DNA from: an uncultured Nitrospiraceae bacterium
Lineage (GTDB): Bacteria > Nitrospirota > Thermodesulfovibrionia > Thermodesulfovibrionales > Dissulfurispiraceae
Reading direction: 5' to 3'
Length of the DNA stretch: 64,000 nucleotides
NCBI GenBank assembly: GCA_963727805.1
Contig: CAVSHF010000003.1
Span: forward strand, 1,696,001 to 1,760,000
Shown here: positions 1-64,000 of the stretch, piece after piece
Layout of the letters: every line of letters starts with the position of its first letter
Numbering within the stretch: position 1 is the stretch's first letter
Position numbers and translations under genes: made by a program
Notes under the pieces: model-generated
Database searches by the model: none
Seen by the model: the letters and a program-made list of their open reading frames with translations, nothing else
What the model was told of the DNA's origin: nothing

Positions 1-622
1 TTTCTACCGTTTCGATGGTCTGATCTGTAAGAAACCGGTCTCGTTTGTCAGAGATATAGTTCTCTTCCACCGGAAAGACTTTGCCATGGGAGGCAATTAT
101 CGGAGCGTTTTCGAGCAGTGCTGCAATCGGGCCGCAGTCGAGTGTCGCGGACATGACTAGTATCTTCAGGTCCGCCCTGAGATTCACGCGAGCATCGAGA
201 CAGAGCGCAAGAGCAAGATCTGCGTGGAGGCTTCGTTCGTGAAATTCGTCGAAGATCACCATCGCAATTCCTTCAAGTGACGGGTCGGCCTGTATACGCC
301 TGGTGAAGATGCCCTCGGTGACTACCTCGATGCGCGTCGCTGCGGAGACCTTGCTATCAAAACGTATCGAGTAACCAACCCTCCTGCCAACCTCTTCGCC
401 GAGAAGATAGGCCATCCAGCGGGCTGCGGAAACGGCGGCAATCCGGCGCGGTTCGAGCATGACAATGCGCCCGTCTTCGCGTATCATCATATCGAGCAAA
501 GCTAGAGGGACACGTGTCGTTTTACCGGCACCGGGTGGCGCATGCAGGATAATTGTCTGATGTTCAATCACTGCCTTTTTCAGTGCAGGGAGCACGTTGT
601 CGATAGGATAGACAGAATGCAT
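1..622 (-). CDS. hrpB: ATP-dependent RNA helicase HrpB, N-terminal part (runs off the window edge)
   Basis: Manual translation: MHSVYPIDNVLPAL...APPGAGKTTRVP (Walker A), LEPRRIAA, VGYSIRFD, VTEGIFTR, FDEFHERSL (DEAH-type box), MSATLD; not in the ORF track because there is no stop in the window. Confidence 0.92.
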   Translation of the reverse strand, partial: MHSVYPIDNVLPALKKAVIEHQTIILHAPPGAGKTTRVPLALLDMMIREDGRIVMLEPRRIAAVSAARWMAYLLGEEVGRRVGYSIRFDSKVSAATRIEVVTEGIFTRRIQADPSLEGIAMVIFDEFHERSLHADLALALCLDARVNLRADLKILVMSATLDCGPIAALLENAPIIASHGKVFPVEENYISDKRDRFLTDQTIETVE

Positions 623-1085
623 AGGTATATTATTATAAATCGCCACGCCATTTGTAAAAAAGACGCGGTAAGTTAGAACAAGAGAATTTTGATATCGTCA
701 GAATACGTAACATCGACCGACCTGACCAGTGTAGAAATGATTCATTTAGATAATATTATATTAAGACCAATTAACAGTTAGATAGCAATAGCATAAACAT
801 ACTGTATTAAAGTCTCTGATTGACACCTCTTCCAGCAAGAGTGCCGCTATTGGCGGGGGAGATTTGGACTTCGGGTTCAAAAAATATGCACTGTGATGTA
901 CTTCCCAAAATAAACGCCTGCCACAAGGCTATGGCTTAACCGAGTGCTTGAACCATAACTTCTTAAAATGATTCAACTTCAGAAGTGTAATGTAGATGTA
1001 ACTTAGCATTCCTTTTCTTGTAACAATTATATGCTACGCTTTTAGAAGGTTTACGGGCACTTTGCTGACCTTTACAAGGAAACAG

Positions 1086-1133
1086 AAAACCCGACTCGAT
1101 CATTAGTATTGGCGCGATCGAGTCGGGTTTTTA
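1086..1133 (+). terminator. Perfect 16-bp hairpin with T-tract in the leader of the repeat-protein gene
   Basis: aaaacccgactcgatc (1086-1101) / gatcgagtcgggtttt (1116-1131), followed by tatt. Confidence 0.7.
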
Positions 1134-1159
1134 TTAAAAGAATCAAAACGGAGGCTTTA

Positions 1160-2101
1160 GTGAAGGAAGTGATTTTATCTTGGACGGCAATGCTGGCATG
1201 CGGACTTTTGATGGGCATAACGTTCTCAGGATCTGCCCATGCTGCCCCTGCCATTGCCAAGATTGGCGTATTTTTAAATGGGGCCTGGTATCTCGATTTA
1301 GACGGCAATGGGTCATGGTATCCGGAACCTGTAGTCAAAATTACCTCCATAAATCACTACCGCGCACACGTAGACACCAGCTATAGTTTCGGAATGGCGG
1401 GAGACATTCCGGTAGCCGGTGACTGGACAGGCGACGGGATGAAAAAGATCGGGGTTTTCAGATCGGGGATATGGTATCTCGACATGAAAGGCGATGGGGT
1501 CTGGGATGGAGGTCTCATCGATAAGGTATATACTTTCGGCACAGCGGGTGACATTCCTGTTGTCGGTGACTGGACTGGTGACGGCAGGGATAAGATTGGA
1601 GTATTCAGAAATGGGACTTGGTATCTCGATATGGACGGCGATGGCGTGTGGCAGCCTTTCCCTTTAGTGAGTTGCCCATCCGTCAGCCCGTGCACATCAC
1701 CTGTAGACACCAGCTATAGTTTCGGTATGGCGGGTGACATTCCAGTAGTCGGTGATTGGACAGGTGATGGTATAACCAAGATCGGCGTTTTCAGATCGGG
1801 GATGTGGTATCTCGATATGGATGGCAATGGCTCATGGAATCCGGAACCATTATGCCAGTGTCCAGCTGGTAGTCCTTGCCTCACTGCAGTCGACGCTGGT
1901 TATGCTTTCGGTATGGCCGGAGACTATCCAGTTGTTGGTGATTGGACAGGTGATGGCAGGGCTAAGATAGGTGTGTATAGAAATGGAGCGTGGTACCTGG
2001 ACACAAATGGCAATTTCAGTTGGGATGGGCCGCAGATAGATCGAGTAATTCCAAATTTCGGAGCTGGACTGCCTTACGTGGTTCCAGTGGTTGTGAACTA
2101 A
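1160..2101 (+). CDS. Secreted FG-GAP/VCBS-like repeat protein (probable beta-propeller)
   Basis: GTG at 1160 after GGAGG; signal peptide ending AHA-A; about 4.5 repeats of FGxxGDIPVxGDWTGDGxxKIGVFRxGxWYLDxDG. Confidence 0.8.
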   Translation: MKEVILSWTAMLACGLLMGITFSGSAHAAPAIAKIGVFLNGAWYLDLDGNGSWYPEPVVKITSINHYRAHVDTSYSFGMAGDIPVAGDWTGDGMKKIGVFRSGIWYLDMKGDGVWDGGLIDKVYTFGTAGDIPVVGDWTGDGRDKIGVFRNGTWYLDMDGDGVWQPFPLVSCPSVSPCTSPVDTSYSFGMAGDIPVVGDWTGDGITKIGVFRSGMWYLDMDGNGSWNPEPLCQCPAGSPCLTAVDAGYAFGMAGDYPVVGDWTGDGRAKIGVYRNGAWYLDTNGNFSWDGPQIDRVIPNFGAGLPYVVPVVVN

Positions 2102-2319
2102 GGCATCGGGAAGCTGAAAAACGCTGATTTGGGCACCTAACAAGCTGGTAGGACACGCATCATCTGAACTCTTGGATGACCCTGCGACAGTTTCTGGTCT
2201 CATTTATAGTTCTTTTTTTGAAGAAGCACATCCGATGTTGGCGACATACTCAAAGCTACGGCGGTTAGCGATTGATGCTATCATTTTATATATCTCAATA
2301 GAATATCAGGAGGCTCAAA

Positions 2320-2619
2320 ATGATTAATAGACATGAGATTGAAAAAATAGCCTATGAACTTTATCAGCGGGATGGCTGTATTGCAGGCTTCGAACTTGAC
2401 CACTGGATCGAGGCGGAAAGCATCTTCCAGTCCAGGCAGGCCGCATTTGCTGAAACAAAACCTTCGAGTTTAAAAAAAGCAGACTCTAAAGTACTAGGCA
2501 AAAAAAAGGTCGCGGCAAAGGGGAGTAAGCCTGTTGTCGAGAGCACGGCATCCCGGACAAGTCAGGTTAAAGTGAAATCGAAAAGGTCCGAAACATCTAA
2601 AAAAGAGGTGGCGCTGTAG
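2320..2619 (+). CDS. DUF2934-domain protein with a basic tail
   Basis: AGGAGG RBS; IEKIAYELYQRDG...ELDHWIEAE pattern; Lys-rich C-terminus. Confidence 0.8.
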   Translation: MINRHEIEKIAYELYQRDGCIAGFELDHWIEAESIFQSRQAAFAETKPSSLKKADSKVLGKKKVAAKGSKPVVESTASRTSQVKVKSKRSETSKKEVAL

Positions 2620-3171
2620 CAGATATTCAGGCTCGACCGGTTCACTAGATCTAATACTGGCGATCGACATTGATGTATATCGCCTTACTGTTCGTTTAGG
2701 CCCTCAGTAAACTCGCTAGGGAGACAGCGTATCTGCTGATATCATGCTCTCCGGTTATTCAGTTCAGATTCTTCTGTTTGTATAGTTCCAGGCATAAGTC
2801 GGCGTATATTAGCCGGGTTGCCTTCCTTAGCTGAAATACTGACTGAAGGCTAGAGAAGGAATGGCTTACGTAATCGGCAAGGTATATGTTTATATACTAT
2901 TTGTAGCTACACTTTAATCAAACATTGGCATCATAAGTATTTGTATGCTGTCCGACAGATAATAAGGATGACAAGCGCTGAGCAACCTATCAGCTAGGAG
3001 GAAAGTCATGGCACCTCCCGTGTGATAGGGTGTTTGCACTGGAAATCAAACATTATAACCTTCAGGAGCTTCTTGGTTCCCTTATGTCTAATGGAAATAA
3101 GTATATATTTGAAGTATGCGTTCTGAAAAGCGTGCTAACCATTTAGTACGGCCAGCAAACTACCGGGGGCA

Positions 3172-4263
3172 ATGATGCTCGAATTCATCCGTTCATCCTA
3201 TTTTCAGGAGCTGTTGAACAGTCTTTCTCTTGGCATTGTGATCTTCAATGCCGGCGGTACCGTCTACGCGATTAACAACTCAGCATTGTCGCTTCTCGGG
3301 CTTTCACTGGATACCCATGTCGGCATCGAATGGACGCAATTGGTTGACGACTTTGAAGAGAAAGAAGCACTTCACACTATGGTAAGGGTTGCTGCTGAGC
3401 ACATTCAACCTTTACTCGCACCTGTGACTACGCGGCTTGCGAGACAGGACGGACAGTTCCTGCATGTTACGGTTTCCGCTTCCCCGCTTCTGTATTACAA
3501 CAAGCTGTTTGGCATTGTCCTGCAACTAAACGACGTTACGGCTTTGTATACATCCCATGAGAGAGAGCGGAGAACGCTCGAAGAGCGGAACCTCATGCAA
3601 CAGGATCGTTACGAAAGCCTGCAGAAAATGTCTATGTCTGTGGCCCATCAGCTTCGGAACCCAATCACAACTATCGGCGGTATGGCACATCTTCTCGTAA
3701 AAGGGTGCACACTCTCACCCGACCTGCTGGAATATTGTGATGCGATAATTACTTCGATGCATCGTCTAGAAGCGGTTGTAACAGCCGTTTATGAGTATAG
3801 TGCGCTGATGGTGACAGATCGTAAAGCCACAGGCATCGACAACCTTATTCATAGTGCAAGGCAGATGTCAGCTAGGAGGGTCCCCGAACTTGTGGCCAAA
3901 GCAGAATGGGACGTGGAAGTGGAGCCATATCAGCTTGTCACAGATCCTTTGCTGCTGTCAAAAGCGCTCTGCGAAATATTCGTAAATTCGCTTGAAGCTC
4001 TCCGCGCCGGCGACGGGACACTAACAGTGCGTGTTATGGCAGATGATATGACCTGTTGGATCGAGATTTCAGACAACGGACGTGGCATACCAGCCTCTGA
4101 CCTCCCCTTCATCTTCGATCCTTTCTTCACCAGAAAGACAGTAGGTGTAGGCATGGGACTTTGCAAAGCGCAACGTATAGTGCAGGATCTAGGCGGCCAC
4201 ATAGGGGTAAAAAGCATTGAGGGCGTGGGCACTACCGTCTCGCTGGCGTTTGGCCATAGGTAA
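3172..4263 (+). CDS. Cytoplasmic PAS-domain sensor histidine kinase
   Basis: N-terminal PAS-like region; H-box VAHQLRNPIT, N-box IFVNSLEA, DNGRGI, IFDPFFT, GVGMGL. Confidence 0.92.
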   Translation: MMLEFIRSSYFQELLNSLSLGIVIFNAGGTVYAINNSALSLLGLSLDTHVGIEWTQLVDDFEEKEALHTMVRVAAEHIQPLLAPVTTRLARQDGQFLHVTVSASPLLYYNKLFGIVLQLNDVTALYTSHERERRTLEERNLMQQDRYESLQKMSMSVAHQLRNPITTIGGMAHLLVKGCTLSPDLLEYCDAIITSMHRLEAVVTAVYEYSALMVTDRKATGIDNLIHSARQMSARRVPELVAKAEWDVEVEPYQLVTDPLLLSKALCEIFVNSLEALRAGDGTLTVRVMADDMTCWIEISDNGRGIPASDLPFIFDPFFTRKTVGVGMGLCKAQRIVQDLGGHIGVKSIEGVGTTVSLAFGHR

Positions 4264-4611
4264 GATGTGCTATATCCTCCCCCCATTAACCCGATTCAGA
4301 TGTTTAGAAACATCCTGGACTCGAGTACTATATAGAACCCGAGAGGCCAGCCTTAGCGATAGCTTGCACTCTCTTTCAGTCAGTACCTCTCAGCGGTACG
4401 TTCTCGATACCGCCGAGAAATCAACCGAGCGAGCTACTCTCTCCGGTTGTTTGTTCTCACTAATAAGCAAGATTTTCAGGAAACAGAAGGGCCGATACTT
4501 ACTGTCTACAATCTTGAACGGTCCTCGTGGTCAAGGTATACATCTTCCACGTTGAAGTCCTGATTCCGACGACCATCTCAGAAATGATAATGAGCAAAAT
4601 GATTCGCTCCA

Positions 4612-5055
4612 TCACACGCGTAGAACGCTATAGATCATTTCAATCCGGAACGGCTTTCTGATGTATCCACAAATGCTCAAAGCACCCAATTTCTTCTTAA
4701 TTGTGGAAGGATCTTCTTCCGACATGACGAATATCCGAGTGGCAGGATAATATATTTTTGTATAGCCCACAAGGTCAAAGTTGGCAATAACGGGGAGGTT
4801 AAGAGCAGTTAGCAAGATGTTCACTGAAGAGGTTTTTAGAACTTTTAAAGCATCCCTGCCGTTTTGGGCCATGCAAATATTATATTGCTTTGCGCAAATG
4901 GCGAAACTCTGCGAGAGCTGATTCAGCACATCACCGTCTTCATCTACAATAAGAATACTTCGGGTATCGCAAGATACGCTTATTCCCCTCTGCGTATCAA
5001 AGAAATTAACCGATTGATTAACTGATGGCCTTCCTTTTACGTTTGCGCCGACCAT
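4612..5055 (-). CDS. Stand-alone response-regulator receiver, atypical (no phosphoacceptor Asp)
   Basis: ILIVDED, AQNGRDAL, LLTALNLP, VMS, YIRKPF; ATG at 5055 follows GGGAGG. Confidence 0.8.
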   Translation of the reverse strand: MVGANVKGRPSVNQSVNFFDTQRGISVSCDTRSILIVDEDGDVLNQLSQSFAICAKQYNICMAQNGRDALKVLKTSSVNILLTALNLPVIANFDLVGYTKIYYPATRIFVMSEEDPSTIKKKLGALSICGYIRKPFRIEMIYSVLRV

Positions 5056-5498
5056 CCAACCTCCCATTGCTTAGACAATAAAGTATTTGTCATCGCCTCG
5101 GACTAAGATATATTAGTTTCCCAATATGCTATTAGTCTAAATGCTAACAGGTCTACGTTACACAATTCTTACAACAGTATGAATACAATGTTAAATCTCG
5201 CTAAAGTGTCGGAGCTTTTGTTAGCGGCTGACCTTAACAGCTATTGAAGGACACTTAGAAACAGCTAGTCGTTATATCTTCATTGACTGTCCCGGGGTTG
5301 ACTTGAGGGAAAAGAGGATAATGACTGTTTGGCGGTTTTTTCGTTAATCCTCACTGTCGGTTGCAACTATCAGAAGGTCAATTCGTGATACAATTTGAGC
5401 AAAAGGATAAAAGGATAATAAGCGGAATATGCCGTTCATGCCGGGCTACCAGTGTAAAATAAAAGCTTAATTCTGCTCTTCCAAAGGAGGTACTATAC

Positions 5499-5615
5499 AT
5501 GACACCCCAAAAATCAGCTAGGGAACGATTGGCAACAATTGGTTCTTGGGTGCTCGGGATCGCAATTATCCTCGGCTTGGCTGCAGTGTTTGGCTTATTT
5601 ATTGGGCACCAGTGA
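5499..5615 (+). CDS. 38-aa single-pass membrane peptide
   Basis: AAAGGAGG 8 nt before ATG; MTPQKSARERLATIGSWVLGIAIILGLAAVFGLFIGHQ; below the ORF-track cutoff. Confidence 0.6.
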   Translation: MTPQKSARERLATIGSWVLGIAIILGLAAVFGLFIGHQ

Positions 5616-6044
5616 TAATCATGGTAGTATCATGACAAATCGTTTCAAGTGATGTGCCCAAAGGGGCATCAAGAAGGATCTTGCTCAATAGGTGCAAAAT
5701 AGAGCTGTTTGTCGCACTGGTTTTTGTTTGAAATAAAACGACTCGAGGTGTCGCGTACAGTCAAAATTCCGAGTAAGTGTCGTTAAGGTGCAATGTCGCT
5801 TTTCTCGATTATGAATACACGATCGGCCAGCCTCGGTGATAGCTACACTCATTTTCAGTCGGTAATGCTCATGGGTAGGTTCTCGAGATCACCAAAGTAA
5901 CCATCGAAGTCGCAGTGCTGTGATAATTCCCCGAAAAATAATCTCGATTGGGCAGCGAGCCGAGATGTCCTTCCTGAAGCAACGCAAAAGCATACTATTT
6001 TTTTACTAATTTTGTACCTTTCGAGGATCTTGTCTGACTAGTGC

Positions 6045-7064
6045 TTAACAAAGCGAGGCTGCAGGTAACCCCGCTTCAATAGTTTTCACTATGCTGCTGG
6101 CAAACTCTGCCTCCGGAATGTCTGGCCTAAAGGTAATGATTACAGAAGCCGCACTGATGCTGATACGAATGCTTCTGACGTTCTCCACTGACTCTATGAG
6201 CGATTGCAGACGATTTGCGTAAGCCTGATTTGTCTTTAAACGCGGTACCACCAAACGGATGCGGCCCCGAGTCTGGTGGACGATTCTAGCAATATTTGAC
6301 TGCGATGTGAACCCAGCATAAGCTCCTCTGAGACTTGCTTTGCTAAGTCCCCCGATGGAAACACGGAACCCCTCCTTGTTTTCAAGGTATGCGAGCAAGT
6401 CTACGAGGAGATTCTGCAAGACTGACAATCGTTCATGTCCCTTCAGAGCTTCCGCCTTATCAGCACTGTCGATGGCCGCAAGCGTACAACAAACGGCCTT
6501 GCTCTGATACAACGGAGCGTGTTTATTTTTCTTGTCTCTAATCTCCTCCTCGAACTGAAATAGCGGGATAGACTCGAATACCGGAAGAACGGCTGTGACC
6601 TCCCCTATACGCCTTACCACTGCATCACCCAGAGAACTTCTCTCGTCGATGCTGAAGCGGAAGGCATCACCCGGGAAACGGCTGCGGCTTTCGAAGGTTT
6701 CCCCAATCTTTCTGATCAGTCCAATCACTGCGGGATCCTTAGTGTAAGGGCCGTACCGAAAATTATGATGCGCCCAGCCAAAATATTGACTCAATCGGTA
6801 GAGAATTTCAATTGCAGCTGGCGAACCAAATTTATACTGATCCGGATACTCTTTCTTATAACAGGCCAGTTCGTCTTCCTCGAGAATACTAAAAAGCTGT
6901 GCCTGCAACTCATTTATAGCTAGAAGGAAAGGATTCACGTATAGAGCAGCCTCTTGGTCGCGTTTGAGCTGCCTTTGCGCCTGCTGTTCAGCGCTCCATG
7001 TTAATACAGACCAGACTGTTGCAGCCAATGCTGACAAAACGGAAAGAATTTGCGCTGGGTTCAT
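6045..7064 (-). CDS. Membrane-anchored hypothetical protein with a C-terminal HMA_2-like domain
   Basis: AGGAGG RBS; N-terminal hydrophobic helix; C-terminal RIVHQTRGRIRLVVPRL...VRSIRISISAASVII. Confidence 0.7.
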   Translation of the reverse strand: MNPAQILSVLSALAATVWSVLTWSAEQQAQRQLKRDQEAALYVNPFLLAINELQAQLFSILEEDELACYKKEYPDQYKFGSPAAIEILYRLSQYFGWAHHNFRYGPYTKDPAVIGLIRKIGETFESRSRFPGDAFRFSIDERSSLGDAVVRRIGEVTAVLPVFESIPLFQFEEEIRDKKNKHAPLYQSKAVCCTLAAIDSADKAEALKGHERLSVLQNLLVDLLAYLENKEGFRVSIGGLSKASLRGAYAGFTSQSNIARIVHQTRGRIRLVVPRLKTNQAYANRLQSLIESVENVRSIRISISAASVIITFRPDIPEAEFASSIVKTIEAGLPAASLC

Positions 7065-7501
7065 GCCCGTCCTCCTACATGAGAGGTGATAAATCGAATG
7101 TTATTTTATAGATATCATAATCGGCGAGCTTTTGCAATTGCTCATGTGGATTTTCTGCAGATATTATTGCGTGCAGTTCTGTAAAATAATACTGAACATG
7201 AATGCTCATCGACATCAGCACACGATAGGCAAGTCATCGGCGATAATGCGCCCGCTTCAACTTGTCCTTCCCCGAGTTGATGGACTCAACTGAAACTTTG
7301 TATTTTGACAGAGGAGGTGTGCGTGTGTGGAAAGGTCAACTAGTAATTCTCACAGGTGGGTTTCTCGAGACCATCCTACTATATGCACATGATCGATAAA
7401 ATTGATTTCTGTAAAAATAACCCGTTGAGATGTGCCGCTCAATGGGTGCGTTTAAAGGTTGATTTCGGTACTCTCAAGTTAATATAGAAAAAAGAGAAAA
7501 G

Positions 7502-8245
7502 ATGGAAGAAAAGGTAGCAAATATTATTCTAGCTGCCGCTAAACTGCCCGGGTATAAAATTCATCCATATGAAACCTATGCCAGGTTAAATATCTTTGGT
7601 ATTAATGATATTAATCACCCAAAAGATTTATTTAAGGCTGACGTTCGAATGCTAACAGCAGCGGCAAAGTCTTTTGCTAAGACACACTACAGAAAGCTGG
7701 GGGCCATTGGATTTGGAACAGGATTGCCAGGTGGCCCCTGGGGTGCGGCTGCCGGTGTGACTATTGACTTGGAAGAATATTTAAGGCGAGTTTTCCTTAT
7801 GACTCAAGAAATTGGACATGTTTACGGTGTAATTCCACCAGCATTTGTGGATAACGTAAATAAAAACACAGACGAATATTTTGCTGAGGTACAAGCAGAA
7901 ATATTGAAAGCTATTATGATTGGCCTGGGCATTAGTGGGGTTTCGATGACGATTACTGAAATTGCAAAGTTAATTGCCACGAAAGAAACAAAGGAAATTA
8001 TAGCACAAAAGATATCCAATCAAATAATAACATGGTTAGTAAAACAAATTGCTAGAAGGTTAGGAATTCAGTTAACTAAACGTCAAATAAGCCAGGGGGT
8101 TTTGAGATTCATACCTATCTGGGGTGGATTCATAAATGCTGCATTTTGTTATAAGAGCATGCAACTTATTGGGAATAATCTGATTAATGCTTTTGAAATG
8201 GAGCATAATAGTGTTAGGGAAACAGTTCTTAAATACTGGCAGTAG
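7502..8245 (+). CDS. EcsC-like hypothetical protein (AT-rich)
   Basis: GFGTGLPGG, QEIGHVYG, LRFIPIWGGFI resemble the EcsC family; 247-aa ORF. Confidence 0.6.
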   Translation: MEEKVANIILAAAKLPGYKIHPYETYARLNIFGINDINHPKDLFKADVRMLTAAAKSFAKTHYRKLGAIGFGTGLPGGPWGAAAGVTIDLEEYLRRVFLMTQEIGHVYGVIPPAFVDNVNKNTDEYFAEVQAEILKAIMIGLGISGVSMTITEIAKLIATKETKEIIAQKISNQIITWLVKQIARRLGIQLTKRQISQGVLRFIPIWGGFINAAFCYKSMQLIGNNLINAFEMEHNSVRETVLKYWQ

Positions 8246-8401
8246 CTCCATTCATCTAAAACAATAGGCACAAACGAAGAAGACTGTGTGATCGACTTCA
8301 TTGCCGATGGCATGAAAAGAATTCGCTGTTGACTGAGCCGCTGACTGATCTTTCCTGCGGCAAAAAAGAAAGGGAATATTTTAAAGCTGCTCTTGTTTTT
8401 C

Positions 8402-8431
8402 TTGACAAAACATGCTCTTTAGGATTAAATT
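8402..8431 (+). promoter_or_regulatory. sigma70-type promoter
   Basis: TTGACA at 8402-8407, 17-18 nt spacer, TTAAAT/TAAATT. Confidence 0.55.
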
Positions 8432-8580
8432 GAGAAGTTTAAAGCGCTTCCCCGGTCACCTCCGATATTAATCCGGACGTACCAATCACGGGAGAATTGG
8501 AACAAATGACACCATGTCCGAGGACATGCACTAATAAGGTTGCGCTTGGGCAAAGTATTTATTGAAAAGGAGGGATTATC

Positions 8581-8739
8581 ATGGCAGAGAAAGCAAGATC
8601 CAAGACTGACGTGTCCGCAAGGGCCGAGGCTAAGAACAAGGTGTCCAGTTGCCGTTATTGCGGCAAGAAAGTCGACGTTGTCCTGGCTGTTTCGCCGTCT
8701 GGGAAAAAGAGAGTTAAACGCGTCTGCTGCGAAGGCTGA
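8581..8739 (+). CDS. 52-aa basic protein with CxxC...CC (possible Zn ribbon)
   Basis: AAGGAGG RBS; MAEKARSKTDVSARAEAKNKVSSCRYCGKKVDVVLAVSPSGKKRVKRVCCEG; hairpin follows at about 8743-8780. Confidence 0.7.
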   Translation: MAEKARSKTDVSARAEAKNKVSSCRYCGKKVDVVLAVSPSGKKRVKRVCCEG

Positions 8740-8874
8740 CCTGATGACGCCGGTGCAGAACCCTTGACGCCGGCGTCATTTATTTACTCATCAATTCATA
8801 CCTGCTTCGGTCTAATCTATCCTATTCCCACTTCTCGATTGAATAATTTTAGTGTGAGCCAACAAGATTTCTTT

Positions 8875-9207
8875 TTAAAAATCAGGAAACATCTTTAGAT
8901 TAAGGCGATTGCCATCTTCGCTTGTTGACCGAGCGGTCAATATCCCGCCCTCGACATATGCGAGATCGAACCCCTTAAATCCTCGAGTGATTAGACCCTT
9001 GGCATCAGCGGGGCATCCGCGTTCACAGCCGACTGTACCCTTGATCATTTCCGAAATAAGCCCTCTCACATCTGAAGTGGCAACACTGGTCCCCTTTGAG
9101 AGGGCAAGTAGTTCAATCCGCGCGATTATGTCATCAAGATCGGGTCGAAAGGGCTGATCAATCGGTATTGTTACAGAAGCACCATCAATAATTACTTCAA
9201 AGACCAT
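8875..9207 (-). CDS. Hypothetical protein (CxxxCP motif)
   Basis: GGGAGG RBS, 110 aa, GCERGCPADAK. Confidence 0.7.
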   Translation of the reverse strand: MVFEVIIDGASVTIPIDQPFRPDLDDIIARIELLALSKGTSVATSDVRGLISEMIKGTVGCERGCPADAKGLITRGFKGFDLAYVEGGILTARSTSEDGNRLNLKMFPDF

Positions 9208-9875
9208 ACCAACCTCCCATTAGGCAACCTTCACACCACAGTTAGGATACCTTATGAATCCTCCCTATAAGACGTTGCAGGATGTTTGATTCTTAGCACC
9301 TTACTGTCTATTATACTGATAGCGCGTCTATAAATCTTTAATAAGCTCTGCTTACGGCGCAATGTCTTCATCTGTTTTTCCCGTAATGCAGACACGTCCC
9401 TCCCAAGTAATGCCACAGATGCCAGGCAGCAATATGTGGGCGTACTTTACACATCGGCATTTCTGTAAAGAGCTTACAAATCTAATCTTATCACGATCTC
9501 AAATTATTTTGAGAATTGTGTCTTTTTGTCATTCGCAGTCATTCAGGCCTACTGTCAGTATAGGTCAGTCCTTTACCTGTGCTTTTCTAGGCGTCCTTCC
9601 GCTCAATCATAAACTTGTTGCCCAGATAACAGAAGGAACCCATCCAATTCTCCATACGGTATTCCTGCAAGTCTCTAGGGGATGCCATATATATATTAGG
9701 AGGGCCGTGATGTTGGAGTCGATGTATTGCTACGTTACTTTCACAAACTGCATGACTTGGATATCTCATGCCTGTTATTTGTAATTACCTAGATTGGTCA
9801 ACCCCAGGGGGCAGGCAAGCCATCCTCCACCCCGCGATAGGGGACTCCGGGCCCTTGGGGAGTTCTCTCATTCAT

Positions 9876-9913
9876 AAAAAAAGAGGGCTTAGGAATTACC
9901 CAAGCCCTCTTTT
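9876..9913 (-). terminator. Intrinsic terminator of the rRNA operon
   Basis: aaaagagggctt...aagccctctttt hairpin with a U-tract on the minus strand, just past 5S. Confidence 0.85.
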
Positions 9914-9923
9914 CAATTTTTAA

Positions 9924-10040
<117 letters not shown>

Positions 10041-10140
10041 ACTTTATTTCCGATTGAGTTTATTTTAACATTAACTGCGTCAAGAATGCAATAAATATTC
10101 TTTAAAATTATTTGACGAACAAGGGGGGAGGGAAGTTAAA

Positions 10141-13060
<2,920 letters not shown>

Positions 13061-13145
13061 TTACTTTACTTCTTTCTCTTCCCCTTGTTTGTCAAAGATC
13101 AAATTCAAAGACTCAAAGCATTCGCTTTGAGTCTGGAATTTTAAT

Positions 13146-13221
13146 TGGTGGAGGTGAACGGGATCGAACCGATGACCCCCTGCTTGCAAAGCAGGTGCTC
13201 TCCCAGCTGAGCTACACCCCC
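13146..13221 (-). tRNA. tRNA-Ala(TGC)
   Basis: 76-nt cloverleaf, anticodon loop TTTGCAA, encoded CCA. Confidence 0.97.
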
Positions 13222-13227
13222 ATAACA

Positions 13228-13300
13228 TGGGCCTGATTGGAATCGAACCAATCACCTCACCCTTATCAGGGGTGCGCTCTACCAACTGAGCTACAGGCCC
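13228..13300 (-). tRNA. tRNA-Ile(GAT), CCA not encoded
   Basis: 73-nt cloverleaf GGGCCTG...CAGGCCCA, anticodon loop CTGATAA. Confidence 0.97.
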
Positions 13301-13376
13301 GAGGCCCGCTATTTTACGACCTCCATCTATCTAAAAAAGTGCGTGGTAAAAGAATCCTGACAAGCCGTTATCCTTA

Positions 13377-14897
<1,521 letters not shown>

Positions 14898-14960
14898 TTT
14901 TTCTGGCAAATGTAAAACTATTGAAGCTTGCAGTCACTTTACCACGCACTTAATTAGCTG

Positions 14961-15011
14961 ATTATCAAAGAACGAGTAGACATCATAATCAAAATAGATG
15001 ACACGTGTCAA
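14961..15011 (-). promoter_or_regulatory. rRNA promoter and boxA-like element
   Basis: TTGACA (15011-15006)-N18-TATGAT, then CGTTCTTTGATAA; a second boxA-like GATCTTTGACAA lies before 23S. Confidence 0.6.
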
Positions 15012-15126
15012 CTCCTTTTTAACATTTTTAGAAATGTTGTACTATGAACAGGAACCCCTCTTATTGCCACGATTGTGTGTGTTCGATCTTTACTAATAAA
15101 AGGAAAATCTGTTATAACATCCCATC

Positions 15127-15201
15127 GGGCGATTAGCTCAGTGGGAGAGCGCTTCCTTCACACGGAAGAGGTCGAGGGTTCGATACCCCCATCGCCTACC
15201 A
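15127..15201 (+). tRNA. tRNA-Val(CAC)
   Basis: 75-nt cloverleaf GGGCGAT...ATCGCCTACCA, anticodon loop TTCACAC. Confidence 0.96.
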
Positions 15202-15745
15202 TATTTCTCAATGACTTGCCAGTCTCACCCACGCGGCTTATTGCCAAATTGTGCTAATCATTTCCGTTGAAATATCTTCTATTGGAAAAACTTCTCGGAA
15301 ATCCTCGCGAAATGGTAACCTGAATATGCTGCAAAGTATAGATGGAAATATTCAACGATCGATCCTCTGTTCCACATACACGTGCACACTTTTAAGCTGG
15401 GTTTACAAATGAGGATTCTGGTATGTATGCAAAATTACAGCATCTCTTGTCCGCAATATTGTAGAAGCTAGTTCGATATTAAGAAAGCCGGAGCAGTCAA
15501 AATGCTTCAGTTTTTCCTTTTGAATAATTAATTATGTGCTGACGTGATATGCAGCGTCGCCAAGTCTATCCAAAAAAGTTTATCATAGGTTCGCCACACA
15601 TGCATCGACAATGCAATCCGCCTCGGCGGATATCGTTTGTGACTAGCGTCACCAAATCCCGAATATCTTCATTTTGGGTCTTCCCTTCTGTTATAAATAC
15701 AGTTATGATACTGAAAATTAGAGCCTAATCTGTAGAGAGGCATTA

Positions 15746-15967
15746 ATGACGATAAGAGTTCAATACCACAATGGCGTCTATGACATAGTCTCCGCCGCTA
15801 CTCTGCAGCGTCTGATCATCAACGGCAAGATCAAAAAGTTTTATCGCTATTCTGAAAGGAGATGGGTTACTATTGGCGTCGATCCCATGAGGAAGGGGGC
15901 CCAGGTATTGGCTCCTTATGCCCAACCCGAAAGACGCTCACCGCAAATCTTCGGACCGCCTTCTTGA
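15746..15967 (+). CDS. Small GSU3473-family-like protein
   Basis: GAGAGG RBS; IRVQYHNG..D.V...LQRLI..GKI..FYR....WV.IGVDPMR...PERR pattern recalled for this family. Confidence 0.7.
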   Translation: MTIRVQYHNGVYDIVSAATLQRLIINGKIKKFYRYSERRWVTIGVDPMRKGAQVLAPYAQPERRSPQIFGPPS

Positions 15968-16358
15968 CAGAGCAAGATCGCCACCACCCAAAAGTTTTTG
16001 GTCCTGAAAGTGAAAATCCTTTATAATCTATAACTTAACACTTGGTCGCTGCCTGAGTTCGTGTACCGGATTATTGTAGTCCAGTCTCGGCTGCCTGTCC
16101 CTTTATATAGTATCCTCAGGAGGGTAATTCGGCTTTTTTATCCAAACGGTCCTGCCACAATATCTGTCCCTCAGTTGAAAATCTCGATTGTTGAATCGCG
16201 CTCTTCAGTCAAATATATACCAAGGATAGCGTCTCCGTCTGATGCACACGCTATATGCGCCATGAACAGGATGCACTCAACGGCAAGAAACAAGCGTATC
16301 ATTTTTGTCTTTCACTCGTTAGCGTACGGTTGATAATCTTATAGATTCAACATAATTT

Positions 16359-17609
16359 TTATTGCTTTGAACATACTAGGCTAGGGTCAAGGTAGATTAT
16401 ATCTGACATTTTGTTCTTCTCTCTGGGCTCATCGATTAAATGGAGAGGATCCACCATCGCCCGGAAAGGATGCGGGACTGTTTTTGTCATGTGTGAAGGG
16501 TCTTTGCTGAAATAGTAGACAGGGATCTCGACAGTCTGACGCCCACCGGGGGGTATGGCGTTCAATCCTGCGCTGTTGCCCCAATCATTGCGTGGAAGGT
16601 CCATCACTTGGACCACCGTTTTGTCCGGCATGGCAGGTGATGGAGCTGATCCGACATTGGCCACGGTAACCTCGAAGTAAAAAATGGGTTGATTCGGCTC
16701 GCATTTTCCCCAACCCTTGAAACGGAAAGTTTCTATAACAAGATCGGGTTTACTGGCTGATGTAACGATTTTAAGAGGACAACAGGCACAGTTATTTTCC
16801 TCGTCGCTTTCCTTGAACTTATTGCCAGCATCAATGACCGCACATAAGAAATAGTCTCCTGCCGGGGTATCGGCTGGTATTGTATTGGGACCAATAGGAC
16901 TAATGACAAGCCTCTGACCTGCATTCAAGGAAACCTGCTGGCGCCCTCCTTTTAGAAGCACCCCATCATGAAAATGTGGAGAATACTCTGCCAAGGGTGT
17001 AGGGACAGGACATGTAAGCTCTTTCTTTAACATTATGTCGATTATGACATCTTTGGTATCGATCATACCCCGATTTATCGCCTTTATTTTCAGAGCAGTC
17101 CCTAGATCATGACCGGGTCTTGCCGTCTTGGGACATTCCTTGATTTTCACAGTCAAATCTGTAGCTGTTTGGTCGCAATTTAAATTGAACTTTGCCTTGT
17201 TCGACTCGATTTCCTCCGGATATACAATCTGGATTATCTTCCATCCTTCATGTGAGGGCAAGGAAGGGGTACCGATAGTCCGTTGCACGTTTATTACCTT
17301 CGTACCCGGACCGCTGAATTCAAGGGTTTCGACTGGAAATAATGTGCCATCGCTGCTCTTGATCCTATACTGTACCTTGCCCGGTTTGTCAGACGTTATT
17401 GCGCCTTTGAAATAAATCTCGGCAGGACAGGGACCGGAATAAGATAAATTATCTGAGTTTAGAGTCACTGTGATCCCTGACTCAGCACAGCTTGCAGTCA
17501 ACACATATAGCAATGTAACGATGCCAATTATCTGAGCTCTTTTACCTGCAAAAAACTTCCCTCTCAAGTCCATAGCTGACTTTAGCACTATTGAGATACG
17601 AAGTGTCAA
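16359..17609 (-). CDS. Exported protein with CARDB/Ig-like domains (true start probably ATG at 17573)
   Basis: N-terminal hydrophobic segment; VIDAGNKFKESDEENN, PDLVIE, VTVANVG, VDPLHLIDE. Confidence 0.75.
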   Translation of the reverse strand: MTLRISIVLKSAMDLRGKFFAGKRAQIIGIVTLLYVLTASCAESGITVTLNSDNLSYSGPCPAEIYFKGAITSDKPGKVQYRIKSSDGTLFPVETLEFSGPGTKVINVQRTIGTPSLPSHEGWKIIQIVYPEEIESNKAKFNLNCDQTATDLTVKIKECPKTARPGHDLGTALKIKAINRGMIDTKDVIIDIMLKKELTCPVPTPLAEYSPHFHDGVLLKGGRQQVSLNAGQRLVISPIGPNTIPADTPAGDYFLCAVIDAGNKFKESDEENNCACCPLKIVTSASKPDLVIETFRFKGWGKCEPNQPIFYFEVTVANVGSAPSPAMPDKTVVQVMDLPRNDWGNSAGLNAIPPGGRQTVEIPVYYFSKDPSHMTKTVPHPFRAMVDPLHLIDEPREKNKMSDIIYLDPSLVCSKQ

Positions 17610-17976
17610 GACTGCAAAAAATAGCCAGGATTCTCAATTATTCGCGTCACGCTGCCCGCGTATTTTGTAAATGGTGAATGAGGATATTATGAGTACCGGA
17701 AAGATATGTCATCATCTTCATTGAGGAATTAATAGACAACGCAGCAGCGGACATCATGTCGCGGATCTCCTAATCGGTTGAGCAACGAATACTGCGTCTA
17801 CAGAGCATGGAGATCCGAAAAACTATATTTGCTGGTATTAAACGCGAGGGTCGATAATTGACGGTATCATGAAAATCCGCACGACCCAGGTCGATACACG
17901 ATATACTTAGACAAATCTATTAGGATTGCATATTCCTTCGATAGATGGGGGGAATCCTGCGGTAGGCGGGATTTCT

Positions 17977-18816
17977 CTAATAATACCCATTGGCATGAAT
18001 ATTTTGTTTGAAAAAGCTGATTGTTTCTTCTGCTACCCGATCCTTTTGGTTGTCCAGAGGCAACATGTGATAGGTATCATCCAGGAGAACCTTTCGAACC
18101 AGGTGCGTACCGATATTCTTCTCGATGTAATTTGCGTTTTTTATGCTCGCGACATCATCCTCAAGTGCATGAAGGATCAACGTCGGCACATTCACCTTGT
18201 GAAGGTTCTTCTTCACTATCTTTATCAGCTTAAAGAGTTCGTGCATGCTCTGAGATGGGAAATGGGCATATGCAATTGAATTCTCCTTGAGGGCTATCTC
18301 GATTTGCTTCCTCATGCGTTCGTTCTTTACGCCGTATGGCGGCCGTTCTTCGTAAGAAGCAAAATATTTTAGGGGCGGCAGATAGAATAACGGCAGAATG
18401 AACTTATACCAGGGTAAGCTCCAACCATCGTAGAAGAGAGTCGTCGACAAGGTCGCAATGGAGGAAACCTCGTCTCCCTCTTCATAGGCTAGATGAAGGG
18501 CCAGGAGTGCCCCCATGCATAACCCAGATACAGATACAGTTTTATGGCTCTTCTGCAATTCTTTAAATGTGTCACGGACTGTCCCGTACCAGTCATGCCA
18601 GGTTGTCGCCGTAAGCTCCTCCAATGTTTGGCCATGACCGGCGAGGCAGGGCCCTTTTACCGTAAACCCGCTGTTGTTCAGTTTTCTTGCAAGCGGTTTC
18701 AATTCAAAGGGGCTGCCCGTAAGGCCATGAATCAAGAGGACTGCATGTTCACCGCCCAACAGGTCTATTTTATAGTTGTTCACACTTTCCTCACTACATG
18801 TACCGTATTCGTCCAC
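17977..18816 (-). CDS. Alpha/beta hydrolase (carboxylesterase-like) with Cys at the nucleophile elbow
   Basis: LLIHGLTGSP, SGLCMG, EDDVAS, DTYHML. Confidence 0.88.
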   Translation of the reverse strand: MDEYGTCSEESVNNYKIDLLGGEHAVLLIHGLTGSPFELKPLARKLNNSGFTVKGPCLAGHGQTLEELTATTWHDWYGTVRDTFKELQKSHKTVSVSGLCMGALLALHLAYEEGDEVSSIATLSTTLFYDGWSLPWYKFILPLFYLPPLKYFASYEERPPYGVKNERMRKQIEIALKENSIAYAHFPSQSMHELFKLIKIVKKNLHKVNVPTLILHALEDDVASIKNANYIEKNIGTHLVRKVLLDDTYHMLPLDNQKDRVAEETISFFKQNIHANGYY

Positions 18817-19458
18817 CGAAGGCGAAGAAGTTTGACATATGATCCTAATGCTTAGCCACTTCTCCCTTTATAGAGGACATAATCAATATTACTCTCGGCG
18901 TCCAAGCCCTTTTTCATCTTCTACGGCTTCAACGTTTGCCTTTGCTTTATGACTATCGTAAGCAGTGTCAATTGGACATAGTCTTCTTGGATTTGCCGAT
19001 ACTCTGCCTATCCTAGCCCCGAGCACGCAATCAATAAGACTTCCAGCAATCGCGGTTGTTCTACATAGACACCAACGAGATATATTTTAAGTTTAAATCA
19101 TCGCACTAGAAAAAGTCCTCGTGCCTTCATAGCAAAATTCGATTTATAGGCCTGTTGAGAATTGGATGGGGCTGATCAACTTTTATTAGGAATCATGTAT
19201 GCGGTGTTCAACTGAAATACACGCTTACCTGGTATACCCCAAAAAAGTTTTTTTAGGTGAAGCCGACTCTCTCACTCAATGGGATGCGCATTCGCACATC
19301 ATCCCGTTTGTAATCACGTTTAAGAATGCGTTGAGTTTGATCGATAACTATCAGATTAATGATCAGCAGCTTACGCTCCTTATGCTTTTTAAGGGTATTC
19401 CGGATTCCTGAGACCATCCGGTTTGCTTGTAAAAGAGATCTTTTATTATACTGGTTAT

Positions 19459-19731
19459 ATGTATGATGAAAAGATCGATGAAATTCTGGGCATCGTCAGA
19501 TGTGCCCGTTGTGGACAACGTCTTGAGGGCGATATCGAGTGTCCTTTTTGCTCTCTTTTCCCTGAGCGGGCGAAGAAAAGAAATTTTAAATGGGTTTATT
19601 TTACCGCGTGTTTCCTCACTTCACCGCTCAGCATATATTTTATCTTTACAAATGATCGTCTGAGGCCACTTGAGAAGGTTCTTGCGCTCTCGGGATGTCT
19701 TTTTTGGTTTACTTTTTATTTTCTGTTGTAG
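19459..19731 (+). CDS. Small Zn-ribbon protein with two TM helices
   Basis: CARC...CPFC followed by two hydrophobic segments. Confidence 0.65.
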   Translation: MYDEKIDEILGIVRCARCGQRLEGDIECPFCSLFPERAKKRNFKWVYFTACFLTSPLSIYFIFTNDRLRPLEKVLALSGCLFWFTFYFLL

Positions 19732-20138
19732 TAATGACTCTGTGCCAGCCAATGACCACGCAAAAGTAAACTTCCGATGCGTCCTCAGGAGTTCAATTGC
19801 CTAATCCCATTTTAGTTAAATGTAGGTTCACTGAAGATGGCGATGAATAGCACGGCGCAAAGATGCGGGGTTTGGCAAAAGAACCTTTTTGCGCAGTTTT
19901 TTCTGAAGTCTTCATTTAGGGCATGCCAGTCGATAATGAAGGGATTCTGGCAATGTGGAGCTAACAAATGCGGAAGACTCTGTATTTGGTGTAGTAATCT
20001 TTTTTTCTACGGTAGCTATTTAGAATCTGTCTCAAAATCAACTTTGAGCTTTCAATATGCGGATTTCGGTGATGGCGACCAGCTGTTTCGGTCGATGGCG
20101 ACCACTGCGAGAACGTCGTCGCACTGGGGTTAGTCATA

Positions 20139-20891
20139 TTACTCGGAGTGGTCGCGATGCGTCAAGTTTTGCTTCTTTTTCCGCATCGACTCTCCCTTCA
20201 GCGTGATCTTGTGCGCAGCGTGAATGATCCTATCGAGTATGGCATCGGCCAGCGTCGGTTCTCCGATCAACTCAAACCACTTTGAAACAGGATACTGGCT
20301 CGTTATTAGCGTTGATCTGAGTCCGTGCCGATCCTCTATGACTTCCAGGAAGTCCCTTCTCTCTGCCTCATTCATTGAAGATAAGCCCCAATCGTCGATA
20401 ACGAGAAGCTCTGTCTTGGCTATCTTGTTCAAGAGTTTCAGGTAACTGCCGTCTCCTCTCGCTATTGCGAGCTCCCTGAAGAGCCGTGGATAGCGGTAGT
20501 AGATTGCCGTCATTCCTTCACGGCAGGCTTTTTGTGCAAATGCTTCAGCGAGGTAGCTCTTGCCAATGCCCGTAGGCCCCGTGATGATAACGTTGTGGTG
20601 GTTCTTGATCCACTCGCAGTTTGCCAAAGAGAGAATAAGAGACTTGTCGAGACCCCTTGAGTGCCTGTAGTCAACGTCCTCAATAGTCGCTTGCCTTTTT
20701 AGTTTCGCCGCCTTGAGCCTTATGGCGAGTTTTCTGTTTTCCCGGTACAGCCACTCTCTTTCTACGATCATGGCGAAGCGGTCATCAAAGGACAGCTCCG
20801 TCATGGAGGGCTGCTCACGTTGCTCATTGAAGCCCGTAACCATTCCGCTCAACTTCATATGGTAGAGCTTCTCTACTGTCTGGTTGTTCAT
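20139..20891 (-). CDS. istB: IS21 helper ATPase IstB
   Basis: GPTGIGKSYLA, LLVIDDWG, ADAILDRI, LKGESMR. Confidence 0.96.
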   Translation of the reverse strand: MNNQTVEKLYHMKLSGMVTGFNEQREQPSMTELSFDDRFAMIVEREWLYRENRKLAIRLKAAKLKRQATIEDVDYRHSRGLDKSLILSLANCEWIKNHHNVIITGPTGIGKSYLAEAFAQKACREGMTAIYYRYPRLFRELAIARGDGSYLKLLNKIAKTELLVIDDWGLSSMNEAERRDFLEVIEDRHGLRSTLITSQYPVSKWFELIGEPTLADAILDRIIHAAHKITLKGESMRKKKQNLTHRDHSE

Positions 20892-20908
20892 AAACCTCCT
20901 TGTGTTGT

Positions 20909-22453
20909 TCAGTTGTAGTAATCGCTGCCCCTGATGTTGTCGTGATAGACGATAGCTGTCACCTCCTTGTCTTCGGTTATCGGTAGCTGGTCAATGCCAT
21001 GCTCAAGGATTGAGTTAACGCTTCTGTATGAGAACGACCTGATAAGGAGTGCCCTTTGAGCTGCGGCCTCAAGCCGCTCGGCAGAGTATCGTTTGCCAAG
21101 TCTCATGATTCCGAGGCATGAGCGGTATCCCTGTTCGGGATGCGGCCTGGCGAGCATGATCTGTTCAAGCAGTTCTGCAGTATGCGGGCCTACTGTACTT
21201 GCAGCCCAATGGATGATCCTCGATGGCGACCACTCAAGATAACGCTGATGGGACTTGGGTCTATGCTCTGCGATCGTCGTGAAGCCTCCCTTCTGGAAGC
21301 TTCTTTGATGCAGGGCTACTCGCCTGGATTTGAATAGAATCTCTACTGTATTCATAGTCATCCTGACGTCAACCTGCTTTCTAACAAGTTGATAAGGAAC
21401 GCTATAGCAGTGACCTTCGACCTCGATGTGATGGTCGATGTTGACGGTGGCTTTCTTCCACTGGGCATATTGGTATCGTTCCAGTGGAAGCGGTCTCAAT
21501 GCCGGCTTGTCGATCGCCTCAAACATCTCGCGTCTGCATCCGGGCAGCTTTTTGAAGGGACGATTGTTGAGTCGCTCAAGGAGCTCTCGGATTGCTTCAT
21601 TCAACTCGCGCAGGCTGAAGAAGGTTCGGTTTCTAAGGGCCGCAAGTATCCATCGAGTAACAACGAGCACGGCTGATTCGCCCTTGGCTTTGTCCTTTGG
21701 CTTTGCTGCTCTGGCAGGGATGATGACTGTGCCATAATGGGCGGAGAACTCTTGGTATGTGGCGTTCAGTTCCGGCTCGTATCGACAGGCCCTAGTCACT
21801 GCAGCCTTGAGATTGTCAGGCACCATAATCATAGGGACCCCACCTATAAACTCCAGGGCGTTTATATTGCAGCTGATCCAGGACGGGATGTCTTGACGCA
21901 GCACCGCTTCGGCATAAGTATAGTTGCTGGCACCAAGTACTGAGACGAAGATCTGGGCTTCGTAAACTTCCGTCGTCAGGGGATTGATGATGGGGATGGT
22001 TTTGCCCGCGAAGTCCAGGAAGAGCTTTTCGCCTGCACGATGAACCTGTCGCATGCTGACTTCAACGGTCTCGGCCCAGCGCCGATAATGCTCGCAGAAC
22101 TGAGTATATTGATACCCGTCGGGGTACTTCTCTTTGTACTCCTGCCATAGGAGATAGAGCGTTACGCCCTTCTTCCTCAGTTCCCTGTGGAGTTCATCCA
22201 TTGCCGGAAGTGGCCGGACTGTATCCCGGGCAACAGATTCCTTGCCGAACAGCAATTGCTCAAGTCCGGTGTCGTCGAGATCAGAGGGCAGCGGCCAGGT
22301 GATCGCCGCCTGTTCCGCCTTCTCAAGATACTTTACGACGGTGCTGTGCGAAACCTTCACACAGCGGGCAATCTGCCGCTTGGGTAGCTTCAGGTCGAAG
22401 TGTAGTCTTAATATCTCTCTCGTCTTTTGCATGGTTATGGTCGGGGTGGACAT
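20909..22453 (-). CDS. istA: IS21 DDE transposase IstA
   Basis: N-terminal HTH; FLDFAG, VPDNLK, KDKAKGE, YSVPY; ATG at 22453 after GGAGG. Confidence 0.96.
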   Translation of the reverse strand: MSTPTITMQKTREILRLHFDLKLPKRQIARCVKVSHSTVVKYLEKAEQAAITWPLPSDLDDTGLEQLLFGKESVARDTVRPLPAMDELHRELRKKGVTLYLLWQEYKEKYPDGYQYTQFCEHYRRWAETVEVSMRQVHRAGEKLFLDFAGKTIPIINPLTTEVYEAQIFVSVLGASNYTYAEAVLRQDIPSWISCNINALEFIGGVPMIMVPDNLKAAVTRACRYEPELNATYQEFSAHYGTVIIPARAAKPKDKAKGESAVLVVTRWILAALRNRTFFSLRELNEAIRELLERLNNRPFKKLPGCRREMFEAIDKPALRPLPLERYQYAQWKKATVNIDHHIEVEGHCYSVPYQLVRKQVDVRMTMNTVEILFKSRRVALHQRSFQKGGFTTIAEHRPKSHQRYLEWSPSRIIHWAASTVGPHTAELLEQIMLARPHPEQGYRSCLGIMRLGKRYSAERLEAAAQRALLIRSFSYRSVNSILEHGIDQLPITEDKEVTAIVYHDNIRGSDYYN

Positions 22454-22902
22454 TGTGCCTCCTTGATGAATGGTCAAGAAGAAACAATGACTTATAACCC
22501 CCTGCTATATCCAGCTAAGACGACGCTCTCGTCAGCTCCTATATGACCTCTCGTTTCGGACTACGACCAAAAGTGGTCGCGCTCAGTCCGAAATGGGTGG
22601 TCGCGATACTCCGAAACAGGTGGTCGCGATGGACCGAAATGACTGGTCGCGATGCTCCGAAATACGCACAATACAAGAATTGGCTTCATATGCAACAGAT
22701 AGTATTCCTTTTAAATGCACTATTTCGTGACGTTGGATGTCTCCGCAGTTCCATAGTCCCTGTATCGTATGCATTTTTAGATAGGTTCTACCCAAATTCT
22801 AATATAGGATGATTCGAATATTTGTCGCCCAATTTGTGATGCGCTAATCGGATTTAGTTTTATGATGATTGAATCGTACAGCAGCATTCAGCGGAGTGTT
22901 TA

Positions 22903-23448
22903 TCACCAATTAGCAAGGTTCTTGATGATTTCCAGTTGATCATCGGCGTTGTGCCAGATGATTAGTATCGAATCCTCATCTATACTTTTCCAGTATTGAC
23001 CGGTAGGCTTGTAGAGGTGGATTTTAGTTGTAAGACGATATTTGTGGACTATTGGCTCGACATCCTGCCCGACATAAATGCGCCCCTTAAGCTCGGAGGA
23101 AAGAAAGGGAAATTCCATCTGATATCGCCATAACAGTAGGCCATCACGGTAAATCTCCAGAAGGTCTGAATAAGCTTTCAGAAGTTTTCTCTCCTCCCTA
23201 GTCGAAACCGTGTCTTTTGCCGCGGCCATTTCATTGGACAAAATCTGCACTCGTTCGGCCACCTGCTGGTAAAGCGCCCCCTCGGCAATGGCTTTTTTTA
23301 TCGCTAGGGCAGCAACGCTCAATTTAATAAATTTGCTCTTGTTAATTGCCGGTCCGAATGAACAGTTCCACTGAAGAATTAAGATGATAAAAAGCGAAAT
23401 CAGAAAAAATCCCCGTATCTTCACACGCTCTTGCCCAAAAACAGTCAT
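22903..23448 (-). CDS. Hypothetical (lipo)protein
   Basis: 181-aa ORF; N-terminal hydrophobic stretch followed by Cys. Confidence 0.65.
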   Translation of the reverse strand: MTVFGQERVKIRGFFLISLFIILILQWNCSFGPAINKSKFIKLSVAALAIKKAIAEGALYQQVAERVQILSNEMAAAKDTVSTREERKLLKAYSDLLEIYRDGLLLWRYQMEFPFLSSELKGRIYVGQDVEPIVHKYRLTTKIHLYKPTGQYWKSIDEDSILIIWHNADDQLEIIKNLANW

Positions 23449-23587
23449 ATGTTTAAATATACTTCAGCTCCCTTTACTTTTCTATATATTAGTAGAAATA
23501 GAAATCCTTATTCTCTAAGGAGAATATTAAAACAATTCATTAATCAACAATGGTCTGACTGTTGAAAGCTCGGATCGAATAATACGT

Positions 23588-24190
23588 CTAATGGAAGAAC
23601 GGAATCCGGAAAATCATCATGTAGCCATTCAGAGTTAAAACAGCACCTATCGATGTGGCAATAAGCGAAAAATAGAAAACTGGGCGCGACAGAGAGATGA
23701 TTGATATGGATGCCATGACTATGGCGATCTGCAGCATCACCTCGCCATAGTCAAAATATGGGTCTTTTGCCCTGTTGATATCACGCTCAAGGTCAAGCTT
23801 TTTTGCTTCCTGCTCTATCTCTTTTTTTTCAGCTGCATAGCGGACCTCTTGGTCAGCAACCTTACTGAGCTGAACTTGGTATTGTTTTAGGACATCTGGC
23901 TTCATCGCGTCTTTGCGTTCTAAAAGTAGCGCCTCGATACGGCTTTTTTCTATCCCATAGAGATGTTCACGCATGACCTTGGATTGATAGAACGCCCACT
24001 GATCAGAGGCTTGCTGCTGGGCAAGCAGCATCTCTTTCATGGCATTGTTACCACCAAGAGAGCATATAGCGAGCAAGACGGCAATCAACGCTGTATACAG
24101 AGCAACCTTTTTTGTAAAAGTGTTCTCTCTTTTCTCTTTCAATTCATCGATATTAGGCAATTCGACTTCATCCACTGAGATATCCCTCAT
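23588..24190 (-). CDS. DUF4337-like membrane protein
   Basis: VALYTALIAVLLAI, ASDQWAFYQSK, LQIAIVMASISII. Confidence 0.8.
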   Translation of the reverse strand: MRDISVDEVELPNIDELKEKRENTFTKKVALYTALIAVLLAICSLGGNNAMKEMLLAQQQASDQWAFYQSKVMREHLYGIEKSRIEALLLERKDAMKPDVLKQYQVQLSKVADQEVRYAAEKKEIEQEAKKLDLERDINRAKDPYFDYGEVMLQIAIVMASISIISLSRPVFYFSLIATSIGAVLTLNGYMMIFRIPFFH

Positions 24191-24522
24191 TGCTGATATA
24201 AATATATCTTAACTGGAATCTTCAAAACGACGATAAAAACTTCTGAACGCGTAACTGTATGCTTTATATCATACCATTTTTATTATGCATAATAAATTGG
24301 GGTATAGTGCAATGCTGGATATCGTTAGAACCTACCCATTAATTTGCAGCAAGGGGGATTATACGGAGCGCTTGGGCGTCCCAGTTGTCGGCCGTACAAC
24401 CACGGAATGCAACATTTACCCACAGAAATGCAATTCTATCTTAGACCTCCTACGTTTCACAAAACCAGTACCCATTAGAATCATGACTAACAACAAAAAG
24501 GCGATTCCACATGCAAAGCTTG

Positions 24523-24675
24523 CAACGTAAAAAGGATATCGATGGCATCCCGGCCGCGGAAATCCTTTCGGACAAGAATATACGCCACAGGCAAACCACA
24601 CGCAACGATGAAGAATGATGCTACAGCCGAAACCTACAGCGAAAGTCGCAGTGGGAATAGAATCGAGCCTTCCAT
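24523..24675 (-). pseudogene. modB: Truncated molybdate ABC permease remnant with an internal TAG
   Basis: MEGSILFPLRLSL*VSAVASFFIVACGLPVAYILVRKDFRGRDAIDILFTL starts a few nt after the modA stop; similarity ends before the LPLVLPP motif. Confidence 0.85.
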
Positions 24676-24681
24676 AGCTGG

Positions 24682-25497
24682 CTACCTCGGGATACCGAAT
24701 CCATATTTGAGAAGTATTTGTTTGCCCTCCTCTGAGCGGAGCATTTCGACGAACTTTCTTGCTAATGCCTCTGCGCTAGTTCCTTTCACAACGGCAGCAG
24801 GATAGATCACCGACTGATGGCTCTCAGCAGGGGCAGAAACTACCACTATTACATCCTTGACACGCGTCCTAGCGTCTGTTGCATAAACAATTCCTGCGTC
24901 TACTTCCCCGCGTGCGACATAATCGAGAACTTGCCGCACATTCTCAGCATATATTCTCTTGTCCTTTATATATGGTTTAATTTTATAGAAACTGAGGACT
25001 TCCTCAGCATAGCGGCCAGCAGGTACTGTTTGGGGATTGCCCATCGCAATGAGTTTCACGTCTCGAGATGCCAGAGCAGCAAATGATTTGATGTGAAGCA
25101 CTGACGTCTTTGAGATAATAAGAACAACACTGTTACCGGCAAACCCGATCCTCGTACCACTAACTATGAGTCCCTTGGCCTGCAGATCATCCATATCTTT
25201 CTGCGCAGCAGATGCAAAAACATCTACAGGTGCCCCGCCTTCAATCTGCCGCACCAAGGCACCCGAAGCACCGAAGTTCCACAGCACCTTAACCCCTCTG
25301 TTCTTCTCTTCATACGCCTTCCCGATTTCCTCGAAGGCATTCTTAAGGCTGAGGGCAGCTGAGACAGTAATCTCCTTGTAAGATTCGGCGGTTGCGCTTG
25401 ACGCTGCCAGCGCCGGTAATATCGATCCCGTAAGAATCAAAATAAATATTTTTTTTATCATCAGTGTATAGAAATTCCTACTCCCTCTTTCTTTCAT
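24682..25497 (-). CDS. modA: Molybdate ABC transporter substrate-binding protein
   Basis: Signal peptide; VSAALSL, FGASGAL..QIEGGAP.DVFASA, VPAGRYA, DAGIVYATDA. Confidence 0.93.
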   Translation of the reverse strand: MKERGSRNFYTLMIKKIFILILTGSILPALAASSATAESYKEITVSAALSLKNAFEEIGKAYEEKNRGVKVLWNFGASGALVRQIEGGAPVDVFASAAQKDMDDLQAKGLIVSGTRIGFAGNSVVLIISKTSVLHIKSFAALASRDVKLIAMGNPQTVPAGRYAEEVLSFYKIKPYIKDKRIYAENVRQVLDYVARGEVDAGIVYATDARTRVKDVIVVVSAPAESHQSVIYPAAVVKGTSAEALARKFVEMLRSEEGKQILLKYGFGIPR

Positions 25498-26263
25498 TTA
25501 TTTGTACCTCCTGTCTCTGGACACTGCCGCACACTTTACAGCCCTCACTCCTGTGAATATTGAATTTCCTGAACTCCATGCCCGCAGCATCGATATAAAT
25601 CATTTTGTAAAGCAGGGCTTCACGAAACCCTATCAACAATTTGAGTGTCTCAACAGCCATTAAACAGCCAAGCATGCCCGAAACAGCCCCCAACACGGGA
25701 AACCCCATTTCCTCCCAAGCGGGATCGTCCTCGGGATATAGACAACTAAGGCATGGCGTCTTGCCCGGGATAACGTTGAAGAGATATCCTTCCATGCCAT
25801 TCATTGCGGCCTCAACCATAGGGATTCCTTTTCGAACGCATCCCTTGTTAAGTGCCCTTCTCTCCTGAAAGGCGGGCCGGGCGGAGAGCGCTATGTCGAC
25901 CCCCACGAGTAAGGCGTCTATGTTATCGTCAGTTGTACGTGCATCCCATATCTCAACTTCCACATCAGGATTGATCTCTTTGATAGTCTTTTTTGCCTGG
26001 ATAACACGACTGTTACCGATCCAGTCATGCTTCATAAGGATCTGACGATTCATATTCGAGAGTGTCAGATCTCCATGATGTACAATAATCATTTTTCCGA
26101 TACCCGCAACAGCTAGGTAAACGGCAGCAGTGCCACCGAGTCCTCCGATCCCTGCTATAAGAGCGCTAGAATCCTTCAGCTTCTGTTGGTGCTCATTCGA
26201 AAAACCCGAGAGCATCATCTGCCTTCGATAGCGTTCCATTTCACGCAGACTTAAAGCATCCAT
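25478..26263 (-). CDS. hesA: HesA/MoeB/ThiF-family adenylyltransferase in the nif cluster
   Basis: RYRRQ, GIGGLG, SNMNRQIL, TPCLSC, FPVLGAVSG, CKVC. Confidence 0.88.
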   Translation of the reverse strand: MDALSLREMERYRRQMMLSGFSNEHQQKLKDSSALIAGIGGLGGTAAVYLAVAGIGKMIIVHHGDLTLSNMNRQILMKHDWIGNSRVIQAKKTIKEINPDVEVEIWDARTTDDNIDALLVGVDIALSARPAFQERRALNKGCVRKGIPMVEAAMNGMEGYLFNVIPGKTPCLSCLYPEDDPAWEEMGFPVLGAVSGMLGCLMAVETLKLLIGFREALLYKMIYIDAAGMEFRKFNIHRSEGCKVCGSVQRQEVQINERKRE

Positions 26264-26315
26264 TGCAACAACAACCTCCAGGCCTCACATATAACTTTAA
26301 TTGCCATCGTTATTC

Positions 26316-26492
26316 TCACGTAGCTGATAAAACCACGATCTTCGAAATATAAAGCCCAAACACGAGACTACCCCAAGCAATAAGAGCTATATAGGTAGCA
26401 ATCTCGCCTTTTTCACAAACATCAGACCTTCTGGCAATCATCAGCGAAATCATAAACACTAGCAGTCCGAAAACTAACACGCACGTAATCAT
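26316..26492 (-). CDS. 58-aa two-TM membrane protein inside the nifB operon
   Basis: GAGGAGG RBS; MITCVLVFGLLVFMISLMIARRSDVCEKGEIATYIALIAWGSLVFGLYISKIVVLSAT. Confidence 0.6.
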   Translation of the reverse strand: MITCVLVFGLLVFMISLMIARRSDVCEKGEIATYIALIAWGSLVFGLYISKIVVLSAT

Positions 26493-26539
26493 TGTTTACC
26501 TCCTCAGTGTTAACATGTATCAATGCTTATGAGTTATTT

Positions 26540-26677
26540 TCACATCATTAAAGATCTGAACCCCAGACACGCCGCGGATAAAAGCGCGCGGAGAACAAGT
26601 GCCTCTCGTGAGAAAAGGGTCAGGGTCATAATCGTAATAGCCACGTACTTGCAGTTCAACAAACAACCGCTCAGCAT
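26540..26677 (-). CDS. Possible 45-aa hydrophobic peptide right after nifB
   Basis: AGGAGG overlapping the nifB stop; MLSGCLLNCKYVAITIMTLTLFSREALVLRALLSAACLGFRSLMM. Confidence 0.35.
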   Translation of the reverse strand: MLSGCLLNCKYVAITIMTLTLFSREALVLRALLSAACLGFRSLMM

Positions 26678-26687
26678 AGTAGCCTCC

Positions 26688-27581
26688 TTAATTACACATT
26701 TCGTATTCCTCGCCTATCATTGCCGCGAGCACTTCAAGTTCCATGTCCTTATCCTCGCCGATTGTCCCACATGCGTCAGCCCGACATTGCCTACAGTGCG
26801 TCATCTGCTCCACGTATGGACTGCATTCTCGGCGCAGAGAGTTGATCAATTCTGGCTTCGGCCTTTCCATGCCACCAAATTCTGCTTGAGGAATCAAGGG
26901 TAAGATATTCATTATATCAGCTCCCCTGGTACCCGCAAGCCTTGCGATAATTGGGATGTCTGTATCGTTGATACCAGGGATCAAAACGGTATTGACCTTC
27001 ACCGCCAGCCCTGCATCAACTGCATTGAAAAGACCCCTCCACTGATTCGCATAAAGGAGCTCCGCGGCTTCCTTTCCCGTATATCTCTTACCTCTGTATA
27101 CAACCCAGGAATAGATCTTTTCTGCCGTTTCGGGTATGGCCGTATTAATGGTTATAGTTATACTCCTTACTCCTGATTTCATAAGGTCTTCCAGCCTGTC
27201 TGTGAGATATAGTCCGTTAGTTGAAGCACAAAGGATCAGATCGGGAAATTCCCTCCTAATTAACCTGAAGGTCTCAAAAGTCTCTTCATTAGCCAGAGGA
27301 TCACCAGGGCCAGCTATCCCAACTACACTGAGGCGCTCGTTTCTCTCCACCAGAAACCTGACCCTGTCAATAGCCTCTTCGGGTGTCAGCACGGTGCTTG
27401 TAACACCAGGTCTCGATTCATGAGCGCAGTCATATTCTCGTCTGCAATACTTGCACTGAATATTGCAAGCTGGAGCAACCGGCAGATGGATCCGCCCAAA
27501 GCGGTGATGAGCTTCTTTAGAGAAGCAGGGGTGGTTCTGCACAATTTTTTTCATTTTGGGTGGTGCCGCATATTCTTTCAT
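26688..27581 (-). CDS. nifB: NifB, radical-SAM-only form (no NifX-like domain)
   Basis: HPC, CNIQCKYC, ESRP, AGPGD, TITIN, CRQCRADA. Confidence 0.93.
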   Translation of the reverse strand: MKEYAAPPKMKKIVQNHPCFSKEAHHRFGRIHLPVAPACNIQCKYCRREYDCAHESRPGVTSTVLTPEEAIDRVRFLVERNERLSVVGIAGPGDPLANEETFETFRLIRREFPDLILCASTNGLYLTDRLEDLMKSGVRSITITINTAIPETAEKIYSWVVYRGKRYTGKEAAELLYANQWRGLFNAVDAGLAVKVNTVLIPGINDTDIPIIARLAGTRGADIMNILPLIPQAEFGGMERPKPELINSLRRECSPYVEQMTHCRQCRADACGTIGEDKDMELEVLAAMIGEEYEMCN

Positions 27582-27626
27582 AATTTCCTCTCTGCATCGA
27601 TTGAAATAAATTTACTATTGTTGAAA

Positions 27627-27659
27627 TGCAATACAGATGCCACATGTAAGTGTCTGATA
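27627..27659 (-). promoter_or_regulatory. sigma54 promoter of nifB with IHF-like site
   Basis: TGGC-atctgta-TTGCA (27642-27627); TATCAGacacTTA (27659-27647). Confidence 0.8.
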
Positions 27660-27871
27660 ATATTACATCTCGTCGTGTGCTTATATTACTAATATGTCCT
27701 ATTTATAACTTTTTTGTATTCTTTTTTTTGAGCTTCCCAAGTTGGGCCATTTTTCTAAGGTAGGGCTAAAGTCAGCTACGTGAGACAAAGAATATCGCTA
27801 AAGTAGGCGCGCAGACATAGCGCAAAGATCCGGTATCGCAAGCAATCACAAGATTCTTAATATTGAGGAAT

Positions 27872-29110
27872 TTATGGAGTTACAGTGAGTATCCTGGCTA
27901 CAATATCGGGGAAATCAGCAATCAATTTCAATTCATCGTCCATCAGTGGTTTTTGAGTATGAATATTTGCATACTGGACAAGACTTAGTATTTTCCTAGC
28001 CTCGCCATCATTACGAAAGTTGATACCGAGTTTGCTATACACGTGTCTAAAGCCTTTAATGCCGCTGTAAGCCCCGGTTGTAATGATTCTCCCAGTTTCA
28101 AAAAGTTCAGGCATTCCCCTCCCGATGGCCTCAGGGGCGTAAAGCTCATAACTTCGTCGGTCCTTGAGCGTGCCATCTGCATGAATCCCTGATTCATGGG
28201 CAAATGCGTTTGCACCGACACCGGGTTGATTCAACGGAATCGGAATATTAAATGCGTGCGATGCATACCTCGCTATCTTCCATGACTGCACCAAGTCGAT
28301 AGACTCGTCACAAAATACCTTATTTTTCAGATCAGATGAGTACTTTAATGCCAGCAGCACAGAAACTAAATCACAGTTGCCAGCACGCTCGCCGTAACCG
28401 TTGATCGTGGTATTTATATAGGCATCATACCCTCTTTCCGTCGCGCCCTGAGCTCCTGCAATCGAAACGGCGACTGCCATGCCGATGTCATTGTGGCAGT
28501 GTAACTCAACGGGTAGCCCAGTAGCGCCAGTGATTGCCTTAATCTTTTCATAAATGGCCAGAGGTTCATCTGCGCCAAGCGTATCACTATACCTGAAACG
28601 CACCGCGCCTGCTTCCTTACCTGCCATGACAAACTCAATAAGTTTATCAAGTTCGGTCCTCGAAGCGTCTTCAGCGCTAATAGCCAGCGTCTCCACCCCC
28701 TTTTCCTTAGCCGACAATACGGTTGCAACAAGCAATTTGACGATATCCTTCCAAGTTTTCCTGCCTTGAAACTTTGCTTTGATCATGATGTCCGACGTGG
28801 GAAGCGAAACATTAAGGTGCCTGATTGTCGGACAATTCTTGAATGTCAACTCTATGTCCTCCGGAATTGCACGGCACCATCCTTCAAGACGCAATCTCTT
28901 AATACCCCCCACCCTAGCCAACTCGAGGTTAGCATTAATGTAATTTGCTTCATGGCTCAATGCAGGGAAGCCCATCTCGCTCTGGTACACTCCCATCTGG
29001 TCAAGATAGATATTGATCATTGTTTTTGAGAGCTTAGGCAATAGAATCCGTGACGCCTGGACGGCATCTCGGTTCGTCACATCAATTATGTAGACTTTGT
29101 TGTTCATCAT
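27872..29110 (-). CDS. nifV: Homocitrate synthase (start uncertain, 29107-29146)
   Basis: IIDVTNRDAVQ, ELHCHNDIGMAVA, GYGERAGN, FAHESGIHADG; nif context. Confidence 0.88.
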   Translation of the reverse strand: MMNNKVYIIDVTNRDAVQASRILLPKLSKTMINIYLDQMGVYQSEMGFPALSHEANYINANLELARVGGIKRLRLEGWCRAIPEDIELTFKNCPTIRHLNVSLPTSDIMIKAKFQGRKTWKDIVKLLVATVLSAKEKGVETLAISAEDASRTELDKLIEFVMAGKEAGAVRFRYSDTLGADEPLAIYEKIKAITGATGLPVELHCHNDIGMAVAVSIAGAQGATERGYDAYINTTINGYGERAGNCDLVSVLLALKYSSDLKNKVFCDESIDLVQSWKIARYASHAFNIPIPLNQPGVGANAFAHESGIHADGTLKDRRSYELYAPEAIGRGMPELFETGRIITTGAYSGIKGFRHVYSKLGINFRNDGEARKILSLVQYANIHTQKPLMDDELKLIADFPDIVARILTVTP

Positions 29111-29140
29111 ACCGTTCATTAAAGTATATGGTTTCATATA

Positions 29141-29622
29141 ATGCAAAAAAAGGCGCTACAGCAGTCACACACTCGCCAGCCGATCCTAATGCACTCAGGC
29201 TACACTTAGTTCAGGTCACCAAATATCGCCGTAAGGTACTGACGGAGAAAATCCTCAAGTACCTGCAAAAGGCCTTCGCCGAGATACGTGAGGCCTCCGC
29301 ATTGCTAACTGATCGACGTTGGAGGCGAAGATGATCATATCCATCTTCTGATAGAAAGACACCCCGCTCTTAACATCGCCACCCTGATCAATAACCTTAA
29401 GTCAGACAACTCTAAAAGGGTTCGTAACAACTTCCCTCAGCACATCGCTTTATTTTACTGGAAACCCAACTTCTGGGACAGAGCATACTTTGTTGGCAGT
29501 GTTGGTAATGTAATCTTTGAGACTATCAGACAATATGTCCAACAGCAAGGCACCAAAGAACTTCCGCAAAAAACAAAATCCACAGCATCCCCCCTGCTAG
29601 CGTAAGCCAGGAGGGGGAATGC
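29141..29622 (+). pseudogene. tnpA: Frameshifted IS200/IS605 TnpA (Y1 HUH transposase) with terminal hairpin
   Basis: One frame gives LHLVQVTKYRRKVL; another gives EDDHIHLL...NNLKS...FWDRAYFVGSVG...IRQYVQQQ; hairpin gcatcccccct..aggagggggaatgc at 29585-29622. Confidence 0.88.
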
Positions 29623-29634
29623 GCAGCAATGAGT

Positions 29635-29913
29635 TCAAATCTCAATGTGGATATGGCATTTCTTTGTACAGGTCCGAGAACATGCCTCACAGCCAATACA
29701 CTTTTCGGCATGAGCGACAGACATAACTTTGTTGCCCATATCGTCACCAAACTCGTCATTACCCTCAAACGGCTTTTCGATCAGCTCGAGGACTTCCCTG
29801 CTGCATACCTTGTAGCAGCGGCCGCAACCAATACACTTATTGACATCAATCGATTCTATGAATTTGGGGACCCAAACTTCTCCTCCCCTAGTATATCCCA
29901 TCATGGTCGCCAT
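29635..29913 (-). CDS. fdxB: nif-specific 2[4Fe-4S] ferredoxin III
   Basis: TRGG..W.P, CIGCGRCYKVC, CIGCEACSRTC. Confidence 0.9.
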   Translation of the reverse strand: MATMMGYTRGGEVWVPKFIESIDVNKCIGCGRCYKVCSREVLELIEKPFEGNDEFGDDMGNKVMSVAHAEKCIGCEACSRTCTKKCHIHIEI

Positions 29914-30087
29914 ATTGCCTCCTTTCCTGCACTGACATTTCCATTATTAATTCTTTTGGCGAAACTTCAAAATACTTGTCATCTCTACTCAGGGCAGCGA
30001 TGCCCCGTCAGAAACATCCTGAACGATGTATACTGTCCTTCATGTAGCGAGTAATACTCGGCTATCCTGCAGTTTTCTGCAATTTGG

Positions 30088-30504
30088 CTAAGCTATTGCT
30101 AAATCGCCCTGTTCTCCGGTTCTCACGCGAGATGCGCTATCGATAGGACAGACAAATATCTTTCCGTCTCCAGGCTTACCAGTCTTGTTGACCTGTATTA
30201 TCTCATTGACTACTTTGCTTGCCATATCGTCCGGTACGATGATCGTCAAAAGTCGCTTCGGAACGTAGAGCGCCACCTTTGGTAGAGTATGTTCAAGGGC
30301 ATAAGACGATGGCGTCGCCTTCAATTTAACCGTGGTGCAGTAGCTGTCAGGCAACTCCGAATCCATCTCAGCGCACATGGCCCCCTTCTGTTTTCCCCTT
30401 CCTTCAACGCTCTGTATCGTAAGGGATGGCAAGCCAAGTTCTTCCAGCACCCTCTTCGTGTCCGGAAGCTTATCCCGCCTGATAATTGCCATAACCTCTT
30501 TCAT
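30088..30504 (-). CDS. nifI2: PII-family nitrogenase regulator NifI2
   Basis: MKEVMAIIR, GRGKQ, long T-loop, PKRLL, GDGKIFV, RVRTGE. Confidence 0.88.
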   Translation of the reverse strand: MKEVMAIIRRDKLPDTKRVLEELGLPSLTIQSVEGRGKQKGAMCAEMDSELPDSYCTTVKLKATPSSYALEHTLPKVALYVPKRLLTIIVPDDMASKVVNEIIQVNKTGKPGDGKIFVCPIDSASRVRTGEQGDLAIA

Positions 30505-30818
30505 AGGCCAGCCTCCCCTGTTCTTATTGTGTAGGCATTATCGACCGGACTTACAAATATTTTTCCATCCCCTATAAATCCTGACCTAGCCTTGTCCTGG
30601 ATAATCTTGACCACCTTGTCAGCATCTTCGTCATCGATCACAGTCATGATCAGCGTCTTAGGTAGTTCATCGTAATGGAGCGGTCCAACTTGCAGTCCTT
30701 TCTGCTTACCCCTTCCAAAGACTGGCATCTTGGTAAGTGAAGGGAATCCGGCACCTTCGAGTGCCAGCACCACCTCCTGCTCTTTTTCAGGTCTAATAAA
30801 AGCCCTTATCATTTTCAT
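30501..30818 (-). CDS. nifI1: PII-family nitrogenase regulator NifI1
   Basis: MKMIRAFIRPEK, GRGKQKG, YDELPK, GDGKIFV; overlaps nifI2 by 4 nt. Confidence 0.9.
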   Translation of the reverse strand: MKMIRAFIRPEKEQEVVLALEGAGFPSLTKMPVFGRGKQKGLQVGPLHYDELPKTLIMTVIDDEDADKVVKIIQDKARSGFIGDGKIFVSPVDNAYTIRTGEAGL

Positions 30819-30914
30819 TGTGTCTGTCCTCCTCAATAGTTGTGATTGCGCTATGCATTTTTTTTATTATGTCTTGCCTGGCCTGCCTATCGTAATGCCT
30901 GAACACAAGCCTCA

Positions 30915-31313
30915 TTAGCGATTCATGCCCAAAGCTTTTTTTAGCCACGGCGGAGGCGAGACCTTGACCGTTTCGAGCAGTCTCTTCATAGACTCCTCGA
31001 TGGTAACTTCCTCTTTCACCTTCACCGGCATAATTCCTTTCTTTATCAGCCGCGCTGCTGACGGCCCCCCGATCTCGGTGAGATAGATGATCTTGCAGTC
31101 GGCAAGTCTATTCACCTTGGCCTGAACTCGGTCATCGTGTAACTCCCCCAGTCCCCTTGTCTCGACAATCGTCTCATCAACTCCGTCAGCGAATTTTCTC
31201 AGTTCAATAAAACTGTATTCTTCGGGTGTCAATTCATATACAGCAAACGCACCTGCCCTGCCGAAATGCTCGTCTACATTGATACCGTCTGTTGTTGCAA
31301 AGGCTACCTTCAT
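30915..31313 (-). CDS. nifX: NifX
   Basis: MKVAFATTDG..VDEHFG, IGGPSAARL, PPPWLKKAL. Confidence 0.92.
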   Translation of the reverse strand: MKVAFATTDGINVDEHFGRAGAFAVYELTPEEYSFIELRKFADGVDETIVETRGLGELHDDRVQAKVNRLADCKIIYLTEIGGPSAARLIKKGIMPVKVKEEVTIEESMKRLLETVKVSPPPWLKKALGMNR

Positions 31314-31334
31314 ATCGTACCTCCTTCAGCCCAT

Positions 31335-33938
31335 TCAGTGGGCTGCAATCATTAAATTCCCCAACTCGTTGACTATGCCGAGTGTTCCCGAGTACCCGAT
31401 CGTCACCCTTGCCGCAATCCCCAGGAGTTTATAGACCGGAAACCCTGCATGATACAAGGGGATCTTCAACCTCTTCGCCGTCTCCTGGGCGTGCGAGTTA
31501 GATATTAAGATATCTATGCCGTCTCCGACAGACTGCAGATCACCTACAATCACCTCGTCAGCAATGAGATGTACTGCAGATGGAACAGAATAAGGAATCA
31601 CCGCTTGTTTCACCACCACACCCGCTTCATCGAGCATCCTTGAAAGTGCTATAGACAGATCGGGTTCCAGCGCAAGGCACGCCCTTTTGCCACCGAGATA
31701 GAAATGGGCGTCTCGCATACCATCGATAAGGATGCTCCTCTTCCGCTGATATTTCCCAGGCATCGGCCTGCCGCTCAACATAGAGAGTGCCTCCATGAAC
31801 GAATCGGTGTCCCGCATTCCGATGAGACCTCTGAAAACCCGGTATTCCATACCAAATTGCTCCTTCAGTTTTATGGATGGAAGCTCCATTGAAGCGCCTA
31901 TTGCGATGGTAAATTCTGAATTGGCCGCTACCCTCAAGTCGTCGACAGTCGTTCCCCCAATGGCCAATGCCGATACCCCTTTTCTGCTGCCGTCAAGGGC
32001 AGCGAGATCAGGAATTATAATCGGCCTCAGGCCGAAGGACTCGATCATCTCCCGAAGTTCGGTGAAATCCGCAGGCGTGAGGTGAGAGCCCGCCAGAACA
32101 TTGACCTGTCCGTTTTCCAGGTGAGTCTTTTCACTCTTATTAATCGATGCAACAAGGGCCTCGACCGCCTTGGCGTATCCGGTTTCCAACCCCCCTGCAT
32201 AATCGGGGGTGGAAACATGAACAATTACTGTGTCATGCGTTCCATCGAGCATCTTGAGGGTGCCCGGCAGATCATCTCCCTTTGCCTCTGAGAGCCCTGT
32301 CGTGAGAATGCCTATGACATCCGGAGAATTATTTCCGATCAGACCCTCGACAGCACTGACGGCGTTCTCCTCGCTGCCCATTACCACATTTTCGACAAAA
32401 AGTTTCGAACTCACCATCGCAACGGGCTCGCGGAAATGGGCGCTCAGCAATACCTTTCCGAGGAAGTTACATCCTTGGGCGCCATGGATTACCGGCACGG
32501 CACGGTCAATACCCTGGAACGCCATTGCAGCGCCAATCGCCTGGGAATGCTTCAACGGATTAATGAGCACGTCACTCGTCAGCCTTTTAACTGCTGCCTC
32601 CTGAGCAGGTGTATTGCTATGCTCGCCCGTGACTCTTGTTTTCTCATAGAACCTTATGGCGTTGCTCAAATCATCAGCGATATTGACGAGCCCTTCGTAG
32701 CCCGCATACGGTCGGTGCCTCTCCTGGTTGACGTCGATGAAAGGATATCCTTCTTTAACCCCGAGATACTTATTCCTGCCGCCCGCTACGAGCATATCGG
32801 CATTATGTTTCTGCAGCAGCGTGAGAAGGTTTTTCGGCGTAACGTCCTCGACGAGAGGCGCGTCAGGGCCGAGTATCGCTTTCATCTTTTCCTCATCCTC
32901 GAAGGTGCTCTTCTTAGTCCCCACGGCAACGACCTCGATGCCGAGGTCAAGGAGTGCCGAGATGAATGACCAGCTCTTTACGCCGCCGGTATAGAGCACA
33001 GCCCTTTTCCCCCGCAGGTGTCGGTACGGCTTCAATCTTTCTTTGAGACTGAGTTCCTCCTTTGCAATGACCTCTTCAATTCTATCCGCCACATCGGACG
33101 CCGCATAGTGCATCATGAATTTTTCACCTATGGCCCGCAAAGACTTGGACATCTCGGTTTTGCCAAAAAAAGATACCTCAGCGTAAGGGATGCCATACCT
33201 CTTCTCCATCTCTTTCGCAACGTTGATCAGAGCGCGACTGCAGACCATGACATTAAGCCTTGCGCGATGGGCATAAGTAATCTCTTCGAAAGTCGAGTCG
33301 CCCGTAATCCTCGAAAGCACCCTGATACCGGCCTTTTTGAGCACCGGTTCAACGAGCCAGAGATCCCCGGCGATGTTATATTCTCCGATTAGATTGATAT
33401 CGTATTCCGAAACATCCTCAGCCTCGCCGGTACCGATCACGTGCTCCAGGAGCACCTCTCCCGCAATCCGGTTGCCCAGGTTTTTAGGTCCCACAAAGCC
33501 GGGAGCATTCACCGGGATAACCCGTATGCCGAGTTCGCCCTCGGCCTTTTTGCAAACGGCTTCAATGTTTTCACCGATCAAGCCGCTTACGCATGTTGCA
33601 TGAACGAATATCGCCTTCGGATTTACGGCATCGTTTATCTTAATGATGGCACGATAGAGTTTCTCTTCCGACCCGTAGATAATGTCGAGTTCCTGCATAT
33701 CGGTGGTAAATCCCCATTTATGAAGATCACCCTTCGACGACAGGGTCCCCCTTCCTTCCCACGAATTGCCGCAGCAAGCGATAGGTCCATGGACGATGTG
33801 AGCCGCATCGGCGATGGGCTGAAGCACAATCATCGCTCCATCAAAAGCGCATGACTCTCCACCCCGTGCCCGACAGAGCTTTTCTCTCTGTTCGTGCTCG
33901 CAGCCGCTATTGAGCAATTTGTCCACATTCGCAAACAT
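31335..33938 (-). CDS. nifEN: Fused NifEN scaffold
   Basis: NifE half (ESCAFDGA, HGPIAC, YTGGVKSWS, NQER) continues without a stop into the NifN half (NPLKHSQAIGA, HGAQGC, HFREP). Confidence 0.95.
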   Translation of the reverse strand: MFANVDKLLNSGCEHEQREKLCRARGGESCAFDGAMIVLQPIADAAHIVHGPIACCGNSWEGRGTLSSKGDLHKWGFTTDMQELDIIYGSEEKLYRAIIKINDAVNPKAIFVHATCVSGLIGENIEAVCKKAEGELGIRVIPVNAPGFVGPKNLGNRIAGEVLLEHVIGTGEAEDVSEYDINLIGEYNIAGDLWLVEPVLKKAGIRVLSRITGDSTFEEITYAHRARLNVMVCSRALINVAKEMEKRYGIPYAEVSFFGKTEMSKSLRAIGEKFMMHYAASDVADRIEEVIAKEELSLKERLKPYRHLRGKRAVLYTGGVKSWSFISALLDLGIEVVAVGTKKSTFEDEEKMKAILGPDAPLVEDVTPKNLLTLLQKHNADMLVAGGRNKYLGVKEGYPFIDVNQERHRPYAGYEGLVNIADDLSNAIRFYEKTRVTGEHSNTPAQEAAVKRLTSDVLINPLKHSQAIGAAMAFQGIDRAVPVIHGAQGCNFLGKVLLSAHFREPVAMVSSKLFVENVVMGSEENAVSAVEGLIGNNSPDVIGILTTGLSEAKGDDLPGTLKMLDGTHDTVIVHVSTPDYAGGLETGYAKAVEALVASINKSEKTHLENGQVNVLAGSHLTPADFTELREMIESFGLRPIIIPDLAALDGSRKGVSALAIGGTTVDDLRVAANSEFTIAIGASMELPSIKLKEQFGMEYRVFRGLIGMRDTDSFMEALSMLSGRPMPGKYQRKRSILIDGMRDAHFYLGGKRACLALEPDLSIALSRMLDEAGVVVKQAVIPYSVPSAVHLIADEVIVGDLQSVGDGIDILISNSHAQETAKRLKIPLYHAGFPVYKLLGIAARVTIGYSGTLGIVNELGNLMIAAH

Positions 33939-33995
33939 GATATTCTCCGTTTTAGTGTTCGTCTGGATGCCCGTATTGCACTACGCCCCTGAATG

Positions 33996-35510
33996 TCATC
34001 TTATGACATCAAAGCTAGTTGTATTAATCGTTGCACGATCAAGTTCATCCAGCACGGTGTTCACAATCGAGGTCACTATGTTCAGCGCGCCCTGGTAACC
34101 GATAATCGGGTACCTGTGCAGATGGTGCCTGTCAAAAAGCGGGAAGCCGAACCGGATTAGCGGTGTACCCGTGTCACGCCATAGAGACTTGCAGTATGAA
34201 TTGCCTATCAGCAGGTCCACCGGATCGGTAAACATCAGCGAGCGCAGGTGCCAGAGATCTTTGTTTATGTAAACTTTGCCCTCGGCACCATAAGGGCTTG
34301 AAGCGAGCAGTGCCCTTGCCTCTTCCTCGAATGCCTTGTCACCATTGGTGCAGATGATATGCACCGGCTCTCCACCCATCTCCAGGATGATGCTGATGAG
34401 CCCAAGCAGCAGGTCCGGATCTCCCGCCAGCGCAAAGCGCTTGCCATGCACATATGGGTGAGAGTCGACCATCGCGTCGACAAGGCGACCGCGCTCGTCT
34501 TCCAATGTCTGCGGCACCGGTTTACCGGTGATATGGCTCAGGCCCTCAAGAAACTCGTCGGTATTTCTGACGCCGACCGGTATTTTCACCAGCGTCTTCT
34601 GATTCCACCCTTTGTTGATAAAGTCCATAGTCTTAAGAGTCGAATATTTCTGGAGCGCCACCGTCGCCATGGCATTTATCGAATCCATAGTATCCTCTAT
34701 TGTCGTGAGGCCGCGATAGATCTTCGCCTGACCTGTGTTGGGCGCATCGAAGGAATCGCTGACATCCGCAAGCGTTGTATACTTTACATCCATCATGTCC
34801 AGCATTCGCTTGATCTCCCGGTAATTGCCCGTGTAGGGATCAAACCCGGCAATGATGTTCACCTTGCCGTTCGGCTCGCCCTGCTTACCTGTTGTGAGCG
34901 TTTTGATGATGCTCCTCATCATATTGTCGTATCCAGTAATATGGGAGCCGACAAAACTCGGTGTATTCGCATAAGGCGTCAACAACTCGGGAGGGATGAT
35001 GCCCTTTTCCTTTGCGCCCTTGGTGTAGGCGTTCAGGTCGTCGCCAATAACCTCGGCTATGCAGCTCGTAAAGATCGCCATCATCTTGGGCTTATAGAGT
35101 GCATAGGCGTTTTCCAGACCCTCGGTCATGTTGTTCAGGCCTCCGAAGACCGCTGCATCCTCCGTCATTGAGGATGAGACCGCCTGCACCGGCTCCTTGA
35201 AGTGGCGATTCAGATGGCTGCGAAAATAGGCCACACAGCCCTGGGCTCCCTGACAAAATGGCAGCGTATTTTCAAACCCCAGCGCGCAATAGAGTGCCCC
35301 CAGAGGCTGACAAGCCTTAACAGGGTTGATCTTGATATGCTGACGCGCAAAGTTCTTCTCCTTATATTCTTCGGTCTTTGTCCATTCCGAGATCTTCTGC
35401 ACCTCTTCGGTCGTCGGGCAACACTCGAACTCTTTTTTCCGCTCGAACTGTTCCTGGTACTCAGGCTCCAGGAATAATTCGCTGTGATCTTTTATTTTCA
35501 GTTTTATCAT
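33996..35510 (-). CDS. nifK: Nitrogenase MoFe protein beta chain
   Basis: NPVKACQPLGA, QGCVAYFR, SSSMTEDAAVFGG, TPSF, GFPLFDRHH. Confidence 0.97.
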   Translation of the reverse strand: MIKLKIKDHSELFLEPEYQEQFERKKEFECCPTTEEVQKISEWTKTEEYKEKNFARQHIKINPVKACQPLGALYCALGFENTLPFCQGAQGCVAYFRSHLNRHFKEPVQAVSSSMTEDAAVFGGLNNMTEGLENAYALYKPKMMAIFTSCIAEVIGDDLNAYTKGAKEKGIIPPELLTPYANTPSFVGSHITGYDNMMRSIIKTLTTGKQGEPNGKVNIIAGFDPYTGNYREIKRMLDMMDVKYTTLADVSDSFDAPNTGQAKIYRGLTTIEDTMDSINAMATVALQKYSTLKTMDFINKGWNQKTLVKIPVGVRNTDEFLEGLSHITGKPVPQTLEDERGRLVDAMVDSHPYVHGKRFALAGDPDLLLGLISIILEMGGEPVHIICTNGDKAFEEEARALLASSPYGAEGKVYINKDLWHLRSLMFTDPVDLLIGNSYCKSLWRDTGTPLIRFGFPLFDRHHLHRYPIIGYQGALNIVTSIVNTVLDELDRATINTTSFDVIR

Positions 35511-35540
35511 AATATCCTCCCATGCGTACTTAAAATCGTC

Positions 35541-36968
35541 TTACTTCTTCCTCCTGATGAGCTTCCAGGTTGGGCTGTTTATGGTAGCATCCATGTCTCG
35601 GGCAAAAACCCCGAAGCCGTCAAAACCGTGGTACGGCCCTGAGTAATCCCATGAATGCATCTGCCGGAATGGAACACCCATCTTGTGATATGTATACTTT
35701 TCCTTGATTCCAGCTCCGACGAGATCGGGTCTTATCCGGTGGGTGAACTCCTCCAGTTCGTACTCAGTGGCATCGTCGAGGATCAGGGCACCCTCCTTCA
35801 TTTCGGGGTAGGTGCGCTTATAATCGTCATTATGGGCGAACTCGTAGCCGCTCGCGATCACTTCCATCCCGAGGTCTTCATAAGCGCCGATGGTATGGCG
35901 CGGCCTGAGACCGCCGACATAGAGCATGACCGTTTTGCCCTCCAAACGCACCCGATACTTCTCGATCACTGCATCCATCTTCGGTTTATATTTTACGATC
36001 ATCGCCTCTGCCTTCTCCTTGATCGAATCGTCAAAATGAGCGGCGATCTTCCGGATGCTCTCGTATATCCTCGTGGGTCCAAAGAAGTTGAACTCGGTCC
36101 ACGGTATCCCATAACTCTCTTCCATGTGACGGCAGATGTAGTTCATGGAGCGGTAGCAGTGGATGAGATTCAGTTTCGCCTTATGTGCGATGCCCATCTC
36201 ATTTACTGATGCATCGCCGGTCCACTGTGCAATTACCCGAAGGCCCATCTCCTCAAGCATCTTGCGCGAAGACCATGCATCACCACCGATGTTGTAATCG
36301 CCTATGAGAGCAACATCGTAAGGGGTGGTTTTTTCAAGAGTCCCTTTGCCGAGAACATGGTCCCTGATCGTATCGTTAGCGATATGGTGACCCAGTGACT
36401 GGCTGACACCGCGGAACCCCTCGCACCTGACAGGAACAATCGGCATGCCAAACTCCTTTACCCTCTTCTTCGCCACCGCCTCGATGTCGTCGCCAATGAG
36501 ACCAACCGGGCATTCGGAAAGAATCCCGATTCCCTTTGCAAGAGGGAATAGTTCCTTCAGTTCAACGAGTGCACCATCAAGATGCTTGTCACCGCCATAA
36601 ACGATGTCCTTCTCTTGGAAATCAGTCGTAATATGCATTGTGCCGAAGGTGTCTATCCCAGTCTGACCGTTATAATAGTTGCGGCGCGCCCACCAGCTAT
36701 ACTGACCACAGCCGATCGGTCCGTGGCTAATCGTTATCTGGTCCTTGACCGGGCCCCAAACAACACCCTTAGCTCCCGCGTAAGCACAGCCGCGGACCGT
36801 CATGACGCCCGGCCGGGACTTGACGTTAGATTTCACCTGACATGAAGCGCACTGCCCAGTTGGATCATTTGGAGCTATGTGCTTTGCACGCAGCTTTTTG
36901 GTCTTTTCCGGGTAGACCTCCAGGACTTCATCTATCATTTTTTGGGTATCTTCAATTGCCCTGCTCAT
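35541..36968 (-). CDS. nifD: Nitrogenase MoFe protein alpha chain
   Basis: [51 protein letters not shown]. Confidence 0.98.
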
Positions 36969-37114
36969 AATATCCCCCTTAAAAAATTAGTACGGATGTA
37001 CGTTTGTTCAAGACAGAAATATTTCGCTGCTTTTCAGCTGCACTTGTGCTTCCACATCATTTTGTTGAGTACGTTTAGTACTCAGGCATTTGCGCACGTC
37101 CGCGCTGAACATTT

Positions 37115-37981
<867 letters not shown>

Positions 37982-37998
37982 TTACTGATCTAAAATTG

Positions 37999-38033
37999 AG
38001 CAAGAGGCATGCCATGCTTATAAGTAATTGATA
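37999..38033 (-). promoter_or_regulatory. sigma54 promoter of nifH with IHF site
   Basis: TGGC-atgcctc-TTGCT (38014-37999); TATCAAttacTTA (38033-38021) fits WATCAANNNNTTR. Confidence 0.85.
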
Positions 38034-38469
38034 TATTGGCCATTAGTCGACATCTTGGCCTTTTTGGGATATTCCTCTATATTTCATTATTGTAATATTT
38101 ACTACTTTTTTGTACATATATTGGCCAAAATTATTATCTGTTAGTCTCTCTTCCCATCACTACAAGTGGCAGTGAATGCCAAATCTATCACAAGCGTTTC
38201 GGATGGACGAATCGTTGAGACCAAGGGCGGGTTTGACTAAATAAGAATGTTGACCATTGGAATATACAACGGAACGGATACTCCTGTGCTGACAAATAGG
38301 TTTTAAAGTCCCTTTAAATGAGATGAGTTATCGCTTAACGATAACGCAAAGATTTATGTGGTAATCTGTTTTAGAATGAAGAAGAATCATTCCCAATGCG
38401 CTATGTGGTGCTGATTTCAGATAGGGTGTCCTATTACGCTCGCCTCGAAACCTGCTATAATCACTTGAA

Positions 38470-39963
38470 ATGAAGCACACACCGTCAAATCAAGAACTCT
38501 ATCATGAAATATTCGGTTCCATCCTAGATAGAATCGAGATGACACCATTCTTATTATCGCGTGCTAGAAATTATGATGTGGCCATCAACCAAGCTTCCAA
38601 GATGATGGGCAACCGAGGGTTTGATACTTTTGGCAGCACCGATTTGCGAGAGAGTGAAAAACAGAGGGCTCAGAAGTATATTGAACAGGTTTATAATTAT
38701 TTTCTTGACTGGATGTTTCCTTTTTGCAGGAATCAACTCGCAAAGCTCTCTGCCTTGAATTCCAGCAACAGCAGTCACTACAAGCATTGCCTGCGGAGCA
38801 TCGACACAACGCAAAAGATTTTGAAGAGCACGGAATTTCGAAGGTTACTCAATGAGGATCCTCGACATCTCTTTCTTATTGCATCATCAAGAAAATATCC
38901 TCATGTTTTTTATGGGTACCAGGGAAGAAATATGAAAGTTCCAGCTGAATGGCAGCCAATAGCCTGTTCCATTCTTAAGATGGGACACCTGATCAAATCA
39001 ATTGAAGAGGACAGCCAGGATATTAACGATTATGCTCAGTTGGGTGTATTTCTGGAAAGACAGGGACAAAGCCTTGATGACTTATACAATTACGACTGGG
39101 AAAATCCGGTACATCTTCCGGATAGTGAATACGCACAAAGAGCATTTGTCAAGATATCCACTTTTTTTCATAAGCTGAAAGAGTCGATGATGTCCGATGC
39201 AAAAAAAGGCTGTTTGGTTTTCAATAGCGGTGACGGCGTTGAAGTTGACATAGCCGAGATTAAAGCCAGGTTGAAGAGTCCGGAAAGTATGTTTACCAAA
39301 TTGGGGAAGAATGTAGAAGGAGAGGTTTACGATATAAGGGATATCCTTGCAATCACTTTTATTTTGAGGAGCAGGGATGACACGCTAATGCTTTTTCATG
39401 CATTACAGAAGAGAGGGGTCATACTACAGGAAAATACCGTTTCTCATTCAATAACCCAGACGCTCTTTGATAGCCCGAAAGATATGATGGAAGCGATTCG
39501 AAGACTTGTGATCAGCCTTTCACACAGCGAGGGCAAAGATAAGGTACCGGAGGGAAAAGAGCTGCTTTCCAACGCGATAAAATTCTATGAGGCTCTTAAT
39601 GTTAATGCTGCTAAGAATGTATATTCGTCTTCAGGCCATAAAAAGTTTCAGTGTAAAATAACTTTCTCCCTACCAATTCACCGCGCAACTGAAACAAATG
39701 AGATCATGATTCCAGGAACACCCTCATATTCAAATAGAGATCAGATCCGTAAAAAAACTCAACAGCATACGCTCAGTGTAGAACTGCGTATATCAGATGA
39801 GCAAAGCTGGTACGCATCTGAACAAAAGGGAGACTCGCACCATGATGCTTACAAATTCCGTCAGCTCGTCTCTGTGATGAATAGGGTCTTCAAAAATAAC
39901 TTCCATTTACCAGAACAGAGCTTTAAGCAATTGAGGGAAGACCAGAGAACCCTCTTCCCCTGA
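38470..39963 (+). CDS. Hypothetical protein with a divergent RelA/SpoT-synthetase-like nucleotidyltransferase domain
   Basis: RLKSPESMFTKL, IRDILAI, SSGHKKFQ, VELRIS, SEQKGDSHHDAYK in RSH order. Confidence 0.65.
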   Translation: MKHTPSNQELYHEIFGSILDRIEMTPFLLSRARNYDVAINQASKMMGNRGFDTFGSTDLRESEKQRAQKYIEQVYNYFLDWMFPFCRNQLAKLSALNSSNSSHYKHCLRSIDTTQKILKSTEFRRLLNEDPRHLFLIASSRKYPHVFYGYQGRNMKVPAEWQPIACSILKMGHLIKSIEEDSQDINDYAQLGVFLERQGQSLDDLYNYDWENPVHLPDSEYAQRAFVKISTFFHKLKESMMSDAKKGCLVFNSGDGVEVDIAEIKARLKSPESMFTKLGKNVEGEVYDIRDILAITFILRSRDDTLMLFHALQKRGVILQENTVSHSITQTLFDSPKDMMEAIRRLVISLSHSEGKDKVPEGKELLSNAIKFYEALNVNAAKNVYSSSGHKKFQCKITFSLPIHRATETNEIMIPGTPSYSNRDQIRKKTQQHTLSVELRISDEQSWYASEQKGDSHHDAYKFRQLVSVMNRVFKNNFHLPEQSFKQLREDQRTLFP

Positions 39964-40365
39964 CCTCAGCTTTGCGGTGAGCCGCATCCTTATCACACTT
40001 GTGTTATTGTAAAAATGTCAAACGCATCTATTATCTGCTATGTCGTTTGACTGCTTCCCGTTCAAAGATCGCTGAAGAAAATTTGTCGAACTGCTAACTT
40101 TTTTCCCTTTTTGCCTAGACTTTACGCCTCCTGTAGTCACTGTAGCCCTCTTTTCTTGTAGACTCATAAGGCGTTGAGACCCACTTTTAGCCGATATCAG
40201 CCATTAAATCAAAATTCTATGTCATTACCTTGAAATTTAAAGCCTTGCACCTCGCGGAAGGGTCTTCTAGCCTTGGAATTTAAAATTCATTTACCAAGAT
40301 ACGTCGGCTGCAGTCTTCCGGTAGCATCAGCATTTACGACTCAATCAATTTCCCCTCACCGTTCC

Positions 40366-40926
40366 TCACTCATTACCTGCCATGATCTTCCTGAAACATT
40401 CCGAGGTGCGGATAGTATGGTATGTCTTTGAGGTCTTGATGTAATTCCAGTTGTTATAGCCCTTCTCTATTGCTTTTTTCAACCATCGGCACGACTCCTC
40501 GGTATCCATTTTTGCCGCAAAGAGTTCAGCCATGCTATTCAGAGCGTAAATATTATTGGGGCTCATCTCAAGGGCTTTTCTAATATCTTTTTCAGCCTGG
40601 TCATAACAACCCATCAGGATATAATGGAAGCCCCTGTTGTTATATGCCATATCCTTGTTCGGATTCAATTCGATGGCCTTGTTGTAATCGGCGAGTGCTT
40701 TATCGTAGCGGCCGATCTTCTGATAGGTATTGCCCCGGTTGATGTAGGCGAGCGTAAAGTCGGGCCGCAATTCAATGGCCCTGTCGTAATCGGCGATGGC
40801 TAACTCGCGATGTCCCCGTTTTTCATATTCATTGCCACGGTTATTATAGGCACGGTAATCCTGCGGATTGGTCTTAATCATCTTACTGTAATAGGCTATC
40901 GGGTCACGCTTTGCCAAATTGTCCAA
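40366..40926 (-). CDS. Tetratricopeptide repeat protein
   Basis: Repeated AYNNRG...AIADY..AIEL.P. Confidence 0.9.
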   Translation of the reverse strand: MDNLAKRDPIAYYSKMIKTNPQDYRAYNNRGNEYEKRGHRELAIADYDRAIELRPDFTLAYINRGNTYQKIGRYDKALADYNKAIELNPNKDMAYNNRGFHYILMGCYDQAEKDIRKALEMSPNNIYALNSMAELFAAKMDTEESCRWLKKAIEKGYNNWNYIKTSKTYHTIRTSECFRKIMAGNE

Positions 40927-40997
40927 GACGATTTCTCCCAGCTCAAATAGCGTATGCTAAAAAAACTATATTTTATGCCGACTGAAAAGTCAAGCTC

Positions 40998-41034
40998 GTG
41001 GTACTATTTGTGGTACTATTTTGTGGCACTATTT
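40998..41034. repeat. Three tandem 12-13 bp direct repeats GTGG(T)ACTATTT
   Basis: gtggtactattt / gtggtactatttt / gtggcactattt. Confidence 0.85.
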
Positions 41035-41124
41035 AGATGCTGTGCAGGATCGCACTTGCCTTCACGCAAAAAGTTTGGTTATAGTAATCAAGAAATTAGA
41101 GCCTATTTTTAGCGGAGGTGTACT

Positions 41125-42444
41125 TTGCATATCGCCGTCATCGGAACCGGTTATGTCGGCCTCGTAACAGGCGCTTGCTTTGCTGAATTCGGCGTTTTCG
41201 TCACGTGTGTCGATAAAGATAAGGAAAAGATCGATTCCCTGAAGAAAGGGATCATCCCCTTTTACGAGCCCGGACTTGAGGAGCTCGTCAGCAGGAATTA
41301 TAAACAGGGAAGGATAAAATTCACCACCAACCTCGGTGATGCCATTGAAGAATCACTCGTCATCTTTATTGCTGTAGGGACCCCGCCGCGAGGCGACGGC
41401 TCAGCTGACCTGAGCTATGTGGATGAGGTTGGAAAAGAAATCGCGAACCAAATTAAAGGATATAAAGTCATCGTCACAAAAAGCACGGTACCTGTGGGAA
41501 CGGGCGAACGTTTAAGGGAGATTATCTCCAGGAACCTCCCTAAAACGCTCGACAAAGAAGCAATCAATTTCGATATCGTATCGAACCCCGAATTCCTCCG
41601 AGAGGGGGCGGCCATTGAAGACTTCATGAGGCCCAACAGAGTGGTGCTTGGCGCAAATAGCCAGCAGGCGATAGCCATCCTGAAGGACCTCTACCGGCCT
41701 CTCTATCTTATTGAAACACCTTTTGTGATAGCCAATATCGAAACGGCCGAGCTGATCAAATATGCATGCAATGCATTTCTTGCAACGAAGATATCCTTTA
41801 TTAACGAGATCGCGAACCTCTGTGAAGAGGTGGGAGCCGACGTCAAACTGGTCGCCAAAGGTATGGGACTTGACGGCAGAATCGGCCCCAAGTTCCTCCA
41901 TGCCGGCGCGGGCTTCGGCGGCTCCTGTTTCCCTAAAGATACGCGTGCGCTGTTGCAGATAGCCTCGATACGCGGCGTGCAACTCGGCATTGTCGATGCA
42001 GCCATTGAAGCCAATGAACGTCAGATACAACGGATGGGCGAAAAGATCAAGAGTGCCCTCCCTGATATTCACGGAAGGACAATTGCTGTCCTGGGGCTTT
42101 CCTTTAAACCAAACACCGACGACATACGGGAAGCGCCAGCCTTGAGCATTATTCAGGACCTTGCAGAACAAGGCGCCGTAATACGAGCCTATGATCCGGT
42201 GGCAATGGAGAACGCAAAAAAGACGGTAGAAATATCGGACATTACTTATTGCTCCGATGCATACGACGCATGCGCCGGAGCCGACGCTGTTGTCATCATT
42301 ACGGAATGGAACCAGTTCAGAAACCTCGATTTGGAGCGCATCAAGGGACTGCTCAAGGTCCCGATCTTCTTCGACCTCCGGAATATCTACGACCCTGAAA
42401 AGATGCGGGGAGCGGGGTTTATATATTATTGTGTCGGAAGATAA
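41125..42444 (+). CDS. ugd: UDP-glucose 6-dehydrogenase
   Basis: GTGYVG, KSTVPVG, SNPEFLREG, GFGGSCFPKD, FKPNTDDIR; TTG start after GGAGG. Confidence 0.95.
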   Translation: MHIAVIGTGYVGLVTGACFAEFGVFVTCVDKDKEKIDSLKKGIIPFYEPGLEELVSRNYKQGRIKFTTNLGDAIEESLVIFIAVGTPPRGDGSADLSYVDEVGKEIANQIKGYKVIVTKSTVPVGTGERLREIISRNLPKTLDKEAINFDIVSNPEFLREGAAIEDFMRPNRVVLGANSQQAIAILKDLYRPLYLIETPFVIANIETAELIKYACNAFLATKISFINEIANLCEEVGADVKLVAKGMGLDGRIGPKFLHAGAGFGGSCFPKDTRALLQIASIRGVQLGIVDAAIEANERQIQRMGEKIKSALPDIHGRTIAVLGLSFKPNTDDIREAPALSIIQDLAEQGAVIRAYDPVAMENAKKTVEISDITYCSDAYDACAGADAVVIITEWNQFRNLDLERIKGLLKVPIFFDLRNIYDPEKMRGAGFIYYCVGR

Positions 42445-42657
42445 TGTTGGGGGGACTTCCCTTATGGGGTGCGATGGGGAGTTACTTTCGATTAGTTGGG
42501 TTAGTACAATACGGACCCAGTAGGGACGAGCCTCCAGCTCTCCCCTACTGGTCAACCGATCATAAACCGTGTCTATCTTTCACACGTGTTGCACATTCAC
42601 CACACACAACTAAACATTAAGTGGTTTTAAGCCATATATATTAGCAAATTCTTCTAT

Positions 42658-42734
42658 TGGCATATTTATTGCTAATTTTAACATTATTCTTTGTCAAGTT
42701 TTTCCTTGACAAAGAAGTATCCGCATGGTATAAA
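42658..42734 (+). promoter_or_regulatory. Tandem sigma54 and sigma70 promoters of the porin gene
   Basis: TGGC-atattta-TTGCT (42658-42673); TTGACA-N17-TATAAA (42706-42734). Confidence 0.7.
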
Positions 42735-42898
42735 AGTTACCATGCCTTTGAAAAACGCTAATCATGGCGTTTCATCCTTAAAGCATAGAAGGGGGTGATA
42801 GAAGGAAGGATTAGATTGGCTTTGCAGTGAGCGGTAACGATGTTTTGTACCTCTGCCTTTGGCGGAGCAAACTGAACTAACCATTGGAGGGTTAGGAA

Positions 42899-44347
42899 GT
42901 GAAAAAATATCTTGTATTAGCACTCGCAGCAATGTTTGTGCTGGGCTTTGCGGCTAGCTCCTTTGCTATCCACGCAGAAATCCCGGCGGAGACACAGGCA
43001 GTCGTATCAGGTGGCTCGACCCAGATCACCATCGGCGGTGAAATAAGGGTCAGAGGTCTTGCGGAAAACAACACAGGCGATTTCAATAGTAACAAGACTA
43101 GCACCGGCGATGCCAATAAGTGGGACCAGAGGGTGAGGCTCCAAGTAGAGGCCAAGGTAACCCCGAATACCACTGGTTTGATCCAGCTGGAAGCTGGTGA
43201 TCCGACTTTAGGCAGCAACACACAAGCTGATATCAGAAACTGGGGTACTGAGACTTCAGGTGCTACGGGTTCTCTCCCGTTTGCCAATGCAAAACAGGAT
43301 GCGATGAGGGTACTCCAGGCCTGGATTCTGCACCAGGGTAGTGGTCTTCTCGGAGTTCCTGCACTGGTCAAGATCGGACATATGCCGATCCAGATCGGTC
43401 AGGCCGGCCTTTTCTATGAGCACACTAAATTTGGCGATGATGCCCTTCTCCTTGGCGTCGACCCGATCAAGGGCCTGCACCTCATCGGCGGTACTGTGAA
43501 GATGTCCGAGGGTAACAGTGCATTGAACGATGATGTCAATGCGTATACCTTCATTGGATCGTATGATGTCAACAAAGACATCAACTTCGGCCTCGATTTG
43601 ACCTATGCAGATGGTCAGAACCTCAATCACGGGAACTCTTTTGGAACCGTTATTAATGATCCTTCCCTTCACCTATGGAACTTAGGCGCCAACGCCAAGG
43701 TGCGGGTAGCCGGACTCGGGATCGCCGCCGACGTAGCCGTCCAGGATGTTAAGATCGTTAACTTAGCTTCAAATACTACTGTTGACAGCAAATTCATGAC
43801 TTTTGCCACCAAGGGTGACCTCGATTACACTATCAAGCCTGTGACCCTTTTGGCTGGAGCCGCATACGGCTCAGGCAACAACGATGCGAGTGGTCTCGGC
43901 CGTAAGGACTTCGTTACCTCGCAGAGCAACATACAGCACTTTACGTTTGTTTATGAGTACCTGACGCCGAACGCAGCCGGTAACACCAGCGGCGGCCTTC
44001 AGAACACTTGGTACCTCAAGGCTGGCGCCAAAGCCGACATCGTGAAGAACCTTGACGCAGCGCTTCAAGTGTATTACCTCAGGGCTATAAATGGCTATCT
44101 GAAGGAAACTGATGCCCTCCATCAGGATACGGATCCTAGCGGGATTGGCAAAAGCAAGGCCATCGGTACAGAAATTGACGGAAACATCAACTTCCAGATC
44201 GACAGAAACCTGAAGTATTATGTAGAGGGCGGTTACCTCTTTGCAGGAAACTTCTGGAAGTATGCTACCCCAGTTGATTCCACAGATCACCACAAGAGCC
44301 CGGATGATGCATGGGCAATCAGGCACGGCATTCAGCTCAGCTTCTAA
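42899..44347 (+). CDS. Outer-membrane beta-barrel porin (alginate-export/OmpJ-like)
   Basis: Signal peptide, GGEIRVRG, WDQRVRL, IGTEIDG, amphipathic strands, terminal Phe. Confidence 0.85.
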   Translation: MKKYLVLALAAMFVLGFAASSFAIHAEIPAETQAVVSGGSTQITIGGEIRVRGLAENNTGDFNSNKTSTGDANKWDQRVRLQVEAKVTPNTTGLIQLEAGDPTLGSNTQADIRNWGTETSGATGSLPFANAKQDAMRVLQAWILHQGSGLLGVPALVKIGHMPIQIGQAGLFYEHTKFGDDALLLGVDPIKGLHLIGGTVKMSEGNSALNDDVNAYTFIGSYDVNKDINFGLDLTYADGQNLNHGNSFGTVINDPSLHLWNLGANAKVRVAGLGIAADVAVQDVKIVNLASNTTVDSKFMTFATKGDLDYTIKPVTLLAGAAYGSGNNDASGLGRKDFVTSQSNIQHFTFVYEYLTPNAAGNTSGGLQNTWYLKAGAKADIVKNLDAALQVYYLRAINGYLKETDALHQDTDPSGIGKSKAIGTEIDGNINFQIDRNLKYYVEGGYLFAGNFWKYATPVDSTDHHKSPDDAWAIRHGIQLSF

Positions 44348-44387
44348 ATTCTCAATGCGCCATGCGTAAAGCATGACGCGATGATTC

Positions 44388-44470
44388 AAAAGAACGGCTG
44401 TCCGAAAGGGCAGCCGTTCTTTTGTGTGTATCGTTAACAAAAGGGCGCACCTATAGGTGCGCCCTTTTGT
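44388..44470. terminator. Two tandem bidirectional intrinsic terminators
   Basis: aaaagaacggctgtcc-gaaa-gggcagccgttctttt and perfect palindrome acaaaagggcgcacc-tata-ggtgcgcccttttgt. Confidence 0.9.
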
Positions 44471-45605
44471 TTTTGGTCTTGCGTGGTCAGACCAGAAACG
44501 CAGGACTGTCCCAACAAGCCTGACGATAATGCGGGACAGGCGAACACATAGATTCACCTCTACATAAGTTTGTTCATGGTTCAAAACAACGACCACAAAC
44601 GAACATATGCGTGGCGCAAAATTACACTACGGACATCCATTCCCCGGCAAATTATGGTAGCGCAATTATTACGAACATGTTATTTGCAACTAAACTGAAA
44701 TGAATGAAACTCATCCCGGCTAAGGCCCGGAGTTTCTTCGCTCAATCGGAGGTGCAATGGCGCTCATTGGCACGGCAGAACAAAACATGGGGATTGCACG
44801 TCTATGCGGCGAAGATACATGTTCAATGGGCTCCATACGCAGCCTTTAGGACAGCTACCCATTTTTTTATAGAGTTTCCAGGAGTCAGCGGACTGTTTGA
44901 TGCATTTATGTGAGAATATCCTTTGCAATATAGCGGTCCGAACGCACCAGCTATAACTTTGATGAGTTGAAAAACCAGTGGAGCTGGAGTGGTAACACGA
45001 CATAAGACTCAAAGCGATGTCGAATCATCAGCCATAGGGTTGCTCTTGTCTGCAACTAGCGGTCGCTGCTTGTCGGTCTGACAAATCCGAATAAACATCA
45101 CGAGGCAATTACCAGTCGTCCGTCATTATTACATGCAGTCGTCAAACAAACAATCCATGCAGGGCCAATCATTTCTGACTGTTACAAGCAACCATGCCGA
45201 GTCGGGAAAAGTTCAAGATATGTTGCGAAATCCACCGCATTTTCTAGGGCAGGTTAAAGTTGCTGCAGAGCAGTTGAGTATTGCCGCTCGAGTAAAAGTC
45301 ATCGGGATGCATGCTTTCAGGAAACTTATCGACGCTTTGGAGGCAATTCTGGTAAACCGGTTTAAAGGTTGCCTCAAACTGGTAAATCATGATCCTCGGC
45401 TGCCGTCTTTTGGATAATGAATAATCCGGCTAACTGGACAGATGACAAAGATTACCCATTGGATCAAATGTCGGGGCGTACCTATGTTTACGCTATCTAC
45501 GTTTCAGGGCAGGCACACAGGTCTGCCGCTACAAATCACCAGATTATTGTACCTATGGGCATAATACAATACGCCCGTACGTTACACATCCCGTATCATC
45601 AATAA

Positions 45606-46355
45606 TCAATAATTCATTATCTCCAGGTAATCCTTCAGGTCCGTTTCTTCCTCTCCCTTTGCGGTATACAATCTCTCCTTGATATCGGCGATCTTCTTAT
45701 CTCTGTCGCCTCTGTAATCCTGATCGATCTCAACGGCCCTATCCATTATCTCGGCGGCATCGCCGTATTTCTCCAGCTTGTTATAGGCAAGCGCCATTGC
45801 GTAATACGGGAGCGAAAATGATTTGTCTCGTCTGATCGCATCCTTGAATGCATCAACCGCCTTGTCATAATCACCTAGACGATAGTAGGACATCCCCAAG
45901 TTGTAAAAGGCCCACTCGGGTGTCTGATAGAGCAGATTTGCGAGCGCCTTCTGAAATGCCTCCACTGCCTCCTTCCATTGCTTGAGCCGCATATAGGTTG
46001 CGCCGAGATTATTATAAGCATTCGCAAATTGAGGGTCCAGCCTAACGGCCTTAAGAAAATATTGTCTGGCATTGGCATAGTCCTCAAGTTCGAAATAGAC
46101 AAGCCCGAGGTTATATACGATCTCCTTGTTGTTCGGTTCCATTTGTATCGCTTTCTGGAACTCGACAAAGGCAAGCTGCACCTTACCTTCATTAAGATAC
46201 GCCATACCCATTTTATTATGGTAAGCAGCCTCCTTAGGTTGCGCAATCTCGGAGGAAGAGATGCATCCACCAGTGGATAACACTACCGTAAGGAGTGCAG
46301 CTAATATGCTTGCGATAGTCAGGCTCGTCATATGGTGCCAGATATTTTCTTTCAT
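45606..46355 (-). CDS. TPR lipoprotein, PilW/PilF-like
   Basis: Lipobox-like TGGC; TPRs; ALANLLYQTPEWAFYNLG. Confidence 0.78.
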   Translation of the reverse strand: MKENIWHHMTSLTIASILAALLTVVLSTGGCISSSEIAQPKEAAYHNKMGMAYLNEGKVQLAFVEFQKAIQMEPNNKEIVYNLGLVYFELEDYANARQYFLKAVRLDPQFANAYNNLGATYMRLKQWKEAVEAFQKALANLLYQTPEWAFYNLGMSYYRLGDYDKAVDAFKDAIRRDKSFSLPYYAMALAYNKLEKYGDAAEIMDRAVEIDQDYRGDRDKKIADIKERLYTAKGEEETDLKDYLEIMNY

Positions 46356-46413
46356 AGGTTCAGTTTAAATCATTTCACCTGTCTTGTCTACAGAATGATG
46401 CGGGAGCGACTTC

Positions 46414-49400
46414 TCACCTCTGAAGCGAGGTACTCAATTCAATTAATAATTTTTCCACTGCATACATCGATTCTTCGGATGGCATGCCTTGTGTACTGAA
46501 TTCGAATCCGTCCTGTAGAAAGAGTAATCGCCTGCCTTTTTTTAAATTCCTCTGGATCTCGAAAAGTGCCCTGAGCACCCTGTCGGCAAAGTCTTCGGGC
46601 AATTGATATTTTCTGCCGCTTTCATCCTTTCCGACGGTGAAGCGATAACGGCCGTCAATAGCCATAACCTTTCCGATAAAAAGTAGCTTTGCAAGCATTT
46701 TTATCCTGATCACATGAATCAGCCTCTGCACTTCTTCTGGCATCACGCCAAAGCGATCAGTCATCTCCGCGCTAAAATCGTCAAGCTCTTCGAGAGATTT
46801 TATCGAGGTGAGGCGCTTATACATGCTCAGCCTGAGCGCCATATCGGATATATACTCCTCGGGAATAAAGGCGGCGAGGCGAAGCTTTATCTGCGGTTCG
46901 ATCTCCTCCTGTATTTCTTCACCCTTCAGTTCCGCGACGGCCTTTTCGAGCATCTCCAGATACATGTCGAAACCGACCTTGTATATATGACCCGACTGCT
47001 CCCCGCCGAGTAGATTGCCGGCGCCCCGTATTTCAAGGTCCTTTAACGCGAGCCTGAAACCAGCCCCCAGATAGCTCATCTCCTGGATCGCCTGAAGCCT
47101 CTTTTTCGCGTCATCGGTGAGGATATCCTCTCCTGGGATCAGAAAGTAGGCATAGGCCTGGATAGCGCCTCTCCCTACCCGGCCCCTCAACTGATAAAGG
47201 TCAGACAGGCCGAAGGTATCGGCTCGATCGATTATGATGGTGTTTGCCGTAGGGATATCAAGGCCGGAACCGATGATGGCCGTTGAAACCAGCACATCGA
47301 TCTGCCTGTCGAGAAATGCAAGCATGATATTTTCGAGCTGGTGTTCCGCCATCTGTCCGTGGGCATAAGAAGTCCTCGCCTCCGGGACCAGCTTTTTGAC
47401 ATATGACACGACCCTTTCGATGTCTCGTATTCTGTTGTGGACAAAAAAGACCTGCCCTTCGCGTTTCAGCTCCCGCTCGATTGCTTCCCTGATCGTCCTG
47501 TCGTTGTGGCGAGTGACAACGCTCCGCACTGCAAGCCTTTCTTCGGGAGGCGTCTCAATAGTTGACATTTCGCGTATACCAGATAGTGACATGTGAAGAG
47601 TCCGCGGTATTGGCGTCGCAGTAAGCGTAATGATATCGACACCCTTTCTAAGCTCCTTTAGACGCTCCTTCTGGGCCACGCCGAAACGGTGCTCTTCATC
47701 GATGATGAGGAGTCCTAAGTCTTGGAAATGAATCGTTTTGTTGAGCAGCATGTGGGTGCCGATAATGATGTCAATCTGCCCTTTTGCTAAAGCCGCGATA
47801 CTCCTTTTCACCCCTCCCGAATCCTTGAAGCGGCTGAGATAATCAATCTTGACCGGGAAAGCTGCGAACCTCGACCTGAAGGTGCGGTAATGCTGCTCCG
47901 CAAGCAGTGTTGTGGGCACCAGGACAGCCACCTGCTTGCCGTCATAGACCGCCCTGAACGCGGCTTTTATCGCCACTTCGGTCTTGCCGTATCCGACGTC
48001 GCCGCAGATAAGCATATCCATTGGCTGGTCGGATTGCATATGCTTCTTGATCGCATCAACGGCCTTTATCTGGTCTTCGGTTTCCTCATAGGGGAAGAAG
48101 TCGTCGAATTCCACATGTAGCGGTGTATCCTCACTAAAGACATATCCCCGTGATACCTTTCTTTCCGCATAGAGCTTAAGAAGTTTGTCGGTCATCTCCA
48201 TGACGCTCTTCTTCACCTTCTGCTTCGTCGTCTGCCATCTTTTCCCGCCGATCCTATCAAGGGCAGGGACATGGTCTTCGCCCGCGCTGTATTTCTTTAG
48301 CTTTTCGATGCCCTGAAAAGGCAGGTAGAGCCTGTCTCCGCCAGCATATTCGAGCGTGATAAGGTCTTGCTCGTAATCCTCTATCTTCTCTCGCTGGAGT
48401 CCAATGAACTTCCCAATACCATGGTCTCTGTGGACGACAAAGTCTCCGGGTTTAAGATCGTCGATAGTCAGCAGAAGCCTTGAAAGCCTTGATTTCCTGA
48501 TCGGCCTGTAGGCGGGTTGCTCCCCGAAGATCTCCCTGCCAGAAAGCAACAGCAACTCCGGAAGGTGCATACCCCCCGAAAGCGCTCCATGAGTGAGGCA
48601 AAGAACACCTTCATACGAACACACAACCTTGCTGTCGATAAAAGGGGCAATGAGACTTATTCCCGCGAGCAGATCCCTGAGCCTGTCAATCTGCCCCATC
48701 GATGCCAGTACGATGACCACTTTCTTATTCATTTTATTCATCCGCGATAGAGCATCTGCAATATCATCTACAGACCGCCTTTCTTCGGGCAGGATGCCTA
48801 GTCCCGCCATCGGTATCGCACCCGCATCGATACCTTCGCCGGCTAGGGCATAGTGGGAAAAAACAGTGAGCAATCCGTCGCTTCCCCGCAGTCTACGGTG
48901 AGGGTGGGTAGGGGTACCCTCTTCTGTGAGCCCGGGCGCGATCTTTCCGTTCACAAAGACTGTGGCTTCGGGCATCAGCATAATCACTGAATTTGCGAAA
49001 TCGATGCCACCATCTTCCTTTTCTGGCAAAGTTTCGAAAGCCGGATAAATCGTCAGTTCCTTCATCCTTTTTACCGACCGTTGCGTTTCAATATCGAAGG
49101 TCCTGATCAAATCTATCTCGTCGCCAAAGAATTCGACCCTGACCGGCAGGTCTTCAGTCACAGGATAGATATCGAAAAGCCAGCCCCTCTCGGCATATTC
49201 GCCCTTTTCCATAACGATATTCACCTTCCGGTAGCCGAGGTCCTCGAGCATCATCTTCATCAACTCCCGGTCGATCGAGAGTCCTTTGGAGATGTCAAAG
49301 GCTTCTTGCGCAAGAAGGCCAGTATTTAGAGCAGCAACTGAGGTAACAATGCGCTCTATCTTGCCCGAAGCAAGTTTATTGATTATCCGCGCCCTCTCGC

Positions 49401-49689
49401 CGATAAGTTCGGGGGAGGAAGGAGGGGGGAAATAATCGCAACGTGCGTCCTGCCGTCCACACACCGAGGCAAAATAGAACATATCATGACAGAGCAATTC
49501 CGCATGCTCAGGCGTGTCTTCTATTACTAATAAACGGCTATCGCAATGGAGCAGAAGTGCTGCAAGGTGAGGCACTTTAACATTGTAAATCCGCCTCTCA
49601 GCAGCGTCATCAAGCCGCTCAAAGACCTCTTGGGAATGTGTTGCAAGCAATCGTTGCAGGGTATTGTTGTGATTGAGAGAAGGAGTCAT
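46414..49689 (-). CDS. mfd: Transcription-repair coupling factor
   Basis: [54 protein letters not shown]. Confidence 0.97.
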
Positions 49690-49720
49690 CGTCTCTTTAT
49701 TATAAACAATGCAAGGCACA

Positions 49721-49767
49721 TAATCCCTCCTCTATCCTCGCCTTATAAAAGGGGGGGAGTAGGATTA
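49721..49767. repeat. Intergenic REP-like imperfect palindrome
   Basis: taatccctcc...cctt-ataa-aagggggggagtaggatta between nifS and mfd. Confidence 0.5.
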
Positions 49768-49772
49768 ATACC

Positions 49773-50945
49773 CTAACACTTGATGGCTCGATCCTTGCCG
49801 TACGGGGAGAGCGTTCTCAACTCTTTAATTATGGGGGGCATAATCTCAATGACCTTCTCGATCTCTTCTTCAGTGTTGTAGCGGCTTAAAGAGAACCTTA
49901 TGGAGCCGTGGATTGCAGTATAAGGAATCCCCATTGCCCGCAACACATGGCTCGGCTCAAGGGCGCCTGAGGTGCAAGCAGAACCAGATGACGCGCAGAT
50001 ACCATATTCGTCGATTCTGAGTAATATGGCTTCTCCCTCGACATATTCGAAGCTGATGTTGGTCGTATTCGGAAGCCGGTGGACGGTGTCGCCGTTAACA
50101 CGGGGGTCTGGGCATTTTTCGAGGAGAGCCTTTTCCAGCTTGTCCCTCAATCGCGCCATATGAACCGCCTCTATCTCAAGGTTCTCAAGGGCGAGTTCAC
50201 AGGCCTTCCCGAAAGCGATAATACTTGGGACATTTTCGGTACCGGCTCTTCTGCCACGCTCCTGATGCCCTCCGATGAGATAAGGATAAAACCGCGTGCC
50301 CTTTCTCACGTACAACGCGCCAATACCTTTCGGTGCATGGAGCTTGTGGCCGGAAATGGACAGCATGTCCGTAGGAAGGCTCTTCACATTTATCGAGATC
50401 TTCCCCGCCGTCTGGACGGTATCGGTATGGAAGAGAATGTTTCTCTCTTTGAGTAGCGAGCCGATCTCTTCTATCGGGAAAATAACTCCAGTTTCGTTAT
50501 TGGCATGCATGATCGAAACAACCGCGGTATTGTCATCAAGCGTCTTCAAAAAATAATCCATGTCGAATAGTCCCTGATTGTCAACAGGTACAAAAGAGAC
50601 GCGGTAGCCCTTGCGTGCAAGATGCTTTGCAAAATTCAACACCGCTGGATGTTCGACCCTTGAGGTAATAATATGCTTTTTGCTTGGAAATGACTCCACG
50701 GCGCTCATGATAGCTGTATTGTCGCTTTCGGTGCCGCAACTCGTAAAGATAATCTCTTCAGGTTCAGCCCCAATAAGTGCGGCAACCTTTGCCCTTGCCT
50801 CTTCCACATTCCGGTGGAGTCGACCTCCGAAGATATGCATACTCGACGGATTACCATACAACTCATGGAGATAGGGAAGCAGGGCTTCGGCAACCTCTGG
50901 AGCCACTGCGGTTGTCGCATTATTGTCGAGATAGATAGGGTTCAT
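49773..50945 (-). CDS. nifS: Cysteine desulfurase NifS
   Basis: YLDNNATT, GNPSS, SGHKLHAPKG, SSGSACTS. Confidence 0.95.
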   Translation of the reverse strand: MNPIYLDNNATTAVAPEVAEALLPYLHELYGNPSSMHIFGGRLHRNVEEARAKVAALIGAEPEEIIFTSCGTESDNTAIMSAVESFPSKKHIITSRVEHPAVLNFAKHLARKGYRVSFVPVDNQGLFDMDYFLKTLDDNTAVVSIMHANNETGVIFPIEEIGSLLKERNILFHTDTVQTAGKISINVKSLPTDMLSISGHKLHAPKGIGALYVRKGTRFYPYLIGGHQERGRRAGTENVPSIIAFGKACELALENLEIEAVHMARLRDKLEKALLEKCPDPRVNGDTVHRLPNTTNISFEYVEGEAILLRIDEYGICASSGSACTSGALEPSHVLRAMGIPYTAIHGSIRFSLSRYNTEEEIEKVIEIMPPIIKELRTLSPYGKDRAIKC

Positions 50946-50951
50946 TTCTTG

Positions 50952-51782
50952 TTAGTGTGCCTCCACCACGATATCTTCGCTGATGAGTTCCTTGAGTTTC
51001 TGCTCGATGCTCTGGACTGTCACGCCCCCCATTGGGCATGAAACGCACATCGCGCGAAGGGCTATGATGACCTTGCTGCCTTCGACATCGAGGAGTTCAA
51101 GGTCGCCTCCATCGGCCTGGAGCTTGGGCCTTATCTCCCTTTCGAGCACGTCCTGGATCAGTGCGATCTTCTGAAGGTTTGTAAGCTTCTTATGCTCTTT
51201 GGGTTTCGGCACTTCTTTGAGTGCCCAAATGTCCTTGAGAATTGCCTCTATATCGGGAATGCATGTGCCGCAGCCCCCTCCAGCCTTTGTAAAATCAGAA
51301 ATCTCTTCAACGGTCATAAGATGGTTCTCGATGGCAACACGCCTTATCTTTTCTTCAGAGACGTCGAAGCACTTGCAGACAATCCGTTCCTCAGTCTCTG
51401 CAGGCTTTTGCTCTCCCTTGTAACTCGCTATGGCTGCTTCAAGCGCCTCTTGCCCCATGACGGAACAATGCATCTTCTCCTTCGGGAGTCCACCGAGGAA
51501 CTCGGCGATATCCTGATTCGTAATCTTCTCAGCCTCATCTAGGGTTTTCCCTTTGAGCAGCTCGGTGAGGGCAGAAGAACTCGCTATCGCGGATGCGCAG
51601 CCAAAGGTCTGGAATTTAGCGTCGATGATCTTCCCCGTGTCTTTGTCGATCTTAAGGGTAAGCCGCAGGGCATCTCCGCAGACGATGCTGCCCACTTCTC
51701 CGACAGCATCTGGATTTTCGACTTCACCGACATTCTTTGGATGAAGAAATAAGTCTCTAACTTTATCGGTATATTCCCACAT
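50952..51782 (-). CDS. nifU: Fe-S scaffold NifU
   Basis: CGDAL, FGCASAIAS, KMHCS, CKCF, GGGCGTC, DGGD, CVSC; start MWEYTDKV. Confidence 0.95.
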   Translation of the reverse strand: MWEYTDKVRDLFLHPKNVGEVENPDAVGEVGSIVCGDALRLTLKIDKDTGKIIDAKFQTFGCASAIASSSALTELLKGKTLDEAEKITNQDIAEFLGGLPKEKMHCSVMGQEALEAAIASYKGEQKPAETEERIVCKCFDVSEEKIRRVAIENHLMTVEEISDFTKAGGGCGTCIPDIEAILKDIWALKEVPKPKEHKKLTNLQKIALIQDVLEREIRPKLQADGGDLELLDVEGSKVIIALRAMCVSCPMGGVTVQSIEQKLKELISEDIVVEAH

Positions 51783-51942
51783 GCATTCATTTTTACATAA
51801 AGACCAGCTTCTGTTCAATAAATATTTGAAGCATCGGGGTTATTTTCGCAGGAAGACAGATTGTGTAATCACATGACATTGACAACATTGAAGATCAAAA
51901 ATTAACCTAGTTGCAGTGCATTTCACTTTGTAAGGAGTCTCT

Positions 51943-52725
51943 TTGAAAGAGCTTATCCCTTTTAATAACGGATCATATAGAACGAAAACAGTTAGGACAT
52001 CCCTTTTTGCCCGTCTCTTTCCTGAAATAGATTTTTACTCAAATCTCACGAGGATCGTCTTCAGATCAAGCTCGCAGGCCAAACATGGCCGTTACGGAAA
52101 TGAAGAGTGGGCCACAAGCAGTCGTGAAGTGATGCAGATGCTTGAAAACGTGGGGATCACCTTCAATGTCACAGGAATAGATAATTTCAGCGGCCTTGCG
52201 GGTCCTTGCGTTTTTATCGGCAATCACATGAGCGCACTTGAGACCTTTGCCCTGCCCTGCATAATCGAACCGATTAAGGATGTGACCTTTGTGGTGAAGC
52301 AGAGTCTCATCGATTATCCTATTTTCAGATATGTCATGCGGTCGAGGAATCCAATCGTTGTCGGCCGCACCAATCCCCGGGATGACCTGAGGGCCGTGCT
52401 CGAAGGGGGGGCGCAGATTTTATCTGGCGGCAGATCACTCGTCATCTTCCCGCAAACGACAAGAACGCCAGTCTTCGATCCGAAGGAGTTCAATACCATC
52501 GGCATTAAACTCGCGAAGAGGGCCAACGTGCCGGTCGTACCAATTGCACTCAAGACCGATGCATGGGGAAACGGCAACATGCTGAAGGATTTCGGTACAA
52601 TAGACCCGTCGAATAAAGTCTATTTCAGTTTCGGCAAACCGATGCCAATCAAGGAAAGGGGCGTCGAAGAGCATAATGCGATCATCACTTTTATCGAGGA
52701 ACATTTGAAAGAGTGGAACTCGTAG
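51943..52725 (+). CDS. Lysophospholipid acyltransferase (PlsC family)
   Basis: NHMSALET, FVVKQSL, IFPQTTR. Confidence 0.88.
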   Translation: MKELIPFNNGSYRTKTVRTSLFARLFPEIDFYSNLTRIVFRSSSQAKHGRYGNEEWATSSREVMQMLENVGITFNVTGIDNFSGLAGPCVFIGNHMSALETFALPCIIEPIKDVTFVVKQSLIDYPIFRYVMRSRNPIVVGRTNPRDDLRAVLEGGAQILSGGRSLVIFPQTTRTPVFDPKEFNTIGIKLAKRANVPVVPIALKTDAWGNGNMLKDFGTIDPSNKVYFSFGKPMPIKERGVEEHNAIITFIEEHLKEWNS

Positions 52726-52734
52726 CGGGTACCT

Positions 52735-53955
52735 TTACGAGAAGATCACCATTAATATACGATCGATATCCTTTAGCGTATCAATCATCCCCGCTGCTTC
52801 AGCAGGCATGAGTTCATCGGCTTTAAGCTCCGAGATAATTCTAGATAGCCCGTCGACGGCGCCTTTGACATCCAGGTCATTATCCATATTATCGACAAAC
52901 GTCTTTTTCAGCATGGCGACTATCTTCCCTTCGACCGGCGCTGAGCGCCTCGCATGTTTCCTGATCGTTTCGACTAGTTCTTTGAACTCCCTCAGCTTCC
53001 TGGCAGCTGCTTCCACGCCCTCGGCTGAAAAGTTCATTTCACTCCGGTAACGACCGTAAATAAGTAAAAACCGTATCTCTTCAACCGAATACCCCTGCGA
53101 CAAAAGGGTATCAACATAAACAATATTCCCTTTACTCTTCGACATTTTCTGCCCATTCACGAGTAAGTGATGCCCATGGAGCCAATATCGCGCCATCGGG
53201 AAAGGCCTTATCGATTCCAGAATCGCGAGGGTGTAATCGTGGTGCCGGTAAAGATTGTCGATGCCGCCGCAATAGATCGAGAGTGTCTCACTGAAATAAT
53301 CGACGATCATGCTTGGGTCCTGGATATTCCACGAGGGCCTGCCTTTGCCGATCTTCGTGTCCCAATAGACCTCGTCCCCGTCTTTGTATCCATGCCACAG
53401 GATGAAATCCCCGAGGTTCCATTGGATGCCTGGGTAGGTATCTTTGTGGTATCTCCTCTTGCTCTTCGGCCATTTGGACATGTCGAGTCCGAAGAGTTTC
53501 CCGAACCCCTCGAACTTCAGAGGGTCGAAATAAACATTTCCGTGATACCAGTAGGCGATATCGCGTTCGAGCAGGTCCCGAATTATACCTACGGCCTGAT
53601 CGACATGGTCCGAAGCCCTCGGCATAAGGTCTGGCACCTTTACTTTCAGGAGCTTCATTTCACCGACAAACTTTTTGATATTTCTGTCTGTGAGCTTCCG
53701 AACGCTGACGGATTCCTTCTTCGCCTCGCTCATCACCTTGTCCTCAACATCGGTGATGTTCATGCCACGCTTGACGCTATAGCCTAGATATCCGAGATAG
53801 CGGACGAGTATATCTTCGAAAAGAAAAGTCCTCATATTGCCGATATGGGCGCGCTGGTATACCGATGGGCCACAGGTAAAAATACTGACCAAGTCAGGGT
53901 CGACCGGTTTGAAGGTCTCAATCTTTTTCCCAAAGGTATTGAAGAGCTTAAGCAT
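52735..53955 (-). CDS. Cysteinyl-tRNA-synthetase paralogue with altered Zn site and no anticodon-binding domain
   Basis: CGPSVY, HIGN, NITDVEDK, DFILW, GRPSWNIQD, RHHDYT, KMSKS; 406 aa, ends after the DALR-like helices. Confidence 0.85.
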   Translation of the reverse strand: MLKLFNTFGKKIETFKPVDPDLVSIFTCGPSVYQRAHIGNMRTFLFEDILVRYLGYLGYSVKRGMNITDVEDKVMSEAKKESVSVRKLTDRNIKKFVGEMKLLKVKVPDLMPRASDHVDQAVGIIRDLLERDIAYWYHGNVYFDPLKFEGFGKLFGLDMSKWPKSKRRYHKDTYPGIQWNLGDFILWHGYKDGDEVYWDTKIGKGRPSWNIQDPSMIVDYFSETLSIYCGGIDNLYRHHDYTLAILESIRPFPMARYWLHGHHLLVNGQKMSKSKGNIVYVDTLLSQGYSVEEIRFLLIYGRYRSEMNFSAEGVEAAARKLREFKELVETIRKHARRSAPVEGKIVAMLKKTFVDNMDNDLDVKGAVDGLSRIISELKADELMPAEAAGMIDTLKDIDRILMVIFS

Positions 53956-54029
53956 TGAGGTCTCCTGTCCTAATAAAAAAGCTATCTTTCTAATTTACCT
54001 CATTACACTAAAAAACAGAAGTCGGCGGC

Positions 54030-55391
54030 TCACCCCACCCTTACTTCTTTCCACTTGCCACCATGAAATCTCTTCGCCATGAGTACCCCCTGGATGACCA
54101 TCGAAACCACCATCGCTATCCAGACACCAGTTGCCCCATAGCCGAGCATAAGCGCGAAGATATACGCCAGAGGAAGCCTGATTAGCCACATGGCGGTTCC
54201 CACGACCCACATTGTTCCCCGCGTGTCCCCTGCTCCCTGCAACCCACCTCCGAGCACGACGCTCAGGGCCATGAAGGGCTCCGAAAGCATGTTAAATCTC
54301 AGGTATCTGACAGTTTCGGCTAGAACCGCAGGATTGTCCGTGAAGGCGGCGGCAATCCGCTCCGCCAAGATGAATATGACAAGTGCCATGGAACTCATTA
54401 GAACGACCCCAGTCATGCCGATCTTCCATCCAACCTTTTCAGCCCTCTGAGGATTACCGGCGCCCAAGTTCTGGCCGATCAGCACCGATGCAGCCATATT
54501 GAGTGCAAAGGCTGGAAGAAAGATAACCCCTTCGATCCTGAATCCATTGGTGATGGCCGCGAGGGCTGTAATGGATGCATCCCCCAGCCTGCTGAGGACA
54601 TTGTAGAGAACAATGCTCCCGGCATTCCATGCAATTTGGAGCAGGGCAGCCGGCCAGCTTATAATCAGCATTTTTTTGATAAGCTCGGCGGAAAGCGTCC
54701 ACGGGCGCTTATAGATTCCTGCCCAACTTCCGAACCTGAAAAACAGAAGATTCATCACCATCCCGACCATTACGGAGAGTGCAGATGCGACCGCTATCCC
54801 GATATAGCCGAGCTTCGGAAAAGGGAAGACGCCGAAGACAAGGAGAAAGTTTAACACTATGTTGATGGCACTGACAGCAGTCATCGTAAGAAGAGGCTTC
54901 TTCACTTCGCCGCATGCCCTGAATATAGAATTAGAAATGATGAGAAGGTAATTGGCCCCGAGGGCCAGAGCATAGACCTGAAGAAAGTGCCCCGCCATAC
55001 TCCTGATCTCACGAGGAAAGCCAGTAAGATCGACGATCTCTTCATACAGAACAAGACCGGAAACCATCACAGCCACAGCAACGATGACGCCGAACATCAT
55101 TGCTTGACGGGCAATCTCGACCGCCTTCCCGGAATCTCCGGCCCCGACAGCTCTTGAGACAAGGGAGAGGCTGCCGATGCTGACTGCGTTGGCGATGATG
55201 ATCGTAAGAAATAATATCTGGCTGACAAATCCGACAGCCGCCTGGACCTCGGGGCCGATAAGGCCTGCAACATAGACGTCCACAACCCCGACAAGAAAAT
55301 TCAGAAGCATGATGATGAGCATCGGCCACGACATGTACCAGATATTGGCCCAAATGTTCCCTATGGTAAGATCGACTGGTTCATCCTGCAT
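54030..55391 (-). CDS. MATE-family efflux transporter
   Basis: About 12 TM helices; LIGQNLGAG, LQGAGDT, GVWIAM. Confidence 0.93.
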   Translation of the reverse strand: MQDEPVDLTIGNIWANIWYMSWPMLIIMLLNFLVGVVDVYVAGLIGPEVQAAVGFVSQILFLTIIIANAVSIGSLSLVSRAVGAGDSGKAVEIARQAMMFGVIVAVAVMVSGLVLYEEIVDLTGFPREIRSMAGHFLQVYALALGANYLLIISNSIFRACGEVKKPLLTMTAVSAINIVLNFLLVFGVFPFPKLGYIGIAVASALSVMVGMVMNLLFFRFGSWAGIYKRPWTLSAELIKKMLIISWPAALLQIAWNAGSIVLYNVLSRLGDASITALAAITNGFRIEGVIFLPAFALNMAASVLIGQNLGAGNPQRAEKVGWKIGMTGVVLMSSMALVIFILAERIAAAFTDNPAVLAETVRYLRFNMLSEPFMALSVVLGGGLQGAGDTRGTMWVVGTAMWLIRLPLAYIFALMLGYGATGVWIAMVVSMVIQGVLMAKRFHGGKWKEVRVG

Positions 55392-55727
55392 AGCTGCCGC
55401 ACACTCCCGGAATCCGTCTCTATCAGATTATTCTACACGAAATCGCAGACTGGCTACTTGTGACATAATTTTTATTTGTCAAGGATTTCGGGAGGGTGTT
55501 TCATGTCCACCGGGAGGACGATTTTAAGGGAGCGCCCTTTTCTTCTCGCGAATCCGATGATTGAAAGCAATAGGTCAAAAGTCAGGCGTGTTAATCGGGT
55601 TGACAAAGGCCGCGGTTACTTTTTATCATAAACTTCACGGCAATCGGTTACCGTCATGAGCGTCTATGCCGATCAACAAGGTATAGACGCTATTTTTAGT
55701 CATTACGAAAGGACAATAAGGACCCTT

Positions 55728-56153
55728 ATGGACCAAAAAAGCGCCGGACTCAATATTACGATTTTTTTTTGCCAGCAATTAGACCCGAACCAGGAGGTCA
55801 ACAGGCGCGCCCTTGAAAGGGAGCTTGGTAAGCAGATCCGGTTTTTCCCCCTGCCGTGCAGCGGACGCATCGATTCTCTTCACCTCATGCGTGCCCTCGA
55901 ATCGGGGGCTGATAAGGTATATGTTGTCACCTGTCCCGAAGGGGCATGCCATTATCGTGAAGGGAATTTACGTGCCAAAAAGCGCCTTGCCTATACCCAG
56001 GGATTGATCGAAGAAGTAGGCCTTGAGCGTGAACGTTTAGAGTTGATTGTCGCTCCTGCGGGAACCTCTTTGACCGTCGATGAGTTGGCGAGGGGGATCC
56101 TTGCCCGAAATGCCTCAATCGGCCCCTCTCCTGTGCGTGGGAAACAGGCTTGA
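55728..56153 (+). CDS. mvhD: MvhD/FlpD-type [2Fe-2S] subunit
   Basis: FFC, PCSGR, GADKV, CPEGACHYREGN, GLERERL; ATG at 55728 preferred over 55656. Confidence 0.85.
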   Translation: MDQKSAGLNITIFFCQQLDPNQEVNRRALERELGKQIRFFPLPCSGRIDSLHLMRALESGADKVYVVTCPEGACHYREGNLRAKKRLAYTQGLIEEVGLERERLELIVAPAGTSLTVDELARGILARNASIGPSPVRGKQA

Positions 56154-56187
56154 AGATAAAAACGGCTGATGATAAAGGAGTAAGAGC

Positions 56188-56856
56188 ATGATAACTGCTG
56201 AAAGAAAACCTCTATCAGAGATCAAAGAGATGATAGCACCTTACAAAAAGATATTGGTCGTAGGCTGCGGGTCCTGTGTGGCTGAGTGTGCATCGGGTGG
56301 AGAAAAAGAGGTCGGGCTCCTCTCCTCCGCACTCCGTATGGATGCAAAGGCATCAGGGAAGGAGATAGAAGTAAAAGAGATGACCCTGGACCGCCAGTGT
56401 GTCTATGAGTTCATCGACCTTTTGACAGACGTGATAGGCCAGTACGACATTATCCTCTCTCTCGCCTGCGGTGCAGGCGTACAGGCCGTTGCAGAGGTAT
56501 TCCCCAAGGTCCATATTGTCCCTGCCCTTAATACAACATTTCTCGGAGAGACAAAAGAGGCAGGCCTCTGGATAGAGAACTGCCGGGGCTGCGGTGACTG
56601 CAAGCTCGGGGTTTTCGCTGCTGTTTGCCCTGTTACACGTTGCGCTAAAGGACTTTTTAATGGTCCCTGCGGCGGCTCCAGGACAGACCGCTGCGAGGTG
56701 GATCCCGATGTACCCTGCGCATGGCAGCTGATTGTCTCGAGACTCGAAGACAGGGGGCGTCTTGACCTCCTGCGAAAGGTGCATCCCCCTGCGGATTGGT
56801 CAAAACAGCAGGGGAAAGGACCGAGGAGAATTTACAGGGAGGACCAGAGAGCGTGA
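56188..56856 (+). CDS. metV: MetV (MTHFR-associated Fe-S/Zn subunit)
   Basis: MITAERKP, GCGSC, CRGCGDC, CPVTRCAKGLFNGPCGG, CAW. Confidence 0.92.
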   Translation: MITAERKPLSEIKEMIAPYKKILVVGCGSCVAECASGGEKEVGLLSSALRMDAKASGKEIEVKEMTLDRQCVYEFIDLLTDVIGQYDIILSLACGAGVQAVAEVFPKVHIVPALNTTFLGETKEAGLWIENCRGCGDCKLGVFAAVCPVTRCAKGLFNGPCGGSRTDRCEVDPDVPCAWQLIVSRLEDRGRLDLLRKVHPPADWSKQQGKGPRRIYREDQRA

Positions 56857-57776
56857 TGACTGAAAGCCGGCTAAAAAAGGTTTTACATAGTGGAAAATTT
56901 GCCGTTACCGCTGAATGCGGCCCTCCCAAAGGGGCAGACCCCGAAGTCGTGAAGAGCAAAGGAAGGATTCTTAAGGGTTATGTCGACAGCGTAAACGTTA
57001 CAGATAATCAGACTGGGGTGGTCCGTCTTTGCAGTCTTGCTGCATGTGCTATGCTCAATGCGGAAGGGCTTGACTCCGTGCTACAGATGGTCACCCGTGA
57101 CCGCAACCGCATCGCACTCCAGTCGGACGTCCTGGGAGCCTCTGCCCTGGGCATACGCAATATTCTCTGTCTCTCCGGCGATCACCAGACCTTTGGCAAC
57201 CAGCCTCAGGCAAAAGGCGTCTTTGACATCGACTCTATTCAGTTGCTACAGACCGTGCGTAATATGAGAGATGCCGGCGAAGTCATCGGCGGGGAAAAAC
57301 TGAGTATGCCGCCTTATATGTTTATCGGGGCCGCAGCAAATCCCTTTGCCGATCCTTTCAAATACCGAGCTGCCCGTCTCGCTACAAAAGTGGATGCTGG
57401 TGCGGAGTTCATACAGACCCAGTGCATTTACAACCTCAACCGCTTCAAGGAATGGATGGACCTCGTAAAAGACTATGGGATGGATAATAAAGTTTTCATA
57501 CTCGGTGGGATTACTCCGCTTAAATCTGCCCGCATGGCAGAGTACATGGCAAAGAATGTTGCCGGCATGGATGTGCCCGAGGAGATCATCAACAGAATGA
57601 AATCGGTCCCCGCAAAAGAACAGCGGCAGGAAGGAATCAAGATAGCCGTAGAAACCATCCAGGCGCTTCAGGCAATGGAAGGTGTCCGCGGGGTCCATAT
57701 CATGGCAATCGAGTGGGAAGAGGTAGTTCCCCAAATAGTTCAAGAGGCTAAACTTTTCCCCAGGCCTCAGGTTTGA
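56853..57776 (+). CDS. metF: Methylene-THF reductase MetF
   Basis: VTAECGPPKG, NVTDNQ, RDRNRIALQSD, LSGDH, FIQTQ, GVHIMAI. Confidence 0.93.
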   Translation: MMTESRLKKVLHSGKFAVTAECGPPKGADPEVVKSKGRILKGYVDSVNVTDNQTGVVRLCSLAACAMLNAEGLDSVLQMVTRDRNRIALQSDVLGASALGIRNILCLSGDHQTFGNQPQAKGVFDIDSIQLLQTVRNMRDAGEVIGGEKLSMPPYMFIGAAANPFADPFKYRAARLATKVDAGAEFIQTQCIYNLNRFKEWMDLVKDYGMDNKVFILGGITPLKSARMAEYMAKNVAGMDVPEEIINRMKSVPAKEQRQEGIKIAVETIQALQAMEGVRGVHIMAIEWEEVVPQIVQEAKLFPRPQV

Positions 57777-57789
57777 GAGGAGTTAGCAT

Positions 57790-59172
57790 ATGCCCCCCAA
57801 ATATCATATTCATGCCGGCCAAGTAGCGAACCGGTTTCAGGCGATAACCCGGTCTGGTGTCATTGCCTGGGAAGAAGGCTGCCTCAAATGCGCCCGCTGC
57901 GTAAAAAAGGATTGCGTCTACAAGGTATATGAAAAGCGGGGCATTGATTCCCGCCAGATGCTCGAATCCCTCGACAGTGTCTGCATGGACTGCTTCCGCT
58001 GCGTCCAGGGCTGTCCGAACAAACTTATCCAGAAGGGTCTCAATCCCTCATATAAGGCCCTCGGGGATCATTACTGGACTCCGGAGATTATTTCGGGACT
58101 CTGGTACCAGGCAGAAGCAGGCCGTATCCCGGTGTCGGGCGGCGGCTACGGGGGACCTTTCTCCGGACCCGGGTATGATGCCATGTGGACGGATATGTCC
58201 GAAATAGTACGTCCTACGAGAGATGGTATCCATGGCCGCGAATACATAAGCACTACCGCTGATATAGGCCGCAAGGTGATGGCACTCGAATTCGATCAGT
58301 CAGGGGCACTGACGATTACTCCTCCGCCCATTGTGGAGATTCCGCTGCCGCTTTTGTTCGACATCCTACCGTGGTCTCCGCCGCGGAAAGGGATCAATCT
58401 GGCCCTGCTCGAAGGAGCGCGCTCATTGGGGACCTTTGCCATAATCAGGCAAAGTGAGTATGGTTCGGCGATGGAGCAGTATCTGCAGAACATGGTTCTC
58501 TTCGTTGACGGACGTTTATCCGATATTGATTCCGCTGTTCTGAGCAAGTTGCGATTGATAGAGATTCCTTATGGGAAAGAGGTTATCGCCACACAGAACT
58601 CCTTAAAAGAGAAGTTCCCCGGCATCGTGACAATTATCCGGATGGACCTCAGTCCTGATTCATCTGAAAATATCATTCGACTCACCGCAGAAGGCGCCGA
58701 GGTTATACATCTTGTTGCCGATGAATATGGCCTTGAAAGAGCCGACAGGCCTCTCTTTATTAAAGAACGGATGAGGGAGATACACCTTCACCTCGTAGCG
58801 AAGGGAGTGCGTGACCAAATCACCCTCATTTCAGGTGGGGGCATCGCTATGGCGGAGCATGTGGCAAAGCAGATCATCTGCGGTTCAGACCTGGTGTCCG
58901 TCGACATACCACTTCTCATTGCTATGGAGTGCAGGGTATGCCGCCGCTGCAAGGAGGGCATTGCGTGTCCTGTGGAGCTTGACAGTGTCGACACCGTTTG
59001 GGGCGCCGGCCGGGTAAGGAATCTGATGGTAGGCTGGCATAACCAGCTTATCGAGATACTCGGTGCCATGGGTATACGCGAGGTGAGAAGACTACGGGGA
59101 GAAATGGGTCGTGCCATGTTCTTCGAGGATCTCGAAAAAGATATCTTTGCCACACTGGGTAGAAGGGGTTGA
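57790..59172 (+). CDS. Glutamate-synthase-related FMN-barrel paralogue with N-terminal ferredoxin (catalytic motifs degenerate)
   Basis: CLKCARC, CMDCFRCVQGCP, SEIVRPTRDG, SGGGI, CRVCRRC; lacks MSFGS, GEGG and QGAKPG. Confidence 0.8.
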   Translation: MPPKYHIHAGQVANRFQAITRSGVIAWEEGCLKCARCVKKDCVYKVYEKRGIDSRQMLESLDSVCMDCFRCVQGCPNKLIQKGLNPSYKALGDHYWTPEIISGLWYQAEAGRIPVSGGGYGGPFSGPGYDAMWTDMSEIVRPTRDGIHGREYISTTADIGRKVMALEFDQSGALTITPPPIVEIPLPLLFDILPWSPPRKGINLALLEGARSLGTFAIIRQSEYGSAMEQYLQNMVLFVDGRLSDIDSAVLSKLRLIEIPYGKEVIATQNSLKEKFPGIVTIIRMDLSPDSSENIIRLTAEGAEVIHLVADEYGLERADRPLFIKERMREIHLHLVAKGVRDQITLISGGGIAMAEHVAKQIICGSDLVSVDIPLLIAMECRVCRRCKEGIACPVELDSVDTVWGAGRVRNLMVGWHNQLIEILGAMGIREVRRLRGEMGRAMFFEDLEKDIFATLGRRG

Positions 59173-59176
59173 TACA

Positions 59177-60697
59177 ATGGGAACAGACACACATAAACTC
59201 ATGCTGCCTGATGTGAAAAAAGTGCCGAGCCGTTTCCGTAATGCCCTCGGTAAATATCGCGTAGCGGTATCTAAGGCATGCAATAACTGCGGACTCTGCA
59301 TAACGCTTTGCCCTTATGGAGTATACAAGGCAGGATCAAAAAAACCGCGAGTCGCAGCCGATCATCTTTGCCTCGGGTTTCCCTGCAGCTCGAACGAATT
59401 CTACTGCGTGAGCAGATGCCCGGAAAAGGCAATTCATCTAAGTCTGAATCCATCCTTTGAGATCCTGGGTGACAAACGATGGTCGGCTGATCTTCTTGCC
59501 AGCACATGGCATATGGCAGAGACCGGAGAACTTCCTTATCAAGGACTCAACTATAAGACAGGTGATTCAGGCGGCGGGTTTGATAAGCTCCGTTTTATAT
59601 TCCCCAGGGGAAAAGAGCTGGATGTCCCTGATGAAGCAATATCCACAGCCATTGAACTTAATCGTACCGGAGATTCAAGGCCGGGGATCGAGATACCTGT
59701 TCCGTTCTATCTTGGAGGTATGTCATTCGGCTCTGTCAGTATTGTGACCATGCTCTCCCGCGTCAAAGCTGCGGCTGCGCTCAATACCTTCTGCTGTACC
59801 GGAGAAGGTGGATACCCTGAAGAACTGATCCCTTACGATGATCACATCATCACGCAAGTTGCAACGGGTCTCTTCGGGGTAAGAGAAGAGACGCTCAAGA
59901 GGGTCCGGATAGTCGAATTCAAGTATGCTCAGGGGGCAAAACCTGGTCTCGGCGGACATCTTCTCGGTGACAAAGTGACGCCGCGTGTTGCCGCTATGCG
60001 CGAGGCAGTAGCAGGAAGCGCCCTCTTTTCACCGTTTCCATTCCATAGCGTCTACTCGGTGGAAGACCACAAGAAGCATGTAGACTGGATAAAGGAGACA
60101 AACCCCCGTACCCTCGTGTCGGTAAAGGTCTCCACACCGACTGACGTGGACATGGTTGCCGTGGGAAGTTATTATGCCGGTGCCCATATCATTCAGCTTG
60201 ACGGAAGTTACGGCGGAACAGGCGCCGCACCTGATATCGCAAAAAAGAATATTGCTATGCCCATCGAATATGCCGTACCCAAGGTGCATAAATTCCTGTC
60301 TGAAGAGGGGATCAGGGACAAGATAACAATTATCGCGAGCGGCGGGATACGCACCGCGCATGATATGGCTAAAGCCATTGCCCTGGGCGCAAATGGCGTA
60401 TGTCTCGGTACAGCCGATCTCGTGGCCCTCGAATGCATCCGCTGTCACCATTGTGAATCAGGTCGCGGCTGTGCCAGGGGTATTGCCACAACAGACGATC
60501 AACTTACGAACCTCATGGAACTCGAATGGGCGACTCAGCGCATTGTCAACATGTATCTGACCTGGCGGCGCCAGCTTGTCTCCATCCTCAAACGTCTGGG
60601 GATGAAGAGCGTTACAGAGCTTGTGGGACGATTTGATGTGATTGGTCACCTCGATTACATTAAGCAGGAAGAGATACAAGGGGAGTTGGAACTATGA
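59177..60697 (+). CDS. Glutamate synthase FMN-binding subunit with N-terminal ferredoxin
   Basis: CNNCGLC, GGMSFGS, TGEGG, KYAQGAKPGLGGHL, DGSYGGTGA, CIRCHHC. Confidence 0.9.
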   Translation: MGTDTHKLMLPDVKKVPSRFRNALGKYRVAVSKACNNCGLCITLCPYGVYKAGSKKPRVAADHLCLGFPCSSNEFYCVSRCPEKAIHLSLNPSFEILGDKRWSADLLASTWHMAETGELPYQGLNYKTGDSGGGFDKLRFIFPRGKELDVPDEAISTAIELNRTGDSRPGIEIPVPFYLGGMSFGSVSIVTMLSRVKAAAALNTFCCTGEGGYPEELIPYDDHIITQVATGLFGVREETLKRVRIVEFKYAQGAKPGLGGHLLGDKVTPRVAAMREAVAGSALFSPFPFHSVYSVEDHKKHVDWIKETNPRTLVSVKVSTPTDVDMVAVGSYYAGAHIIQLDGSYGGTGAAPDIAKKNIAMPIEYAVPKVHKFLSEEGIRDKITIIASGGIRTAHDMAKAIALGANGVCLGTADLVALECIRCHHCESGRGCARGIATTDDQLTNLMELEWATQRIVNMYLTWRRQLVSILKRLGMKSVTELVGRFDVIGHLDYIKQEEIQGELEL

Positions 60698-63345
60698 AAC
60701 ATTTAAACAATAGAGACGCAATAATTAGATCGCGATACTATTTCCGCGAGGCCGACCGGCTGGTAAATCGAAGTACGATTGAAGCTGAAGAAGGCGGTTG
60801 TGGCGTTACCGGTTTTGCCTGCAATATTCGCGTGAGCGGTCGTCACATATTCACTCCTTCTGTTCAGATGCATAACAGGGGAAACGGCAAAGGGGGAGGT
60901 CTTGCAGCTGTCGGCCTGAGTCCCGACAAGCTCGGAGTGGACCAGGAAACTCTCGACAGTCATTTCCTCCTGCAAGTTGCAATCCTTGACAAGACAGTCG
61001 TACAAGAGATGGAGGCGCGTTTTATCCACCCTCACTTCCGGGTTGCCCATGAAGCGGCCGTCGATGCACTAGATGACTACAGGGACATTGCAGGCCTTGA
61101 GGTTAAGCCTCCGGCGGTGAAACGCTATTTTGTGCGGGTAAAACCGGAAGTCCTTGCCCTTTTCCAGAAAGAGCGCGGACTGGAAATGCTGTCTTATGAC
61201 AGGGCAGAGGAAGAGTTCATCTTCCAGAATACGTACCAGTTGAACCTTGCCCTGTACAGTTCCCTCGGTGAGAAAAAGGCCTTTGTTCTTTCCCACGGCA
61301 GGAACATGATGATACTGAAGATAGTGGGTTATGCCGAGCAGGTGGCCCAATACTATAAACTAGAAAACTTTGATGCCAATATATGGATAGCCCATCAGCG
61401 GTATCCCACCAAGGGCCGGGTCTGGCATCCCGGCGGGGCTCATCCCTTCATAGGCCTTAATGAAGCCCTTGTGCACAATGGAGACTTTGCGAATTATTAT
61501 TCCGTATCCGACTATCTTCGCCAACGCAATATCTATCCGCTTTTCCTTACCGATACAGAGGTTTCTGTTCATGTGTTCGACCTCCTGAGCAGAGTATACG
61601 GGTATCCTCTTGAGTACATAATTGAAGCCCTTGCCCCTACGGGAGAGATGGATTTCGATCATCTACCGAAAGAAAAACAACTCATCTATAGACAGATCCA
61701 GGCTACCCACATCCATGGCTCTCCTGACGGACCCTGGTTCTTCATCATCGCCCGCAACAATGTTCAGAAAAAAAAGTTCCAGCTTATCGGCATTACCGAT
61801 ACAGCCATGCTGCGGCCACAGGTCTTTGCCTTGCAGAAAGGGGCAGTGGAGATAGGACTGATCTGTTCGGAAAAACAGGCGATAGATGCGACCCTGGAAA
61901 GCCTCGCAAAAGAAGACCCGCGTTTCGGTACGATAGCAGACCATTACTGGAATGCCCGTGGCGGTAGTTACACTGATGGCGGGGCTTTTATCTTCACAAT
62001 ACAGGAGTCTGCACCAGGAAAGATGAGTCTCACCTGTACGGATAAATTCGGACGGCTTGTGGATGTTCCAACAGACCAGACACCTCTTGATAGCAGAGCC
62101 CACTCGCAGGCGGCACCGACCACTCCTGTGGCTCTCTCAAAAGACATCCTTAAAGACATGTCCGAGGGCAACGCAGAAAAGATATTTACCGGCTTGAAAG
62201 CGCGTTTTGTTGAATGGGACTATACACAGCTCTCCACATTCCTCAACCAGATCGTCGCCCTTGCAGAGAAGGATGATCTGAGGAAGACGGCAATCGCTCT
62301 GCTCGCGCTCCTTCTTGACCGACACTACTTTACAGGAAACATGAGACGGCGTTCAGTGCTCCAGATGGTCTCCGACGCACTCGATTCTATCTTCAGGGCT
62401 ATTCCTATGATCAGTGAGACTAAAAGCGCTCTATCCTGCTGTAAAATTGATTTTTACAACCGTCATATACTTCGTGCCCCAGCGAAAGGGGAAAAGGTCT
62501 TGGTTGCTGACGCGGGACTATTCCCTCCCGAAGGTGATGACTCATTCGCCCGTCTTATCTCAGACGCGTACAGTCTCGGCTGGAAGCGGTTCATCTGTTT
62601 CGGCCAGCGTGGTCAGCGCTTTCTTGGGTGCGGGGTTGGTCCCGACACAAAGGGAGTGCGTATAGACTCCTTCGGCTCTTCGGGAGACTATCTCGGTTCC
62701 GGCATGGACGGACTTGAAATCTTCGTGCACGGAAATGCCCAGGACCAACTCGGGCAGATTATGAAATCGGGGAAACTCGTCGTGCATGGTGATGTAGGGC
62801 AGACGTTCATGTACGGGGCGAAAGGCGGCGAGGTCTATGTGCTCGGAAATGCTGCAGGCCGTCCCCTCATCAATGCGTGTGGCAAACCGAGGGTTGTCAT
62901 AAACGGCACAGCACTCGACTACCTGGCGGAATCTTTTATGGCGGGCGATCCTTACAAGGGCGGCGGTTTCGTTATTCTGAACGGCCTGACCTTTGATAAA
63001 GATGGAAAGATGGTCCCTCTGGAGATACCCTATCCCGGATCGAATATCTTCTCACTCGCATCAGGTGGAGCAATTTTTGTGCGCGACCCGCATCAGTCCA
63101 TCGTACAGGAGCAGTTGAATGGAGGTCAGATCCTGCCCTTTAGGAAAAAAGACTGGAAGCTGATACTCCCCTATCTGAAGGAGAATGAACGACTATTCGG
63201 CATCGGGATAGATGAACTCCTTACTGTGGACGGCAAACTTTGCAAACCTGAAGAGGTCTATCGCACTATTGGAGCGGTAAAGCTCGCCGTCCTTTCGGGG
63301 ACCGCCGCCATCGCCATGAATGAAGAGTGGGAAGAGGAAGATTAG
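60694..63345 (+). CDS. Glutamate synthase amidotransferase (Ntn) plus GXGXG beta-helix subunit
   Basis: EEGGCGV, HNRG, AHQRYPT, AHPF, HNGD, TDTE, DGP, LRP; C-terminal GXGXG repeats. Confidence 0.9.
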   Translation: MKHLNNRDAIIRSRYYFREADRLVNRSTIEAEEGGCGVTGFACNIRVSGRHIFTPSVQMHNRGNGKGGGLAAVGLSPDKLGVDQETLDSHFLLQVAILDKTVVQEMEARFIHPHFRVAHEAAVDALDDYRDIAGLEVKPPAVKRYFVRVKPEVLALFQKERGLEMLSYDRAEEEFIFQNTYQLNLALYSSLGEKKAFVLSHGRNMMILKIVGYAEQVAQYYKLENFDANIWIAHQRYPTKGRVWHPGGAHPFIGLNEALVHNGDFANYYSVSDYLRQRNIYPLFLTDTEVSVHVFDLLSRVYGYPLEYIIEALAPTGEMDFDHLPKEKQLIYRQIQATHIHGSPDGPWFFIIARNNVQKKKFQLIGITDTAMLRPQVFALQKGAVEIGLICSEKQAIDATLESLAKEDPRFGTIADHYWNARGGSYTDGGAFIFTIQESAPGKMSLTCTDKFGRLVDVPTDQTPLDSRAHSQAAPTTPVALSKDILKDMSEGNAEKIFTGLKARFVEWDYTQLSTFLNQIVALAEKDDLRKTAIALLALLLDRHYFTGNMRRRSVLQMVSDALDSIFRAIPMISETKSALSCCKIDFYNRHILRAPAKGEKVLVADAGLFPPEGDDSFARLISDAYSLGWKRFICFGQRGQRFLGCGVGPDTKGVRIDSFGSSGDYLGSGMDGLEIFVHGNAQDQLGQIMKSGKLVVHGDVGQTFMYGAKGGEVYVLGNAAGRPLINACGKPRVVINGTALDYLAESFMAGDPYKGGGFVILNGLTFDKDGKMVPLEIPYPGSNIFSLASGGAIFVRDPHQSIVQEQLNGGQILPFRKKDWKLILPYLKENERLFGIGIDELLTVDGKLCKPEEVYRTIGAVKLAVLSGTAAIAMNEEWEEED

Positions 63346-63370
63346 AGGATAACTTCTGAGGACGGCTCAT

Positions 63371-64000
63371 ATATCCTTAAAAAGCTCACGGAAAGACAGT
63401 AGAAACAAACAGCCTTCAGATCTTCTTTTCACACTCCTCATGGTTCTCTCCATGGTCATCTGGGGTGGCAGCTGGGTATCTGCAAAGGTTATGGCCGTGC
63501 GTCTCACACCTGAGCTGCTCAGTTTCTGGCGGTTTCTTCTGAGTTTTCTGTCCTTTGTGCCCCTGCTCATAATCCTCCGAATACCACTCGTGCTTTCAGG
63601 CCAGGGCGTAGGGTACAGCGCATTCGGCGCTTTTTTTATCAGCGCCTACATGTATTATTTCTTCAGGGGGCTGGAGCATGGATTGGCGGGAGCTGCGGGC
63701 GTGCTGGTCACCTCGATGATGCCGCTGATGACCTTGCTGTTCTCCCTGCTCCTCCTTAAAAAGAAGACGACAGGACGTGACATTGCCGGTCTGGTGGTAG
63801 GTATGGCCGGTGCTGCGGTACTTCTCAGGCTCTGGACCTTCGATGCGCACGACCTTTTCCAGAGCAGTAATGTCCTATTCGTCCTCTGCTCAGCCCTCTG
63901 GGCCCTCGTGACAATCAGCAGTCAGCGGGCCGCCGAAACCATTTCACCCTATATGTTCAGCTTCATGACGTATGGCTTTTCAACCCTCTTCTTTCTCCCG
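63371..64000 (+). CDS. EamA/DMT-family transporter (partial; ATA at 63371 or ATG at 63440)
   Basis: Manual translation: MVIWGGSWVSAK, FWRF, FFRGLEHG, LLLKRR, hydrophobic helices; open to the window end. Confidence 0.85.
   Translation, partial: MSLKSSRKDSRNKQPSDLLFTLLMVLSMVIWGGSWVSAKVMAVRLTPELLSFWRFLLSFLSFVPLLIILRIPLVLSGQGVGYSAFGAFFISAYMYYFFRGLEHGLAGAAGVLVTSMMPLMTLLFSLLLLKKKTTGRDIAGLVVGMAGAAVLLRLWTFDAHDLFQSSNVLFVLCSALWALVTISSQRAAETISPYMFSFMTYGFSTLFFLP

Follow-up and report, generated by a model that had tools for sequence, protein, structure and literature searches.

A conserved RelA/SpoT-type synthetase variant with a rebuilt acceptor pocket, encoded divergently from nifH in an uncultured Nitrospiraceae bacterium

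The known products of RelA/SpoT-type (RSH) enzymes are (p)ppGpp, (pp)pApp and modified tRNA, and most of the non-guanine enzymes described so far are toxins paired with antitoxins. The systems closest to the protein considered here are the stand-alone synthetases RelP (SAS2) and RelQ (SAS1), the toxSAS enzymes FaRel2 and CapRel, the Apk1/Tas1 and Apk2 enzymes, and the TIGR04552 and TIGR04562 families. In the available portion of PMC11782079, the FaRel2 donor site comprises R64, K66, S70, K74 and R77, D90 holds Mg, E145 contacts adenosine, and Y128 and R95 hold the acceptor base; a Tyr-to-Phe change at the acceptor Tyr site impairs the enzyme. According to the accessible sections of PMC12226406, (p)ppApp synthetases are distinguished from those that make (p)ppGpp by RYT for AVR at syn2, GxN for SxH at syn3 (the His of SxH being the guanosine-recognising site) and YH for IR at syn4, and swapping such motifs abolished enzyme activity and did not switch specificity. 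Insertions in M. xanthus MXAN_4858, a TIGR04552 protein, resemble gliding-motility mutants in the accessible text of a 2026 preprint, and the family also appears in a Bdellovibrio mutation table in the part of that source available. A link of TIGR04552 to RSH is absent from the full-text literature that names the family, as far as the available extracts extend, and TIGR04562 is not named in the full-text literature searched, subscription journals lying outside both searches; nothing was found in the full-text literature that brings RSH, nitrogen fixation and SAS together. An RSH survey assigns three RSHs to M. xanthus and one each to T. yellowstonii and Ca. Magnetobacterium casensis, TIGR04552 occurring neither in the survey nor in its supplement as far as these were covered (PMC7229694), and the part of PMC10083569 that was covered contains no further synthetase signature.

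Here, a gene encoding a stand-alone, divergent RSH synthetase-like protein, designated P0001, was examined. The gene lies in a 64,000-nucleotide stretch of contig CAVSHF010000003.1 (hereafter the window, to which all unprefixed positions refer), where it is separated from the divergently transcribed nifH by a spacer of 512 bp (Table 1). The host genome is 100% complete and its relatives are Thermodesulfovibrionales (Nitrospirota). Elsewhere in the window, nifE and nifN are fused in a single 867-aa ORF (31335-33938), frames of similar length being found across the order, and a convergent gene encoding a TPR protein with a TPR_END_plus domain (40366-40926, minus strand) is not among the recurrent neighbours of P0001 homologues. 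Two ORFs at 20142-22477 (minus strand), ~2 kb from the modA end of the nif cluster, presumably represent an IS21-type istA/istB pair, which they resemble, and the region at ~10100-15000 is assumed to hold an rRNA operon.

Table 1. Features of the nifH-P0001 region, with positions in the window
Feature	Position	Strand	Remarks
nifH, head of the nifHDK-EN-X-PII cluster	37115-37957	-	Context; no functional link to P0001 implied
Sigma-54 (-24/-12) consensus site facing nifH	38000-38014	-	10/11 consensus positions
Extended -10-like box, TG-C-TATAAT	38453-38461	+	Ends 8 nt before the ATG of the P0001 gene
Gene for stand-alone divergent RSH synthetase-like protein P0001	38470-39963	+	Open frame, 497 aa
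N-terminal helical domain, ~aa 1-180	38470-39009	+	Conserved NRGFD and DPRHLFL motifs; no confident fold match
Synthetase-like domain, ~aa 181-497	39010-39960	+	Donor site R267/K269/S273/K277; Mg ligands D291/E438
Rewired acceptor side in synthetase-like domain			T296/H390/Q394/R440/S442
Extras in synthetase-like domain			Helical insertion ~aa 320-385; extended hairpin ~aa 407-427

The original prediction, made from the DNA letters, had recognised a series of degenerate RSH synthetase motifs in this frame, and the frame is real, with all of the quoted motifs present in RSH order: R267-L-K269-S-x-x-S273-x-x-x-K277, D291-ILAIT296, G389-H390-KKFQ394, E438-L-R440-I-S442 and E451-x-x-G454-DSH-H458-DA-Y461-K. 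Pfam RelA_SpoT (PF04607) matches residues 267-318 at E 0.015 and 16 bits, under the gathering cut-off of 27, and the same model matches 48/54 aligned homologues at E<=0.1, the best at 1.3e-5. The NCBIfam models TIGR04552 (E 1.3e-19, 70.7 bits against a cut-off of 125) and TIGR04562 (E 2.6e-19, 69.7 bits against a cut-off of 140) both match residues 215-475. Since these matches are joined by that of the fold search described below, the motif series is beyond chance. As had been predicted, Pfam families corresponding to HD, TGS and ACT domains, and also to ZFD, have no match in P0001 or among 54 family members; a longer, fused form of the protein was not found among 4802 candidates (weak evidence).

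An AlphaFold2 model of P0001, calculated from 54 sequences (pLDDT 88.9, pTM 0.86), was compared with 48,161 chains using VIA. Ranks 1-8 are all occupied by RSH synthetases, with matches spanning residues 180-497; the best are RelP (6fgk; Z 8.9, rmsd 3.6, 162 residues aligned), 8acu (Z 8.8) and 5dec (Z 8.2), whereas CapRel (Z 5.3) and Tas1 (Z 4.6) both match less well than RelP and RelQ. Similarly, all of the matches listed by Foldseek are RSH enzymes, RelP being first at E 4.6e-3 and none reaching E<=0.001, and sequence searches of the PDB with P0001 returned chance-level matches only. The structural scores are thus moderate (Z below 9) yet consistent with the motifs, and P0001 is predicted to have the pol-beta-like synthetase fold of RelA/SpoT proteins, the point on which the prediction had been staked beforehand. 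RelP and RelQ (6fgk, 6ewz, 5dec; Z 8.1-8.9, 162-173 residues aligned) share with P0001 the predicted fold, the RxKxxxSxxxK motif, the catalytic Asp and Glu, and a stand-alone form lacking HD, TGS and ACT domains. However, P0001 is 497 aa in length as opposed to ~200, has an additional N-terminal helical domain and two insertions, and is only 14-17% identical to them.

An unknown helical N-terminus of ~250 aa had also been proposed. The part of this that stands is the absence of a structural match, since the N-terminal 184 residues modelled alone gave no confident hit; the length is revised to ~180, the synthetase matches covering 180-497. Parts of the domain align with the N-terminus of TIGR04552. 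Identity with the HPr-binding alpha-domain of PTS Enzyme I was considered and rejected: the best scores (Z 6.7/6.2/5.4, rmsd ~4) are typical for helical bundles, Foldseek found nothing, Atlas gave only 0.81, and neither HPr nor EI is encoded in the complete genome.

Conservation of the active site was counted in 204 dereplicated homologues (from 254). The donor motif RxKxxxSxxxK and the Mg-ligand Asp and Glu are present in 204/204, and R267, K269, S273, K277, D291, K392, Q394, E438, R440, E451, H458 and Y461 are all invariant, with K280 conserved in 196/204. By motif spacing, and with respect to FaRel2 as given in the available portion of its description, R64/K66/S70/K74/R77/D90/E145 correspond to R267/K269/S273/K277/K280/D291/E438. 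This invariance is partly expected, because 111/497 columns are at least 99% conserved in the close family. For the same reason, alignment with distant relatives provides a stronger test than the set of 204, and here K269, S273, K277, D291, E438, E451, G454, H458 and Y461 are common to P0001, a relative of 34% identity, two TIGR04552 proteins and the host's own Rel.

The acceptor side is equally fixed, at different residues: T296 in 203/204, H390 in 201/204, Q394 and R440 in all, and S442 in 200/204. The replacements are His for the acceptor-base Tyr, Thr for the Arg at D+5, Gln for the His of SxH, ExR for ExQ and Ser for the Arg that follows, the mapping of the G-loop (H390/Q394) being taken from sequence alignment to TIGR04552, as MAFFT misplaced Rel there. 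The three substitutions that the original prediction had named, at the Arg after the catalytic Asp, the GY Tyr and the ExQ Gln, are therefore real and family-wide. The set of residues that serves the guanine side in RelP and RelQ (G-loop Tyr, SxH, ExQxR and D+5 Arg) is absent from P0001.

One reading of these data is that P0001 is catalytically dead and acts as a nucleotide-binding sensor or scaffold. Two residues that contact the adenine or acceptor are gone (T296 and H390, in the positions of FaRel2 R95 and Y128), at a site where, according to the accessible part of PMC11782079, a Tyr-to-Phe change is already harmful, and P0001 is carried without an antitoxin. Against this, every triphosphate-binding residue and both metal ligands are unchanged in 204/204 and kept in the distant relatives, and inactivity appears improbable. 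It is also unlikely, if somewhat easier to entertain, that P0001 does make (p)ppGpp/pGpp, as an atypical synthetase whose changes are compensatory, with R440, for example, standing in for the Arg that is missing at position 296 and H390 stacking against guanine. In favour of this, the enzymes that match best in structure, RelP, RelQ and Rel, all make (p)ppGpp, the C-terminal E-x-x-G-x-x-H-H-x-x-Y-K resembles that of long Rel proteins, and a T/R pair stands where TIGR04552 has R/Q, which may represent a paired swap. However, the stacking Tyr and the SxH His, the latter assigned to guanosine recognition in the available text of PMC12226406, are both changed in almost all 204 homologues, and a complete, ordinary Rel is already encoded in the genome.

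The original prediction of a non-GTP acceptor is thus favoured, by inference from the replaced acceptor-side residues. Given that the ATP-handling residues are intact and the second-substrate pocket is rebuilt, P0001 would probably place pyrophosphate on a non-guanine acceptor, and a stand-alone pyrophosphokinase of this kind is, in our estimation, about an even prospect. In such a mechanism the intact donor site would bind ATP-Mg and pyrophosphate would pass from ATP to the acceptor, most likely ADP/ATP, with (p)ppApp as the product, or a 3'-terminal adenosine. An adenosine-containing acceptor is the best single guess, albeit a doubtful one. P0001 has AIT, KFQ and IS at syn2, syn3 and syn4, deviating from the guanine-type motifs at all three positions where the (p)ppApp enzymes do so in the accessible sections of PMC12226406; like Apk1/Tas1 and Apk2, it has Thr in place of the syn2 Arg and an amide in place of the syn3 His, and the Arg of syn4 is gone. 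By the same sections, it differs from them in lacking the Arg of RYT (Ala294 is found there) and the base-stacking G-loop Tyr, leaving only half of the Apk signature, as well as in lacking a PAAR/MuF fusion and an immunity gene, and in its weaker fold match. Since motif swaps inactivate such enzymes without a switch in specificity, at least in the part of that study available, the acceptor of P0001 is not readable from sequence.

The toxSAS enzymes FaRel2 and CapRel resemble P0001 in having donor residues that correspond one to one and a helical extension of the N-terminus close to the active site, but differ in the residues that hold the acceptor adenine, in the presence of an antitoxin and a bicistronic layout, and in that no defence, phage or plasmid link was found for P0001; PADLOC returned no match for it. 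The N-terminal helical domain and the insertions may instead gate the pyrophosphokinase in cis, and a cell could therefore carry it without an antitoxin.

Homologues of P0001 numbered 678 of 7527 candidates. Family members are 53-88% identical over three phyla, genome loci in Nitrospirota, Myxococcota and Methylococcales being at 59-76% identity, and two more distant relatives share 34% and 28% identity with P0001. The suspected kinship with TIGR04552 was borne out by a homologous C-terminal half (E ~1e-19), and the likeness extends to N-terminal motifs and a C-terminal GxxxHxxYKxRQ. TIGR04552 proteins such as MXAN_4858 nonetheless retain the D+5 Arg, the G-loop Tyr and ExQ, have SRK where P0001 has RLK, and are ~130 aa shorter. 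Three Myxococcota genomes encode both a true TIGR04552 protein (330-340 bits) and a P0001-family protein (53-56 bits); with both genes in the same genomes, P0001, which scores under both cut-offs, is by profile comparison a paralogue apart from TIGR04552/TIGR04562. In G205 the two genes lie ~31 kb apart on one contig (C9:22377-23372 and C9:54340-55068).

Carriage is patchy, with the gene found in 26/201 genomes of the host's own order and 9/301 of one Myxococcota class; strong matches were obtained in 7/201 Methylococcales genomes, an eighth at E 1e-4 being left out of the count. A quick tree of 57 rows divides the Myxococcota copies between two groups, one within Nitrospirota and the other within Methylococcales, and the Methylococcales copies are also nested among Nitrospirota. 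This split, nested arrangement indicates that the family has been dispersed by horizontal transfer. In its genome the P0001 gene is AT-rich, with a GC3 of 0.44 and a GC content of 0.42; of 1489 long ORFs, only 2.6% have a GC content as low. Copies of the family were not found on viral contigs or plasmids. One copy, in a Myxococcota genome that is nif-positive (G494:C77:16968-17325; L094/L096), is fragmentary, contains an internal TGA and is likely to be a pseudogene. In metatranscriptomes, pieces of related genes fall on the ORF in 4/4 RNA runs, but the shares were 0.06-0.08 and contigs are no measure of transcription or its level.

A second long RSH-like protein (L205; G000:C5:748684-750738, minus strand), of more than 685 aa, has an intact HD motif and a degenerate-looking synthetase region. 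Within the order, close relatives occur in only 4/200 genomes, each of which belongs to another family, and from this restricted spread it is likely to be a transferred hydrolase-only RSH. A role for L205 as the partner hydrolase of P0001 was rejected, as it is present in 0/25 other carriers.

At 132 homologous loci, which form 43 clusters at 82% identity after four redundant or fragmentary ones had been left out, the flanks were inspected over up to 6 kb; only 58 loci have at least 2 kb on both sides. No neighbour family occurs in more than 4/43 clusters, and those four represent one Myxococcota clade. There is thus no antitoxin candidate, in keeping with the original prediction that no obvious one lies beside the gene. 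The absence of a conserved partner gene counts also against a further possibility, which we consider rather unlikely, namely that P0001 is a nucleotidyltransferase or pyrophosphotransferase acting on a protein, possibly a nitrogen-control protein, or small molecule recruited by the N-domain. The pol-beta-like transferases GlnD and GlnE control nitrogen metabolism and provide a precedent, large insertions lie next to a remodelled acceptor side, and carriers in two lineages are enriched in nif (see below). Conversely, RxKxxxSxxxK is the RSH pyrophosphate-donor signature, and the hint of an EI-like N-domain is set in a genome without the corresponding partners.

The position of the gene invites the suggestion that P0001 belongs to the nif regulon as a dedicated component, the spacer serving to co-regulate its gene and nifH, and nif linkage across genomes had been proposed as a check of a tie to nitrogen or energy status. 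Nif genes are present in the flanks of 0/132 loci (many flanks being short), the gene lies on the contig of the best nif match in 0/20 other nif-positive carriers of the order (many contigs being short), and a P0001-family gene is upstream of nifH in 0/12 relatives, of which 8 carry it elsewhere; the gene in that place varies, this comparison being read from ORF starts with two contigs short. Conserved nif adjacency was accordingly rejected: adjacency is confined to this genome, and the position of the P0001 gene beside nifH is a local insertion. More generally, amt/PII/NifA-like or nasA/nirB genes lie near 7/132 loci, or ~two or three events, a count that leaves out two nasA matches of 22% identity (L167 and L168). 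A rough expectation from random placement in the host's own genome is 4.4, with P(>=6)=0.28, and general nitrogen-gene adjacency was likewise rejected. Within one Thermodesulfovibrionia lineage (L008:8001-16112, L010 and L201) a mini-gene for a NifA-like DNA-binding protein is found downstream of the gene, and in L008 and L201 a porin-like gene and amt/PII genes come next. In four Methylococcales loci (L016, L104, L106 and L009) it abuts a convergent nasA(-nirB) nitrate/nitrite assimilation operon, probably a single ancestral arrangement.

The promoters do not suggest co-regulation either. The one strong sigma-54 site of the spacer points to nifH, none scoring at least 7 was found on the plus strand of the spacer, and sigma-54-like sites occur in 3/113 homologous loci against 1.3 expected, and a site of this kind precedes the gene in L008, where it heads an amt cluster; sigma-54 control of the P0001 gene was thus rejected. 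The -10-like box is only 8 nt from the ATG and no Shine-Dalgarno-like sequence precedes it, indicating that the mRNA is likely to be leaderless and transcribed from a sigma-70 promoter. An exact TATAAT occurs within 60 nt upstream in 20/113 homologous loci, not dereplicated, as opposed to 2.4 expected, and in L111 and L186 it is likewise close, 5-6 nt before the start.

What remains is a looser association at the level of genomes. In Thermodesulfovibrionales, where nif presence was scored as a nifD model match with nifE/EN-only matches counted, nif is found in 21/26 carriers as opposed to 73/175 non-carriers (Fisher p 2e-4), and within the four carrier families in 20/25 as opposed to 30/59 (CMH p 0.022); carriers of this order tend to have larger genomes, for which these statistics are uncorrected. 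In the Myxococcota class the figures are 8/9 and 9/292, and in the family of G203 they are 8/10 and 7/79. Carriers and nif-positive genomes of that family stand in one listing block, and if this block is one clade, as it may be, the contrast inside it is only ~8/10 against 7/13. Methylococcales show no enrichment (4/7 carriers against 88/194). Since kin are not independent, the p values overstate the association. It is real at lineage level, and shared anoxic habitat and transfer networks fit as well as function does. Of the predicted nitrogen tie, a loose diazotroph association holds in two of the three lineages compared, with clade and lifestyle as confounders, and a dedicated link by position or promoter is not supported. 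With the family also absent from most diazotrophs, membership of the nif regulon is very improbable, despite the divergent arrangement with nifH and the frequency of nif among carriers.

P0001 is a real, conserved and unstudied variant of the RSH synthetases with a rebuilt acceptor pocket. As a pyrophosphokinase with a non-guanine acceptor it would provide an extra nucleotide signal beside ordinary Rel in anaerobic, often nitrogen-fixing bacteria. A bolder version, which we regard as a long shot, is that the family constitutes an unrecognised, non-toxin RSH class, whose product is a novel nucleotide signal, or else a novel pyrophosphoryl modification, made with an acceptor outside the range of known RSH enzymes, and that it spread horizontally among anaerobic nitrogen fixers of several phyla and tunes their energy-costly nitrogen metabolism. 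The conserved core, the rebuilt pocket and the habit of travelling alone would together suggest an RSH product that is neither toxic nor guanine-based, or a new acceptor. P0001 also offers a biochemical hypothesis for its sister families TIGR04552 and TIGR04562, which are treated as uncharacterised in the available portions of the papers naming them.

Follow-up and report, generated by a model that had tools for sequence, protein, structure and literature searches.

A tail-less cysteinyl-tRNA synthetase paralogue beside a MATE transporter: a conserved prokaryotic family with a likely non-tRNA acceptor

Results

The locus and its proteins

The window, that is, the whole stretch of DNA analysed here, comprises 64,000 nucleotides from an uncultured Nitrospiraceae bacterium. 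On its minus strand lies a gene for a tail-less paralogue of the cysteinyl-tRNA synthetase (CysRS) family (52735..53955, -), which encodes a protein of 406 aa, P0001, and was characterised by its ORF translation, by PF01406, which matches residues 15–317, and by a structural model. The protein scores 320.6 bits against TIGR00435 (cysS), below the cut-off of 340, with positions 1–401 of the 466 in the profile matched. Against TIGR03447 (MshC), it scores 177.8 bits, with a second score of 180.6 and a cut-off of 485.1.

The class I catalytic fold, with its two signature motifs, is present according to sequence, Pfam, model and Foldseek. HIGN, the HIGH-type ATP motif (residues 37–40; 53836..53847, -) and KMSKS (residues 270–274; 53134..53148, -) are both found in the translation, as the first-pass annotation of this DNA had stated. 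The AlphaFold model, built on a 70-row alignment, has a pLDDT of 93.9 and retains the helical bundle. When this model was used in Foldseek, CysRS 8QHP came out on top with a TM-score of 0.90; CysRS structures spanned 0.85–0.90 and MshC 0.82–0.84. The ESM Atlas returned matches to CysRS/MshC-type clusters alone.

The zinc ligands of E. coli CysRS are C28, C209, H234 and E238 (PMC7563103). Alignment of the paralogue to the E. coli structure 1LI5 leaves C28, W205, H234, H235 and KMSKS unchanged and reveals the substitutions H206N, E208Q, C209D, H224Y, P233R, E236D, N237Y and E238T. Thus, two of the four zinc ligands, C28 and H234, are kept, and the replacement of C209 by Asp and of E238 by Thr, noted earlier, is borne out. 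The codon for C28, a kept predicted metal ligand (53872..53874, -), lies in FTCGPS, where S31 takes the place of the canonical T. WNIQD replaces canonical WHIEC (53317..53331, -; residues 205–216 read GRPSWNIQDPSM), and RHHDYT replaces canonical PHHENE (53230..53247, -; residues 226–242 read SIYCGGIDNLYRHHDYT). Between HIGN and WNIQD there is a basic and aromatic loop, WPKSKRRYHKDTYPGIQWN (residues 162–180; 53416..53472, -), which stands where canonical CysRS has the GARV-type acceptor-stem loop. At the C-terminus, residue 397 aligns with residue 387 of the 461 in the E. coli enzyme and the protein ends at approximately residue 396, so that about 65 residues are missing. The anticodon-reading domain is therefore absent, in accord with the earlier description of a protein that stops at 406 aa without it.

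The paralogue follows a co-oriented MATE transporter gene (54030..55391, -) after a spacer of 74 bp, from the MATE stop to the paralogue start (53956..54029, -), which agrees with the arrangement first described. This transporter of 453 aa is the sole MATE found in the genome. It scores 231.9 against TIGR00797 (cut-off 147.4) and also passes PF01554 (Pfam MatE), and among the named subfamilies YeeO, DinF, NorM and MepA none exceeded its own cut-off, YeeO being the best. YeeO is listed as an exporter of peptides and flavins (PMC8607383) and DinF has been tied to oxidative-stress protection (PMC11091901); these likenesses serve as analogies only. From the sequence, we infer that the two genes may be co-transcribed. 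A scan for promoters and terminators stayed at chance level (7 found, with 5.1 and 4.1 expected), and the regions upstream of 56 MATE genes share no operator or RNA past promoter-like -10 elements. In four wetland RNA libraries, there are contigs that match parts of both genes at 88–99% identity, and no contig bridges the MATE into the paralogue; as these contigs also cover intergenic DNA, they are no proof of transcription or co-transcription. On the other side of the paralogue lies a convergent PlsC-like acyltransferase gene, with nifU and nifS farther out. Divergent from the MATE there is an operon-like run (55656-63345, +) encoding an MvhD-like subunit, the small and large subunits of MTHFR and three glutamate-synthase-domain proteins.

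Conservation across the family

The best 120 relatives are 62–97% identical to the paralogue and 119 of them are 395–412 aa long, nearly all falling at 405–412 aa; distant members have 41–50% identity. The protein is mildly basic, with a pI of 8.8–9.4. Named hosts of the family belong to Nitrospirota, Desulfobacterota, Chloroflexota and Bathyarchaeia. For comparison of residues, 471 sequences were reduced to 211 non-redundant ones: 65 family members, 134 canonical CysRS, seven full-length proteins that carry Asp in place of C209 and five in none of these groups. Family membership was defined by R237 and Y241, so these two are at 100% by construction.

In all 65 members, C28, G29, S31, H37, G39, T68, K73, W209, D233, H238, H239, H260, M271, S272 and K273 are present. 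N210, Q212 and D213, which occupy the positions of H206, E208 and C209, are equally invariant, as is N40, although Asn is also the commonest residue there in the sister canonical set (103/134). The earlier worry that the substitutions might not be conserved, and so reflect decay, is thereby answered. The position of E238 holds T, N, S, I or V. That of H224 is Tyr in the window's protein, as originally reported; across the family it varies (Tyr in 38 of 65 members, Ala in 13, Asn in 5, His in 3 and Trp in 2), so that Tyr is not a fixed trait. In place of the GARV-type loop, the family has W162 P163 ... R168 F169 H170 x D172 T173 Y174 x G176 ... W179 N180. K188 and Q245, which are conserved positions, are lost or rebuilt, together with H206, E208, H224, the acceptor-stem loop and the C-terminal domain. 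Hence, the features that would face tRNA are lost or rebuilt in the family. H206 and H224/H235 of CysRS have a role in transfer to tRNA, and the loss of H206 and H224 would fit an acceptor other than the tRNA hydroxyl. Since the substitutions are conserved across relatives of near-constant length, they and the loss of the tail are read from the alignments as family traits and not as decay.

Two points of the first-pass annotation need revision. The Cys next to H224 (C229), which it regarded as new, was inherited from the parent CysRS lineage and is thus ancestral: DIHCGG is the reading in 13 of the 15 full-length enzymes listed as nearest, and a Cys of this type occurs in 23 of the 134 canonical enzymes. 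In addition, its proposal of a non-cysteine substrate was overstated, because C209D is also found, by sequence, in the seven full-length CysRS-like proteins that retain H206, E208, H224, H234 and E238. Their natural C209D indicates that Asp can stand at this site, and makes a Cys/Asp/His metal site with cysteine as substrate plausible. E236D, for its part, is present in a solved eukaryotic CysRS.

Seven loci (L056, L061, L063, L065, L066, L068 and L070) carry frameshifted or split copies, several of which come from long-contig assemblies and may be sequencing errors. P0207 is a degenerate offshoot of the family, 430 aa long, in which C28, one His and the consensus of both HIGN and KMSKS are lost. 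In a plasmid collection, 630 records match the paralogue, all at below 60% identity, and the 60 matches listed, at 26–35%, include no family member. Approximately 500 Klebsiella plasmid records carry cysS-like sequence of about 30% identity, many matching only from residue 23, and do not belong to this family.

A canonical cysS in the same genomes

The host genome, which is 100% complete, has a separate, motif-complete cysS on contig C5 that is 31% identical to the paralogue. It is a single ORF of 711 aa (L002 835-2970) in which a serine acetyltransferase (CysE)-like domain is fused to the N-terminus, and it settles the question of whether a canonical enzyme exists elsewhere. The presence of this gene indicates that the paralogue is not the working tRNA-Cys charging enzyme of the host. 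Many relatives have frames of 705–760 aa around cysS, which suggests that the CysE-CysS fusion is common in the host's class; a different architecture is seen in P0133 (768 aa), where a cysteine synthase-like domain is joined to a full-length CysRS. The host has one tRNA-Cys(GCA) and one tRNA-Sec.

The same holds for other genomes. With the family profile, the paralogue was found in 21 of 301 Nitrospirota-phylum genomes, all from the host's own order, and a second CysRS-like match was present in all 21. Of those second matches, the ten listed for relatives come from long reading frames and have E-values of 1e-82 to 1e-89, like canonical cysS. Among Bathyarchaeia-class genomes, 13 of 201 have the paralogue and all 13 a second match, as do five of five other hosts examined. 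Across the 39 genomes countable for both (one counted twice), the paralogue never takes the place of cysS.

The MATE partner

A MATE of one subfamily, 53–88% identical to that of the window, directly precedes the paralogue at 41 of 67 loci, in three bacterial phyla; seven of the 67 have less than 1.5 kb of upstream sequence. In the host's own order, this is the case for 16 of 21 loci. Of the order's 90 genomes, 80 were used to count co-occurrence, namely all 21 with the paralogue and 59 of the 69 without: both genes were found in 18, the paralogue alone in three, the MATE alone in one and neither in 58. Eighteen of the 19 MATE-bearing genomes thus have the paralogue as well, and in G163 and G275 the two are present and unlinked. 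Among 23 genomes with a MATE-less locus, the subfamily occurs elsewhere in five; in the other 18 it was not found at 50% identity, although these MAGs may be incomplete. None of the five archaeal hosts searched gave a match. The distances of the two proteins correlate over 45 pairs (r 0.80, reached in 0 of 2000 permutations) and their trees share 15 of 42 splits, a congruence that linkage by itself would yield. Long ORFs in L034, L053 and L048 that resemble fusions of the two proteins were dismissed as off-frame overlaps of the GC-rich MATE gene.

The MATE is nearly always accompanied by the enzyme and the enzyme is often without the MATE, as expected for an accessory exporter. The link is real, yet not obligatory. 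Accordingly, the make-and-export module proposed at first stands in so far as the pairing is conserved across phyla and co-inherited, and fails as an account of the whole function, since the MATE is absent from all five archaeal hosts and from most genomes with MATE-less loci.

Oxidative-stress genes and other neighbours

Of 52 MATE-less loci, 19 have a gene for a peroxiredoxin/BCP, SOD, rubrerythrin or OsmC no farther than 1.5 kb away, versus none of 48 MATE-bearing loci, none of 49 canonical cysS loci, which sit in fixed operons, and 0.9% of random places in the host genome. The loci counted are those flanked on each side by more than 1 kb (100 of 138 in the family and 49 of 68 canonical ones), and as the reference proteins were chosen from the family's own neighbours after viewing and kin loci are not independent, the weight is that of about five independent associations and not of 19. 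Stress-gene neighbours are found in at least five separate branches, a recurrence that the first-pass annotation does not mention. In one archaeal branch, a BCP peroxiredoxin is directly upstream (14 loci), and BCP-type peroxiredoxins also lie near the gene in two bacterial branches. Two bacterial branches without the MATE have either rubrerythrin and peroxiredoxin or superoxide dismutase next to the paralogue, and single MATE-less cases have BCP, OsmC, or Rrf2 plus cytochrome bd. NifU/NifS, SufBD, rhodanese and thioredoxin are neighbours at some loci, and in other Bathyarchaeia DinB is directly downstream (6 loci). An SOD gene is present in 21 of 21 paralogue-bearing genomes and 41 of 59 others, which is uninformative owing to the kinship of the genomes. 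In one Desulfobacterota branch (L024, L037, L044 and L064), a protein of 355–358 aa with no Pfam match is encoded between asnA and the paralogue.

ARAGORN, which can miss 8/4 tRNAs, was run on 60 loci and detected no tRNA beside the paralogue; at some of these loci there is a tRNA-Arg, -Ala or -Leu at a distance that ranges from a few hundred bases up to several kb. Rfam gave no tRNA, ncRNA or riboswitch near the gene, and the annotated neighbours include no elongation factor or SelB. Five genomes were searched for thiol-pathway genes with models for PIG-L, BshA and GCS2. PIG-L proteins, of the MshB/BshB type, were not found in the complete host genome (G000), G199 or G211 and were present in G251 and G142, while BshA above its cut-off and GCS2 were each found in none of the five. 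No acceptor-making gene is linked to the paralogue among the loci examined.

Origin of the family

A maximum-likelihood tree of 81 rows, computed by quick search and rooted at the midpoint, recovers the family as a single clade (SH-aLRT 100) and places archaeal proteins that are tail-less and bear WHIEC between it and full-length CysRS. Three of these stem proteins are named as Micrarchaeota or Iainarchaeum. L170 (5673-6890) and L171 (1113-2330) each encode a tail-less CysRS of 405 aa in which WHIEC is kept and E238 is lost, and they fall on the same stem in another tree, which has the host cysS as its root and is read for topology only. L170 and L171 are possible evolutionary intermediates. 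Since WHIEC is kept in the tail-less stem relatives, the lineage appears to have begun as a cysteine enzyme. The sequences tentatively suggest an order in which tail loss was followed by the loss of E238 and then by remodelling of the pocket and loop, tentatively because the branches are long. L171 is downstream of an ABC-2 exporter gene and L170 of one for a PLP amino-acid decarboxylase.

The tail-less, motif-intact proteins of Micrarchaeota/Iainarchaeota type (P0137, P0145, P0146, P0170 and those of L170 and L171) resemble the family in length (405–413 aa), in CGPSVY, TDVEDKA and a basic loop, and in their place on its stem. They differ in that they mostly keep WHIEC and H224 and lack the WP..KRRF..DTY loop. 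No description of them was found in the literature. Bathyarchaeia-class genomes (L249-L253) contain a second, unrelated tail-less CysRS paralogue of 403–415 aa with WHIED, in which the D72/K73 positions are changed and an ELC loop is conserved; a DUF6754 gene is near four of the five loci.

Discussion

Comparison with known systems

The paralogue shares its fold and its HIGH-type and KMSKS motifs with canonical CysRS (TIGR00435, PF01406; 8QHP, 1LI5/1U0B), in addition to the equivalents of C28, T68, W205, D229, H234 and H235 and the helical bundle. Its DIHCGG..DN was inherited from the HIGN-type archaeal/bacterial branch of CysRS. In contrast to canonical CysRS, it has no anticodon domain, E238 or H224 and carries C209D, H206N, E208Q, P233R and N237Y. 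A WP..KRRFHKDTY.G..WN loop stands in place of the GARV-type loop, which, as described in PMC5389517, recognises the acceptor stem at its first pair. Wherever copies were counted, it is the second one.

MshC, the L-cysteine:GlcN-Ins ligase, is described as the precedent for a tRNA-independent cysteine ligase derived from CysRS (PMC2922099, PMC9437257). The paralogue is likewise tail-less, of similar length (MshC 413–414 aa) and of the same fold (3C8Z, 8HFM); the tRNA-independent chemistry and antioxidant role of MshC are only proposed for it. Its identity to MshC is 24–26% in structural alignment, and it is nearer to CysRS. The zinc site of MshC has two cysteines, whereas the second Cys ligand is Asp in 65 of 65 paralogues. 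Unlike MshC, moreover, the paralogue is paired with a MATE in a genome without an MshB/BshB-type deacetylase. With a TIGR03447 score far below the cut-off, no PIG-L in the host genome and two of four relatives, and neither BshA above its cut-off nor GCS2 in the five genomes searched, the paralogue is taken not to be MshC or a bacillithiol enzyme.

CysRS* of Desulfobacterales, by its description in PMC5389517, has no anticodon domain and an altered acceptor loop and is thought to charge the selC* tRNA; an engineered mimic was functional in vivo. The paralogue resembles it as a second cysS copy with both of these traits in related anaerobes. It differs in that CysRS* is described downstream of selC*/selB*, and with neither these nor an adjacent tRNA at the loci examined, the paralogue is not CysRS*.

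CysRS and CARS2 have been reported to synthesise persulfides in a PLP-dependent reaction that needs neither ATP nor tRNA, and E. coli CysRS with C28D or C28/209D is said to keep this activity and to lose that in translation (PMC5660078, which names C28D, C28S and the double mutant). The single C209D is listed likewise as persulfide-retaining in a review (PMC10655014), and its translation activity is described as greatly reduced (PMC10655014; PMC7563103). The natural C209D of the paralogue is thus the laboratory mutation that parts the two activities; K76 is not conserved in the family, and the ATP site is conserved although the activity requires no ATP. The accounts found report no dedicated natural persulfide synthase of CysRS type. 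Synthetase paralogues that work without tRNA are already known as a kind; the present family is apparently undescribed, no description having been found in the literature, where supplementary lists (e.g. that of PMC5389517, or synthetase surveys) may mention it.

Weighing the explanations

The most probable single explanation, though a tentative one, is a tRNA-independent, MshC-like cysteine ligase whose product would be a thiol that defends against oxygen stress and leaves through the MATE. Here, cysteine would bind with the help of a metal at C28/D213/H238 together with W209, and would be adenylated with ATP at the intact HIGN/KMSKS site. It would then be transferred to the amine of a small and common, probably anionic metabolite, which R237, Y241 and the basic-aromatic loop would bind, forming an amide. 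The product may be a slowly autoxidising thiol that protects anaerobes from oxygen stress and that, in most bacterial hosts, would leave the cell through the upstream MATE. The loss or rebuilding of H206, H224, the acceptor loop and the C-terminal domain makes a non-tRNA acceptor likely, as the first-pass annotation had suggested. For the MshC-like ligase speak the residues predicted to contact ATP and the alpha-amino acid, invariant in 65 of 65 members, as well as the MATE pairing, the stress-gene neighbours and the separate canonical cysS. Against it stand the lack of a linked acceptor-making gene, the missing MATE in archaeal hosts and the absence of stress genes within 1.5 kb of all 48 MATE-bearing loci. 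In addition, the harm done by C209D in E. coli CysRS implies that cysteine activation by the paralogue may be poor or gone.

That last point is also the strength of the main reading of the earlier note, which is rather unlikely: an ATP-dependent ligase for another substrate, such as a non-cysteine amino acid, cysteine sulfinate or homocysteine, whose conjugate is made or detoxified and exported by the MATE. Six invariant canonical pocket positions shift together and are fixed anew (N210, Q212, D213, R237 and Y241, with E238 lost), C209D cripples the translation function in E. coli, and R237 with the basic loop could hold an anionic side chain. However, the cysteine-specific set C28, W209 and H238 is invariant, C209D exists naturally in full-length enzymes, the supposedly new Cys is ancestral and WHIEC is kept on the stem. 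If the substrate is cysteine, tRNA charging might still be its use, by an oxidation-tolerant backup CysRS with Asp for one zinc thiolate, or by an enzyme of CysRS* type acting on a non-canonical tRNA. This is improbable. The CysRS* precedent, also without an anticodon domain as described (PMC5389517), the mildly basic protein and its place among oxidative-stress genes are in its favour, but no selC*/selB* or other tRNA gene adjoins the paralogue, the host has a single tRNA-Cys and a single tRNA-Sec, the anticodon and acceptor readers and H206/H224 are all lost, cysS is never replaced in 39 genomes, and the exporter is left unaccounted for.

The stress-gene neighbours would also suit adenylation that yields no small-molecule amide, namely protein cysteinylation, a sulfiredoxin-like activation of over-oxidised peroxiredoxin, or the making of dinucleoside polyphosphate alarmones, an idea to which we assign little probability. 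The BCP-type peroxiredoxin upstream or nearby, DinB downstream and the lack of a linked acceptor-making gene agree with it; yet the neighbour differs by branch, which a shared regulon would explain better than a protein substrate that is always the same. Apart from C229, which is ancestral, no further conserved cysteine of a catalytic kind was identified, and the co-occurrence with the MATE has no place in this idea. A dedicated cysteine persulfide synthase, in which the PLP-dependent side activity has been split from translation and the MATE exports antioxidant persulfides, is very unlikely. It could draw on the persulfide production that C28D, C28/209D and C209D mutants are reported to keep (PMC5660078, PMC10655014), on the invariant equivalents of K73 and K269 and a K266 present in 61 of 65 members, and on neighbours such as peroxiredoxins, SOD, rubrerythrin and, at some loci, NifU/NifS, SufBD, rhodanese and thioredoxin. 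The reaction needs no ATP, though H37, G39 and D233 are invariant; the equivalent of K76 varies (10 of 65 members have K), the kept lysines are common to all CysRS, and the new conserved acceptor loop has no part to play. The persulfide synthase activity of CysRS is itself disputed. Lastly, a decaying cysS duplicate, for which the TIGR00435 score below cut-off, the few frameshifted loci and the degenerate P0207 might be cited, has virtually no probability: it is refuted by replacement residues that are fixed across bacteria and archaea at 41–97% identity, by constant length, by the SH-aLRT of 100, and by the 31% identity to the host cysS, which excludes a recent duplicate.

Significance

The MshC-like ligase may be extended to a broader proposal, which is doubtful as a whole. 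Anaerobes without known thiol pathways would make an undescribed cysteine-containing thiol (or persulfide) with one synthetase-derived enzyme, and in bacteria a dedicated MATE would release it as a shield against oxygen. The family would then record a stepwise conversion from translation to redox chemistry, with the tail lost, then E238, and then the pocket and acceptor loop remodelled. The thiols that shield sulfate-reducer-type bacteria and Bathyarchaeia from oxygen are poorly known, and a two-gene unit with a soluble enzyme of 46 kDa makes the question of oxygen protection tractable. The paralogue is also a natural version of the C209D mutant used in the argument for persulfide synthesis by CysRS. 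The database name cysteinyl-tRNA synthetase is probably wrong for a family that spans several phyla and both prokaryotic domains. If the proposal is true, a ligase that works without tRNA would have arisen from CysRS a second time, independently of MshC, with intermediates surviving.

Follow-up and report, generated by a model that had tools for sequence, protein, structure and literature searches.

ORF calling and a domain search placed six ORFs, all on the + strand, at positions 55600..63345 of the window, the 64,000-nucleotide stretch of DNA analysed here. In order (g1 to g6), they encode a FlpD/MvhD-like protein, MetV, MetF, two proteins each joining a ferredoxin domain to a Glu_synthase barrel, and a protein combining an Ntn amidotransferase with a GXGXG domain. 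The intergenic gaps from g1 to g6 are 34, -1, 13, 4 and -4 nt, and a purine-rich ribosome site precedes each gene; this spacing suggests that g1-g6 are co-transcribed. A sigma-70-type promoter (TTGACA-18-TATCAT, 11/12 matches) was predicted at 55600..55629 on the + strand. It ranked first among 13 promoter-like sites between 53 and 64 kb, where shuffled sequence gave 10.1 sites; another genome of the genus has identical hexamers, and other Nitrospirota loci have similar ones. The layout described by the first-pass annotation, six closely spaced same-strand genes behind a TTGACA/TATCAT promoter, was thereby confirmed, as was its statement that the operon lacks gltD and hdrA: none of the six proteins gave a GltD or HdrA domain in the search. 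In four wetland metatranscriptomes, RNA contigs were found for all six genes, with the metV-metF, g4-g5 and g5-g6 junctions spanned; they come mostly from relatives, may hold DNA and are not equivalent to single transcripts, and were not counted as evidence.

The most likely start of mvhD is ATG 55728, placed there because homologues begin at this position and the DNA skipped is a structured leader. ATG 55656 was rejected as the start, the longer frame running through this leader and its terminator-like hairpin. Two + strand hairpins were predicted in the leader: one at 55637..55654, the homologue of the P1 hairpin in relatives' ANTAR attenuators (aligned with 11 related leaders), and a terminator-like hairpin at 55659..55697 with a 12 bp stem, a 9-nt loop and a U-tract. 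The leader fold is -25.8 kcal/mol (z -2.85), with two-sided changes at 9/14 consensus pairs. According to PMC3369931, ANTAR dual-hairpin elements (EutV/NasR/AmiR type) precede glutamate synthase genes in Desulfotomaculum reducens. Relatives of the operon resemble these elements: they have a pair of A1/G4 hexaloop hairpins, of which the second overlaps a terminator. In the window leader this pair is not present, the second ANTAR hairpin having been lost in this lineage, and what is left has the form of a degenerate attenuator with the first hairpin and the terminator only. Both hairpins with the terminator were recognised in 14 of 56 leaders under strict settings and in 17 under relaxed ones, where random windows gave 0.4 and 0.9. 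Neither PF03861 nor a local HMM detected an ANTAR protein in this genome, which is 100% complete; the same search was positive in 35/51 carrier genomes. ANTAR leaders occur in 15/35 genomes with an ANTAR protein versus 0/14 without, and for many carriers nitrogen control of the operon by such an attenuator is likely. Rfam gave nothing near the gathering score on the window leader, and a motif search of it detected neither NrpR nor sigma-54 sites; a single GlnR-like match, at a site overlapping the -35 box, is present in 0/15 related leaders.

The first gene, g1 (55728..56153, + strand, 141 aa; PF02662, E = 2.7e-23), encodes a divergent MvhD-like [2Fe-2S] adaptor in which four Cys are conserved among aligned homologues. 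It lacks the ADxAG and YP motifs typical of MvhD proteins adjacent to HdrA. ADxAG is present in 1/129 Glt-linked MvhD sequences versus 10/13 HdrA-adjacent ones, and an extra Cys, located between the MvhD cluster and the HdrA flavin in PMC13580544, in 11/129 versus 9/13. The Asp71-type residue does not split the two groups cleanly, being Asp in only 5/13 HdrA-adjacent copies.

The next two genes encode MetV (g2, 56188..56856, + strand; PF12225, E = 1.6e-34), the Fe-S subunit of methylene-THF reductase, and MetF (g3, 56856..57776, + strand; PF02219, E = 2.5e-41). The Cys set of MetV is conserved across 40 aligned copies; a PDB sequence search gave no match. MetF has intact catalytic motifs (Glu20, Asp109, Gln189), with Asp109 kept by the operon MetF in 77/77 six-gene loci. 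It is an extra paralogue (at least two MTHFR matches in 45/51 carrier genomes) and shares 46% identity with this genome's other MetF; a MetF tree, quickly built and with long branches, was left out of any argument on origin. The mvhD-metV-metF order and intact MetF and MetV recall the type IV MTHFR HdrCBA-MvhD-MetVF of Moorella thermoacetica and Sporomusa ovata (PMC8760232, PMC9430772). The operon differs in having Glt subunits in the place of HdrCBA, no hdr gene and a divergent MvhD; the canonical cluster, hdrCB-hdrA-mvhD-metV-metF, lies separately in this genome. At other loci an mvhD-metF-g4 arrangement is usually followed by hdrCB-hdrA/L. Asp109 is lost in 9/10 MetF copies of this arrangement, and such versions therefore probably do not use folate.

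The two barrel proteins are 24% identical. g5 (59177..60697, + strand; PF01645, E = 5e-91) is a ferredoxin-fused FMN synthase subunit with GltB substrate and loop residues, aligning to residues 854-1170 of Azospirillum brasilense GltB. Its E210, K249, Q252, K255, R275, E296, K317 and T348, together with 12 Cys, are invariant in 55/55 sequences; K255, R275, E296 and T348 align to GltB K937, R957, E978 and the GGTG motif, and we take these residues to act as in GltB (2-oxoglutarate residues, Glu978 loop). On the strength of these residues, reduction of the imine by g5, with FMN and 2-oxoglutarate bound, is very probable. g4 (57790..59172, + strand) has a 2[4Fe-4S] ferredoxin, a synthase-type barrel and a 4-Cys C-terminal motif; a ~44-residue loop is missing, and with it no FMN or 2-oxoglutarate loops are present. 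A structural model of g4 (pLDDT 82) can be superposed on the synthase barrel of GltB (Z 23, rmsd 3.3, 299 aligned). Both genes had been annotated as FMN-barrel paralogues fused to ferredoxin: the ferredoxin and the synthase barrel are there in each, whereas only g5 keeps the FMN and substrate motifs, and g4 is likely a non-catalytic partner of g5. That this flavin-less twin would pair with g5 is supported by g4-g5 gene fusions at loci L078 and L238; a single-sequence model of the L078 fusion (pLDDT 34) was unusable. In a quick tree of 49 rows, g4 and g5 are sister groups within a clade of their own (SH-aLRT 98), separate from the archaeal type, with MgsC on another branch. Descent of g4 from the GltB central domain was rejected, as g4 did not group with central domains in the comparison or the tree. 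g4 would probably take the place of that domain functionally, adding three Fe-S sites, and the g4/g5 pair illustrates the origin through barrel duplication proposed for the GltB central domain (PMC8097209).

The last gene, g6 (60694..63345, + strand; GATase_6 and GXGXG matches), encodes an 883-aa fusion of a class II (Ntn) glutamine amidotransferase to a GXGXG beta-helix and aligns with GltB and archaeal-type amidotransferases. The nucleophile Cys36, behind a 35-aa propeptide, is found in 61/63 sequences (2 gaps), R62 in 62/63, and R236, N262, G263 and D287 in 63/63; these Arg, Asn, Gly and Asp residues presumably bind glutamine. We expect with high confidence, given these residues, that g6 hydrolyses glutamine.

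Related known enzymes are the NADPH-GltS of A. brasilense (GltB/GltD; PDB 1ea0, 2vdc, 6s6s) and the ferredoxin-GltS of Synechocystis (PDB 1llw, 1ofd). With GltS the operon shares the Ntn amidotransferase, the FMN synthase barrel and the GXGXG helix, and it keeps the positions aligned to Lys931, Gln934, Lys937, Arg957 and Glu978. It differs in being three polypeptides in another arrangement with no GltD, in having a full second barrel (g4) where GltS has a truncated central domain, and in its four-Cys C-terminal motifs, two ferredoxin domains and MvhD/MetVF linkage. The operon has no adjacent GltD small subunit and no single ~1500-aa large subunit with a central domain; tested as an NADPH-GltS large subunit, its proteins scored 207 against an NF008730 cut-off of 1047. 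Closer are the archaeal-type split GltB1/B2/B3 proteins (examples at L034, L089, L112 and L129), which likewise have split genes, one of them encoding a ferredoxin-fused FMN subunit, and form the sequence group nearest to g5 (~33%). In contrast to these, the operon has two descendants of a duplicated FMN subunit, catalytic g5 and the probably non-catalytic g4, outside the archaeal-type clade, its amidotransferase and GXGXG parts fused in one protein rather than on separate genes, and dedicated MvhD-like and MetVF genes.

The first-pass annotation had left glutamate and N-methylglutamate synthesis side by side. An N-methylglutamate synthase would bring methylamine carbon into folate, and the operon does share the three domain types (amidotransferase, GXGXG, FMN barrel) of the MgsABC set of S. 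meliloti, which in L124 was identified by its neighbours and stands beside a type III GS. However, g5 matched archaeal-type GltB2 (E = 2e-72) and GltB (1e-55) far better than MgsC (2e-22), and keeps the E978-equivalent and the Fe-S Cys that the one MgsC reference lacks. GmaS (TIGR03105) is absent from this genome and over the cut-off in 0/51 carriers; it was over the cut-off in the S. meliloti record. We thus rejected the MgsABC identity, whose probability we regard as minimal. The glutamate half of the proposal stood, the GltB catalytic residues being kept, and by its sequence the operon product most likely makes glutamate. The plasmid matches L110, L111 and L119 are plain GltB rather than MgsC.

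Conservation was assessed at informative loci, those with at least 2.3 kb in view. An mvhD-like gene lies upstream of g4 in 52/52 and 61/61 of these (113/113 together), and the full six-gene order is found in 37/52 and 37/61 (74 in all), so that the predicted linkage is upheld by the neighbourhood survey. At L037, L190, L191, L193 and L194, metVF remains adjacent though moved behind g6. Upstream of g4, mvhD occurs without metVF in 10/52 and 12/61 loci; eight loci keep metV without metF, and no met gene is in view on either side at L035, L044, L054, L065, L195, L224 and L246, among others. That MetVF is not an obligate neighbour of the Glt genes counts against methyl-THF as the donor. The unit that joins MetVF/MvhD to a split, GltD-free glutamate-synthase-like enzyme occurs across numerous anaerobic bacteria; it is conserved and apparently undescribed, in keeping with the earlier note's "uncharacterised", and no description of the operon was found in the literature searched, in which few subscription papers were included.

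The loci without met genes would suit an ordinary ferredoxin-dependent split GOGAT, merely co-regulated with an independent MetVF of methionine/C1 biosynthesis and exchanging no electrons with it. So would the ferredoxin domains of g4 and g5, which resemble those of archaeal-type GltB2, and the use of reduced ferredoxin by type II MetVF in vitro (PMC8760232). Yet the invariable MvhD-like gene before g4, the lone metV or degenerate metF beside g4 and the adjacency of metVF after rearrangement would all go unexplained, and we consider this account unlikely. From the same gene linkage, contact of MvhD/MetV with the Glt subunits is probable.

The g6 marker was detected in 73/251 sampled Desulfobacterota genomes, and g5 is the sole Glu_synthase match at E<=1e-30 in 39/50 carrier genomes; all carriers put to a name are MAGs. 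Because g6 is this widespread and most carriers have no recognisable glutamate synthase other than g5, many sulfate reducers and syntrophs may assimilate ammonium through the split Glt system. Genes for glnA, amtB or PII are nearby in 28/79 and 27/69 loci (55/148 together), and acsB, fhs and nifH in 0/79. acsB is encoded in 41/50 carriers, and within the Desulfobacterota in 62/73 carriers versus 105/178 non-carriers; the 11/73 carriers without acsB speak against the methyl-THF reading. A role tied to diazotrophy, as earlier suggested, was dropped: although nifHDK lie within the window, nifH was found in just 10/51 carrier genomes.

We tentatively favour a glutamate synthase that depends on glutamine and receives methyl-THF electrons by way of MetF-MetV-MvhD, giving this reading somewhat less than an even chance. 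MetF would oxidise methyl-THF to methylene-THF, and MetV with the MvhD-like [2Fe-2S] protein would hand the electrons to the ferredoxin domains of g4 and g5, as the gene linkage suggests; these electrons would replace those of NADPH delivered via GltD. That methyl-THF is the main donor is, on the same linkage, close to an even call, on its lower side. Methyl-THF-driven glutamate synthesis was computed at about -24 kJ/mol, taking background values for the glutamate-side energies, and methyl-THF oxidation with NAD+ at +23 kJ/mol. More tentatively still, the operon could be a methyl-THF-dependent GOGAT, the main GOGAT of a large share of the Desulfobacterota, with a duplicated barrel independently mirroring the GltB central domain; methyl-THF oxidation, a step of the reverse Wood-Ljungdahl pathway that is otherwise uphill, would be pulled by the ATP that glutamine synthetase spends. 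With methyl-THF as donor, GOGAT would gain a new donor class, and the methylene/methyl-THF step, at -200 mV (PMC8760232) an open problem of MetVF-type reductases, would gain one concrete sink.

Electrons could also run the other way, with glutamate oxidation by g5 supplying methylene-THF reduction. FMN imine chemistry is reversible in principle, and no glutamate dehydrogenase was found in this genome. This direction is uphill under standard conditions, however, the glutaminase site is intact, and the linkage to glnA/amtB/PII and the ANTAR leaders fit assimilation; we hold it to be very unlikely.

A serious rival to the methyl-THF reading, because hdr genes lie within 17/79 related loci (a count that tells against that reading), is that the Glt subunits are attached by MvhD and MetV to a flavoprotein of the HdrA/HdrL type that oxidises NAD(P)H, which some lineages would encode within the operon and others at a different place; here this would be the C5 cluster with its NuoEFG-like insert. 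2-Iminoglutarate and methylene-THF would then be parallel high-potential sinks, possibly of electron bifurcation. HdrL proteins adjoining Glt genes carry a GltD-like insert (Fer4_20 and Pyr_redox_2), also a point against methyl-THF as donor, and the degenerate MetF copies and the metV genes without metF fit as well. In solved complexes the link to Hdr is made by MvhD (PMC12350162), and pull-downs with S. ovata MvhD recover HdrA, HdrB and MetF (PMC9430772). Against this, hdr genes are directly downstream in only 4/39 six-gene loci (none in 35/39, some loci ending early), Hdr clusters bring their own canonical MvhD, whose motifs the Glt-linked MvhD lacks, and the six-gene MetF is intact and highly conserved. 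On balance we rate Hdr feeding as possible, the main alternative, and somewhat less likely than methyl-THF feeding; if it holds, glutamate synthesis becomes a candidate partner for type IV MTHFR complexes.

This genome also encodes a full Wood-Ljungdahl set and a complete canonical GltB of 1463 aa, the latter weighing against the methyl-THF reading; its Fer4_20 matches sit in other operons.

The plus strand carries six ORFs with intergenic gaps of 34, -1, 13, 4 and -4 nt. Their products have the Pfam domains FlpD/MvhD (g1, 55728–56153), MetV (g2), MetF (g3), ferredoxin plus Glu_synthase (g4 and again g5) and amidotransferase plus GXGXG (g6, 60694–63345), in agreement with the six closely spaced same-strand genes of the first-pass annotation; none of the six proteins reached the NCBIfam cut-offs. 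The promoter it had placed ahead of the operon was recovered as a promoter-like site at 55600–55629 (+ strand), top-ranked of 13 such sites in 11 kb. Since homologues of g1 start at the ATG at 55728, the stretch 55636–55727 is most likely a leader. An EamA transporter gene (63440–64000, same strand) lies 94 nt 3' of g6; no terminator-like site is listed in the interval, and EamA was not seen in the conserved unit.

The operon is real and widely conserved. A scan with g6 gathered 79 loci at 54–84% identity (an estimated ~1100 matching stretches), and one with a g4 alignment gathered 80, of which 69 were kept after removal of 11 contigs already seen. Every one comes from a MAG, and the record titles assign them to Nitrospirota, Desulfobacterota, Chloroflexota, Acidobacteriota, Planctomycetota, Spirochaetota and candidate phyla. 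Wherever at least 2.3 kb was visible, g4 had an mvhD-like gene upstream (52/52 and 61/61 in the two scans), and the full order mvhD-metV-metF-g4-g5-g6 was found at 37/52 and 37/61, so the proposed linkage held in this neighbourhood survey. The other orders before g4 were mvhD alone (10 and 12), mvhD-metF (4 and 5), mvhD-metV (1 and 6) and, once, mvhD-metV-metF-mvhD; at several mvhD-only loci metVF directly followed g6. Full-length g6 turned up in 73/251 Desulfobacterota genomes sampled but in just 7/300 further genomes from the host's own phylum and 1/23 from its family. Horizontal acquisition by the host lineage is suggested because g4 and g5 of the window nest among Syntrophaceae and Syntrophorhabdaceae sequences (quick tree, not rooted). 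Directly 3' of the operon in several Nitrospirota loci (L001:12787–15536, L005:15963–17624, L013:10488–12909, L003, L011, L170) lies a second, different split glutamate-synthase-like set, whose 553-aa ferredoxin-plus-barrel protein forms its own clade; another divergent Glu_synthase-domain protein (L044:2574–4217, 547 aa) is encoded upstream of glnA and mvhD-g4-g5-g6.

The synthase subunits were compared with known enzymes. In an alignment to the A. brasilense GltB synthase domain, K249, Q252, K255, R275 and E296 of g5 fall on K931, Q934, K937, R957 and E978, residues with known roles in that enzyme; these five g5 residues and 12 cysteines were invariant in 55/55 sequences. g6 has Cys36 after its propeptide, and this residue and the amidotransferase motifs were kept in 61–63 of 63. 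g5 scored E 2e-72 against archaeal-type GltB2, 1e-55 against GltB and 2e-22 against S. meliloti MgsC, a reference recognised by its type III GS and sarcosine-oxidase-like neighbours. Unlike g5, that MgsC lacks the E978 equivalent and the Fe-S cysteines. GmaS was below cut-off in all 51 carriers tested and was not found in the host genome. These observations speak against MgsABC, the N-methylglutamate synthase, which we regard as extremely improbable here; of the two products originally suggested, glutamate is the likely one and N-methylglutamate is not supported. Moreover, 39/50 carriers had no Glu_synthase match at E≤1e-30 other than g5 (MAG completeness is limited, and fragmented copies can score below threshold), and glnA, amtB or PII lay within 28/79 and 27/69 loci of the two scans. 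nifH exceeded the cut-off in only 10/51 carriers and, like acsB and fhs, occurred within 0/79 loci, which speaks against the suggested diazotroph role. From the retained residues, the absence of GmaS, the mostly sole synthase match, the neighbours and the nifH count, we read g4–g6 as a probable glutamate synthase of ammonium assimilation.

g4 is a second barrel, related to g5 over 420 aligned columns (hhalign E 3e-65), which is without the ~44 residues that bear the 2-oxoglutarate and E978 loops and has its GMS/GEGG motifs replaced. Its ferredoxin cysteines were kept in 53–54 of 54 sequences and its C-terminal cysteines in 51–54 of 54. The best match of its AlphaFold model (pLDDT 82) was the GltB synthase barrel (Z 23.3, rmsd 3.3 with 299 aligned), against Z 20 for other FMN barrels. 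In a quick tree (49 rows, SH-aLRT 98), g4 and g5 formed two sister clades, distinct from GltB, central domains, archaeal-type subunits and MgsC. The two are naturally joined in a single ORF in L078:5138–8134 (998 aa) and L238:1746–5018 (1090-aa frame); at L249 one look showed no stop between them, and the fusion was not confirmed on recheck. Judged by its sequences, the split system would work like a glutamate synthase, yet appears to belong to none of GltBD, the archaeal-type set, MgsABC and type IV MTHFR. No published description was found in the literature searched (most subscription journals were outside its reach), and the accessible portions of PMC9012536, PMC5736913, PMC7325909 and PMC2702500 cover MetVF-Hdr or HdrL rather than the present operon, which is apparently undescribed.

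Residue Asp109 of MetF, which we equate with catalytic Asp120 of the E. coli enzyme, was kept in 77/77 copies of six-gene loci. The operon MetF is usually an extra copy (at least two MTHFR hits in 45/51 carriers), and metV occurred without metF at eight loci. A ferredoxin-GOGAT alongside an independently acting MetVF is unlikely. acsB was found in 41/50 carriers. In the Desulfobacterota sample it was present in 62/73 carriers (missing in 11) vs 105/178 non-carriers, with a p of 6e-5 that is overstated, kin not being independent.

Tentatively, we infer activity, contact and direction on top of the observed genes, residues, linkage, fusions and leaders: a glutamate synthase fed from methyl-THF is the leading candidate, somewhat short of an even chance. 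g6 would free ammonia from glutamine, g5 would reduce 2-iminoglutarate at FMN, g4 would complete scaffold and wire, and electrons would pass from methyl-THF through MetF, MetV and g1 to the Glt subunits (g4–g6). Free energies of the glutamate side were taken as background for the energy estimate. With these and the -200 mV given for the folate couple in PMC8760232, the methyl-THF-driven reaction was computed at about -24 kJ/mol; with the same folate value, methyl-THF oxidation by NAD+ came to +23 kJ/mol. The catabolic reverse direction is very improbable.

A synthase fed by Hdr or NADH, possibly bifurcating, is the main rival reading of the six-gene operon, and the less likely of the two; for the ten-gene versions it is probably correct. 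PMC12350162 describes MvhD as the connector to Hdr and PMC9430772 reports that MvhD pulls down HdrA, HdrB and MetF. hdr genes lay within 17/79 loci and directly behind 4/39 six-gene loci. The mvhD-metF-g4 order is usually followed by hdrCB-hdrA/L-mvhD-metV, with the MetF Asp lost in 9/10 copies and a GltD-like module on HdrL. The ADxAG motif occurred in 1/129 Glt-linked vs 10/13 HdrA-adjacent MvhD, while 11/129 vs 9/13 had the extra Cys located by PMC13580544 between MvhD cluster and HdrA flavin (12 and 4 copies were left unscored); the Asp71-type position does not discriminate. Glt-linked MvhD is thus a distinct subfamily. Because motif and Cys are mostly missing from it, g1 more probably serves the Glt subunits as their adaptor, HdrA binding being also compatible.

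Leader regulation is a feature overlooked in the first-pass annotation. The predicted fold of the window leader (-25.8 kcal/mol, z -2.85) comprises a small hairpin plus a terminator-like one that has a 12-bp stem and a U-tract. Two A1/G4 hexaloop hairpins, the second overlapping a terminator, were found in 14 (strict) or 17 (relaxed) of 56 leaders, against random-window expectations of 0.4 and 0.9. PMC3369931 defines this arrangement as an ANTAR substrate and reports such an element in front of D. reducens glutamate synthase genes as well; its elements have 5–12 nt linkers, whereas some linkers in the relatives' leaders are longer. The element occurred in 15/35 genomes with an ANTAR protein vs 0/14 without. 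At 55637–55697 of the window, as at other Nitrospirota loci, the first hairpin and terminator are kept and the second hairpin is gone, and no ANTAR protein was found in the host genome. Among Nitrospirota carriers, L001, L002, L003, L005 and L169 keep the terminator-like hairpin and are missing both the second ANTAR hairpin and the ANTAR protein; L001, L002 and L005 have a longer insert between its arms. ANTAR proteins of carriers (L163–L167) are mostly 240–420 aa with a non-receiver N-terminal sensor region, and in two cases the gene adjoins a glutamine-dependent NAD synthetase-like gene.

The host genome (G000; 3.9 Mb, 100% complete by markers) has acsBCDE, cooS, fhs and nifHDK; glutamate dehydrogenase was not found in it. 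Besides the split set it encodes a complete 1463-aa GltB (G000:C3:1797092–1801483, L156) with no adjoining gltD, whose neighbours resemble a CbbQ/NorQ-type ATPase and partner. A separate cluster (G000:C5:920418–932949, L155) opens with two hdrC-hdrB copies whose starts are identical, continues with an HdrA interrupted by a NuoE/NuoF/NuoG-like NADH module and ends in mvhD-metV-metF; it is an unusual type IV MTHFR variant, and the hdrC-hdrB duplication may be an assembly artefact. Within the window, 26688–37957 and 49773–51818 hold nifB-like, nifV-like, two PII, nifX-like, nifEN fusion, nifK, nifD and nifH genes, nifH being preceded by a sigma-54-type site; nifS-nifU lie apart from the other nif genes, upstream of the operon.
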